Of a DNA stretch of 64,000 bases, positions 1 to 64,000 are shown in pieces. The notes beneath the pieces were generated by a model. That model was not told the DNA's origin, made no database searches, and was given only the letters and a program-made list of their open reading frames with translations. The stretch's first letter is position 1, and each line of letters begins with the position of its first letter. Location: NCBI GenBank assembly GCA_036172245.1, contig JAYWIR010000013.1, positions 744,001 through 808,000 on the forward strand, read 5' to 3'. Made by a program: the position numbers and the translations under genes. The DNA comes from Raillietiella orientalis. Lineage: Eukaryota.

Positions 1-40
1 AAATCTTTAACTCTCTTCTCTGTTGTATAATACAATTCAC

Positions 41-3000
41 CAAGATTGTGAACAATAGTCTGATGATGTTTGGAACCATTCAAAATTACTTCTTTCATTA
101 CAGTATTCCTTTTCCCATAGCGCAGGCGATAGCCCTGAATAGTTCCATATGCTTCCTCGGGAGGGTTCCACTTCAGATCTGCTGTGATTTCGGAAGAATT
201 TCTCGTTATCAAGCTGTAAATAGTTTCAATAAGTAAAACCAGTAGGCATAAAATCACCTTATATTAAGAGACGGTGGTGATGGCACACCACCAAGTGTTG
301 TTACATTTACAGGAATAGTTCTGCTACCATCACCCTTTCTGGTGAGAGCAGCTAACTGTATTTCATACGTGCTGCTAGGTTGAAGTCCGGTCACAATAAA
401 GTCTTTTGCTTCTCCATTAGCTATGTCATATGTGATAGAACTACCATGTTTTGCCGGGCTCTTTAGAAGACACGAGATCAGTATTACCAAATGCTTTTCT
501 GTCTTTTTTTGTTTTTAACACCTTGAAAAATTTTTCCCTAACATAGATCTGATATCCCATTATAACACCATGTTGCTCATTATCCAAAGGAGGTTTCCAT
601 TTCACACGAACTGCTGTCGAATTCAGAGGATATACCTCCACATCACGGGGCTCACCTGGAACTACATAACGAAAAATTCTGTTCATATTAAAAAAATCCC
701 ATTAATGTGATTTTTCTTTTGTTCCTCTCTTCACACCAGTAACAAATACGGTCAATGTTTTCCGAAACGTTGCTGTAAGGATAGTTCTGTTACACCCTAA
801 ACGGAAAAATCGAAAAACATTGTAAAAAAATATGTGGTGCGCTTAAGAAAATTTACACAAGCACTTCCCAATGTACCGAATCGGACACTTCCTTCTGCAG
901 ATTGCACACGTTCTTTTCCTTTTCCTTCTTAAGCATTAAAGAAAAAATCCCAGATTCATGAACATTTTTGGAATTTAAACTTAAATTGATGAATAACTTC
1001 CTTTCACAGATAACACAGTAGTAAAGGAATAATTTTTGAAGGTGATGGAATCATTTATTTTACAAGTTCAAAGTAAGAAAAAATTCCATAGTTCCTTGGA
1101 TTGAAATCAAAATCGGGAAAGATACCGCAGATTACGACAGCAAAGAACGAGGAAAAACCTCTTCAAATCAAATGTGAGGTGGCTTATGGGGTTCTTGCGG
1201 GGGAGAAGAGATTTTAGCGTTTTATGCAACCACAACCGGACGGAAGACACCACGGAATTCTTGTGACTGCTCAGAGGTGTTCTCGAAGCTTTGCCTTCAG
1301 ATGGGCACTCGACTGAATTGTACATTTTAAACAGACTGCGGAATACGGAGGGCTAATCGAACGGATAGTACGCTGATGCAACTCGAAAAAACATAAATTT
1401 CCTTGATCAAATAACTTGGTTAACGAATATTTGATCGACGGAACCCGAAAGGATCGTTTCGCTGAGAGCTGTTTTCGAGTGGAACTTAACGTTTCACGTG
1501 ATTCAAGATAAACAGGAAAATGTTGATATGATGGGCTCCTGATATCAAGAGCATTTTGGGAAAATTCAAAACACTGTCGTTTCTGTTGCGTGTCAGTGTC
1601 GTAGCAAAGGGAAATCTCTCGTTTAATGATCGCACGAAAGTCAGGTCATCATGTGAATTAATACACATGCGCTAAAGGGCAATAGAAACGACATCGGTGT
1701 CATACAATTAGCACACGCCCAAAACTTTGTTTTGTCTTTTTTTTTGTTAAAAAAAAACTTAACCTAACATACCTTTTTTGCTATTTTTTTTTAGAAAAAA
1801 AAGCAAAAAAAGACAAAAAAGTTTTCGGCACAGACACATGCAAATGTGTAACATTACATGTTTGTACATGGAGAATTATCAAGGGTAATAAAAGTGGTTC
1901 TACAAGCATGAACGTACAGATAAAAAACGGAAATGTACATGGTTGGACTATTCGCAACTCGAAGGACCCTTCTTTTGCTAATTAGGTTGCATCGTCTTAT
2001 GCCCTGTCAGCCCCAGTCTTCCTTTTTATTCTCGACTGATTGGGAAGAAACCAAACGGGAAAACTTCTTAAGGTTCCGGAGGCAATCTTATGCTCGAGTT
2101 GGAACTGGAAACTTTCAATGGAGCTGCGGATGCGATAACAGCCGGACACATGAAATGTGCAACCAGCGTCTGTGTCAGCATATGACGAATATTCGTTTAA
2201 GGTATACCGGCGCAAATCCCATGAAAGCATTAAAATAATTTCTGCACCCGATGCTGTTCGTGTTGCTTTTAATAAACCACTTTTCCTTAAGCTAGTATGA
2301 ATTCAGCGCGAAATATGGATTAAACTGTACTAATATGTTTTATTATTATTATTATTCTTAGGTTCAGTTGCACACGTGGCTCATGCTTCGGTATTTTCTA
2401 TTCTGTGAGCCTGTCCGAGACTTCAGCCACATGGTTTAAGAGACCGTTTTCACATTGGTACTGCCATTCATGGACGTGTTCTTTCGATCACTCCCTATAC
2501 ATTTTCACATGTTTGGAGAGAACAGACACGCATTCCGTAGCAACTACAGTGCTACCGAAGATCACTACTTGGGATTGGGTTGCAGTGTTTCTGACAAAAC
2601 GCAACTCCCACTCTGATAAAACCTTTGTAGGAAATGTCTTTACCCGAACAACTGCAACAGAATTTTAATTAGTCCACACAGGCAACTAACACGCATGTGA
2701 AGTAAACACTGGTTCCGTACAGAAAAGCCCACGAATTCGTGACAACGCACACTTTGTAGAACGAACACTGGGTACGTAGGGAAGAATACGGGTATTCGGT
2801 CTCTCTCTCTTTTTTTTTTTTTCAAATGGATGAAGATGAAAATTTCAACATAAAATAATTTTCTCCTATATCCTGATGCTAGATCTCGGTTATATATTAA
2901 GATGAGATAAGATCCTTCCCTAAGATAGGACTTTGCAATACTTTTCATCCCCCTGACTAGATTATGGTTCCCCCAGACGTAGGGAAGAACACGAATATTG

Positions 3001-6000
3001 GGTCTCTTTTGCGGAGGGGGTGTTTATCAGCGCACTGTGCATACCCGTAACACTTCGTGACTACGTAAGCGGGTTCCGTTGAAACGAAGGAAGAAGAAAA
3101 CTGCATGTTGGGGGAAATGTTTCCACTGCTGAAAACATTCGGAAAACATACAAATTTGTGTTTTCTTAAAAATTTGAATGGGGGAGGGGAACCAAATGAC
3201 AAAAGCAGACCAGTATCTCTCTTGTGGACTGTAATGCCAACAAATTGCTTTCCGAAAGCAAAGAAATCACAAAAATGGAACCCACACAAACAAAACGTAA
3301 CACATTTTCAAAATCTTATCGAAAACACAGATGCGAATCAATCCCGAAACGAAAGACTGCAACTCCGCGTCCGAAGTGAGGAGGCTGTGTGTGTGTGTGT
3401 GTGTGCTTTGTTGCAAATAAAACACACACACACACATAGCCTTCCACGTATTCATGTAATTCGAACTTATCATCACTTGTCTCACCTTGCTGGAAAACAA
3501 CAAAATACAATTTACCACAGGCAAGATGCCATTTACAGACTTTACGATCCCGAATATCCCGAACTCTTAAATCGGTCAATGCTCATTCCACATATGGAAA
3601 ATGCTGGTATAAAATCTTGCTCACATCAGTGTGAAAGCACAAACAAGCTCACAAATCATGCAAGTGTCATCAAAAACGAATAGCAAGCAATCAATAAATT
3701 AATGAAAGAAAAAAAGCCATGTGCAACAGAATCTGGGTAGGAAAAATCGGAAATAATGGTTCACATGGGTACGTACCATCTTCGTATGTTTGGACAGTGA
3801 CCGGATTCGAAAATGGTCCATCTCCTACTGTAGTACCTGCCAATATCCATATCTCATACTTAGTCCAGCTTAACAAATTGTCAATTACAAATTCTCTTGT
3901 CTCTGGGCTATCAATTTTAATTTCTGTTGGATTTTCATTTGGTGAGAGCACCTCACGATAGCGAATTTTGTAATAAGTGATTTTGCCATTTCTGAAGTTA
4001 TCGAGAGGCGGATCCCATAATATTTGCACAGCTTGGGAATCAATGGGTTGGGCTCTGATATTTATAGGAGGAGCTCCAGGTACTAGGCAAGCAGTGCAGG
4101 TAATAGCATTAAAATAAAACACAAAAAAGAAACAAAATATTAAATAATGTATAACAGAAATCAATTAAATAAAAACATTTAGGACTAGGCCTAAATCAAA
4201 ATCACTTGTGAAACAATAATGCTTTCAGAAATTCTAGTTTAAAAGATTCATGGATGCAACCGTAAGTACACAAATGAGTTGCTGATCACTGATGTTTGCA
4301 CAGGTGTCAAGAACAAAACAAAAACAAAGCAACAACAACAAAAAACAAAAAAATACAAAATCTAAGCATGCATACATGTGTACTGGTAGCACAAAGAAGA
4401 CAAGGAAATGCATCTCATTGAAGGTGAAAGTACAGGATTCAAATAACATGATCCCACAAACGCAATCCCAACTGGGATGATTACAAACTGCAATTTGACT
4501 AACCATATTCTTCAGTTGTAACAAACAGCGTATTTGTGGATGCACCTTCCCCACGAGCAGATGCAGCAGCTAGCCAAACCATATAAGGAGTGTTTGGATA
4601 CAGTGCATCTAATGTGTAGGTTGTAACAACAGGGATGCGTTTACTCTTAAACTCCTAGCAAAATTCGTGATTGCACTATACAGAATACAATAGTTACTTT
4701 GGAGTAAGTGTCATTCCAATAAATCCAATAATTGAGGATATTTTCTCCGGAATGAGAAGGGGGGTCCCATGAAAATGTGATTGAAGAGGCATTTTTTTGC
4801 TTGACACCAAAGTTCATGGGTTGAGATGGGACTAAAACATGAAAACTTACACTTAGATTAGGCGACCACTTTACCAACCTCCTTGTTGTATCTTAACTTG
4901 AATAGGTTCAGAAACAGGACCAGGACCCACACTTGTAAATGCTTGCACCCTGATGGTATAGGTCGCAAGAGGAGTCAAATCAGGAATGATTGTCAATCCT
5001 CGTTTATCAACTTTTCGTACTTCCCACTGTGCTAGAGGTAGAGTGGGATCGACTGTATAATACACTTTGTATTGCTGAAACAAATCCACGATAGCTGATT
5101 ACAACAGTGAAATATTTCGTACAGATGGAAGTAAATAAAATGATGTACATTTACGCTGCTTTCTTTACGCGCTGCTTATGGTGTAGACGAAAACGGACTG
5201 ACTGACAGGAGACCGGATTTGTCAAAATCCTCATATGATTACGTGAAAAGTATCTATACTATGAATTTTTTTTCATTTTATTTACTTTGATTTTAAGCAA
5301 CGCTACAAAAATCTTGGCTGTAATCTTTCTTTTCCGGGACTTTTAAATTTAGTCTTACTGTATTTTAGAATCCTAATTGCAATAGTCGCCCTCATGCAAT
5401 TATTCCTCGCTTGGAAACCATTTTCATCTAATTAACGCTTTTCTGCTTAAGAGCAAACATACATTTATATGCTGCTGACTTGGATCAGGAGATCAGGAGA
5501 TTTTTACTCTGATCGAAACGATGTAAAGACCAGTAATGTTATGAAATTAACGAATCATGCTGGTGTTGCTGCAGGGCATTCCTGTTCCAAGTACCTGTCA
5601 TGATAACTTAAGATTTGCTGTTTTCCTGGTTCTAATGCATCTGTTTCTATCTGCAACACTTATTCAAGTGATCCCTACATCATATCCAATTTTACGCCTG
5701 TTCGGGATGACTCGTATTGCTGTTGATTTCATGTTCCACCCTCAACCTGAGCTTTTGATTATCTCACAACTGCTACTTGTATCTGGGTTTTCACCCGCCA
5801 AGTATCTCAAACTTTCAGTTGCGAAAATGTGCACTTATAGCAAGGCATTAGACTCTGATTTGTCAATACAATCAAACCGATTTCGCTACACCAATGAGGT
5901 ATGTAACTGACAATATCTACTTACTTGTATTTTTCCATTACTTCTTTCTGGTTCCTCCCATTGGATTGCTATCGTACTGGAACTAAGTGGTCTCGAAGTG

Positions 6001-7202
6001 ATATTTCTTGGTGTGCTGTCTGGTACTGGAATGAAACTCGAATAAATTTGGATCAACGTTCACATACTTCAACGAAATCTGTATGGATATTGGATTTCAT
6101 GTTCCAATAAATACACATGATTACAGTTTTATAAATGTAACGCCAAAATTTCTTAAGAGCGGCACATTTTTTTAATCATATACCAGCTTGGCCAGAGGAT
6201 TTTGATGCATTTTCTCTATGGTACTACCGGTTAAGATAGCGATTACTTAAATTAGAAAAAAAAGGAAAAAAAAAAGGCGAAACTATCATTCAAACTAACT
6301 GATCCAAACCATTTTTTGTTTCTGTGAATAGAAAAAACAAATTTTTGTACAAGAAAGGAGCCGCACTTCCACAGCTGCAAGACACTAGAGTGAAAATTTT
6401 ATGAAAACAGTCCACATTCTTCAACAGCCATATTGTGAATCCTAAATTCCGACTCGAAGACGAAGTAGATACATGATAAGAATAGAGTATCTTACGGATT
6501 AAATAAAAAATTTTGAAAAAAGTCGAAACAAAGCTTTCTCAAAAAAGATGCTAATGACTTAGACAAGACGCGGGGGGAGCTTTCATACCGTTAAAGGAAT
6601 GCTGCAGTTTACGGATTAATATTTATGTGCAGGAAAGTTTTTCTTCACATGAAAAAGAAACAGAAATGCCCACTAATGATCTGAAAATAAGACTGGGAGA
6701 ACTGGAAACACTACAGTGTTCGATTGTATCTCTGGAATATCAGCTGTTTTCTGCGCGTTACCAAACAGTTATCAAACCGAGGGACACTGACGGTGTAGAT
6801 TTCCAAAATGGTATCAAGCAGCATAGGACACTCACAGAATGGCCACGTTTGTGACTCCACTGACCACGCACATAGGAACATTATTTGAAAAACTTATGAA
6901 AGTTGTTACTACTACGAAACACAAAACTTACCGATATGCAAGCCTGAAATGGTATAGTAGATAATAATAATAATAGACCATAAAACCCATAGTATAATAG
7001 ATAATAATTTAGATTCAGTTATGGAATAACGAGAAGCAAAACCACCATCTCTAGAATACCTATTCCATGGAATCGCAGGTGGAAGATGAAGAGTAGATCA
7101 TCATGATTTCGTCAACTCAAAAGAATCAACCCTTTGAGAAAGAATTGTCAGATAAACACAACAGGGACAAGACCAGCGAGGACATTTTTCTTGTTTTTTC
7201 TT

Positions 7203-7240
<38 letters not shown>

Positions 7241-10200
7241 GGAAACCACAAACCCAGTAAGAGAAGGAATAAAAGGATGGAGGACACACTACTTTCAACA
7301 CGAACAAGATAAAGATAGAACTATTGATTTTGTAAAGCAACTGAACTGCAAACATCCTGAGCTTGATCTATGGGAAAAACTTCACTTAAACCTGATCTTC
7401 TTTTTAGAGTATTGATTCCACAAAAAATTTATGTATTTGCATCAGTTAGAAGGGGGGACCGGTACGAAAATAGAATCATGGATAATGGTTTCGTACTCAT
7501 CAAAAGGAAGCATCTCAAGCTACTGATCACACATTTCCGTGATTCAGTTTCACCTGGTTAGCTTAGCTCTGTTTTTCCTTCGCAACATTCCACCTTCCTA
7601 CTGACAGATGCTTGTCAGGAAATCACCGTTATTTAATGCTATGGACGTCCACGTACAAGCTCACTAAGCACGAGCAAAATGGTTGCATTCCGTACTACCC
7701 AGACGATTGACTACTATGACACTCAGGTCGTCATGGCAAGCAATTCCTATGGATACAAAATATTTTTCTCTCCAAATAATGAAATCAAATACGAAGTAAT
7801 CGAATTTGCAACACGTGTCAGAAAGGCCAACGATCAAGCGGTCGTAAAGGAGAGCGAGTAAAAAGGTACACGGAAGTATTCAGAATACAGATACAACTTC
7901 TAGTGCAGCCACCTTGAGAAATTACATCCATTTACATCGACACACATGTTTTGCTTTTACTTCAGTTCCTCTCTTCTAGAGAAAGTGATCAAATAAAATT
8001 CTGGAGAATTACCCATTTCCCCAGTTGTTACTACAACTGGAGAGGAGCGTGGTCCATGTCCTATGTTGTTGACAGCGAGGACGTAGAATTCATACTCAGT
8101 GTATGGGCTCAAATCTCTGACGGTGTAGAACAAGGAACTGACGCCAGTGATTTCTGACAAGTTCTAAAAAGAAGGGGAAGACGTAATAAGGCCGCGATAG
8201 ATTCCTCATTTGCCTTACCTGTGTGGACAACTTTGGTTTAAATTGGATAATATAGTAGTTAACGGTGCTGCTTTCATCGTACGTCCAGGCAATGGTAACT
8301 GCATTAGTTCTTACATCTGACACCCGAACGTTACTTGGAGCAGCAGGTAACGCTGAAAGGTGTACATCACTCTCAAAACGACACAAATAGGTAAGCAAAA
8401 GTGCTACCATCTTTACATGAGCGCGTGGCAAGGCAAAGAACAGAAAAATTTACAGTGGCCCCAATGGGAATCACTTGCGAAATGAAACAAGAGAACCAAA
8501 CAACTGTTTCCTCATCTTGATGAACACGATATGCAGATGACCTCAGTGAAAAAACCTGGATTTCTGGTACACGGAAATGCAAAATTCCTTTTAAAAACAA
8601 GAAGAAAAAAAAAAAAAAAGGAAAAGAAAAAAAAGGACTTTCGTATAATAAACATAGGCATGTATAAAGCAACCTGGTCTACAGAAAGAAAAAAGTGGAT
8701 AAGTGAAGAAGCCGAGTCGAAAGGCATACCCATGAGCCGGAATAAAATCGATGGCGAAGAGGTCCACGGAAGACATCCGCAACAAGAGAACGAAAAATCC
8801 CTGTTTACCTTGAACTTTGACGGTCACAGTTCTTTCCGCTTTTCCCAATTTGTTTGTTGCAACACACGTGTAGTTGGCTGATTCCGTAAGATTCGACAAC
8901 TCCAAAGCATTCCGCTCCATTTCTTTTTTGCTAACAAAATCGAGATCCGATTCTTTCCTCCAGTATACGTAAAGAGGAGAGGACCCTTTTGCTACGCAAG
9001 TCAAATTAAGGTGCATTCCTGGCATGACTTCATGTGTAGTTTCTGGAAACTCGACAAAATCTGGAGGCGCTTTCTTCGCTAAAACAGCCGGTTGAAATGC
9101 AGACAACCAAACAAAAGAAATGTGAAATACCTCTCACGTACACTTCTCCGGGAGAAGAGAGAGCAGATCCTTTTGAGTTTTCCGCTAAGCATTCGTACAT
9201 ACCAGAATCTGATTCCTCGCTGTTCTGGATGTGAAGGGCGCCTAAGAACCAGGAAACAGTAGTAGGGCTGTTTAAAGGGCGATTCAGGAAGAAAGCGCGA
9301 AATTCAAGAGACGGCGACAGATACGGTGTGAGTTGAGAGAAAATGTAATGGTTGAGAGACGGCTCCGAACGAGAGGGACGGCACGGAACGGCAGTGAAGG
9401 AAATACACTTTTCGTTTCGAGAGGAGCACATGCTTTCATTTGCTCAAGGCATCGGCGATAAAAGCGTCTGATTCTGAGGAAGACCACGAAACACGCGTTC
9501 ACAACTGTGATCCAAATGAATTTCCGAGCTTTTCGGCTTGCTCTCGACGACCAGTATCCAAAATAAGCGCACAAAACTGTTGTATCACATGGTTCTGGTC
9601 TTGGCTAAGCAATGTCAAGAAAAGTGAAGAAGTTGCTTGCTAGAGTTTCCTCCACTTCAAGGTACATCAAAAGGCAATACACGCGTCATCTTTCGAGAAA
9701 AGAACCCAAGTAGGAGCCCATCAAAGCATTTCTCCGCCTTGAGAAACACTAATAGCATCTGCTAGAACACGAGGTTATTCGGTACCTACGCAGAGTACAC
9801 AGAAAACTGAAAATGGTAAAACGGGGTCGATCGAACCAATAGCCTGAGGATAGAAAGTGCGTCGAGATGGTACTGCCTGGAATAAAATAAGAGAATAAAA
9901 TAAAAGAAGAGGAATAAAATAAGAGAAGCAGCCATGATGCATTATCTTTTTCAAGAGAAATTTTCACTACATCGTCTGAATTCGAACTTTAAACAAGCAC
10001 GCTAAAAGTACACAAAACACGGTCGACTCGAAAAAACTGCGAGTAACCTGATTATCGGTAAAATCCAGTGAGTACTGAAAACCAAATGTGGTGCAGGCAA
10101 TGACGCTGGCATACTGGAACTCACCAGGAACTGCTCTGTAATGAGGCACTGAAGTACAGATCTACAGCAAGACACTTGTTTATCGTTCACTGATACAAAG

Positions 10201-13200
10201 AAAACCATCAGCACACGAATGATAACCAAATCAATCAGAGGCAAACTTCGAAACATGCGTACGAGAAAGCACCCTCCTACGGAGAGAACGATGAAGACAT
10301 GGACACGATGTCAAGACAACACTTGCAAAACACAAACATATACCTTTCTCTCAGGAAAGTGGAACACGGAACTCGAAAATTTACTCGGAAACTTCGCAAC
10401 AAACTGATTTTATTTCAGGTAAACGATTAAAAGCCAGATTACTTGCTGTTACTTTTCTTACGTAATTTTCGTCAAACTTTGGTAGAGTTAGATAAATGTT
10501 CGATTCCGGAAGATCCCTGGACCCCGGCTGGTTTCTTGCAGGGCCATCCCCATATCAGAATCGCTCCGCCAACACTATGCTATTCACCAGCAGCAAGGAT
10601 GGGGAAAAAAGAAAAAACGAAGTTGTCCGCCTAGTTCCATACCTGGGCTTCAAGAAAATACTTTTACCATTTTTGAGACTGGAGGAATATTAGAGTTGTA
10701 CCACGATGTGTACTGCCATACAACACCATGCTTGCGGTAAGCAACGCGTGACACTTCTCTCTTTCTTCGGACACCTGTTCGGAGTGGTTGTGAAGTTTCA
10801 CAATAAGAAGTCACACTTATTGTTTCCATTTTGCATGATGACGACTCAGTTCAAGGCCAATCGCCTCAAAGGCAACAAAAAGTAATCGTGATCACCCTCA
10901 GTTCCGATTCCGACCTCTGCAATGCTCGCATTCCTTGCGTGATAACTACTTGCACTAGACTTGAGGTGATATAATGATTGCACCCAAATCTAGTAACCCA
11001 TCAAGATGTCCTCAAGCATAGACCAAATACCAACTTAGAAACAAGTCAGCGTACGCGTGATTCTCCGATAACAGTTAGGGAGTCCCACCGGACCGAAACT
11101 TCGTCGAATCTTCGTTGAATTATCAGCAACATGGTGCCTGAGATTCGAAGCGAGAAGTATCAAAGTCATCCCGCATTTCTATCAGCTACTCTTGTTGGTT
11201 CTCCCGTCTTGCAGCGACAGTAGTACTCCAGCTTCCTTCCAGGAACTACGTGCATCACTCCGATGAGTCTCGATCGACTCAAAACTTTTCCAAGTTAACA
11301 ATAAAACCAGGAAAACAAACGCACACCGATCTTTCCTGTTCCAAAATCGAAACAGATCCCATTCTACTGGGAACAACACGTCAAGGAAAGCAGCCACTTC
11401 TCACTCCATGCAGACAAAAGCATGAAGCAGCTGCAACTGCTCCACTTCACATTGCTGTTATATGTCCTGACGAAATAGCGAGATGCCATCAAAAATCTTT
11501 GGGTTACCACTACGGCTCCGGAGATCCACAGGTTGCAAGAGCAGTTCCCAAGCACCCCTCATATTCAACTAGCCTGTTCCCAGCGTGCGACACTTTTGAA
11601 GGTCCAAGATATATCTGACTCCGTTTATATAAGAGACCTAACAGCTACTAGAGAAAACACCGGAACCCTAAATGAATACCTTCAGAATGCAACTATTCCG
11701 GGTGACACCGCTGAAGGTATCGAAAATCTGATCTTGCCTGAGTGAGGCAAGATCAGATTTTCGAGAAAAGAATCACCATTTCTCCGAAACATTTTCCTAG
11801 GTGTACCACCTAGGAAAACGCAGTCTTTTAAACACGGAAAAACACTGCAACAACACAGGCCAACTGAATTGAAGTTACTGGTAAAATGAGTAAAAGCATA
11901 AAAATACAATCATAAAAATCATAAAAAACCAAAGCTGCCTACACAGGCTCGAAACCAACCGGTAAACATGGGAAATGCATGACACTTTTCCCAGTTTACG
12001 TCAACAGAAACCCTTCTAACAGTTTTTTGCTTAGACGTGATGAGGAGTGATCATGAGTAACAGACTTTTGGAAAAAATGATAATTATGAATGACTTAATA
12101 TGATTGCGAGGAACTCCCATCAGCAGAACACGAGCAACCTATTGGACACACAAAGGAATTTGAATTTGCATGAAGCAACACTTTGAGCTCTAAGATTATA
12201 AGAGACAAAAGTAAAACAAACCATGGCAACCACACTATTTACAATAACAACTGCACAAGACTAGTTGAATAACTGAATCCTTTTTTGTTTGTCAAAATTA
12301 GGAAGAAGAAGAAGAAAAAAGGATTTCTGAAACCGAAATTCACCAATGCTTTTATTCATTCTATCCATCACAGCTTGAGGAACCTGACTCTAGGAATCTG
12401 TCACTTTGTCCATGCACTTTTCATGACAACTACGTGAAAGTTTCTCATAACTAAAGAAAATTTTCCATAACATCTGTATTTCCCTGTGAATGTAACTGTC
12501 CAAAGTACTGAAGGAACCAAAAACTAGAGTTAACACTCCTGACTACATTGTGAAGTGACTTCCAATCAATCAACAGAACTGCAAACCAGCACATATGCAA
12601 ATTCAATAAAAATGCCAAAGGAGATCTCAGATGTGATACTCCGTGATAAAATCTGACATAAAAAAAAAAAACACTAAATGTGTTTGCTCTTAATTTGGGT
12701 TTGAACATCACATATGCTTGATTACATGACCCAATGAATGCAACGAAGCTCTCTGGTTGCCATAGTCTTATTGAGTGTATAAAAAAAAAAAAAAAGTGTT
12801 TCAGGATGCTACTGCTTTGCAAATCCAACATTCAAAAACACACACAAAAAAAAGATCTCATATGTTTCAAATGCTTGTGTTTTTTTCTTCTTCTTTCACG
12901 GGAATCTTTAAAAGTCCTGGCGATAACACATGTTCTTACGGAAGTTCTAGCAGAATGCTAGTTTAGGGAACCTAAAATCCGATGCTACCTTCACTTCTGG
13001 CAAAAGAGGATTCAAGGAGAAAAGTGAGACATGGTGTCGTTCGATGTGCTCAATAACCTATGGGACAGTTTCATTGCCATTGCTGAAAATTCTTTGTGTA
13101 GGGAAAACCTCGCTTTCTAAATTTACGACCGGATGAAATCCAATCCTGTTTGCTTCACACTAAGAACACTGTCTCAGTGTCAGTGTCTTATACGCCCGCA

Positions 13201-16200
13201 TTCTGAGGCAGGAATTTTTGCTGCAAGACCGCCATCGATAGTATCTCACACAAACGAATCCGTTTGACAATCTCCGGAAGAAACACACAAAAAAGTGTAA
13301 AATGTGTGCTGCTTATATGTAACATCGATCTATATGAAAATATGTACGTTATCGAAAGGTGAAAAAAAAACAAAAGACCTCGATGCATCGGGAAAAGGAA
13401 AGAAAAAAAAAAGACTTCTCAAACATCCTCACTGAAGTTACGTGCTGTGAATTCGAACACATCAATCCTTTTAAGAGCACAAAATATAATGAATGCACAC
13501 ATTTGAATATTGTTAAGTAGATAATATTTTTGAACCAAAGTCTACACTGGTGTTCATCAAAGGAAAGCAAAGTGCTTTGGAATCTATGGTGATAATTTGA
13601 TGACACTATCATCACTCTCACTATCTCGCACCTGAGAACCCATCTTAAGCAACACACTATATCATATGATCGCAACACGATGCTTACCACCCCATAAACC
13701 TATCGAATAAATACTTAAATGTAAGTTAAAAGCAAGTCTAGCAAACACATATGGCAGTTTATAAGATTCATGATTAACAGACATCAACAACAAAGATCAA
13801 AACATCAATCGATATAAGGTCCCTTAGGCAGCGTGTCGAAACTGTAGAGGATAAACTGTATATGCACCGTATCTAATAGAAGAAAAAATTGAAACAGGAA
13901 TCGAATCGATCCCATAGGTTATGTTGAGGTGGAACAACATAACCAGCCCTGAAGCAATTACCAAAGGAGTCGACCAGTGACATCTGATTTTAAAGACATT
14001 ATGGTCAAACAACTTCATGAGAGACTGTGGCGAACATTAGCAAATCCAAGCTGGAAAATTCCAATGGGATGTTTTGTGCATACCATGAAAACAACTCCCC
14101 AAAGAGACCACGTTCGTTCCATCAACACTAGCCTAAACACTGAAGAGCAAGGATCCTAATAGAAATCGAGCACAGGAAAGAACCCAATAACATCGAGGTG
14201 TCTGCGTGGAGAATAATAACCCAATAAACCACATTTTAAAAAGGGCAGCAGAGCAATGTCACAACAGCCATATGGAGCCACAATGCGATCAATGCAACCG
14301 AAAAGAATACTCGTTGGTATGACACAATTCCGACGAGAACCCTGATTACGGGACCTTCTGCCAAAAACAAGGGAAAAGGAAACACTTAGAGAGAGACACC
14401 AACATTTAATACGGTGCAAATAACAAACCGTGTCATAATGAAAACACAGAGTACCGGAAAGACGCGAAATTCCGAAATACAGGACACGAGTTACGCTGAA
14501 TTCCAAATGCTAACAAGATTGCAGAATTTCTGAATCAAATGAAAAAGCTCGGCAGCATATTACCATGCATATATAAAGCAAGTATTCACTGGCCTTAAGA
14601 AGTTTAAGTAAAATAGACCCAAGAAATTATTTCCAGCCACTACGGATGGGCATTTTAATTATAGGGGATGAAGGCAGACTTTCTCGTTTCAATTTACCAT
14701 TTATCTGGTTTAAGAACAAAAAGAGCCGATAAGCAATCCCATAGATTTAATGCATTGAGATGATTAAATCCTAAAGAACACACTCGAGGATGTTAATGCC
14801 CAATGTTTATTTGTTCATGCGTCGGATTGAACAACTAACCTTCCACTGTGATGGCAAAACGAGGATTAGAGATGTTCAGCTGCTCGTGATTTTTAAGCCA
14901 GGTAATATTCATCGGAGGATCACCGTCGACGACGCAATGAATCACTACAGTGATTCCAGTTTCAAAAATACCCATAGAACGAGGTCCTTGTGTGATTCTC
15001 GGAAAACCAGGCGGCACCTCATGCTCTGAAAGTAAATGACATCTCGAAAAATAACACTCATCTGAAGAAAAACGCAAGTCCCCAACCCTTAACCTGGATC
15101 CTCATCTCAATGCTGCATTAAGACGAGCTGTAACCTTCGCAAAAGCACAGCCGAGAAGAAGCCGGTTTCCTCTTTACGAGCACGAGTACGACTACCAGAA
15201 TCCAAAGAGCTTTCGTATTGAATGGATTACTCCTCGTGCGATAGCATATTTGCACCACTTTGAACACCGGATGACAGAGTTCTCGTTTTTACAAAATGAT
15301 TTTCCCTGGCGGCTTATTCCATGCTATTGTCAGGAACCACATATCAGGTAACGCACACAGTACTTTGTCGAACATTGCGCATTTCGACTTCCAGCTTGAA
15401 AGAAAGGGGCGCGAGGTCAAGTCAAGAAGGAACCCCCACACACAGAAAGGAACGCAGCCACAGCCACATTGCCGATAAGAGAAGAAAAATGAAAACAACT
15501 ACAAGAAGTGGACTGATACACTTGATAAGTGCACATGCATCGTATTCGAAGCTCCCTTTCGTTTTTGAAACTTCCAAGGTAAATAAACCTCTCTCACCCA
15601 AAGTAGAGATAGCGAGACTGCAGAAAGAAATAACAAGATGGCTCGGTAACCGTGAAGTATTCTCCTCAGCAGCAGTATAAGGATGCTTAAACAAATCAAG
15701 AAACAGAAAAAAACCTCCTATGCCTTGCACAAGATGAGAGTGAATGATAAAAGTCAAACTCAGATTAAAAAGACGGAACACCGAAACACAGAAAATAAAA
15801 ATGAAGTGAAAAAGAAAAAGAATTCTTACATTAAAATGGGCCCTTCGTCATTTTAGCTTTCCACAGATGATCTCAGTGGCGGTGCGGCTCACGAATTTGG
15901 CAAAAGTCTCGAACTATGAAACCAACGCCATGCCCAAGCACGAGAGAGTTTTCTTTCTTTCTTCAGTAGGAGCGCGTGACTACAACGGACTGTTGCGCTG
16001 TTTTATGCTTCAGCTTATTTCCAGTTTCGATTTCATGAAAGAGATCGTCGCTTGCTACTCTCTATTTGAATGAAGACAACGCAGTGCACCCAGTAAAATA
16101 ATTTACAGTGATGCAGGGCGCACAGACGGTATCGAACAAATCCAGTATTGGTGCCAACGAGGACTCTCTTTGCCGCTTCCCCTTTGACGATTGAAGTATC

Positions 16201-19200
16201 CGTGAGTACGAGAAGCTGATAAAGATATCTCCACTACCCAACTGAATGTGCCATCGTGATTAAGACTGGAAATTCTTCTTCCTGAATATCTGATACCGGA
16301 AAAATTTCCTTCTGTCAAAACGAATTCAGGATGTTTAAGCGGGTACAAAATCTCGCGATTATAAAATGAAGTGCCCAAGAGGCATGAAAGCAAAATAACG
16401 TGAAAAATGAACTGCAGTCTTTCGAAAAAGAATCAGGAAAATGTGGCTTTGATTTCCGGTTTTACGATAGAATGGAGCAATTTCCAAAAAAAAACGTAGG
16501 GGCTGGCAATGGAGAATATGAGAAGCGAAGGGCCTGAGAAATACTAAATTAAGCGTCAAGGCAGAAAATAACAAAAAGATGCCACATTTACGAATTCTTC
16601 CTTATGTCCTGCAGAGGCTCAAGTAATTCTTATGCAGGCCAGCATGTAATCTGCTAACAAGATGCTCTGGAAAGTTAGGAAGCCCTGGCAAAGACGTAAT
16701 TAAAATTTATGCACCTCTTGCCATTCCAGAGTTCTGTCGCCCACTGAATTCACTGATGCGTATTGAGGCACCACCAATAAAGGAAAAGCACCACGAGAAA
16801 AAAACATCCAAGAAACTGGTGCTCGCGTTACCACACAAACATGAGACCATAAAATTGACAGAGAATTCAAAAGCATTAGGAAGGAAACGATCGACTCAAC
16901 CTATGAGCAAGATGAATAAGATGTTCCACTAGCAACTTCCAAAGCAATTTCACGAATGCGCGACGATGATTGAAATCGACAGGGATCACTGCAACAAAAA
17001 TGTTATGCTTCCAAGCCATTTTAAGGCACTCAATGCATGCGCTGACACCAAGAAAGGGGAGCGATTCTGACAGAATTAAAGATCACATGGGGAGCAAGAC
17101 TCCAAGAGCACGGAATTGAGATTTACAAATGAGACCAATGGACGTCCACTTGGAGAAACTTTTTTTCAAAGATGAAAACGGATCTTGGAGAAATAAAGAA
17201 AACGTATTTGCACATTATGATAAAAAAAATGCAATAACGAACGACAAAAGTCGTTTGGTAAACTAAAAAAACACCATGGAAATCAGCCTTCCAGAAGATG
17301 CAAAGATGTAAGGACACTCATGAATGTGGTTCGAAAAAGATGATGAAACTATGGAAGAAAATATTCGACTGAAAAGATCCATCTTTAAAAAAATCTGATG
17401 ACGAATGCTACACTTAAAAAGCTTCCACGGAAAACAAAGTTCACCAGCTGGGAATATGGACGCTTATAATACGAGGAACTGAAAAGGATGCAGAATACAG
17501 ATTTAATAAATCCGAGAGCTGAATCACATGAAACAGGTCTTTATGAGCATCACACCACAGCGTGATCAAAAACTTGATCCTAGCCACTTTTCGATATCTT
17601 CGAAATCATCACAGCCAATCATTACAGTCACACACTCGCAACGCAGGTACTTTTGAGAAGGCGCTCATACAGTTGCAAGTACTGGACATGCTGATCAGAT
17701 GGCCGACCACAAACAGCATTTGAAGTCATTTCGTTACCGATTACAGAAAGCACAAGTCCAAGGAATAAAGTGATGAAACACTCATGATAAGATGGGTCGG
17801 AAGGAGACAAGTTTCTGTACACCAAATGAAAATATAAAAATACAAAAGAAATGTTTTTCGGAGAAAGGCTAACGAGAAACTTGGATGCATAAACCGCTTC
17901 GAAATTTCCAACCAAAACGGTCTTTTTCAATTTAAGCCGCAAAACGAACCAACACGAGAAAAAGCTTTCATACACCTAAAGCACTGCTGATAGCTGACAC
18001 TAGTTTTCAGCCCGTGCATCGAAGGAAGAAAACGAAGAAATGCTGATGTCGTAGTTTATTCCCAATCAACCTGATCCGGAACAGCCACATAAACCGTGTA
18101 CCACAAAACATATGCTCACGTGTACTTTCTATCAAAGTGTGGGCTGAAGGCTCCAGTGGTCTCGAATACTACCGTAGACCAGAAGCGTGACAGATTCATT
18201 TACAAAGCTCGCAACCACCATTTGCGGCGAAATACCAAACGATTTAAAGAATTTAAAAATTCCACATCAACCGCAAATATCGAGAACGCACTGCAGTTTG
18301 ATACAATGAGAAAATGGCTTTACTCACGCAAAGTATGCGATTTCTTTGATTGACCGACCTCAAACAGACGAAACAAAACTTAGAATCAAAAAAAACAAAG
18401 CCATCAGGTTTCCATCATGGAAGAATGAAGCTGATAGCCGAAAATTTGGATTCGAAATGGAGATGTCAAGGGAAGCAGCAGGCAGAATGTGGTGCAGCAA
18501 CACCGCCTTTGAAATTCCGGGAAGCTGACTGAGGCAAAAACTGGAGGAAAGCTTCGAAAGAAACGTTGGTGCACCTATGCTCCACACAAAAGCAAGCTAT
18601 ACGGAGACACAGAAAATCTGCTAAATTGTACACGATTTCAAGAAAGGAAATCCACATAGAACAAGAACATGAAACAGCACACGGAAAGCTAATCGGCGTT
18701 CGATATACAAAGTCAGGTGCCAGATACGAAAATGAAATGCATCCAAGCGCTGCAAAAGATATCTCCATGAATGGGTCCATAATTGGTTTGTTTTTATTTT
18801 AGTCTTTTACGTTTTCCATCTTTTATCCTTTCACGTGAAAAAAATAAAAACGATATGGATAATTTGCCTTTTTATGACATAAGAACTCTGATAAATGTAA
18901 TTATTAATGCAACTTGATATTGAATTCACCCTGTGAGGTTCACATGGATGAAAGAGAGAGAGAGAGAAATCAGCATTATGAAAGCCCACAGGATAAGCAG
19001 GGCAGCAATCACCACTCGAAGTTTTGGAAACGAATTATCTGAATGTATCTCAGAGTATATTCATTTCCCTAAAGGAACTGAACCTGATTCTGTATACAAT
19101 GTATCAAAATAGAAAAGATTACCTTTAAGAATTCTTAAGAAAGCTGATGCGCTCAGTGGATCACTGGCTCCATTTTCAACCACACATTCGTAGAATGCTT

Positions 19201-19413
19201 CATCTTTGGAACTGCTTGCCATCTCGATTCTTAAATGAGATACTGTTTTCGGGAGCGTGTTCGCCTCTATGTGCTCCCAGTTTTTCGATATGGTTTTTCC
19301 GTTTTTGCGCCATGTTATCTCCGGTTGGGGATTCCCTTCAGCTTTGCAATAAAAGACTGCAGAACCACCTTCAGAAATTGTTTGGTTCTTGGGCACTTGA
19401 ATTATGAGAGGAT
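41..19413 (-). CDS. Lar: LAR-family (type IIa) receptor protein tyrosine phosphatase, extracellular part (Ig1-3, FN3-1 to start of FN3-6); 3' part lies beyond the left edge
   Basis: Phase-consistent GT-AG exons: 19413-19123 (Ig1, FYCKAEGNPQPEITW), 15025-14840 and 9241-9131 (Ig2, PPGFPRITQGP...GALHIQNSEESDSGMYECLAENS), 9078-8809 (Ig3), 8352-8219, 8163-8013 (LSPYTEYEFYVLAVNNIG), 6025-5925 (RPLSSSTIAIQWEEP), 5074-4879, 4831-4698, 4654-4504, 4082-3777 (WTKYEIWILAGTTVGDGP), 661-522, 460-258 (QLAALTRKGDG...GGVP), 213-41. The peptides closely follow Drosophila Lar / PTPRF-D-S / ptp-3 as recalled. The 521-461 intron has weaker splice sites. Confidence 0.95.
3380..3444. repeat. (GT)n/(CA)n fold-back hairpin with complementary unique flanks
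   Basis: GGAGGCT(GT)n-CTTTGTTGCAAATAAAA-(CA)nTAGCCTTC. Confidence 0.8.
11720..11764. repeat. Perfect 20-bp inverted repeat with 5-nt loop
   Basis: TCGAAAATCTGATCTTGCCT-GAGTG-AGGCAAGATCAGATTTTCGA; a second 12-bp hairpin follows at 11792-11818. Confidence 0.95.
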
Positions 19414-20385
19414 CTACGAAGACAATAAGGAAACACGTCACTCTTCTGCGGACAACAAAAAAATTGCAAAGCACTGCGATCGACTTCCAGGCACTGGTAC
19501 GATATCCCGAAAGTGTTCACAAGTCACTACACAAGTATGCACACAACACAAACGGTACGCTTTCCGCATCAGCTGTATTCCATTCACCTGGATGAGATAA
19601 AAGTTGGCCTCGTTTGCAGCACGCCCATGATCAAGCCACGCACGATCTGGCTAACTGCATGACCAAGTTGCTTCTAGCAGAACACACATATCAGACGCAT
19701 GTGAACCAATCCTTCATTTGAGACATAAAATGAACCCACAGGCGTTGAAGCAGTGATGTTCCAGAAACAACTTGCTACCCAGCTGATCGAACGTGAAGCT
19801 CACACGCCGAAAATTATCGAAGTAACACAAAGTACATTTACGAACGGAAGCAGGGCAAATTACTGGCTGGCTCGAGTTAGATGATAATCGTATGACTTCC
19901 ACAGTGCTTAAAATTTTCTATGGCCTAAGTCTTCACTGTATAATAAACAAACTATTGATTTATGCTTGCGTTTAGCTACTGATGCGCACAGCTGGAGAGC
20001 ATCTGGAACACACTGTTTTTCCATTTGACTTCTGAGACTACAAGATGGTAGTATGCGCATTCAAAATGGAAAATAAACACACAAACAAAAAATAAAATGA
20101 AATAAAATAGCGCTGAAATGGAATTCCAAAACATTCGAATCTATTTGTACGAGGGAGGAGCTGAATCCGAGTGATGTGTTTGGCCTTGCACATTACCATA
20201 CGTCTTTTCAAAGATAAGGCACGAATGGCAAACCATGAAAAATTGTTCAAAGAGCGTTCTCCGTTATACATCACATACCCAATTGTTTTCAAATGACGTT
20301 TCCAAATGATTCCGCATGTGGACTATTAAATTAATCCGGTGTAGAAATGATGATTAAATTTTGCAGCCTGTTATTCTATTCATAC

Positions 20386-20530
20386 CTGCTGTGTTCAAAT
20401 GACAACATAAAAATAAGATAAAAAAAAATTCAGCATCAGTTACGCGATACTGTTGAGAGGACAAATGAAAACATGCAGTACAAAGGAGGAGAAAAGGTAC
20501 CAACGTTCTGCTGACTCGTGGAAAAATCAT
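20386..20530 (-). CDS. Candidate first coding exon (signal peptide) of Lar
   Basis: ATG at 20530 opens MIFPRVSRTLVPFLLLCTACFHLSSQQYRVTDAEFFFILFLCCHLNTA and ends at a phase-1 donor (CAG|GTATGA) that joins in frame to the Ig1 exon (D-PLIIQVPKN). It has hydrophobic signal-like segments. Confidence 0.55.
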
Positions 20531-21088
20531 TTACGAACTTTCTAATTATGATACTACATGGACATCAGTTTGTGTAAGGCTGATCTGACATCGAATCCGG
20601 ACGACTTCATGTGCATGTCGGGAACTTCTTCTTCGCGGAGGATGCAGACGTTAATGGGCTGTCAAACCAATTTCAATCCGTACGGTCTTCGCGACAAGCA
20701 ATACTTTGCAAAAATTTTTGCGAAGGCATCGCAAAAGTCGATTTCGAAATCAGCCAACGAAAGGCGCTTGTAAATGGCAAAATACCGCTATTAATCTCTG
20801 CAAACTGTGTACTATAAGTACAAACAAAGTAGTCTCTTTAATAAACATTTACTCATGACTCGAAAAGCATGGTCTTTCCTACATTTGCATTCGAACACAG
20901 AGTTTGAAGAATCGATTTGTTAAGCCATAATACCTAAAAACATAACAAGAGTTTTATCGTGTAAATCCATGGCTAATGCGTTAAGAACACTCAAATTATT
21001 ACTATCAATCAACTCTTTGAGAAGAAACAAATGATGCTCAGTTTTATTACTTCACTGAGCACTGCGGCAAAGTACTTTTCGAACATGC

Positions 21089-21089
<1 letters not shown>

Positions 21090-21132
<43 letters not shown>
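21090..21132. repeat. (TA)n microsatellite, about 21 units
   Basis: Direct reading of the sequence. Confidence 0.98.
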
Positions 21133-21134
<2 letters not shown>

Positions 21135-22575
21135 CAAATTGCAAAAGCGAGCTGAAAAAACAGTACGAAAAGAAATTGAGCAAAAAATCGCTTAGAAAAT
21201 ATATGAATGGATATACAGCCTTAAGTCACAGAGTTCAATCCCACCGCATCTGATGTAGGAAACATTGAAAACTTTGTGCTTGCACAAAAACAGACAACCA
21301 AAGAAGAAACAGCTTGGGAACTACAATCTCTACGTTACCTCATCAACGTTTTCCCCACTTTCTGTATCCGTGCATGTAGGACATTGGAGTGTTTGTTCTA
21401 TGTATTCTGTGCTCATGAGAAGCATATGAATGAACTGCGGAAAATGAAGACACGGATTTACTTGACAAATGGATGGTACCTTAACGTACAAGTAAACTGG
21501 GCCCCATTTCACCTTCTGTTGCAGGAGAACGAAAAGAAGATATGAAGCACGCAACTACAATTCTAGGAAACAAATCGCGTTGGGACTTTCTGCAACGACA
21601 TCTACATGACACGACATGTGCTCGGTGAATAATCAGGGCAGACCTTGAGTAAATTTTCATAGAACCATATAAAAAAAATACACAGCGGGCGAAATTATGC
21701 AGCAACAAAAAAGCATGGGAAAAAAAAACATCCGTCGCACGAGTTACCAGGAAATGATTTTAAGAAAAACCTGACTGTGGTGAGAGAATCCGATCAAGGT
21801 GGGGTTGATTAAAAACGCGTAGCATGCCAGACACATTCGAATTTCGAATCACTAAAAAATTATTTCAGTTAAGTTATGCAAGGTTATACAAAAATGAACC
21901 AACAACAGTTCAAGCCTAAAACATGATACGCACGTTTTAAATACGTAATTTTAAATGAAGACCTGAAAGTGCTCAGATACTGACCCTGCTCAGATGCGCC
22001 GGTCACTTCGTTTAACATCCAGAAAATAAACTTGATAGATGCAACAGCTTGCCAGTTCATAGCGTCATTGCGGCTGTGTAAATCTACCTGAAGAGAGAGA
22101 GAGAGAGAAAAAAAAAAACAGGGAAAAAAGTTGAGTACGTACTTCCTTTATCGCTGAAAAAATTACTTACACACACAAACACTACATCGTTCCAACACGT
22201 GAGAAACTCGAAGCGGAAATCGCGTTTGCTCCCGCAAAGCAGACGAATTTTACTTTTGCAGCAGATTTTCGATGAAACCACGTAATAATACATGCAATCA
22301 AAGATCTCTGCCAGAAGACATCGAGGCCAGTTGGGTTTCGAAACGGAGGACTTGCTGAAGCCCAACACCTTCGAGACGCTTTTCACACTGCACGTACACC
22401 ATGAGGTAACGACAAGAATGGAGGAAACACGGGATGACGCGCAGGGCAGAAGAGAAAGCGCCTCGTAGCACCTCCTGTCTTGGAGAAAAGAAGTGGCATC
22501 AAAGCGGAGAAGCGTGTACAAATACTACGGCAGTATGTGCCACCGAGAAAGAATCCCATTCACTTTTGATGGACG

Positions 22576-22616
<41 letters not shown>

Positions 22617-25600
22617 TGTGCTGCCCACTCATTTGAAATTGACCCTCGATTTTTAGTCCAGAATCCACAGAGGGCAAGCTAGCTTTCAGATTGATTCAGT
22701 GTGCCTCATTTTTTAATTCCGAATTACTTACTTACTGGCAGTAATTCAGAATTCACAGCATCACCACGCTTTCCGTCGGCAAGATGGATCGGAAGGACAA
22801 TAAAATGAAAACAAAGGATTTTCTTCAGAAAATATAAAAGCAAAGAAGGAAAGACCCATCCCAACGTCCAATCTATGTATTATTTCAATACATGACGGTT
22901 ACAAGAATTTTTATCCGTTGTTCATCCCTGTAAAAGATACGCCCTGCTGAATTCCAGATACTTGAAATTCAGGTGTCGTCCGAATTACACAAACACTGAT
23001 GCAAAGGATCAGAATTGCGTCGAGAGATCTGGGTTGTGTTTTATGCAACTCGGGAAAACCTCGATTCTGATGGTACCGAATCAAGAGAAAACTGGGAACG
23101 CTCGCACACACTCTTATCGATACGACTTCAGAAAAACTTGAATTCTTATAATGTAATCAAAGATGCAACTGGCCTAGATCTGATGAAACCATCCTTCAAT
23201 CTCTGAGCTACGTCAAAACCCATTTATGGTCACCATGTAAATAAATAGAGATTTCGATGCAAAAACTTGGAGGCTTTACGTATGAAACAAAATGGTGAAT
23301 GTTATAATAAACTGTCTCAAGAAAGCAATTCTTGAAGCAATTCACAACATTTACCTCCTTGCAAAAAAAAAAAAAAAAAAAAACAATTCTACATAAGCAA
23401 CGAAATAGTTTTGCATAACGAAACAAGAAAACAGGTGATCTGGGTGCGCTTAAGCTACATTCAAAATTAAGAGCGGACCTCACTAATTTATTATTCGCTT
23501 CCCATTTCCAAGAGAGTTAGCTTATTCTCACAGCTGAAACTTAGTTTCATTTCAAAATCCCTAATACATTTTAGGGACCTACTTCTTACTGCTCATGTAC
23601 TTTCGGCGTGTCCAATGCCACGGCGGGCGCATCTTGAAATTTTTCGTCTTTTTTTTTTTTTTGCATTCATCGAATGTTTAGAATGGCAGAAATCTGAGGA
23701 ATTTCCCATTACTACAAAGTGAAATAAAAGGATGAATAAAACAAAATGAGAATCAGAAAACATAAAAGTCACGTAAGGATCGCTTTTCATAATACAGAGG
23801 GAAGGCGTTCTTGCGGCTCGCTGCTGAAAAACAGGAAGAGATTCCAAAACGAATACACGTAAAGCCATATCTGTGAAAAACACAAGGAGGGATGCGGAAA
23901 AAAGAGAAAAACTCTGCATATGCACCTTTCTTCTCAAATATAAACTGAGCTGGCACTATCAGACGCTGAATAATTCGAGTTAACCATCCCGATGTGACCG
24001 CCGGCGGACTCGTGGCACAAACACATCAGCGTGGCGTAAAACACGAAACCGATCTGACTGTGAGAAAAGAAACATTCGTTGGCAGCCGCTCGTAACCTAT
24101 CCATTATCTTCAAGTTTCGATTTTTAAGCAATGATTAACGAGTTTTCGACTCTGTATCCGTCGCTTTGAAGCTTCGTCAAACATATCTCAGAGGCTTTAA
24201 TGAAAGGAAGTTCAATCCGAGTCGCAAAACACAGATTAATGTACGAAAATTTAAAGGAGTACATGGAAGGCCCCACTACTACTACTAGAAACGGCAGTGT
24301 TCGTACATTCGGTTTTACTGTCTTTGTCTGCCGAAAACGCAATTTTGTTAACTGACCCGGGGTGGCACTCTTGCGAACACAACAACGGTGGGTCAGATTT
24401 CGATGAGTGAAACAGAGGTAATCCGTGAAACAAGAAAGGGCACACATCGATGGTACGTTGGCGTCTTATCGATATCATTCCATATCGGCCGGAGTAAAGT
24501 TACAACGTTAGGAGAACAAGAAGATGCTCGTGATCTGTGCCACGAACGAACTAGAACGGCTGGTGTTTTCACCGGTGGTGGCATACTCTTTGGGTGGCCA
24601 CTATCCAGGCCCCAAAGCACGCATTGAAATGCAGCGATTCATAGGAAAAGCTAATTAATTTGCGGAAATAATGAATGCACTATAACCAGCTATTCAGTGA
24701 ATCAGTTAAACCAGTTTCTAATACTTGAGGGAATTCTTCCTCGTGCTCACAAGGTTCCATGAATTATTCAAGACAACACACTGTATTGAAAACAAAGGAA
24801 ATGCATTTCCTCGGAGCCTGGTAATAAGAATTGATTTCATACTGGAAGTCTCATGAATATCATTCTGGTGATTAAGACGACTTTATCTACCTCATATCGC
24901 ACTTATCCAAGCTGCTCTTTTTGGGCTGCATCTCCTATCCAGGGCAGGAACAGCACAAAATGAAAGAAAGAGGAAAGAAGAACGAAAATATTGAAGCTTA
25001 ATGTAACGTTGAAATCCTCCAGCACAGGTAGGAAGGTCCAACGACATACGCAAGCTGAATAATCAATACACCTGAAGCATGCTATAGGTCAGATGAAAAT
25101 CATGGGAAGACGAAATGAGGTTCATCGGTAGGTGCATAGATGGGTGCATAGGGCAGAAGGACAGAGAACTGTCTGGATAGATACTATAAATGTCAGTAAC
25201 AAATGCCCGGAAAAAATGAAACTGAAAAACCGAATGTACGAAAACAGCACAGATGACAATGCGCCCATTAGAAATTTTTGCGATAACTTTGATTCCCCCA
25301 CCGAATAATGACCCTGTCGTTTCATAAAATAGGCTTTCAGGTGAATGGTATCGACTTTCGATCGATAGGTGGAAATTAAACATTCACTACTACAAGTGAA
25401 ACATTGGATTTAACAACACGAATACCAAATAGGCAAAAAAAATCGGAGGACAACCTGTCACAACCGTCGATGGGCAAAAGTGAACACTGACGATCACGCC
25501 AACTGCACGGATTCTTGTACGTAACCAAAATTAATGTATTCGAACCCATACTGAAAAGGAAATCAACAAAGCCTTGGCTGCACTGCGAAATCACTAAAAG

Positions 25601-28600
25601 GATGCCTGGAAAACTGAGTATCAAAACGCTGAACACTCTGGCTAACACCCACAATAAATACTTTAACGTGGTGTCGTCGCTCGGCAAAAGCGAATGCAAA
25701 ACGATAAACAAAGAATGCGCTAAAAAAAAAAAAAAAAGTTTTTTTTTTTTAGTCTAAAACGAAAAACTGAAATCTGAAAATATATCAAGGAAGGCACTAT
25801 TCTCCATGCTAGAATGACACCTGAAAATAATGGAAATTCCACAGAGTGCACTAAAGCCCTATGGCGAGAGGCTTCTTCAAGACTGGATCACGGGGATGTG
25901 GCAACAGAAAAATCATCTGATGTACAAAAATCCACACTGTATCACAGCACTTCAAGAACTCCCGCTTCATCAAGAGATCTTTGCTGATGATGGAGATTAC
26001 CTAATGATGGAGATACCCTAATGAATCGTGATAATGAAAAACTCGTGCTGTTTTCTAGCATTTGTGGCAATACAAAAAATGCATGCATGCATTGCTCTAT
26101 GGAACTGTTTGAGGGGCATCTGGGAAATCATGAAATGTGATTACATGGCTAAATCATGAATTTCATGACATTCTTCACTTTCATTTGAGAATTTATAACT
26201 GTCTCGGGCAATCGCTTATATTTCCCTTTCTGGAAAAACATCCACAAAGAACATATACAATTTTATATTTTCCTCTGGATCATCTTTATTACCACATAAC
26301 ATTTGCCCAACACCAACGGAATCCTAAAGTATCACTTCTAATGAACAGTTCCGAAAGTAGTCCCTCAGTTGTATCTTGTCATGTGGTTGTAAAACATTAT
26401 GAAATCAAACCGCGGGACACACATAACAACCTATAGAATAAAATGAAACTATAAATTACCTAGAATACAAAGAATTTGGTAGTCTGATGAAAGTACATGA
26501 GAAATATGCAAAAAAAAAAAAAAAAAATCAGATGTATTCAATGGAAAAATGCCTATGCATAAAAATCCGGAACACAATATCAGGCAAAAAAGATGTTTGG
26601 AGCCTCAAATCTCAGAGAATTCATACAACTGGTAATTTCGATAAATCCGAGTAGTTCATGCAAAACTGAATTTTATATTTGCAAAATCCAACCATAGACG
26701 CCACATAACACTGTAAAACATTACTTTCGAACACATTATTCAGAAATGAAACTGATAAGGTGGAAGTAAGTGTGTAATGACTACAAACGAAATGATGGGT
26801 GAACTTGTAATGCATATGGTATGTATCAAAGAAAAAATAAAAAAAATTACGCAATATCATTAAACGAGAACCAACATTTAGAAATACCACCAAAAAAGTT
26901 CAGAGAGACAAAAACAAAAGCCGTAAATCATTTCCTGGATGACAAAGTCTCCTTAAAGTGACAAAGATTCACAGATTCAAAGATTTACATATATAAAAAA
27001 AAAGAAGCTAATAAACAATTGCATGTACTTCAAAGTAAATAAGCCATGGATAATGAGCATGCAGGTAATAAATATGAATTTCTAACAAATATGAATTCGA
27101 AAATGAATAAAAACATGCAATAGTTGGTAAGTCCTAATGATAGCAATGTAGGCATCGAAAAAATTCCTTTTTGTACGAATAACCTTAATACTCAAAAACC
27201 AAGCCTTACACTTCCACAAGAACAAGGTCAGAAGCTGCTTCTACACATGATACTAATTAGATCATAAAATACATTTATTGGCAAAATCCTAATACCTTCA
27301 CAGTATTCACCTTTACATAGAAAAGGGCAAAAATCAATGAAGACGATATTATATATATAAATCAAATTTCAATTTTGCAAGCAAGATAACTACTGTAAAT
27401 TAAAACCATTGCAGACAAATGCAATTTCTCTTCACCTCATCCAAATCTTGTACGAGATTTCTTGCCCATGCATACTAGTTTCAATAATATGTTTATCACG
27501 TAATTTATTGCATTTCACTACTAAAAGCAAAAATTTCGCTAATTCATCTCCTCAACAAGAGAGAAACCATGAAGTTCATGAGATTCGGATTACAATCACA
27601 GCACTAATTAACAAAGAACTAGAAAGAAATCCATAAAAACACAAGAAAGCAGCAATGCTGCTCTGTACACATGCACAAACAGTATGATAATTATGTGCTT
27701 TATTTTGCAGGATTACTTGAAATCTGTAGCAGAAAACTCATGAACTGATGGCTACACTGTTAACATGAAAATATATGCCAATTGAACACAATGTGTCAAA
27801 GAGTTTCAAAGTAGGTTAGGGAAGTTAGAGGTTCTAAGTATACTTAAATACCATCTGATTCAGCTGCCAAAATCAGCATGAAATACCTAATCTATCAAGA
27901 TAATCAATAAACATAAACAAACTCTCAAGAGAAATTAAAACATGAAACAATCAAAATGTCTAAACAAGTCACATCTAATATGTTTGAATATATTCTATCA
28001 AAACAAAGAAAAATGAACAATTATGTATTCAACAAATTCGCGCATCTTGATCTGGTGTGTTTATTGAAAGCCTCTACATAGGAAAACACAAAAATATTCC
28101 CAATCTCCAATCTTGGAATGCAAGCATACATAAAAAAGTTTCAGAGTCCGTACTCCAGAGAAGCAAAACTTCAGAAACAAGCATGTTGAAATGGTACAAA
28201 ATGAAATTTTCGATGAAGCTATGCATTTCAAGTTAATAATCATTGGTTTTTGGTGCTCATAAAAATGCATCAAGCTGCAAACATATCTCATAAACTACAT
28301 CAGTTTTTATGAACATTTTCTAGAAATGTAAGAACATTTCTAGAAAGTGCTTGGTAAGGAAAGAAACACTACTTGAATGACGGACATTCATCTTTCCAAT
28401 GACAATTGATACATTTGGTCTTACATCACAATGGCATGCAGATTCCATTTATCAAAATTGGAGTATCCAATGATTCAATGATTAAAACATTACAAACAAA
28501 CTTATTTTAAACGTGATTACACTCAACATGAAGAATGGTGTTTTGTTTCACAAAATCCTATTATAAATCTGTAAAACAAAACAAAAAAAATTCATACAAA

Positions 28601-31600
28601 ACAGGTTGAAACAGGTTGACGCATTCAAACACCATTTGAAACAAGAACCAATGGAACACACATTGCTAAATTTCGTCAGTTCTACACCATTTATTAAAGA
28701 TAACCATGCATTAATTTTCACTTGTGATTTACAATGTCGAAATTTCACATCTATGATATGTAACAATAAGGTACTTTCACAAGCTGCTTTCAGTTCTCTG
28801 AATCTTTCAATACGAATTTCATTAAAAAAAAATTATTTGCTTACCTGGTTTTAATGATATAAATTATTAGTGATCTACCATTGCTATCCAAACTAGATGC
28901 CAAAGGGTGAATCAAAACTGCTTAACAGCTATCGAGAAATTTTTATTACATTCTCTGAAATTCCGGAAATATGCACAAATCACATTTCTCTTAGTACTAT
29001 GCAATTAAAGTCTGCATTTAAAAATCTACAGGAATCAATGGTTACTCACAAACATCTATATTCAGCTTAGAGTTTTCAAGAAATAGAAATTCTGTATATA
29101 AACTCCAATATCATTTCGAATTATATTATTTATTGTATCCTGAGTTCTCAAAAATAGTCTTATGTTTTTCCTGTTCAATCTCATTTGGTCCATATTCTCT
29201 TACAGGATGCGGGCATAATCACTGTATCCTTGATAACATGAACAATAATAAAGGAAAACTCGTCAAATCCATAACACCTACAATAACAGAAAGATCTTAT
29301 CGTGCCGCGAATATACGTAAGTACCCAGTAAACTACATAAATTGAAAGCATACTGAGTTAATGATAGGTGCCTTATCTATTGAATGTAGCATATCCAAGG
29401 AATACTACATGGCGTTCAAGAAGAATAGTAAGTTTTCTTGATCACAATTAATGGTGAATTTGAATTTCAAAAAACATACGCGAACACAAGAAAATCGATT
29501 ATTCATAGAACATCTTTTTAAGTACATTCCTACTATGGGAAACGATTCATTTTTTTCAAAATTCAGTGAACATTTCTTCAAGTCTGGACTACTGGCACGT
29601 GCAAACACCAAGCAAATATCACAAACACAACATATACCAACCTCACAAACCACCAACACCTCTTCCCAAGCATGTAATTGAAATTCACACAGGATTACCA
29701 AGCATTTACTAAGAGAGAAGGCTACACACACACACACACATATATATAGGGAATACATAAGGAAATAACAATGAACATTGCAGTGCACTATATTTCATAT
29801 CAATAAACTTTTGCTTTTTAGAGCAGGTAGATTGTATATTTTCTAAGCTTCATAGAAATAGTATGTCTACAAAGCATAGAAACACTCGATTAGATAACAG
29901 TATCCCATACAGTCTGATGCGATGTACAAAATTGTTTTTGAATTAGGAGAATTGTTAGGATACTAGTGTACCCATTGTATGCATTATAAAAATATAATAC
30001 ATGGGCTGGTTAAGGTATGCAGAAAACTAAGTTTTAAAAATTCTACAGCAATCAAACAGTGACTCTTTGGTCCATGTTATATGCAGTCTTTTCTATATGT
30101 AATATATAAAGACTCTAGATATTGTTATCAGTTTCTAGGAAGAAGTGAAGTTTAAAAAACAAAGACAAGAACAAAAACACAAGATTCTCCATCCAGAACA
30201 ATATGGATTATTGAATAAACTGAAATAGGTTTCGCCCCCCTTTTTTTCATTTATTTCTCTTCAAAACCTTGAACAGGATTGATCTCATTCCTATACCAGA
30301 GATCAAGGTCAATAGAGTGGTAAAATTTTCATTTCAATTTGCCATCTATGTGTTTTCTTTCATAAGAAATCCTTATATTCTGATGGATTTGATTTCCAAA
30401 AATTTATTATATAGTGCTCTATAAAATCCTTTTGATAGAAAAGTTTTTAACAGTAAGTCGTTTGCTCATCAAATATTCATGAAAATATGAATTTGGAAAT
30501 GAAATTTGGAAAACTGATTCGTGGTGAATAAATTATGCAAGCATGTTGCCTTGGTTTTAGTTATCTATTTTAGCTGTGTCCGAGAGTTTTTTCTGAGTTT
30601 GCTCCTTGAATGGCAATATTGGCCATATTGTGTGATTTGATCAGCTGAGTCTAAGATTATACAGCAGATGTTCAGTAGCTACTAAGAGTTTTTTTTTGTA
30701 ATATTTTGAAGAAATCACATTCACATTCCACTTGTAATATCTTGGACTTCAAATCATACACTCAGTTTGTTGAAAATAGGGCATCACAGATACAATTTTA
30801 TCCTTTCTGATGAATAATAAGTTTTGATTTTCTACCATTCCTCGACCAAAATAGTTTATTTGATTAAGAACATGAACTTTTTTACAATAGAAGCAATACC
30901 TTTGGGGACTCGAGCGTTCCTTATTTATCGTTTCAAATGAAATTCTTAATGAATAAAAACGCAGTCGTCTCATCTTTGCATTGCGTAAATCTCTTGTACT
31001 TACTTCTGTTAAAAAAATTAATGCTATTTCAAAAACTATGCAACAATCGCAGTGACTAAATAAATAAAAATCAGTATTGTAATTTGTGCCTTTATAGCTT
31101 TTCTAACAGCTTAGCAGCAAAGTTTTTGTTTATTGGGAATCGGATTGTGGTCAAGGAAAGTCTAAGATTTTGTCCAGACCGTACGGAGGATACTTATACG
31201 TACCGTCTCTTACTTCCCCTGAGTGCACGGAAAATTGCAATTAGACAATTCCAATTGCAGTCTTTTTTTTTATTTTAAAACAATCCACTTTTGTACAAAA
31301 TGTTTTCTCCAGTGCGTTCTTAAACAGAGAGCGCTCAGTTGGAAAAGTCCGTTTCGTCACCTACTTTTCCAAGCATGGTTTTAAACTATTCCAGGCCAGT
31401 TTACATTCAAGTAAAGGATTAAATCAGCTTGCATCAAAGAAGCTGCTGTGTTCAAGAGAAGCTGCACGTACTTTGAACGTTAGGATGCAACAACTGCATG
31501 AATTATATAAACGTGCCACGGAAAGCATTGTCTGCTGAACATAGAATACGATTGGCTTGTTTGGTATTTTGAAGGCATGAACCACACGAGCTTAAGAAAT

Positions 31601-32220
31601 GTCTGCAATTAAAATCATCCAGCGGCTGCTGAAAATGTGATAACATAATAATCTAATCGGCTACTGATGTGCACGTAAATTAAGTTGAGATCATGTCATT
31701 TTGAGTACCTGCTTGATAGAATTTGTCATTACATCTTGAAATTCGAGAGTTTATAGTTTAGCAAGAACGAGGAATACATGTGGACATCTCATGCCAAGAA
31801 CTTCATTCTGCAATTAAAGGAACCATAAATTGAATGAAATTTGTTGGGTAATAAATTGAGAATCAGATCTACTTGTGATTTCATTTCTGCTGGTTCTTCT
31901 ATTTCGTACAGGAGATATCCAAACTAATGAAATGATGTAAGAATTCTTTTTTCATGTATACCATCAATTCTGTTACCTTGAAGCATCTTTAACGACACCT
32001 TTTTTTTTTCTTTGGAAATGGTCTTCAAACATCCCTAGAAGACTAGTACTGATTCACTCACTGAAGATGACGTTTCAGTATATTGAGAGTTGTGAATTGC
32101 AATATATTTTTGTTCTTGAAATGCAAGTTATTGACTTGCAACACGGGCAATCCCATTAAAAAGATTAACTAGGGAAATTCACAATCAAATGCCGGAAATG
32201 AATTTGATATTCCTTTTATT

Positions 32221-32530
32221 AACCGAGAATTAAGCCGGCGGCCTCCGATGAAGGCCGGAACAATGGGAGTCGACCTTCGGGTCCTCTCAGAAATAGAGTG
32301 GGGAGTTCCCCTCCCTGTCGTGCAACAGAGAGCGGATCCGCCTCACTGGGAGACCCCTCCGGTTTCAAGATGGAGCAGGAGCCCTCATGGGCGCCTCTCC
32401 AGTTGTTCAAAGGAGCGGACCCCCCCTATTGCGGGGGGACTCTCCGAGTTGTCGCCTCTTCACAGAGTGCAAGGAAGCGTGTGCTTCGAGGCTTCCACAA
32501 GTTTCTGTTGAGTTGATCAGACAGAAATTT
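32221..32530. ncRNA. Solo ~300-nt GC-rich multibranched structured island (unidentified ncRNA or SINE-like insertion)
   Basis: Sharp GC island in AT-rich DNA. 12-bp helix 32300-32311/32433-32444, GGATCCGC/GCGGACCC, GACC-TTCG-GGTC, GCCC-TCAT-GGGC, CTCT-TCAC-AGAG, GGAAGC..GCTTCC, TTTCTGT..ACAGAAA. Flanked by TTTATTAA and TTTATTTAA. Confidence 0.45.
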
Positions 32531-33916
32531 ATTTAAAAAATTTCGAGCAACTGTAAAAAAAACACACACACACACACAAGCCGAAATGCAGGGTGTGCAT
32601 GCGGAAGTGGTGAGCTTTTCGAACACCGTAATCTTAACTAGAAGGTCAACACACATCTGGTCATCACAAGATGCTCTCTATTTCCAGCATTAAGCACGAT
32701 GATTCGCAAGGAGCTAGGAGAGACAACTGACAGCCAGGAGCAACCTGGTTCGGAGGGGTTTCGTTGCCAGTCAGTTTCAATCACCAATTGGCAGGGTAGA
32801 GAGTCAGAAAATGGGGCTCCATCAGTTGACTGGTGAGTGAAGAACACATGAATGTGTGGCATCAAAGTCTTTTTCAAACTATCGCTTATGATAACTTTCT
32901 GGGAAAAGTGATAGCAGATATGGAAACCGAGGCGTAGGGATGATTGAAAACTTGCAGGTAACCTCACAATATTAATTCCTTCGTTGCTACAGCTAAAGGA
33001 AACTGCATAGTCACACAAATTTGACCGGGGGAGAATCCTATACGGCGAGCATGCACAAAAATAAGAGTTTTGTTAAGTTTAGAAACTTTTTTGGGGGGGA
33101 ATTTTAAAATGGGATTTCGCAATTGAAATGCGAACAGTTGATTCTGAACTCATCATGGGTGATTCACCTTCACAATGTTCCTGTCTCGTTACAAAGCAGT
33201 TTTTAGCCAAAGACTGCATATCAATCTCAGCCTAACCTCTCAGCTTGTGAAATTAGGTTTTCCCTCTTCATCCAGCAAAAAGTACTATGAAAAGATTTCA
33301 CAATATCAAAACCACAATTCAAAATACATTTTTCGCGAGTTCACATTGCTCAACAGATATCCTTCTAACAGTACAATAATCATGCAAATTATAGCACGAT
33401 ACAGAAGCATTAATATACTGCAAAGATTGGGATGTAACTCCTGCAAATCAAATATTCTTCATTCTTCAGCTTCAGTTGCCTTATTTTATAAATAGATCAT
33501 GGGCTAATTAGATTATAATAATACAAGCAGTCAGATATGCTACAGAAATAACTGCATTGAAAAATCCCAAGAATTCATAATTGGATATATAAAAATTATT
33601 TGAATATTTGCCAGTATACAAGTATTCTATTAATGGATTGTACTGATTAGTAATAAATTACAAATATGATGCTGACTTTCCGGATCAGATACAGTTTATT
33701 GCAAAGTCTTGAATTCTACTACAATCTTTCATTGATCCACTTTTTACCATTATCACTCTCATGGAAAACAAAGCACATCATGTACTCACTTAGTGGTTCT
33801 TTGTTGGTCCATCACTTTATAATCAAGTACATAGTAGTTCTGCCATGTGAAGGGAAACCTATAATGTATGCTTCTAGAAAAAAGCTATGGATCAGCCAAG
33901 GACACCACCTAACCTA

Positions 33917-33956
33917 AGACTGTTAATATAAGGCCTATGCCTTATATTAACAGTCT
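33917..33956. repeat. Perfect 18-bp inverted repeat with 4-nt loop
   Basis: AGACTGTTAATATAAGGC-CTAT-GCCTTATATTAACAGTCT. Confidence 0.95.
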
Positions 33957-34961
33957 GAGAAGAGAGTTTCTGATATTCTTCAATTAGAATTTCCTTCTTC
34001 ATTTAAAATCTTTCCTGCTAACTAGATTAGGAAAGCAGCAAACTTCCATCTTCAAAATGATGCATTCAGATATGTAAGGCCATAACTCACATTTACAAAT
34101 TTCATGTGAACTATGTAATTATCATAAATCTTAAATTCATAATAATTACATCAATCTAGTATGGATACAAAATTACTTGATACAACAAATACATCAATCT
34201 TGTCTTAGAATTTTGTTTGTATCCATTTACTGAAATTGGATTCTGCTAAGAATATTTTAACATCAACAAAATGGTAATTAGATTACATATTCCCCAAAAT
34301 ATAAGTTCTAATAATTACTAAATGTCTAATTACTTATGTGCTGAATTCTAATTACAATTTAAGGCAGAAAGGCCCTACATTGTCATCTGCATAGCACAAA
34401 TTTGTTGTAGCTGTATATTTTTACAAGTGTTTTAGAAAGCTGCAATCTAGATGGTTCAATTTCAAATAAAATTACTTTATTTAACTAATAGGGTTTTAAA
34501 ATCACACCTTCAATTTTCTTAATGATTACTTGTAACTATATGATTATTAATCACTGTGTATTGAGTACAAGGTACATGCATCATGTGGTAATTCTGAAAC
34601 AATGAAAAACAAGTACATGAACCTAAGATCATATCAATTTTCAGTCAGAAAAATATGATTTATTGTAAGATTCTTCAAGCACAGCACAAGTCTAGTTCTT
34701 AAACTGTCAAGTCATGAGAGCTGATATGTGATATGCATCACCAAGGCATATTTGAAGTGCCTGTTACAAAAACTGCATTTGGGTTTAGCTTCAGTAATAT
34801 ATCACATGGAATTGAAAAATGTAATTCTCATTATAAAAAGTTGAGTACTTCACTTGATTTTAAAGCACAGTCCAATGAAATATTCTGGCAGATTATATCT
34901 AGTTGCTAAATAAATAATAATAAAAGACTAAATAAAAATGAATCCAAATTGTTCACAATTT

Positions 34962-37453
34962 TCAGGCACAAAATTTCACTTCTGAATAAGTACTAAACAA
35001 GGATAATGCAGCAGATGAACCTTCAGGTAACACAATTAAAGTTGGAGTTCCATCCATGATGACATAACTATAGGAAAAATAGCTAAACATTAATTATTCT
35101 GTAAGCTTACTCTGGTGATGAGACAAGTTGTGCCAATGTACTCATGGGATTGACCTGCAGAAGCATCTGCCTATCTCTTGATTCATAGAATAACTGCAAT
35201 CTTTCTGGCTTGTAAATGCCTTCCTCATCCCAATGTGGCTGCTCCTTAAAGACCAGTTCAAGAATGTGAACTAATCTATAAATACTTTGTTTTAAAAAAC
35301 AAATTAAAAAGTAGTCTTGACCTGTCATGTTCAGAGACTTCCTGAATAAAATCTGAAAGTTCAAATTGCGGATAAAGCAAAAGAAGGGGCCATATTAACT
35401 CGTTGTTTTCACTCAAGTAAACTTTGCAGTTGGGTGGTGCAAGTGGATGTGATGGCTTTAAAAAGTCTAGCTCTTCCGTATTTTCAAAATCTTTGAGAAA
35501 TGTCAACTTTCTGCTTTTCAGTTCTGAGAATAATCTCTGATTATCCACAAATGAGCTATTCATTTCCTTTGTATCAAGTTGGTTTTCCTGTTTCGAAATC
35601 TACAAAATATTGATGCAAATGGTCCAATAAGGTTCATATCTACTTTATTCATTTGATTTTTGAATAACAAAGCCTGCTGATGTTTAGGATCCAAAGTTAA
35701 AATTTTATTGCACCATTCCAATCCTTCTTCCAAACGCTCTAAATATTTGCAACATTGCAGACCTCTTACCAAACACTTAAGATAATCAGGCTCAAGATCA
35801 CATGCTTTTTTGCAATCATTTAAAGCAGAGCTGAATATAAAATCACCATTAAAAAAAGCACCCTGTTACTCATTGCATAATATCATAGCAACTCTACTTC
35901 CACCCAGTAAATACAATTCAAAATCATAATTGAAAATTGCCTACCGATAATTTTTCATAATAAAATGCACTGCTGATCTGTTGTTATACAATTTAGCATG
36001 CAATGATTTATCTGAAATGTTTTGTGCGATGCCTTCTGTATAACACAATAATGCATCATCATACTTTTTGTAAGTGAAATAGTTGTTTCCTTCCTTTTTA
36101 TATGTGAGCGACAATTCTAAAAAAAAAATGAAAATTCTACATTCTGATCATCTAATTAATCCAAGATCTTTGAATGCATCATTTATAGACTGGGAATTCA
36201 AGGACATAAAAGTAAATCATCAGGAAAATTAAAATTCATTTTAGTCCATTTCTTCCCAAATACTCTGCACAGTATGTCAACAACCACAATAGAATACCAC
36301 AATAAAATCATGAACAAAATCAAATATATACATTCTCAGACATTGTCAATTCACAATAGCACTAATCATAAAACATTTGTATCAGGAAACAGATGTATGC
36401 AGCACTAAGTGTTCATAATGAGACATTAACATTTTGTACCATGTTTATTATTAGAAAAAATCCTGCAGAGAATAAGCATTCCACCATAATATAAAAAGAA
36501 ACTCTAATAATTATTCCTTGAATCTTTCATGCATGTGGATTATGCATTCTAGGGATTTAATTTTTTTTGCAATGCCTGTATTGAAAAGAAAAATTAATTA
36601 ATCAGACCACCTGAAATTTGATTTCAACTTGGACCAACTTTAGAATGATCTAAGGTAATCACGGTCTTTATTAATAAATTGAATGCTTATCCATATTTCC
36701 ATTTAATATCACGAATGTCTAATTCATAACTTAAATCAGAGAACTTTTTTTTCCGGTTTTTAAGGATTCACACCTCCAAGTGATTATAAAAAGATCAATT
36801 CGAATTTATACAATATTTTTAAAAGCATTGTTTAAAATATTTCCACATTGCAAGTACTAGGGCAAAGAGAATGCTGACTGTACCTTCTGCTGTATTATCA
36901 TCACTACTAAATTTTATTTGCTGCAATGCTTCAAATAGAGGAGGTAATTCTTCTCCATCAGCAAATGGTGCTGACCTAAATGTTGGATGAGAAAGAAGTT
37001 CCTGCAACATAACTTTCTCAACAATAGTCACTTTTTATTTGAATATTAATCTAAGGAAACTTATTGTATCAAATATTTAATTTTTCTTCAAAACTATGCA
37101 GTATTCACTTGAAAGCAAATTGTTCCAATGATTTAGCTGACTTAATCATGCAGTTATTTTGAATTACAGAGTGCAATCTGTAATTCAAAATAACAAGTTC
37201 CACAAGAAATCACTGCGTTCATTATCGTGCTCGCATAGCAGGTCCTAAATGTGATTGAAATCTAAAGAACGGTTAATTCTGACTTTAGAATAAGAACACT
37301 GCTAGAAAGGCATAAGTTTGGAATGAATCATGCTCGCACAACACTGTCACAACAACTTACGTTTGCTATATCTGAAAATTGTCTTCCGCTTTCTTTCGTT
37401 GGAGAATTTTCTGATTTGTGGGCAGGCCCCTTTTCAAAGTCCTCGACGGGCAT
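34962..37453 (-). CDS. TTC4: Tetratricopeptide repeat protein 4 (TTC4/Cns1/Dpit47-like Hsp70/Hsp90 co-chaperone), about 372 aa
   Basis: Exons 37453-37361, 37001-36884, 36116-35945, 35830-35644, 35599-35322, 35275-35111, 35067-34962 sum to 1119 nt, all phases consistent. Motifs: ELLSHPTF..LPPLFEALQQIK, TPR YKKEGNNYF..KKY..A..Y.EG, LYNNRSA, SALNDC, and C-terminal LIWPLLLLYPQ..SDFI and WDEEGIYKP. Confidence 0.9.
37153..37194. repeat. Perfect 18-bp inverted repeat in the first coding-region intron of TTC4
   Basis: GTTATTTTGAATTACAGA-GTGCAA-TCTGTAATTCAAAATAAC. Confidence 0.95.
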
Positions 37454-38029
37454 GTTGGCGGTATCTATCACCTGCTACATCTACAGGGGGGAGAATCCGT
37501 CGGGAAACAAAAGTCCCTATTGCCCAGTGTTCCCACATGCCTATAGGTATTCTTTCGGCTACGAGGCAACTGTAAGTGGGTTGGGATAGATTTCCATTAT
37601 TCCTGCCGAAAATTAAACGTTTTTCACTCCAATACATGCACACAGGACAAGTTCCGGTGTAATAATGACAAAAGAGACTTATGAAAAGTTTGCTGAAACA
37701 GTCCCGGTCTTGGTGTGGACGATAAGAAAATCTGCACATGCTTACCTAAGCTTACTATTGTAACATAGTGCACCATATTGCATTAGAGATAAGGTGATAA
37801 TAGAGATCATTTTGGTCCAGTCCTCTTGCCGGAAACGGAATAATACGAAAGGAATCTCGATTTTCCAATGACATTGCGTTTATCCTCTCTTAATGAAATA
37901 CTGTCCATAATGAGATCTGGAAACTATAAAAAAATAAACCACTCGATATTTCAAATCACAGAAAAAAGAGGAATTTCTCGCAGTCACACTGAAAAAATAA
38001 CTTTTAACCTCATTTCTTTCTTTTAAGTC

Positions 38030-38650
38030 TGAAGTGACTAAATGACAGAAAGGCCTCCGGTCAGTGGCTACGCAAACCTCCACTCGGGCTTTAGAGGACT
38101 CAGGTAAGTTCACCAACCTGACGAGTGACATACGGACAAACCTGGAAGAGGGAAAGGGGAAGAGTAGTGCAGGGAGATGACTAGAAGAGGAAGCGGAAGT
38201 GGGAGATTCTCGGGGTAGGCGGTCCTCCTTGCAGTACTCTCACGATTCTCATGAAGTTGCGACGTGTGTGTTTGATTCCAAGCTGGGTCAGCGTGCCATG
38301 CATCCTTCTCTGGTAACCTGCAGCTGGAGGCGCTCGCTACGACCACGTCATGACACTGCCCGCCGATGGACCATGGCAGTCGGATGCCAATCAAGATCAG
38401 TGTTTTGGAGACGGTGAACTCATCCGATGTGAATATCTTCCTCATGAGGTACGCCAGTTCATCTGAGTATATGTGTAGCTACTTTCCCTTGCTTTGCATA
38501 AGGATGTGCAGTGCAGTGGCATGTACAGGATGGATTGTTCCAGAACGCACCTGTTGCAGCGTGGATCCGCCTTTCTGTCTCGTATGCGACTACGTCGCTG
38601 GTGGCGCGGAAATGCAAAGTGCTCAGTTAGAATGGTATACTGCCACTTCA
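38030..38650 (-). mobile_element. 5'-truncated 3' end of a second L1/Tx1-like element (remnant B), in tandem downstream of remnant A
   Basis: PRCNRCVLEQSILYMPLHC (degenerate CCHC finger of the ORF2 C-terminus), then a C/T-rich UTR and hairpin TCAGGT-TGGTGAACTT-ACCTGA. Shares TTGTCCG and GGTGAACT words with the UTR of remnant A. Confidence 0.5.
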
Positions 38651-41550
38651 GCGGAACACTTTCGTCTCGAGACATCACGGAAGTTCCCGAGACCTCCGTC
38701 TTCCAGCGAAACGCATCTCGTGAAACCCGGTCAGTTTTATTTGAAAATATAAATAAATAAGCGTACAAAAGCTCATAAAACGAGTTCCCAGGGATAAAAA
38801 AAAAAAAAAAACATTGGAAGAGTTCACCGACTCGCAGGTCGGACAAGCAGAGAGTTTGGAACGAAAGGAAGAGGGAAATAAATAAATAAAAAGATAGGGT
38901 AGAAGGGAACAGGAATCTTTCGTAGATGCCGTTCCTTTTTCCTTATAGCCTTCTCTAAATGTGGGTGAGCTCCCTGGTGATTTCTTGGTGCAGATGGATC
39001 CATCTCTCTTAAGTCCTCACGTAGGCAGCTTCTGGGAAGGTGTCTTCAAGTTGCTGCCAGAGCAATGTGGGCTGACAAGATGGCGCACACACAGCCCAAT
39101 GTTGCAGTCGCCACGCCACACGAAAACCCGTTGGATGCGAAGAAGCGTCTCAAGGTCGCTTTCTTGTGTCTTCCAGATGTGGCAGCGCTGGAGCTGCCCT
39201 TCGCCACAATTCCTAAAGGACATCTCAGTCCAGTGCGAGACTGATTCGATAGTTCCTCACCTATAATAGTTCAGGGATCCAAAAACGAGGTTTGGGTGCT
39301 CTTTACACTGGAAACCCCAGTGAAGAAGCAGCACCATTGATGACCTCATTTCAGCAGAAGCATCGAAGCGTTCATACAAAGGTCAGAAAACCACCAGTCA
39401 TGTGGGAGACACAATGAGTTCTCCCCGCCGAAGAAGTCTCTTGGCAGGAAGCAGTGGAGTGGAGGCGTCGACCAGCTCACTCGTTTTCCAGATGTCTTGG
39501 ATTTTATTGACTTCCGCGGTCTTTCAGGAGAGCTCTCACCCTGTAGGCTGGCTGCTGTCATTACTCGTTCTAAAAGAAGACAGCGCTGCAGCCTAGGATG
39601 TGACGGTCAGTCTGGATCACTTCCTATAATCTTGTAGCAGTACTTTCAGAGGATGCTTCCAAGGGATGCCGCGCTGATTCTTCAGGAAACTAAGTTCTTC
39701 TGGGGTCACTTGGAAGGTGAGCACCCAGGTTTCCATAGTCTCCTGAAGAACCTGGGACGGCAGGGGATCCAGCAATGGCACTGCAACAATGAGGCAATTC
39801 TCCTCAAGGGATATCCGTACTTGCTCATCTATATTTTGTGGGCCGCGCAGCAGAATCAAAGCGAGTCACTCAGAATCTGCGCAACAATGTAGGATAAAGC
39901 GTACGGGTGCCCACACCATAGGGTATCCCACAACTTGGCCGAAAGCGTAAGAGTCCTGAACTTCATTTGCAGTTCCACTTTGTCCAGAGTCAGCATTCCC
40001 AGTCCAGCATCCTGATGCGGCACCATCATGTCTTTGAGGCCGTATCCTGGACCTTGCAGGTCCCCACAAGACTTTTCTCAGCATGAAGTTTTCCTGGAGC
40101 TTCACCTGACAGGGGGATGGCAAAAAAAAACAAAGCGAAGAACGAGAAGACGTATTCCTCCTATCTTCTATCCTACACAGCACTTACTGCTGCGAGTAAC
40201 ACGAGCAAAGAAGCCAGACGCTCTCAGTAACCCCTGGGGGACGCTACTTGCATGGACCACGAACGGGTGATTCGTTGCGGAGGGAAATACCTGGAGGAGT
40301 GAATGAGGCCTCTCTGCAGTCCTCGTCCCACAGGTGGCTGGCTGGCTGTCTCCCATGAGCATGACGGAGATAAGGTACTCCTTCAGAATATTATCGCGCC
40401 GATCTCGTCGCCGAGCTCAGCCTTAATTGATGCGTCTTTCTTTTTACTTGGTAGCAGAACTGACCATGTAGGCGTGCAGTACCGTCTCGGAGAGTCCTCT
40501 CTGAGCGAAGCAATGGCAGGCACCACACTGCTCCATGTTGTCTCTTGTGGACGATTCTAGGTGAAAGACGACGTCTTTCATGTCCTCGGGCAAATTGGCT
40601 ACCGTCACCATGGAGCTGCGGTATCCGTTGCTCCGTGGATGTGCCTCTGTGAATGACCCAGCCGCCGAGGTTGCTCTGAGCTCCTAGTCGTCTGATCCTG
40701 CTGTAGCGTCGCACCACTGAAAAACACAGGCGCCCAAGACAAGACTTTGAGACCCTTCGAAATGGTCAGTCGTAACTGAGACCGTTATGCAGACATTCAG
40801 AGAGACAGAAAGCATGTGCGTCCACAATGGGAGGCAGGTTTGGCCGATGAGACCCAAGCCGGCCAGGGAAAGAGGGAGAAGAAGACGGAGAATTCGAGGG
40901 TCCTAGCGATTGCAGCCCATCTGTACAAAGCGTTCGACTGCGCTAGCCATGAGCATTTCCTAGATCTCTTGGAACGCCCTGACCTCCCGCTCACTCGTGC
41001 CCCGTGACTGCACTTCATTTGGCTCTGAGTTACGCACTCAACAGCTCACAAAGACACGGGTCTTTGTGAGCTGTTGCCAGTATGTTATGGAGTGCGGTGA
41101 AATGCTGTCAGGAAAGTGGGTGGCCTGATTCCTACGTATTTCAGAGCTAGAGAGATCATGGGGATAGAAACGGTTGCTGGGAGCGGGATGACAACAAGGG
41201 TAAAAGTGGTAGTGGAAAACAGGGTGATCGCCATACTTGTAAGTATTTCCAAGTAACGGTAGCATTTGGGGAAGGAAAAGGCTGGGGAAGAGTAGCCGTG
41301 CAGGACGTAGTAAGGGTTTCTGCTCCGTTTGCTGGTCCAGGGGTGCTGCATTGACTTTCGGTTGTCGCAAGCTGGATGTGGACAACAGGAGGCGCGCTGC
41401 ATCCGCCGCACCACATGCCGCAGCAGCAGAACGCTTAGTTTTTTCTTTCTCCCACTGAGGTCTCAAAGGCGAACTTATGATTCTTCGTCGCCTTGTTAGC
41501 CCTCACGGCGCTTCTCTATACTTCTTTTCGAACTTTAGGTTCCCTACCTG
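38650..41550 (-). mobile_element. Decayed, internally deleted Tx1/L1-like retrotransposon (remnant A)
   Basis: ORF1-like NGYRSSMVTVANLP...QCGACHCF (about 40630-40495) is followed by post-RT ORF2-like KVLWG..RIR../MVPHQDAGLGMLTL (about 40110-39970). Then come a pyrimidine-rich 3' UTR and AAATAAA at 38742-38736. No clear APE/RT core seen. Boundaries approximate. Confidence 0.6.
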
Positions 41551-42251
41551 GGATCTGCTTCAAAATCTCGAACCCGAAAATCCTGAACTATTTTAATCCC
41601 GAAAGATCATTAAAAAATAAACATGCTTATTCTACAAAGATTAGTACACAAATTTAATTTAATATACATAGTTAATCATATTTATTAAACTACATAGTAT
41701 TAGCAGTAATATCACTGGAACAGATATATTTATCAAGATTCAGTGACATAGATTTTAATAATTACATTGTTGATGTATAAATTAAAATTTTAAAAATAAA
41801 TATATATGCTTATTTCATATATTTACATGAAGATTAATGTACGGATTAATATATATCCTAAAAATTATTGAAAATAGATATATATTCATCTACACATATA
41901 CGTATTTATATTATCTGTGAAGATCCTTGGTGATTGCATCCTTGACATGATCTCACTTTGTGTATTCGTAGTAATCACTTCATTCTATAATCCTATTTTC
42001 CGTTCCCTCCAGGGTTGCGATCAAATGTTGAGGACGGACGGTTGCAAAGTTTAGCTTTCGAATCTTCAGTTTCTTTCATGTTTTTGCTTGATTTAGAAAA
42101 GCATTACATTAGAGATGGATACACAGTTTAGTTTTACTTAAGTTGCCCAGTGTGTATGCTGAGAATTTTGCCAACAATGAGAAAAAATGCGTCAAGTTAG
42201 CAGCCGGTACATTAAGTTTCTTTCCTTAGAATGCTTCAACTACTTTACACA

Positions 42252-44142
42252 TTACTGAATATTATGGAGAAAACCTAAAGCATTAAAGAATACAAAAAGT
42301 GACCATGTAGGAACCACTTTAAAACTGGAACTTACGAAAGGATAAAGAAAATCGTACGGCAGCTTCAAATCAAAATAAGGTGGTCGTGCAAAAAACGCTA
42401 AGGCATGAGGTGTGCAGTCTTTGAAAGTAACTGTTGTAGTTAGGCGAATATTGTGAGGAAACAACGAAGGTGATAGTTTAACAGACATCTTGATACCGAT
42501 AATTTTTGCTTGAGGATTTGCAAAATGACCTACATGTGCAAACAGAATGTGAATGTCAAGATGAGTGGGAATCTTTGTGCAACATATAACACTGTCCATG
42601 CAGTTCTCATATGTTTCATGCATGAGATCTGGAGAATAAATAATATCCACGAAATCTGTGAAATTATTTCCATTATTACTAAAGGGTGCAACTACATTTT
42701 TCTTAGAATTAAGCAATAATTTTAAAATGCTGTCCTGTGCTAACAGACAATTATTGAAAGACTGAATTGATATTGAACAACCAGTAAAAAGGTTGACACC
42801 AAATTGAACTACATGCCTGCGGGTATTTTCTAGGTCACATGTGCTTTGTCCATCAAGCACAGTAAGCCAATCATTAAATACTATTTCACTAGTATTTAAA
42901 TCCTTATGCCCTAGACGTATTGGCATGAATTTCCTGTATCCTATGTTAGCATGGTGGGTAACTGCAGGCTGCCATCCAATCCAAAAAAATAAAACACTGA
43001 ATCTCTGAGATACTGCAGTTCCAAGGACTCCTTTTCCAAGAATATACCGAACTTTTGCTTGTTGAATACCAGTAGTCTCATTATAAAAAAATGAGATTTC
43101 GACTTCATGAATGATATCTTCACATACAGCTTCATCAGATAGACATTTTGGTGATGGAAGTTTTTCATAGGGAACATCAGCACAGTGTGATTTGTTTGGA
43201 TTCAAAAAACAAACAACATATGTGATGGGAACAAAAAACTTCTCACTACAGTTATCTGTAGATATGCAGTTTGCCTAAAATGAAACAATTACAACCCTCA
43301 TACTTGAAGTATTTACCTCAATTACTGCAGAATACAAAGAAATTACAAAGCTTTTCGGGATAAATATCTTAGGACTAAAAGATTCTTCTGAGTGGCATGA
43401 TCTTGTAACTCTCTGCAAACATGATGCAGTCATGTTTTTCTTATACAGTACAGCTCTTCTTCCATTACAAAATAATGAAAAGAATGCTGATGGTAGCATA
43501 AGTGTCTGAGATTTGCAACATGGTGTCCAAATCATTACTTCATCCGAATAGTCTGTTTGCATTTTTACATTAGTTGTATACCATGAATGCTTGTGATGAT
43601 GCAGCATGATTTCATTAAACTGCTCTTCTGCTTTGATAATCTAGAAGAGCACATAAAATATTTCAGCTAAAGCAACACTGAACAGCACTACATGGTACCT
43701 TACCTTGGCTGGAATGGAAAACATTTCATCTGGAAGATTATTGCTGATAGTACAGAACAAGTCAGCAGTCAGGGAATAATCATGGTATTTCAAATTAAAC
43801 AGAAAAAGCCAAGATATATCAATACAAAATTTGTCCTTGGGCAGAGTTGCACTGCAAGCTGAAAAGATCGCCTTTTCTTCATCATCACAATCTGGGTCGC
43901 AACAGCAGTTGACATCACATAAGTTTACCTATGAATCAAATGAGTAATGTGATTGGGCACATTTGAGTTACCTTTAAATCACATGTGCAATAGATTTGAT
44001 CAGCATCCGGCACGTGCCATATCTGCTTCCTTCCCTTGTACGCTTCACTAATGTTCCAGCTATGGGAAAGGAATCTTGAAGGCTTTTCGAGCACGTACAC
44101 AAAGAGTAGCATGGTTATGAGACGAGGTAAATAAATCATCAT
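42252..44142 (-). CDS. tctn-1: Tectonic family ciliary transition-zone protein, about 580 aa
   Basis: Exons 44142-43972, 43928-43704, 43640-43317, 43274-42252 (introns 43, 63, 42 nt, all phase 0). N-terminal signal-like MMIYLPRLITMLLFVYVL, diagnostic CTCDL..CDVNCCCDPDC, VQFGVN..TGC, GHFANPQAKIIG, LPYDFLYPF and a hydrophobic C-terminus. Confidence 0.92.
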
Positions 44143-44533
44143 CGCTCAAACGATCGAATACTCTCCCAATGCCCATAAGTTTCCCGAATAATTCGATGAA
44201 ACTCGGATCACTTGAAGATTTTATACCGGAGAATGGGGAAATCTGCTTGGCCAAATTCTGTGCATGCTCAGTCGCTAAGACTCAGCATCCGCAGACTCCG
44301 CAACTCCCGCAGCCCACGCGACCCAAAGCCATCAGCGAAGCCACCTGAGTAGAAACACACCAACGGCGCTCTGAACTACCAGGGACGTAACTTCAAAATC
44401 TGTGCCATAATTGTCTCTTTGATATTTATCCCGTCATACCGTTAAATTACCAAATGATGCCTGAATGTGTCATTCGCAAATCACTGGATCTTATCGACAA
44501 GCATAGTGCTCGCAAAAAGAAATTACGATGCTA

Positions 44534-45785
44534 TTGGGTTGGTGCAGAGAAAAAAAAAAATTGCGGTTTTTTACGTATCGAGTATATCAGTTAAAAAATT
44601 ATATTTATGAATCAGAATAAAGACCACTGGCCAACACACATTTCTCCTAACGGGAAACAATTTGGTTCATTCCTACAAGATGGAATTCTGGAGTCCCGGA
44701 ATGAACGAATTCATCGAAAGCGCTTCGAGCTGATGCTTGATCTTTGATAACCTCCTCTCGTAAGAGGAAATTGCTCAAATGTCTAAAAAAAAAAAAGATC
44801 ACTGTCGGAGAGAGGTCCGAAGAACGAAGTTGGTGAGGTGGGGTTTCACAGACAAGTTCATTTCATTTTTTTTAAAGTCATTTGTGAGACGTGTGGTCAG
44901 GCGTTGTCATGAAGACGAATTGGTCCTCTTGGATCGACTAATGCTGATAGTAAACGATGCACCTTCTCGTGCATTTTTCAATTTCCTGACAACATTCTTC
45001 TGCTGTTGTTGTCTCACCAGGATTTAAGAAGTCGTGGTGAACGATGCCACTTGCCGACCACCAAACCGTAATTTCTTTTTCATGAAGCTTCGGTTCAGGA
45101 AACTGTTTTGGTGCTTCTCCTCGGTCCAGCCACTGTTTCCGATCGTTGTAGAGAGTCCACTTTTGGTCCCAATGCTATCAAGAAAGGGATCATTTTTGTC
45201 GGGCAAAAGAAGTGCAGAGCAAACTTCGTATCGCCGAATTGCTTGATGTTTGTTTCGCTCATGCGGCACCCGCTGATCCAACTTTTTTGCTTTTCCAATT
45301 AGACTCGAATGTCGAACTGTTGAATGATCAATATTGAGTTTTTCTGCCACCCCTGGACTTGTTTTATACGTGTGTTCGCTTCCATAACGGTCCTTAAATC
45401 ATGATTGCCTGTAGCTGAAGGTCGTTCACGACTCTCATTTTCAAGGCTTTCGTTTCCATCACGGAATTTTCGGAAGCAGCATTGAGCTGTACGTCCACTA
45501 ATTGACTCTTCGCCAAAAACAAATTGGATGGTTCCGGCAGTCTGTGTTCCTTTACGTCCCAATTTAAACTCATACGACAAAATCTCGCGAATTCGCTCTT
45601 CTTTTCCATGACCAACTTAAGAGGTTGTATCCAACAGTTCCAAAGAGAGAAAACAAGGGGCATAAGCTGAAATCAGGAGTGCCAATTTCATGAATTACAA
45701 TGATGCATCACATTACTGTAAAACAAGAGAACTCGGCGCCAAACTTAAAATGATAAAAACCGCAATTATTTTTGCACCAACCTAA
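44534..45785 (-). mobile_element. Full-length but defective mariner DNA transposon (cecropia/Hsmar1-like), 1252 bp
   Basis: TA duplications at 44532-44533 and 45786-45787. TIRs are TTGGGTTGGTGCA...AATTGCGGTTTT (left, with an A-run expansion) and TTAGGTTGGTGCAAAAATAATTGCGGTTTT (right, reverse complement). A transposase remnant lies inside. Confidence 0.95.
44605..45609 (-). pseudogene. Mariner transposase pseudogene (frameshifts and stops)
   Basis: YEFKLG, FRKFRDGNESLE, AEKLNIDHSTV, KKLDQRVPHE (WVPHEL motif), PFLDSI, HDNA*PHV; spread over several frames. Confidence 0.92.
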
Positions 45786-47219
45786 TATTATGAAAGTTGC
45801 TAACAGCAAATTCGTTCAATTCATGTCATTGGGAGTATATTTCTCCTATTTGATTTTTCGAATTGTCAAATTTTATGCATATGCTTTAAAAAAATTTTCC
45901 TTGAAGAAAAGTATTTTATATTCTCTTATATTTCCTATAATTAGTTCCATTTCTTAACCCATTTCATCTGATTTCCGTCTTATTTTTCAGTTTGAAAAAT
46001 TCTTTTCATATACACTTGAAAGTAAGGCGTCAAACAAGACTATGAATAAGAACTGTTTAACTTCTTGGTTAGGATATTTGGTGATCGTACTTTGTTAATT
46101 ATTATTTATCTTATCTATCCATAAATGTCTCCAGAGAAAAATAATATTTTAGAATTCTTGCATTCGCGACACAGTGCTTACCTTTTGCTTTTCCATTCTG
46201 AAGTGACCGCGATTTGATGTATTTGTTAAATGAAAGTACAAGAATGGGAACTCAGTAATTGTGAGGAACATTAGTCAGCATTCAGCGAAATTTAACAGCG
46301 AAGACCAAGTTGATGAGATTGCTCAATCCATTTAGACGCTCCATTTTGAAATAGGTGCTGCGTCCAGCATGGTTAGAAGAGGTCATACTGTAATCGCGAT
46401 TGCTATTTCGCAAACCCCTTACAAAAAACTTTAAAGTAAAAAGCCTGAAAACGTACTGTATCTCAGTTTTGCCCAAGTAACCTAGTTTTTCCATTATCGA
46501 ATCATAACCGAATACCAAATCTTGGTCCAATATAGTGTCCAAGTATCTGTGAAATAGCTTTTTTCCTAAAATTTTACCAGCACTATCATAAAACCTTCCG
46601 AGATTCAGGTGGAGATCAGCGGTGACGAGTAAAATTTTGACTCTGTTTAGTAGACATCAAAAATGATGTTGGTGCAACACAAATCATGCTACATTTTTGT
46701 TTTTAGACAGTTGTACACTCTGTATGTTCAATTTCTGAACTCACTCTGCACGTTGATGTTACTGGTAGGACACCAATAGAAAGTTTCAGACAACAGATTC
46801 AAGCGACATTACTAATTAATGGATAACAAGTATCTCCTTTTATGCATTTGCCTGGTTTCAGGTTACCTAAACTTCTTCAAATTGCCTCGATGATTTCGAC
46901 ACATGAACTATTTGAATAAGTCGTGAAGTCTGAAGTTACGAATCGAGGCATTGAAATGCGTCTGAAACGCCCTTGGACAGCTGAGTTTCCAGAACACTGC
47001 ATAGATATGTAGAGTTTTAGAAAGTTTCAGTCCGTTATCTCGAGATCATCTGGCTTGGAAATTATCATTTCAGAACTCTAACCTATCATAGGTGCAAAGT
47101 TTGTCTACAAGAAATCGGAGATAGAGTAAAGCGTTTAAGGGACCAATTCTTTTCTATCTTCATTATCCAAAAGTCATGTACTCGTGATCACATCATTCAA
47201 GTGAGCTTAATGAGCATTA

Positions 47220-47991
47220 TATCCCGATTTTCTCGTGGCTTCAACATCTCCTTTGGAGAAACAAATGCATCCTCCTTGACTGCTGCCCATACGAAAATGG
47301 AAAAGAGGCGTTCAGCACAGTCGGGAAGAACAAGGAAGGAAAATACAAGGACGTAGCAATGCAACTGGGAAAAGGTGGAAAACAAAGCAAAGTACACCGT
47401 TCATCATCGGCTCTTTGGGATCATGGGATCCTGGTAATGAAGAAGTATTACAAGATCTAGGAATACCAAAGAAGAAGCTAGTGGAACTAAGGCGTCGGAT
47501 GGTGGCTGCGTGTATCCGGTGCTCGAGTGATATCTACGCAGCCCACGTCGCAAGGAAAACCAACCTCCAGCCGGGGAATCCAGACAATTCTCTCCCACCG
47601 TACAAAAGCGAGCAAGCGGAGGAAGCACCATAAAGATGGGGCGAGGAACACCCCAAAGGAGCAGAATAGTAACTTCGGAAGAATGTACAGAGCCAACTGC
47701 AATCTGTTATGTAATTTCACACATTAACAACGATAAAGCTGACCATTACAATATGGTCTTCATATACTTCAGCTCATTGAAGTGTGGCTTTCATTAGCTT
47801 TGTGCCATATTGTGCCAAAGGCGTTTGAGCACTACCCCAAGAATGCAATGCACACATCTCGTGGTAGACTTACAGTGTCACCTAGCTGCACCTGAACCAT
47901 AAAACTATCTTTTCGAATCCATCGAAAGAAACCCTCCCTGTTGGGGATGGATACGGTTATAAAGGGATCCATTTTCGAAGCCTGAAATAAA
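47220..47991 (+). mobile_element. 5'-truncated RLE-type non-LTR retrotransposon end (NeSL/Utopia/R2-group)
   Basis: Frameshifted restriction-like endonuclease: PDFLV / ILLDCCPYENGKEAF..KEGKYKDVA / PFIIGSLGSWDPGNEEVLQDLGI..RRRMVAACIRCSSDIYAAHV, stop at 47633. A 3' UTR with stem-loops (about 47910-47980) and AATAAA at 47986-47991 follow. Confidence 0.8.
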
Positions 47992-49731
47992 GGAATGTAA
48001 TTTGTCTGCAATGGTGATCAGTTTCCAGTTATTTATTCCCACTTGCGGTGGGGAAGAATTTGAATGCAAAATGTCTTAGTTTGCTGAACTCGCAGTCTTA
48101 TTCTTCTTCTTCAGACATACTTTAAAAGTCGAAATTTCCCTTGGAGTCTTAATCTTGAATATCTATCTATTATCACTACCTCAGCTTGGCAATGAATTCT
48201 CTGTACTTCGCAGGGTTAGGCGCACGCCTTTAGGCGTAAGAAGATGGAGGGGATATTCAACTTTTGTTCAATTATGGTTTGAGAGTTCAAAGAGTTCTAC
48301 TGCAGACCGAACATCAAACACATCAGTATAATTTTACTGATGTGCTTTTCAGCAAGGGCCTCGCACCTAGCATCTGTAGTTACAGATATGATCAGTGTGA
48401 TCCTCTTCCTATTGGTTGCTTACAGGTTCTGCATATCTTATTCATAGGACTGATATCCTAGAATTCTGAGCTCAAGGATGCATTGGTTGTGGGTAGAGAT
48501 CCATCCGTGCACTGTCACAAAAACTTAGGGAGGATGGATTTCCACCCACAACCAGTGCATCCAGAAACAGTTCTGGTTCTATCAGAGAAGCCTCTGCAGC
48601 AGTCAAAGGGAAGAAAGTCAAAGAAACTTGGATGGATTAACCTGGAAGATTCCCTAAAAGAGATCGAAAGAAAAAAAGAGAAAGTGCAAAAATGATTTCT
48701 GAACCAAAACTGTTCCCTGCAAACTGTTATGCTGTTACTGAAAGCTTCTTTGTTCCTTTTTGGTTCACTTTAAAGGGATCCTCATTTCCCAAACCTCTAA
48801 TGAGCAAATTGTCAGTATTTACAAGTAGCAGCAGTTACAACTCATTTCAACTTATTCTTCACTAAAGTTAGAATGTAATAACACACATACATTCAGTATA
48901 TGTATACATACTGTGCATATATGTGTCCATAAAAACTTTTTGAAGGAATAATGAGATTTAACAAATTTTTCTCAGACACAGTCACAATGAAGTCAATGCA
49001 ACCAGACTTACATGACTTAACAAGATGATAATATCAAGAATATTTAAGTACATCTTTGAAAAATGCTATCAATTAGTAAAAACACATTGCTACACAGTGT
49101 TATTTTACTCCCCAGGAATTGCCTTTAATAATCATTTACAAATGTAAGTGCAAACTAAGGCATTTTATATAACAGACTGTTAATCTGTGACATAAAATTT
49201 TTTACTATAAAGCTCTCAAGATACTGCTAAACTTCCGAAAAGCGTGTCACAGCATTCATGACAATCACACCAGGAGTACACGAAATCACAAAAAATAGGT
49301 TTAGGAAACTTTGTAAACACATCATCAAATGTAATTTAAACAAGCTGAGACTTGTTAAAATTCTGGATATGGGTATCAACTCTCCAAACAGCTCATAATC
49401 AACTTTATTTGAACTATTCACATATTTGACTAACATATCTCTAGACTATCTTTACCTCACGATTAAAAATACACTCGTTTCTTCTGAATATGCTAATATG
49501 CACCCACTGCTTTATTTTATATTTGCAAAATCCAATCTGCTTTATATTTGCATTAGAAATCAATTAAGAAATTGAATGCCTGCTGTTCACATTTTACACA
49601 TATATACTGCTGACATTTGTAATTAACACTGAACTATACAATTCTTCTCAAGAGTTTTTAATATTGTTTCAAGAATTACAAGTAATTAATGGTCACAAAC
49701 TCTAATAGCTGCAATGCAAATGAACATACTA

Positions 49732-50545
49732 CTAGAAGGGCTGCCTATCTATGAGTTCAAACCAATATCCACATCCACAACGTTTTGGTTCTCCTCTGTG
49801 TACCCACATCCAATTAACATGGCACGAATCTTCATCACAAACACATCCTACAATACGTGCATTGCAAAAAGATGGTACCAAATTCGGTTTTTCCTTAGTT
49901 CCCTCATTTCGTATGAAGTGTAAAGCAAATGGATCCTATGTATGCAAATAATTATTCGTTGCTTTCCGCAAATTAGAGGCCCTGAAAATGAATTCATACT
50001 TACAGTATTCCCTGACATAATGGCATCGTACTCTTTCTTTTCGAGGCCTGTGATTAAATCCTTGTGATCCGGCATAACTAAATAGACATTCTATATGAAA
50101 TATGGGGCATAGTTTCCAAACCATTCAAGCAACAATTTCACTTGGTAAGTAAGTATTATATGAAAACTATAATACAACACATCAATCTGAGTCTGTATAC
50201 GCAAATTTGCACACAATACATATACGTGAGCATGCATTTTTTTTGGTGCAAGTGTAGCATCCACAGCACCTTGTTTTAAAATATACAATGTTACGAATAT
50301 GTAATGCTGCGAACTTTTTACAGAAATACAAGGACACTTTAAATTAAATAACTTCAACTATCACTTATTTTGCTACCATCTACACACACAAGATGGGATT
50401 TTAATTTCGTGAATTTCAAACAGTCATTACATAAAAACATGAACTTACTTTTGTCCTTATGCCAAAGGCCCGTATGAAAGCATCTCGAAATATTCAGAAC
50501 TAATTTGGAGTTGCCCCTCGATAATTTCACAGCATTCATTGCCAT
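49732..50545 (-). CDS. COX5B: Cytochrome c oxidase subunit 5B, mitochondrial precursor (124 aa)
   Basis: Exons 50545-50449, 50077-50004, 49935-49732 with GTAAGT donors. Protein: MAMNAVKLSRGNSKLVLNISRCFHTGLWHKDKIMPDHKDLITGLEKKEYDAIMSGNTDPFALHFIRNEGTKEKPNLVPSFCNARIVGCVCDEDSCHVNWMWVHRGEPKRCGCGYWFELIDRQPF. It has a transit peptide plus the TGLE, GT..PNLVPS, RIVGCxC and RCxCG zinc-ligand motifs. Confidence 0.95.
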
Positions 50546-53500
50546 CCTTGCAGGCCAACACAAATCTTCACATATCTTATCAAGAATTACCAACATTGGG
50601 TATGGGTTACGCATATTTTATTTCGGGAAACTTTCAACCAGCAGTCTATATTAGTAGCGCTGTAACATTATGCCCAATGTACAAGATTCTGATAAAATAC
50701 AAATTGCTAAGTTACATCCATTAAGTTTTCTCGAGAATTCTTCTGTCACTCCTTTTTCGTCTCTCTTCATGTAGGTGATACTCATTTGGTTTCACAATGT
50801 TGTAGTTTAAAGAAAGAATAATTTGGAAATGTAAATATGTGTTGGATTCGAAACCCCCTTTCTGGCTATCATCGTTTGAAAATATTCTATCAAAATGGCA
50901 ATACTTTTCACAATAAAGATTTCCCTTTTCATTCTCTCAGTATGCTTCTTACTCACGATGGGAATCTTTCACAGTCTCCTCTTCACCTGAATGAGATTTT
51001 TTTAAAAAATTCTAAATAATTCTGAGATTTTTTCTAATGTTGAAATCTTTTCTACGGTGCTGCTTCACTTTGGACGTAATATTAAAATGTTATGAAAAAT
51101 CCTAACCTCTACAATAAAGCAGGGTAATTATTTTATCACATCGACTCATTTTCAAAAAGTTAACCATCTTAAAATTACATAATATTCTGAAATTAGGATC
51201 TCCAAAGATTCAGTTTATTCCAGGTCTTGGAATTATCATTTTCATAATCACATCCGACTGATTTATTCATTTCTCCTATTATCAACTGTCAATTCAGCTA
51301 ATCCACTTTGTCCATTACGGTGTTTATTCTTCTAAAAGATACGTTACAACTTTCTACTTTTATATTTGGAACACCGTCAGGACTAAAACTTGATCTTACA
51401 ATTTACAGAGGATGGGGAAGAACATACAAGATGCGTGCCAAAGAAAATGCAAGTGTTTTAAAATACAAGTGATTAAGAAGAAATCCCACAAGTGAAAAAC
51501 AGTAATGATAAAAAACGATGGAAAACGGAGATGCTTTAGATCTCTTTGGAAAGTTAAACTGTTGATTAAAACAAAGTCAGGACAAACTGAAAGCGTTAAA
51601 AAACTAAACAGAAGTCTAGAAAATCAGTTTCTTAGAAATGGGACTTATGTAAGGCGGAAAGAAAGAAAACAATGCCAGATAGAGTGAAGTTCAATGGACT
51701 TGATTCGTGAGGCAGTTCGTCTAAAAGAAGAAACTGCAAATATTAGCAATAAGATGCATGTGAGCAGAAAGTTTTCAAAAGAAATAGAAATAGACAAGAA
51801 ATCCAAAAAGAAATTTTTCGGAAATGAAAATGAGAACAAACAATATTAAAGCCATGAATAGGAAAAGCATGAATGCGTTTTAAAGACGTGTCCAAATGAG
51901 AGATGTTGGTCTATAACTTGTATCAAAAAAAAACAAAGATCCCCATTCATAAATGGAGTAGATATTGAAACCATTATCCTGTTGATTCTTAATGCACTGC
52001 ATTTGGGAAAATTGCAAAAAGATTTTCAGTATTTAGGTTTACTTTGATAAGTTTGGTTAAGGTCTATCTATTCTTTAAATACAACAGGGAATCCATAAAT
52101 TAATAACCTTAGACAAGGTTCTTAGACCTTGTTCTTAGACATCGTTTTCTTGCATGCCACGAGTGTCTGCATCCAAAAAAGATCGAACTCTTTGAAAGAT
52201 GTTCAGAGAGGAGTGCATAGAGAACTGTCACTCGAAAATTGAGTCCAAGGAAGAATCATTCAGTTTCAGTGGAAACGACTAATTCAATTCTGATGAGGTT
52301 TTCTGAAAAATGACGTGACTGATGCCAAACAAAGGCAAGCATTTATTCAATCAGGGTAAGACAGAAATCAGATCGAATGATGTGATCGCACCTTATTAAA
52401 AACCCATGGAATGAGGTGTATAGGGGAACGTAAAAAACATAACACTAAAAAGTGTCTAAACTAAAATCACAGGTGAATAGGTTAATGTATACAATCCCAT
52501 AATAAGTCACATGTCTAGAAACATAGTGAATACATAATAAACTGGAAGCAAAGAATTGAAAAATTGACAAGAGCAGCGTTTAAGAATCGTACTGCAAAGC
52601 GTATGGCAAAATGTGGATACCAATAGAGAATGGTAAAACCTCTTTGTGGAGGAGATGATTTTTTGCGTCAGAATTGCAAAAAGTGTTAGAGATATTTTAT
52701 AGATAGAACCTGAGAAGTTGAAATGATTAAAATGAGGAAGACATTACTACATGTAAGATCCACACTCTTCATGGTCACTCAGGGTGGAAACCATATTGGC
52801 ATTGATGACACAAGACATGATGCAAAGCTCACATTCGCATCAGAAATGCAAAGAACATATTTATGTCTTGAAGGGAATATATTAATTTTATTTCTGCATT
52901 TGAATTCTCTCATAACAAATGCAGTCATTTCGTAAGATCAGAAGTATACTTTACAATGAGATGGTCAACTTTTAGTGCGGATGACAGGAGAACCATTTTG
53001 TTTTAATTCGTGTACTTTTTTGTGTGCCATGATCTAAATCATCAGGTGTAGCATGCTGGTATCCCTAATTTGCTCTGACTTTCTTTCGCTTGTCTTTCTC
53101 AAATTTTTTCAGGTCTTTTTGAAATCGATACTGATTGAATCCCTCTAACTATGTTTTCTGGCTTCCTTTCTTTTTTCCATATTGCTCAATTCCCTTGGGG
53201 GTCATGCAAAAAACGCATACAAAAAAAATGATTATTTGCTCTGATTCTGTAATCTTGGTTCTATGGAATAAGCTTTGCATCATTGCTGTAGGATCGCGCA
53301 TCGTAAATTTGTCTGCTGTCAGGCTGTCTTTTGGTCTTTAAACCATGGCAGCTCGTTGCAATAATAAATACAGGGGTGTGCTGCAGTGGACTGCTCTTTT
53401 ACTAAATTTTTCCCTCCTCCCCTCCCCTCCCCACCTTTTTTTTTTTTTTTTTCAGAAATAAACCCTGACATGACGTTTGCTGAAGCAATGTGGATGAAAA

Positions 53501-53940
53501 GGCCTAAGCGCGAGAGACCAAAAACGAAGTGGATGCGAAGTGCCGACGAAACCGGATCCAAGCCATTGAACAGACTGGTGTGCGTGCCACGGGCTAACCG
53601 AGAGACACGGTACGTGTCCTAGCAACTGCACCGTCCACGGTTACGAAATCACCTTGGAGCCCGTTTCTTTAACCTAAGGAGGTGCCCCTTTTTTCGACAG
53701 AGGATGCACCACTGCCATCTTACAAGCGAGCACCACGCCAGTCGCTGAGCTGGGTCGGCATAATTACCAGCGTGCGCAGTACAGATGGGGTTTCTGAAAA
53801 ACAGGCGTGGCTGTTGGTAGTTGAAAACTTTACCTGATACCCCGCCTAGGCAGCGTGAATACCGCTGCCGCGGCAATTTTTGTGTGCTCTGACGGGGCAA
53901 ATAACTGTGAAAAGTGAGTGAGTGACCAGCGTGGTGCAGG

Positions 53941-55146
53941 ATGGAGGCGCCGAAACCACCCAGATCGGCCCACCACAAAGACCCCCATCCCAAGAGGAGC
54001 GAGAAAATGCGTTCGGTGGAGGTAGAAGCAGGTCCATCGACAGAGCAAGCGACGACAACAGCAGCTGCGAAAGTAGGTCAGGCACCCGCATCGCCATCGT
54101 GCGCTAGCGTGGCCGCGTCCGCCCCATCCGTCAAGCCCGAGTCTTTCGTGGGGAACAGCGTAATCGTTGGAAGAGAGATAACAAGGGGTTCAGGACCACT
54201 GAGAAAGTTCGGCCCCGAAGTGACCGTCGTCACCTTCCCCATGGGCCGACTCACCAACAATGCGGTCCGCGACATTTACCTCGCGATCCACCGCAAGAAG
54301 ATCGATTTCAAGTGGATCAAGGCCATCGTTCCGTTCGTCGGGGGATTTTCCGTATACACGGACAATCTCGAAATCATCGACGACCTAGTGGACAACGGAC
54401 TGGAGATCAGTGGAAGGCTCCTCCGCGGAGTATCGGAACACGCAGCCGCGACGGTGTACCTGTCAGGCCTGCATCCGATGACGGAAGGAGACGCCGTATG
54501 GGAGTACTTCAGCCAATATGGCGATATCGTTTGCTTCAGGGAAACCGTCTACCACGAAGACACCTTCGGGGGAGAAGCCATCCTGAAGCTGAGGATGACG
54601 AAAGGGGCGAAGATCCCAAGCGTCGTTCGCATCGACGACCATTCGCCCAACGTGCGTGTGGCATACCAGGAGAAGCCCGACTTCTGCCGCACCTGCATGG
54701 TCTTCGGACACAGGGCGGCGACCTGCTGTGACCGCAAGTGCAGGCACTGCGGCAAACCCGGGCACCCTGAAACCGAGTGCGAGCGCCCCAAGCGATGCTA
54801 TTTTTGCAAAGCTGGAGGCCATGAGAGGAAGGATTGTCTGCGGTACAAGGAGTGGCAAGCCTTCCAAGAAGAAATGATGAAGCAGAGGAAGCAAAACTCT
54901 GCCGATACACCGGAGGAAGTGCCAACCCCCTCCCCGGCGTCGGATACCCCCGCAAAAGGCGGGAGGACGCCGGTAAAGGAGAAGAAGACCGTGACCCGGG
55001 AAGAGCCTGCAACTAGGGCAGCACCCGCCCCCACGACTCCCGCGAGGGAGATCAGGAGAAAAGCTACAGCCGAAGAGCTGCATGCGGAACTCGACGACCT
55101 GCTCTCCTCAATTAATGAGATCGCTAATAAGCGGCAGAAGGAGTAA
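53941..55146 (+). CDS. Retrotransposon ORF1 (RRM-like domain plus three CCHC zinc knuckles; Tx1 ORF1/ZCCHC3-like), 401 aa open frame
   Basis: TVYLSGLHP..VWEYFSQYGDI (RRM-like); CRTCMVFGHRAATC, CRHCGKPGHPETEC, CYFCKAGGHERKDC; low-complexity P/T/A/K tail. Confidence 0.85.
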   Translation: MEAPKPPRSAHHKDPHPKRSEKMRSVEVEAGPSTEQATTTAAAKVGQAPASPSCASVAASAPSVKPESFVGNSVIVGREITRGSGPLRKFGPEVTVVTFPMGRLTNNAVRDIYLAIHRKKIDFKWIKAIVPFVGGFSVYTDNLEIIDDLVDNGLEISGRLLRGVSEHAAATVYLSGLHPMTEGDAVWEYFSQYGDIVCFRETVYHEDTFGGEAILKLRMTKGAKIPSVVRIDDHSPNVRVAYQEKPDFCRTCMVFGHRAATCCDRKCRHCGKPGHPETECERPKRCYFCKAGGHERKDCLRYKEWQAFQEEMMKQRKQNSADTPEEVPTPSPASDTPAKGGRTPVKEKKTVTREEPATRAAPAPTTPAREIRRKATAEELHAELDDLLSSINEIANKRQKE

Positions 55147-55515
55147 GCATTCCAGCACTCGAAAGATCTGCTGGAACGTCTAAGGCCAAAAGCCATTTCG
55201 CCTCAGGAGGCGATGCATCTAGAGGATCAGGTGTATGTCAAGGTGTATTTCCCCCTCCTATCCTTTCGGAAGAGGACCGAAAAAGGGGGAGGAAAGACCG
55301 CTGGCGCCGAACAGCCCCGAGGCGAGAGCAACCCCAGAAGGGGAAGAGAGTGCAGCGAGCTGCTACACCTCGGAGGAGGATATCCCCGACAAGGAAGTAG
55401 CAGCGGTACAACAGACGAAGAATCAAAGCAGGAGGAACACGTGCGCCTAGAAAATCAAAGCATAACTGGCCAAGAAAAAGAGAAGAATGAACTAAGTGAC
55501 TCAGCCGTCCCCAAA

Positions 55516-58500
55516 TGGTGCAGTTCCTTTCGTCGATCCGAAAGATCGGATTCGCTTCTTGGAACATCAACGGGTGGACGAAAAGGAGGTATATGAAGTG
55601 ACTGTTGCGGCAGGAAGACATCTTCTGCTTGCAGGAAACGCACTCCATGACGCCGGAAGCATGCGAAGAACTTGCGAGAGGTCTGCAAGTGGACATCCAC
55701 GTCAACTAGGGCTTAATCAATCGCAAGGGCGTCGCCAATCTTGTGAAGCAGACCCTCTACCCAACTGTCCTGGAGATATTTGTTTTGATGGTATCTATCT
55801 ATCTTCCGGACCACGCCATCCTCAGGATGATGTGGTCCGGAAGCGTCCACCTCTTCGTGGTGAACGTGTACGGACCACTGTTCAGGAAGAAGCCCTTCGT
55901 GAACGGAGTTGGTAAAGAGCAAGGTCACCTCGAAGGACGTCGTCGTGATTCGTGGGAGACTTCAACGTTCGTCTGGACGGCAGTCGCCACGACAAGACGG
56001 GCGCCCACAACGCCTACCGGCACATGGTGGGCGCACTCGCCCTCCTATGCACGGGGGCGAGCATGACCTGCATCGACCACGTCATGTATTCAGAAGCTCT
56101 CGTCAATCGCATCCAGAGGATCCGAGAACTAAACACCGGAGTCTCGGACCATCCCCTGCTGGGATAGAAAATGGTGTCGAGGAATCCCAGGAAGGAAAAC
56201 TCAGTAGCCCGGGCGGCGCTCATCTGCATGCCCGAGTGGTACGAGCGTTTCCCCCCGTACTAGCGCGTCGTGGAGACCATCCTGGCCACGACCCACATCC
56301 TGCGCGTGCACAATTGTGACACCCTCAAACACACCCTGCATCTCTTCTCGAACCTGCAATACGGCGATCCTATCCGGCGATATACCTCCACGAGGAAGCG
56401 TACAGGGAGATCCAACAACTCTACCCCTCCCAATCTGCGTACTGGGAAGAGTATCAGAGATGCTTCCTTGACAGGAGCGTCAAGAAAGAAATCGGGCAGC
56501 TGGAAAAACGAAACCTGGAGACGAACATCTCCCACGTCCGTTACCAGGATCAGGACTGCAGAACCTCGAACCAAGTGCTCGCTGACTTCCAGCATCACTA
56601 TTCCGAGCTGTTCAGGAAAAGGAATCCGGATCCGGGAGGCCAGGAGCGGATTCTCTGCAAATTGAAGCTCCTAGCCCCCCAAGAACTACATGACCTTGAT
56701 CAGGACTGCACAGACGGCGAGGTCAAAGCCACGTGTCAACGGGCTGCGCGAGGACATGGCAGTGGATCCCGACAGCGTGCCGTCACGCATTACGAGAAGC
56801 ACCTGCCTGCCTACTTGCGCCTTTTCCGTCAGCTGCTAGACTGCACCCGCAGAAAAGGACGACCGCTCGCCTCCTTCCACCCCAGCAGGAGGAGGCTACT
56901 CCCGAAGAGCGGCGGGACCTCCGCAATGTGACTCAGTGGAGGTCCATTTCCGTCCTGAACTCGGACGCGAAGTGAATGGTAAAACTCTGGGCCAACCGGC
57001 TGAAGAAATCGCGGAATGCGGTAGTTCCTCCCACGCAGACGTGTGGCGTGCCAGGCAGACGCATGTGGAACAACGTCAAGTGCTCACCAAGCCCTTCTGG
57101 GATACAACCATATGCCTGGTAACGACCTGGTGCTGGGCTCCACCAACCTGGAGAAGACTTTGGACTCAGTGGACCACTCCGTGCTGCTGAAGATTCTGGG
57201 GAAGCTGGGATTCGAAGGGAAATTTCTGCATTACGTGGCATACCCTGGAGGAGATCAACTTCACGATCAGCGTCAACGAGCTCGCGTCGCAGAACATCCA
57301 GATGGGGAGAGGAGTCCGGCAGGGAGATGCCCTGAGCCCCCTGCTCTTTGGTCTATACATGAGAGGCGGTGAGCACCTTCGTCGACCACGAGAGCAGAAA
57401 CCAACATCACGCACCTGGCCTACGCCGACGATCCGCTTTCCGTCATGTCGGACGAGCGGGATCAGAAGACATTCCTGGACATCGTTCAGGCCTTGAAGTG
57501 CTGCCTTGGACTCGGAAGGTGAATCCCAGCAAGTCGCATCTGCTCGCCGTGGGAATGCCGGACGTCACTGTCCTCGCGCAGCTTGGCTAGAATGGCCAAG
57601 ATGCGCGAAGAATCCAGCCAATACGTCGAAACCTCCTCGCAGAAGGACGAGGTCAATCTCAGGAACGGTATGATGGCGTCCAAGTTCCTCTTCGCCGCGT
57701 CTTTTCTCTCGATTCCTTCGATAACGGCAAAACAGCTAGTTTGTCATCCAGAGGAATCTTGTCTGGAGCGGCGTTAGAAGACCCAAGACAAAGTTGAAAT
57801 ACCTGTGTCGCTCGCGCACGGAAGGAGATACCAGCATGCGCAACATCGCTAATGCCGTCAAGCTCCAGGATCTCAGACATCTGGTCTGGATCGTCAGCGC
57901 ATGGGACGAGTGGCTCAAGCATGGCGCTCACCTCGAGTGGCCGTTCACGTTCCACCGTGCCTTCGCAGGGCTGGTGCACGGGACCGACGGCCTCATGTCC
58001 GCCATGGCGCTCACCGCGGGCGACTGGAAGAATGTGGACCCAACGTGGCCACGAATCCGGCGTCTCGTAGGGAATTTGAAACTGAAAATCGTTTCAAGGA
58101 GCGGGGAGCTCTGCGGAAAAGAGCTCGCCAAGGTGATCCCGCTGTTTGTCAGCGCCCCTTGGGAAACTGGAATATAGATCCAGAAGACAAAAAAGATGAC
58201 CATGCAGACATGCGAGCGACCGTCGAGCAGCGTGGTCATCCACTCACGACAAGTGCTTGCGTGAAGAGGATAATAGAGGGGAGACGCATAGGATGCGTGA
58301 GCTTTGGCAAGACCAAGGCACCTCGTGGTCCAGGATGAACCCCCAAGTAAACAACCTAAGGATGCCGGAAGACGTCGCACCATCCAAAGCGAAGGGAAAG
58401 ATGAGATGCAGGCTAGGCAATGTTACCCTCTACCCACAGGCGATCGGGACGGTCCTGTGGAGATCCTCCTTGTCGCCTAGCATCCAGGATTGCCTCTCGA

Positions 58501-58700
58501 TGATCTACTATGTTGGCATCCTGTGCAGCACGAGGCTCCAACACTGTGGCGGGAACTCCGGTGACGACCAGTGTCCAGCGTGCGGGTCGATAGAAGACAC
58601 TGGACATGACAACTGACAAGGACAACTGACGCATGCACACGTGTGCAATGCTCTGAATATTTTATCAGGATTCCTGAAAAAGGCATCCTTACAAGAATGC
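55516..58700 (+). pseudogene. Retrotransposon ORF2 pseudogene (AP endonuclease, reverse transcriptase, C-terminal zinc finger)
   Basis: APE motifs SWNING, LQETH, VVNVYGP, GDFNV, IDHVMYS, SDHPLL. RT motifs WRSISVLNSDAK, LEKTLDSVDH, GVRQGDALSPLLF, LAYADD, VNPSKS. C-terminal CPACGSIEDTGH. At least ten stops/frameshifts. Confidence 0.92.
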
Positions 58701-58924
58701 AGAAGACACCCACCAGCACACAGTGATCCCTTCCTGACTCCCTCCTCCCTCTTTTCCAATTTTTTGTATTTTTTCCTGTTCGTTTGTCTCCCATTCCCCT
58801 GTGCTGCCGTGGCGAACCTCGCTGGCCTGCGCGCCGGTTCTTGGCAGGTCCTTTTTGTACATTTTGTAATGCGGAAGGATCACGCATCTTGCCACTGACC
58901 TCTATGTTTATTTTTAACAAATAA

Positions 58925-59845
58925 ACACCCCGGCGTGACCGGGTGTCAAACCCCGCAGTACGACGCTGATCGGCCTGTTTGGGAGCGCCACCGGTGGGAG
59001 CCAGAGGTCCCCTTCGACTGATCGGGATCGGAGGTGACCTTCCGTGGTCCTCCCAGGAGCCCTCCGGGGTGAGAATGAAAGTCTTGCTGTAGAGCTGATG
59101 GCATCTCTCCGGGATGTGAAGAAGCACGCCACACCCTTCGGAGAACGCTCTTCAGGAAAATCCTTCGGAAGGAAGCGGGCAGCCCCGCCGGAGGAATGAC
59201 TCCCACGAACCGGGGGCCCCTCCGGAGAGAATGGAGACGAAGGAGTCCCCATTCTCTTTAGCGTATGGGGAAGGGGACTCCCTTCCCCCGGAGTCTCTCT
59301 GGACTCGTGGGGTGGTCCCCTACAACTTGAGCTGAAGAAGAGCTACGTGCACCCGCGAAGGGGCGTGGAACGCTGTTGGAGAGGAGGCGGGCGGTTCCTT
59401 AGCACTTGACGAACCCCCAGGAAGAAGGGAGGTACGAAACGGCGGTGAGGAGGCCGTGGAGAAGCGCGGCCCGCTGAGGAAGAGGCGCGCGCGCAATGCG
59501 ACCGCTTCAGTAGCAGCGCCCGCCGCTTCTGCCTCGCTGGCGTGGCTACGCGCGCAGTTTCGGGCGGGGAGGGAGGGGAGAGTGTCCATCTCGGTGCAGG
59601 GCGAGCGCGAGATGCGGGGTCACCCCCGCCTGGGGGCCAGCGGCTGCGGTTGCGCCGCCCCCTTCGCCCGCGGGACCTCTCGCAGCGCACCGGGGAGCTG
59701 AGCGGGTGGGTGCCTCGCGGAGTCGATTCGCCGGCGCGAAGGCGGGGAAGGCGACCTTTGAGACCCCGGGGATCGGGGCACGGTCCAGCCCATTTGAGGC
59801 CTGCTGAACACTTCTTATGGAAGAGAGAGGTACAAGTTGATAAAA
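58925..59845 (+). other. GC-rich, hairpin-dense non-coding module directly after the retrotransposon polyA signal (putative structured RNA/repeat)
   Basis: Stems read by eye: ACACC..GGTGT (58925-58946), ACCCCGC/GTGGGGT (58950/59313), CGGAGG/CTTCCG, CCTCCGG/CCGGAGG, AGAGAATGGAGAC/GTCCCCATTCTCT, GGGGAAGGG/CCCTTCCCC, GAGTC/GACTC. Ends in GTTGATAAAAAA. No credible ORF. Confidence 0.5.
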
Positions 59846-62231
59846 AAGCCTTGTTGGTTTTCTGTTCTTCATTTAATTACTTCTGGAGGGAGGAGGCACC
59901 TTCGTCTGGAAGCTCCGAACAGGAAACAATTGCTTCCTGACTGAATCGACTGTTCCGTTCGTGATCAGTGAAATGTGCCAGTGTTTTGGGTGCGTGAAGA
60001 AAGCACGATGGCTCCTTGGAACACGAATTGTTTGAAGCCTGGAAGGAATTCTCATCCAAGGGTCTACTTGTTGTGGCGACGAAATTCCTCCGCGTCCGCC
60101 AGAAGATTGCGCGCGCGCGCGTGTGGTACTGATTTCGTAAACGAGTACTTCGATCTTCGATATTAGCGACCTCTGTTCCCGCTTATGGTGAACTGTAGAC
60201 GTAAAAGAGTTGCAAATAGAGTCCTGTCGGGTGTCGAGTGGAAGATTGTCTGCTGGGTGGATTGGAAGGGAGGCGTTTCCACCCGTCACGTTTCTTCCCT
60301 GGCAGTAGCACCCTGCCATTCAGAAGGGAGCTCTCCGGACTGTTCTCCATATGTACTGTACACTTTTCGCTTTACTCAAAAGCCACGGACAGATGGAAAT
60401 ACGCAGTACACGTAGGTTGTTGTATCTGCTCCTGAGGACAAGCCGAGGCGGAAAAGAGCCTCGGGTCGGCAAACATATTCAGTGAGGCACGACTGGAATT
60501 TGTCCGAGGTGGATCTCATGGTCGTCACTAACGCATACATGAGTGAAGTTTCCCTTTAAACGGGATGGTAGTGCACCAGAGTCACGCTGAATTGATACAG
60601 GGGTATAATTTCCAGCAGGATTATGCTGACCTGGGGCTCCGACAGAATGACTCGGTTCAGTTGATTGAGCGACGGAGTGGACTGGGAGTTAAAAGCAAGA
60701 ACTGTGTCGTGGCACAGAGGATCAGTTAACAACAAACAACTTTATTTTATTAAGGACACAGACATCCTGTTTTGCTGATATAAGTTCCAAATTAGGTTTC
60801 AGGTAACGTTACAACTAAATATACGATCCCAGACTCATGCGACCCAGCTTGATGTCAAAACTTCAGTGGTTCCCAGTAAAATCCGAAAGTTCTTCTTCGG
60901 AAAGCCATTTCCTGCAGATTCACACTATGAAAATTGCTTCTGTGTTTCCTTCGGTCAAACTTTGATGGCATAAAATTGGATCTTGGTCAGCATCCACTCA
61001 TACCACTGCACAAGCTTGGCATATGCGTCAGTGGAAAAAAACATTTCCTTTTCAGCCTGGGGACGTCTTCACAGTACTGCCACTGTCAGCCAATTTCTTA
61101 AGTGTCTAAGAGACCCTGGGTATTTGCGTGCAGTTCTGTCTCCACAAGTTCTACTCTCAAAAAGCAAATGAATTAGGATCTCAAAACGCAATCGAAAAGC
61201 AGGAACAGAATAAAAACCAGAAACCACCCACATACGAAATGCTACCATGAGTATTGCACATGTAGCATGCCGTTTGCATGCATTACTGCCCGCATTGCTT
61301 TCAATGCATGTGAAACAGATCACTGCAAGAATCTACGCAAATTTTTCAGGGAACGTACATTTGCCAATTCCGTTCGCTGTAAAGCAAAACGTGCAAAGGG
61401 AAGAAATCGATGTATCCCGAAGCAGGAACATCCTGGCTGCGGACTTTGGTGGAACGACTCAACTGGGCTGGCTAAACACACACGCACAAACCGTTAAAAC
61501 GCAGACAGAATATGTGAATGGCATATCAAGTCAGAGCTAATCAAATATAAACGAATAACTATTTCCGTATTTTGATCTCCGAGAGTGAATTACCTTTATT
61601 AATAGTATAATTCACATAAATAAAGCAAAATTTGGAAAGTGCTGACTATGTCCCTTGCTACATCTACATAGGGTTGTGTTAGGGAACCAAGCCGAAAATC
61701 CAGCACAACAACCCTTGTTTTTTATACACAACAGCCGAAACAGAGTTCGAAATTCATCAAATGGATCTTCTGCTCACTGCACGCCAAGACTTTCGTTAGT
61801 CCTTAATTTTGCATTGGTGGAATTTATCACATATTGTGCAAGTATTCCTAAGCCAATCCTACCACAATATCTCATCACTTCATTCAAGCAAAATGGATAA
61901 AGCTTCGCGAATTAGTTCCTGGATACGAAGACGCTAGTATCTCGAACATGTTGGCACGAAGAAAGCAAATACTGTTTCAGGACAAGGGGCTAGCATTCGA
62001 GAAAGAGATCAGGCAATAAATATAACCGTTTTCTTCATGGTTTGCTATTCCGTTTTTATTGAGCAAAACACACTAAATAATTGTTTTCTAAATCGTATTA
62101 CCATTGCTAGCATCCCATATAAGAAATTAAAATGACTTAGCACATCTAATACAATACACATTGGTAGTGAAGCGCCTCATGAGAAATGCTGAGTTTTCAT
62201 TACCATTGAACTATGTGAGGAAAAGTGATGC

Positions 62232-64000
62232 TTAAGAACCATTGAACCTTCTGAGTACTGTCTGCTGATAAATGATACATGAGTCACTCAGACTATGAAC
62301 AATCTGAAAGGGCATGGGTTGAGGAGAAAGTCTTCCACAGATTAAACTCGTATGCTTCCCTCTCTTCGGCCTTGTGGTTGTGTTTGTGGTTGGAGATACT
62401 GAACAATCACATTCTTCTTCTGTGTATGAATCATCACTAATTTCCATTGAAAACTTAACATTATTAGATCCCAGATCTTCCTCTGGTATCGTCCTGTAAT
62501 TAAGAAATCATGGATTTAGGGAAAACAAATGACCATGCCACCTTGTAAAAGTATCTTCACTAGGGTCTGTCATGACACTAGCTAGATCCTCCAGAGAGGC
62601 ACATAGATTTTCAGAGTTCCGATGAAGACGACGCTGGATCAGACCTTCCATTAGCTGGAAATCTGTGGTTTCAGCAGATTTCAGCAGCCGACTTTCTAAT
62701 CGGTGGATAATTTCCGGGCTGGGGAACTTGGGAAAAGGATGCTGCTGCTGATTCATCACAATGGCAGAAGTGCAGGAAATGAACTGTTAACCGGAACAAC
62801 AGAACTAAAAACCTTCAATTGCTGCTGCAAAGGTTGATGAAATTGCATCAAACAAAAGGACTCCAATTCATCAGTGATGCTGGTGTACTCGGACCGTAGG
62901 TGAATAGGAGTGCTTCTTGGAGCAAATACCTACATAGAGACATGATGCACAGTAAAGAGGAAAATTGAAACTGTTACAAAATGAAAGCAACCTATCAACA
63001 AGAACTAAAAGACAGAACCTGAATAGCGGGGATAACCGAATTGGAAGAATCAGATGAAAGATTAGAAGAGGCCACCTCTCCCATCCAGCCTGAGACTAAC
63101 TTATTAAAGTTGGGGACAGCAAACCGGTTCTGCAAAAGTACCCAAGTAAATACAAGGTGTTAAGAATGAAGAAAGGACTAGAGGAACCCAACACTGAAGC
63201 ATTACTCACCAAGGCTGAGTGATTACGGCGCATATTATACCGAGGGACAACACCAGTCACAGAGGGCCACTTAATGGGATGGTCAAAACTTGAAACTGCT
63301 ATTTGTATCAATGTAAAATGAAACAGCTTCCATCTAATTGGGTTTGTAAACACTTACAGCTGATCTTGGAAACAGGATGGTGCTTCCGCCATTCCACATT
63401 TGAGTTGCAACTTGATGAATCATGACATTTTGAAATTGGTACTGAAGCATCCACATCACTAGGCATGTTAGAATCTGAAGCCCCTAATTTGGAAATGTTT
63501 GCATAACAGTCATCTTTCTGCTGAGTCAAAACACTAGGAGCAGTCACTGTATGGGGCAAATGAGATTTCTGATAAGTTGATGTACTGGGAGGATGAAGAT
63601 TTTGCAGTAATTGATATATTTGTGTCTCAGTTTGCTCCAGCTGCGATAACCGAAACTCTAGATTCTGAGCAGTTGCTCGATTCATCTTATCCTTGAAATA
63701 AAAATCATCCAATCTCTGATGGATGCTATCAACAAGATCCAAGGTAGTCTGCACACGTTGTTCCATCGATGCCAATCTTTTTTCTTCTTGCTCGCCGAAA
63801 TAGCCTTCCACACATTCTTCTTCAAAGTCATGGATTTCTTCTAGAGCTTCTCCTTCTAAAAACAGTTTTAATCCAAAATCGTAAGTGGTCTCTCGTCTCT
63901 TGCATCGCTTCCAGATATATTTATATAAAATAAACATGTGGCTGAAAATGATGAGGGGAGGGGGTAGAAATGGTTTCTGCTCATATTCCATAACAACCAT
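62232..64000 (-). CDS. Trpm: TRPM-family cation channel, C-terminal cytoplasmic part (5' portion beyond the right edge)
   Basis: VMEYEQKPFLPPPLIIFSH, GLKLFL, HDFEEECVEGYF and a coiled coil, then EYTSITDELE and AE..DFQLMEGLIQRRLHRNSENL. Exons approx. 64000-63358, 63298-63210, 63129-63019, 62929-62813, ~62747-62542, 62493-62232. The last junctions and the stop codon are less certain. Confidence 0.9.

Follow-up and report, generated by a model that had tools for sequence, protein, structure and literature searches.

The window, the whole 64,000-nucleotide stretch of Raillietiella orientalis DNA analysed here, carries on its plus strand an element (element B) that, judged by its sequence, is a non-LTR retrotransposon with a CCHC-bearing ORF1 and weak EEP and reverse transcriptase (RT) fragments. 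Its parts, together with the sequence on its 5' side, are arranged as follows.

53741-53897, plus strand: U4 snRNA-like sequence (Rfam RF00015, full model 1-138), in the same orientation as element B
53898-53905, plus strand: CAAATAAC, directly 3' of the U4-like sequence; possible target-site duplication
53941-55146, plus strand: ORF1 (open frame 53926-55146, ATG at 53941), intact, with CCHC zinc knuckles
55500-58650, plus strand: decayed ORF2 with many frame shifts and stops; outer limits read from the frames
55949-56164, plus strand: endonuclease fragment within ORF2 (Pfam Exo_endo_phos, E 0.0029)
57191-57519, plus strand: RT fragments within ORF2 (Pfam RVT_1, E 0.02 and 0.12)
58651-58918, plus strand: first part of the 3' UTR, pyrimidine-rich and T-rich

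The zinc knuckles of ORF1 match retroviral nucleocapsid chains (E 1.1e-5); Pfam zf-CCHC is reached at E 0.72 only, and the nearest ESM Atlas clusters, which serve as a lead only, are CCHC/ZCCHC3-like (score 0.94). Within ORF2, the Exo_endo_phos match scores 17.9 bits against a cut-off of 24.5, with no endonuclease matched in the PDB, and, the frame being broken, the RVT_1 matches stay under the Pfam cut-off. The RT piece finds R2Bm (26.4 bits, E 5.2e-5) and, over about 42 aligned residues, R2 proteins in the PDB; L1 proteins are absent from its matches up to an E of 10. Searching a protein library at E up to 0.001 returned 14 representatives, aligned over the RT core only, and a word-index protein search with the ORF2 linker piece, ORF1 and the RT piece gave no match.

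The U4-like sequence ends 43 nt before the ATG of ORF1. Its score of 40.2 bits lies under the gathering score of 46, with an E of 1.1e-7 on 561 nt and of 1.3e-5 on the whole window, in which Rfam gives no other match at E up to 0.01; word searches of the window for U4 likewise find only this copy at 53.8 kb. The 3' half is well kept, with the central region and the word AAUUUUUG, which we take to be the Sm site, agreeing with the RF00015 consensus, whereas the 5' half is poor and much more decayed. On its sequence, the match is best called U4-like or a pseudogene.

Sequence shared beyond the AAATAAA words

A second locus, remnant A, lies on the opposite strand. The preliminary description of this DNA had reported that both loci run past an AAATAAA word into matching sequence, and had treated the roughly 900 nt after the plus-strand AAATAAA as one structured module. 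The features on which the comparison turns are these.

58919-58925, plus strand: AAATAAA of element B, read as internal to the 3' UTR; no A-run follows
58926-59105, plus strand: shared 3' tail of element B, from the alignment to remnant A; up to three diverged CTGA(C/T)CGG units
58936-58948, plus strand: element B word TGACCGGGTGTCA
59029-59046, plus strand: element B hairpin CGGAGGT-gac-CTTCCGTG
59106-59845, plus strand: what is left of the module, GC-rich, either flank or a further decayed repeat, without significant likeness to the sequence downstream of A
59151-59375, both strands: cluster of short near-perfect palindromes, from inverted repeats and window fold z
38743-41590, minus strand: remnant A, GC-richer decayed sequence (GC 0.46-0.55)
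38736-38742, minus strand: AAATAAA of remnant A, seen in the sequence
38636-38735, minus strand: shared 3' tail of remnant A, from the alignment to element B
38733-38721, minus strand: remnant A word TGACCGGGTTTCA
38698-38676, minus strand: remnant A hairpin CGGAGGT-ctcgggaa-CTTCCGTG

The words that the preliminary description listed are thus in place on both strands, as is the lack of an A-run after the AAATAAA of element B, and the likeness that it saw beyond them withstands statistical scrutiny. Gap-tolerant local alignment of the first 100 nt of A with the first 180 nt of B scores 66, against a null with a mean of 28.9, a standard deviation of 4.7 and a maximum of 47.2; none of 400 shuffles reaches this score, nor does any of 500 under each of three block-shuffle nulls (four null models in all, with null means of 29-33 and a standard deviation of about 5 across tests). 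Eight negative-control regions stay flat in the same alignment test (z -1.0 to 1.6). An exact-word colinear chain between A and B scores 29 and is equalled in 7 of 2000 dinucleotide shuffles. The window holds 57 scorable AAATAAA sites, and the word pair described here is the best among their 1572 site pairs, matching at 12 of 13 positions. Upstream of AAATAAA, A and B are also alike at z 4.4 (0 of 500 dinucleotide shuffles), a value that falls to z 1.1 for a 300-nt block under block shuffles and different gap penalties; the upstream likeness is therefore largely compositional. As copy A is homologous to element B before and after the motif, the AAATAAA of element B is read as internal.

By eye, the two tails are about 75-80% alike, with indels. 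Between AAATAAA and TGACCGGG there are 10 extra bases in B (58926-58935) and 2 in A, a difference of 8 bases, so that the variable junction looks like indels or duplications inside a UTR rather than a precise border between element and target. The B tail contains diverged CTGA(C/T)CGG units, read by eye from the sequence and from a MAFFT alignment and absent from the output of an automated repeat search, which explain the insertions in B relative to A; the MAFFT alignment favours pairing remnant A with the second unit of the B tail. This tail comparison rests on two copies.

Likeness is confined to 38735-38636 on the minus strand and 58926-59105 on the plus strand. Beyond these limits, all six block tests are at chance: z is -1.5 for offsets 100-230 in A against 180-330 in B, -0.8 for 230-400 against 260-500, 1.8 for 400-735 against 400-920, 0.2 for 230-735 against 260-920, 1.4 for 650-1000 against 900-1400, and -1.0 for 100-650 against 180-900. 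Because likeness ends past offset 100 in A and offset 180 in B, about 740 of the 920 bases have no counterpart in A, and the module cannot be upheld as a unit common to both loci: the shared part comes to about 100-180 nt rather than 900.

Isolated resemblances outside these limits were examined and rejected. Inspection by eye suggested an 8+11 base match of 59745-59766 with about 41.47-41.50 kb, which is missing from the local alignment of the two regions (z 0.8). Colinear short matches at the ends of both GC-rich blocks (59859-59883 with 38051-38031, and 60072-60090 with 37988-37968) are each equalled in about 12 of 1000 shuffles; with 266 block pairs, that many are to be expected, and as the regional z is 1.4, they were set aside. 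A pattern scan of metagenomes for the junction returned 41 loci, none resembling the LINE or the module, and as the sole BLAST match among them spans 38 nt at 18.4 kb, these are regarded as chance matches.

The kinship of remnant A with element B is, at the level of sequence, weakly shown. A Pfam search of remnant A at E up to 0.1 returns no family; tblastn of the element B frames against it gives nothing at E below 0.01, and tblastn with 13 of the 14 RT-core matches from the protein library (a 5100-aa one being left out) matches, at E up to 0.01, the RT core of B only and nothing in A. One block pair, 39743-40042 in A and 57019-57318 in B, reaches z 8.2 in 30 shuffles, by a gapped alignment whose score is only 28.5. 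The 5' flanks of A and B are unlike (z 0.5), and upstream of remnant A, on the same strand, lies a Tectonic-domain exon. That only two copies are compared, one of them weak as a LINE, is a point against the view of the tails that we favour below.

Composition, folding and read coverage of the module

The remainder of the module (59106-59845) has a GC content of 0.62-0.69 and a CpG observed/expected ratio of 0.8-1.0, and finds no BLAST match elsewhere within the 64-kb window. Open reading frames in the module match no Pfam family and are rich in R, P and S, as GC-rich non-coding DNA would be, and Tandem Repeats Finder reports only a 19-nt array of 2.1 copies at 59562-59580 (score 31). At both loci, 640-740 nt of GC-richer DNA follows the tail within an AT-rich background. 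The view favoured below leaves this to coincidence or to clustering of repeats, which counts against it.

The roughly 900 nt had further been described as dense, nested hairpins. Folding of the whole 920-nt module gives z -1.99 on the plus and -1.96 on the minus strand (20 shuffles each), and its 150-nt windows average -0.94 and -1.09, equal to the LINE body (mean -1.05, standard deviation 1.44, 32 windows of 150 nt). Only two intervals stand out: the palindrome cluster at 59151-59375, where window z runs from -3.6 to -5.0 on the plus and from -2.8 to -5.3 on the minus strand, and 59376-59525. The strongly folding cluster falls outside the part shared by A and B, and the shared tails themselves fold at chance (z -0.83 in B, -0.40 in A). 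The CGGAGGT hairpin, earlier singled out for a kept stem and a changed loop, is indeed present in both copies; as its stem letters are identical in the two, it offers no covariation. RNAalifold marks five 'compensatory' pairs between the tails, which depend on an uncertain two-sequence alignment. An Rfam search of the module returns nothing at gathering score, the best sub-threshold matches (E 0.15-8) being to unrelated miRNA and sRNA models.

Copy number was gauged from one low-coverage public DNA run (X1), which covers 7% of the window's words in short contigs of depth 2-4 without joints; window parts without X1 cover, among them 59340-59806 (depth 0, no contig), are not taken as evidence of absence. 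Diverged copies, 80-90% alike, are seen on the LINE body and on 58769-58856. Among the pieces listed (8 of 40), the module carries one exact contig and no diverged copies. An exact contig over the B tail (58932-59089) has a depth of 3.8 and one on the U4 part (about 53814-53901) a depth of 25.9, and the tail is therefore not a common flank of that repeat. A 15-base word from the loose end of an X1 contig recurs with one mismatch at 59741-59755 and was considered as a link to a LINE leader; the contig is judged to be the organism's multicopy U4-like repeat, and the match is therefore probably due to chance.

Interpretation of the shared tail

The reading we favour, at a probability of about one half, is that both loci are the 3' ends of two old, decayed LINE copies, in which AAATAAA is internal, the 3' UTR extends about 100-180 nt further, and the rest is unshared flank. 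A and B, only distantly related, would stem from a single non-LTR retrotransposon lineage, whose transcript and DNA copy would have run past AAATAAA for about 100 nt in A and about 180 nt in B, with the B tail probably lengthened by internal duplications of the CTGA(C/T)CGG unit. Such copies would end without a poly(A) run, as those of many LINE clades do. The tail would be the best-kept non-coding part of the element, and by analogy with 'stringent' LINEs the RT may recognise it to start target-primed reverse transcription. The roughly 740 nt at 59106-59845 would be GC-rich neighbouring DNA outside the shared unit, with a local cluster of palindromes, and the U4-like sequence would most simply be a 5' addition, acquired through a template switch as reverse transcription came to its end. 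Of the 3' extension suggested in the preliminary description, an ordinary 3' UTR tail would thus survive; nothing in the module points to a ribozyme or special fold.

The tail is far better kept than the coding part, which sits awkwardly with the favoured view, as it fits a constrained tail and, equally, a shared insertion target. It is possible, if unlikely, that the LINE prefers to insert at a site around CAAATAAA(A)C within a repeat, either of the host or of a transposon, that the shared 100-180 nt are the downstream part of this target, and that its upstream part at B holds a U4-like gene. Besides the conservation of the tail, the position and orientation of the U4-like sequence before ORF1 would fit, as would the resemblance of CAAATAAC at 53898-53905 to CAAATAAAC at 58918-58926 and the targeting of U2 genes, microsatellites and DNA transposons ascribed to Tx1-clade LINEs in the available text of two papers (PMC4494074; PMC4640811). 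Suggested earlier without reference to U4, the idea of an insertion target gains from the U4-like sequence that adjoins the 5' side of B but loses at remnant A, near which no such sequence appears (word searches, Rfam over the window with an E limit of 0.01, and a scan confined to 40600-42300). The two copies do not carry the same target on both sides at the same position: their junctions lie 8 bases apart, their 5' flanks are unlike, and the X1 depths of tail and U4 part diverge as given above. The CAAATAAC/CAAATAAAC pair, which as a duplication could place the tail outside the element and so speaks against the favoured view, is suggestive in its position only, about four chance 7-mer matches being expected between the boundary regions for a duplication of 7-8 bases. 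Beside the start of the U4-like sequence, candidate duplications reach p 0.013-0.13, exact repeats of at least 9 bases between the two sides of the element number 10 against about 8 expected by arithmetic, and no target-site duplication that would fix the 3' end was found among them. The more specific proposal that the LINE homes to the 3' ends of U4 snRNA genes or U4-derived repeats, inserting at CAAATAAA(A)C so that the tail is U4 downstream flank, we consider doubtful, with odds well on the side of its being wrong.

The remaining accounts assign the sequence after AAATAAA to something other than a tail or its target. It could belong to a further LINE copy as that copy's 5' leader, or be a 5' tag arising where the 3' end of one copy promotes the next, an arrangement for which tandem transposable-element dimers from double insertion offer a precedent in the available text of one preprint (bioRxiv 10.1101/158386). 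A run of T17, AAATAAA and CCCTGAC at 53436-53474, upstream of the B leader, hinted at a third junction of this kind, at 53456. Shuffles rejected it: compared with A and B it gives z 1.0 and -1.7 downstream and 0.4 and -0.5 upstream, and shuffling equals its word chains 949 and 2000 times in 2000. Neither the module nor the A tail is followed by ORF1-like or ORF2-like sequence, the module is unlike the leader of element B itself, and downstream copies would be cut at their 3' side, which is unusual for LINEs; the earlier proposal that the module is the 5' UTR of a next copy accordingly fails on these points, and we hold a head-to-tail array to be very unlikely. That the module is a roughly 900-nt ribozyme or element for target-primed reverse transcription, or a structured RNA gene or SINE that has escaped recognition, is largely refuted. 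The whole-module z of about -2, the strong local hairpins at 59151-59375 and the CGGAGGT/CTTCCG hairpin in both copies speak for it, but the module shows the same folding on either strand and does not surpass the LINE body in it, its strong folds lie outside the shared part, which is itself at chance, its shared stems do not covary, Rfam offers no match below E 0.15, and diverged copies are absent from the window and, on the module, from the X1 pieces listed (8 of 40). Chance resemblance of two unrelated A/T-rich 3' regions, one of them perhaps the 3' UTR of the Tectonic-domain gene nearby, is improbable and receives scarcely any weight. AAATAAA is common, words match at 11 of 13 positions in 29 of the 1572 site pairs, and remnant A, not securely a LINE, lies downstream of the Tectonic-domain exon on the same strand; yet the tail alignment score is unreached in every 400-500 shuffles of the four null models, the controls are flat, and the GC content of remnant A differs from that of the exon (0.35-0.37).

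If the tail reading is right, the annotation of such elements needs correcting: an AATAAA-like word should not be read as marking where a LINE stops, and the shared tail would define the true 3' boundary needed for finding partner SINEs and for dating copies. Should the U4 head recur in other copies, it would represent either a new snRNA-gene target of a LINE or a U4-headed lineage, and would bear on the origin of snRNA-headed retroposons of the SINEU type. If homing to U4 were true, U4 would join the U2 target of Keno as a new snRNA target for an APE-type LINE.

Relation to known retrotransposon systems

HeT-A and TART form head-to-tail telomeric LINE arrays with a promoter at the 3' end, and the resemblance would be that sequence past the 3' end of one element belongs to the next; unlike in those arrays, no open reading frames follow here, neither an array nor a telomeric context is seen, and the candidate third junction failed its tests. 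Conserved 3' tails are known from 'stringent' LINEs, such as the eel element UnaL2, to which we return below. Among target-specific members of the Tx1 clade, Tx1 inserts into Tx1D, Keno into U2 genes and Tx1-Mar into Mariner-N4_AMi, as given in the available portions of PMC4494074 and PMC4640811; element B resembles them as a LINE, putatively of APE type, with a CCHC ORF1 beside snRNA sequence and with look-alike 3' flanks at two copies, but differs in that U4 stands at one copy, the junction is imprecise and the flank is about 75-80% alike with indels. The snRNA-gene targets reported in 2015 do not include U4, so far as the available text goes (PMC4640811).

The U4-like head finds its closest counterpart in retrocopies in which an snRNA is fused to a LINE. 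Joining of snRNA sequences to 5' ends by a template switch is described in the available text of PMC4494074, which cites Buzdin 2002 and Garcia-Perez 2007 for snRNA-LINE chimeras formed in this way. As in these chimeras and in the 5' additions of SINEU, the snRNA has the same orientation as the LINE and its 3' end is joined to the LINE 5' side. Human chimeras are mostly U6 with a 5'-truncated L1, whereas in the present case the LINE has a complete ORF1 and the sequence before it is U4-like; moreover, no flanking duplication was found here, and the 5' half of the U4-like sequence is more decayed than its 3' half.

For the tail itself, the nearest parallel is the short 3' tail that LINEs and their partner SINEs have in common, and the conserved 3' tails of stringent LINEs (Kajikawa and Okada 2002), both as presented in the available text of PMC4494074. 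The tails compared here, two copies viewed through their sequence alone, differ from those in having no terminal short repeats, defined terminus or excess fold. They are like them in that what is kept, while the rest of the element decays, is a short non-coding piece at its very 3' end, with no poly(A) run.

Element B and its surroundings

Our evidence base comprises the window itself, libraries and one low-coverage public DNA run (X1, the only run found; 7% of words). The window background is eukaryotic, AT-rich (GC about 0.30-0.40) and CpG-depleted; the block at about 53.9-58.9 kb, which holds the plus-strand LINE that we call element B, is GC-rich (0.53-0.59) and CpG-rich. A Tectonic-domain gene and a TRPM-domain gene bracket this LINE and the GC-rich stretch of about 920 nt that follows it (the module, 58926-59845).

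53926-55146, plus strand: ORF1 of element B, an intact open frame of 406 codons with its ATG at 53941
42252-43274, minus strand: host exon with a Tectonic domain (DUF1619; E 1.3e-14)
63311-64000, minus strand: host exon with a TRPM tetramerisation domain, frame open at the window end (E 3.2e-5; 24.4 bits, just under the Pfam cut-off of 26.6)

The CCHC knuckles of ORF1 resemble those of retroviral nucleocapsids (E 1.1e-5), the badly broken frames after it retain one fragment of Exo_endo_phos (E 0.0029) and others of RVT_1 (E 0.02 and 0.12), and the reverse transcriptase (RT) piece scores 26.4 bits against R2Bm; on these grounds, element B is a decayed non-LTR retrotransposon. Word-index protein searches with the element gave no matches, an exhaustive protein library search gave 14 weak ones confined to the RT core, and, with E allowed up to 10, the RT piece matched R2 proteins but nothing from L1. 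The only repeats that BLAST recovered when the window was compared with itself, all against all, were five palindromic self-matches of 38-46 nt and 88-95% identity (55803-55843, 41039-41076, 37153-37194, 33914-33959 and 11720-11764), with no dispersed family present twice at the DNA level.

The shared tail after AAATAAA

Remnant A, a decayed sequence on the minus strand, and element B both carry AAATAAA (38742-38736 and 58919-58925), and the preliminary description had noted matching words beyond it. All the words quoted are present at both loci, and AAATAAA is indeed followed by no A-run. Among the 1572 AAATAAA site pairs in the window, A and B form the single best 13-mer match (12/13), a result that is modest by itself given that 29 pairs reach 11/13. 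An exact-word colinear chain of 29 bases was equalled in 7 of 2000 dinucleotide shuffles. Local alignment tolerant of long gaps, between offsets 1-100 of A and 1-180 of B downstream of AAATAAA, scored 66 against a null of 28.9 (sd 4.7, maximum 47.2; 0/400), and the score was likewise never reached (0/500) under 10-, 25- and 50-nt block shuffles with two gap schemes; eight negative control regions remained flat (z -1.0 to 1.6). Taken together, the word pairs, word chain, gapped alignment and controls indicate that the likeness is real.

38735-38636, minus strand: shared tail of remnant A (gapped alignment against B)
58926-59105, plus strand: shared tail of element B (gapped alignment against A)

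The module had been described as common to both copies, which holds for the first 100 nt in A and 180 nt in B, but not for some 740 of its 920 nt, which stand at chance. No likeness was found past these offsets (z -1.5, -0.8, 1.8, 0.2, 1.4 and -1.0), and 150-nt blocks compared downstream between A and B, in a 14 x 19 matrix, carry signal in the first cells only; each of the few remaining high cells was equalled in about 12 of 1000 shuffles, as expected for 266 cells. GC-richer DNA of 640-740 nt comes after both tails. By eye, up to three diverged CTGA(C/T)CGG units can be made out in the B tail, none of them reported by the automated repeat search; these units account for the large gaps with which A aligns to it and for the preference of MAFFT for the second unit. 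The 3' UTRs upstream of AAATAAA are also alike (z 4.4, 0/500), a signal that falls to z 1.1 with block shuffles, other gap penalties and a 300-nt block and is largely compositional.

On the strand opposite remnant A, a plus-strand frame at 40780-41004 resembles RT motif 3 by eye (..LYKAFDCASHEHF..), with no Pfam match there at E up to 0.1. Remnant A may be composite, and its make-up is uncertain.

Folding and copy number of the module

Dense nested hairpins had been claimed over about 900 nt. Folding the entire module gives a z of about -2 on either strand (20 shuffles each), and its 150-nt windows (mean z -0.94 plus, -1.09 minus) equal the LINE body (-1.05, sd 1.44, 32 windows), leaving one strongly folding part.

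59151-59375, both strands: cluster of short near-perfect palindromes outside the shared tail, equally structured on either strand (fold z -3.6 to -5.3)

Examples include arms at 59226-59238 with 59245-59257, and GGGGAAGGGGACTCCCTTCCCC at 59267-59288. The shared tail itself does not fold beyond chance (z -0.83 for B and -0.40 for A), and the hairpin stressed earlier is present in both copies, but its identical stem letters reflect conservation, with no covariation. Within the window, no Rfam family reached threshold; scanned permissively, the module returned unrelated models only (E 0.15-8), and A's downstream stretch gave nothing under E 4. Open frames of the module had no Pfam match.

Of the X1 contigs placed on the window, 4 of 39 are at least 99% alike and 28 of 39 are under 90%. 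Among the 8 of 40 pieces listed, those that are diverged map to the LINE body and 3' UTR (for example 58769-58856, depth 6.4), and one exact contig lies on the module (58932-59089, depth 3.8); depth is 0 in the bin 59340-59806. These thin data hint weakly, and without proof, that the module does not form a multicopy family.

The U4-like head and the readings of the tail

53741-53897, plus strand: U4 snRNA-like sequence (RF00015; permissive Rfam scan of the leader of element B, full model, 40.2 bits against a gathering score of 46)

This sequence is the sole Rfam match in the window at E up to 0.01 (E 1.1e-7 locally, 1.3e-5 over the whole window). Its central region and the word AAUUUUUG, which we take to be the Sm site, fit the consensus; the 3' half is well kept and the 5' half poor or decayed. 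The ORF1 ATG lies 43 nt past its end, in the orientation of the LINE, and CAAATAAC (53898-53905), directly 3' of it, resembles CAAATAAAC at the 3' side of the element (58918-58926). An X1 contig of depth 25.9 falls on about 53814-53901, its upstream part continuing into unlike sequence; from this loose end and the U4 sequence, the contig is presumably the organism's canonical multicopy U4. Rfam scans and word searches found no second U4-like sequence near remnant A. The sequence may have been joined to the LINE as a chimera through template switching or through insertion beside a U4 gene, or may be a feature of the family.

Upstream of it lie 278 nt (53463-53740, plus strand, GC about 0.5) for which Rfam, Pfam and the rest of the window all yielded no match; this stretch could have served a copy of the U4 gene as its promoter region, or be a third piece acquired by template switching. 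Before this GC-rich block, 53416-53462 (plus strand) reads (CCTCC)n, T17 and then CAGAAATAAA, and looks like a LINE 3' end without significantly resembling the two genuine ones. The T17 run, AAATAAA and CCCTGAC at 53436-53474, ahead of element B's own leader, were rejected as a third junction or head-to-tail sign: against A and B, z was 1.0 and -1.7 downstream and 0.4 and -0.5 upstream, and the word chains were equalled in 949/2000 and 2000/2000 shuffles.

Since A and B are alike in colinear fashion both before and after AAATAAA, the most parsimonious reading is that this motif is internal and that the family's 3' UTR runs on for 100-180 nt (probability about 0.5), which also fits indels, internal duplications and a shifted junction. 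Of the non-coding sequence, the extreme 3' tail would then be preserved best, a parallel to LINEs in which the 3' end is recognised by the element's own RT, and by analogy the RT may recognise the shared tail; 3'-tail sharing is described in section 3 of PMC4494074. The U4-like head would fit 5' addition through template switching, for which section 18 of that paper describes snRNA-LINE chimeras and SINEU.

The main rival, in which the shared tail is a common insertion target, is unlikely: the U4-like neighbour of element B, the CAAATAA(A)C pair on its two sides and a tail well kept while the coding regions no longer match speak for it, but U4 is absent at remnant A, the 5' flanks are unlike (z 0.5), the junction is imprecise and the tail contig has a depth of just 3.8 in X1. 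That the sequence after AAATAAA belongs to the next of several head-to-tail copies is improbable, with the candidate third junction failing its shuffles and no ORF1-like or ORF2-like sequence found after either the module or the tail of A. Still more doubtful is a long structured RNA or ribozyme, the module folding no better than the LINE body and matching no Rfam family at threshold, and coincidence between A and B is hardly credible beside the shuffles and flat controls.

The original observation is real, much smaller than described, and its explanation ordinary; the remaining value of the finding lies in the U4-like head. As of 2015, the snRNA-gene targeters named as reported in the relevant part of PMC4640811 were only Keno and Utopia (U2), Dada-U1 and Dada-U6, and we found no literature combining 'U4 snRNA' with non-LTR terms, which is no proof of absence. 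Section 3 of PMC4494074 describes APE-type LINEs that specifically target U2 genes, microsatellites and DNA transposons. A conserved 3' tail is an ordinary LINE feature.
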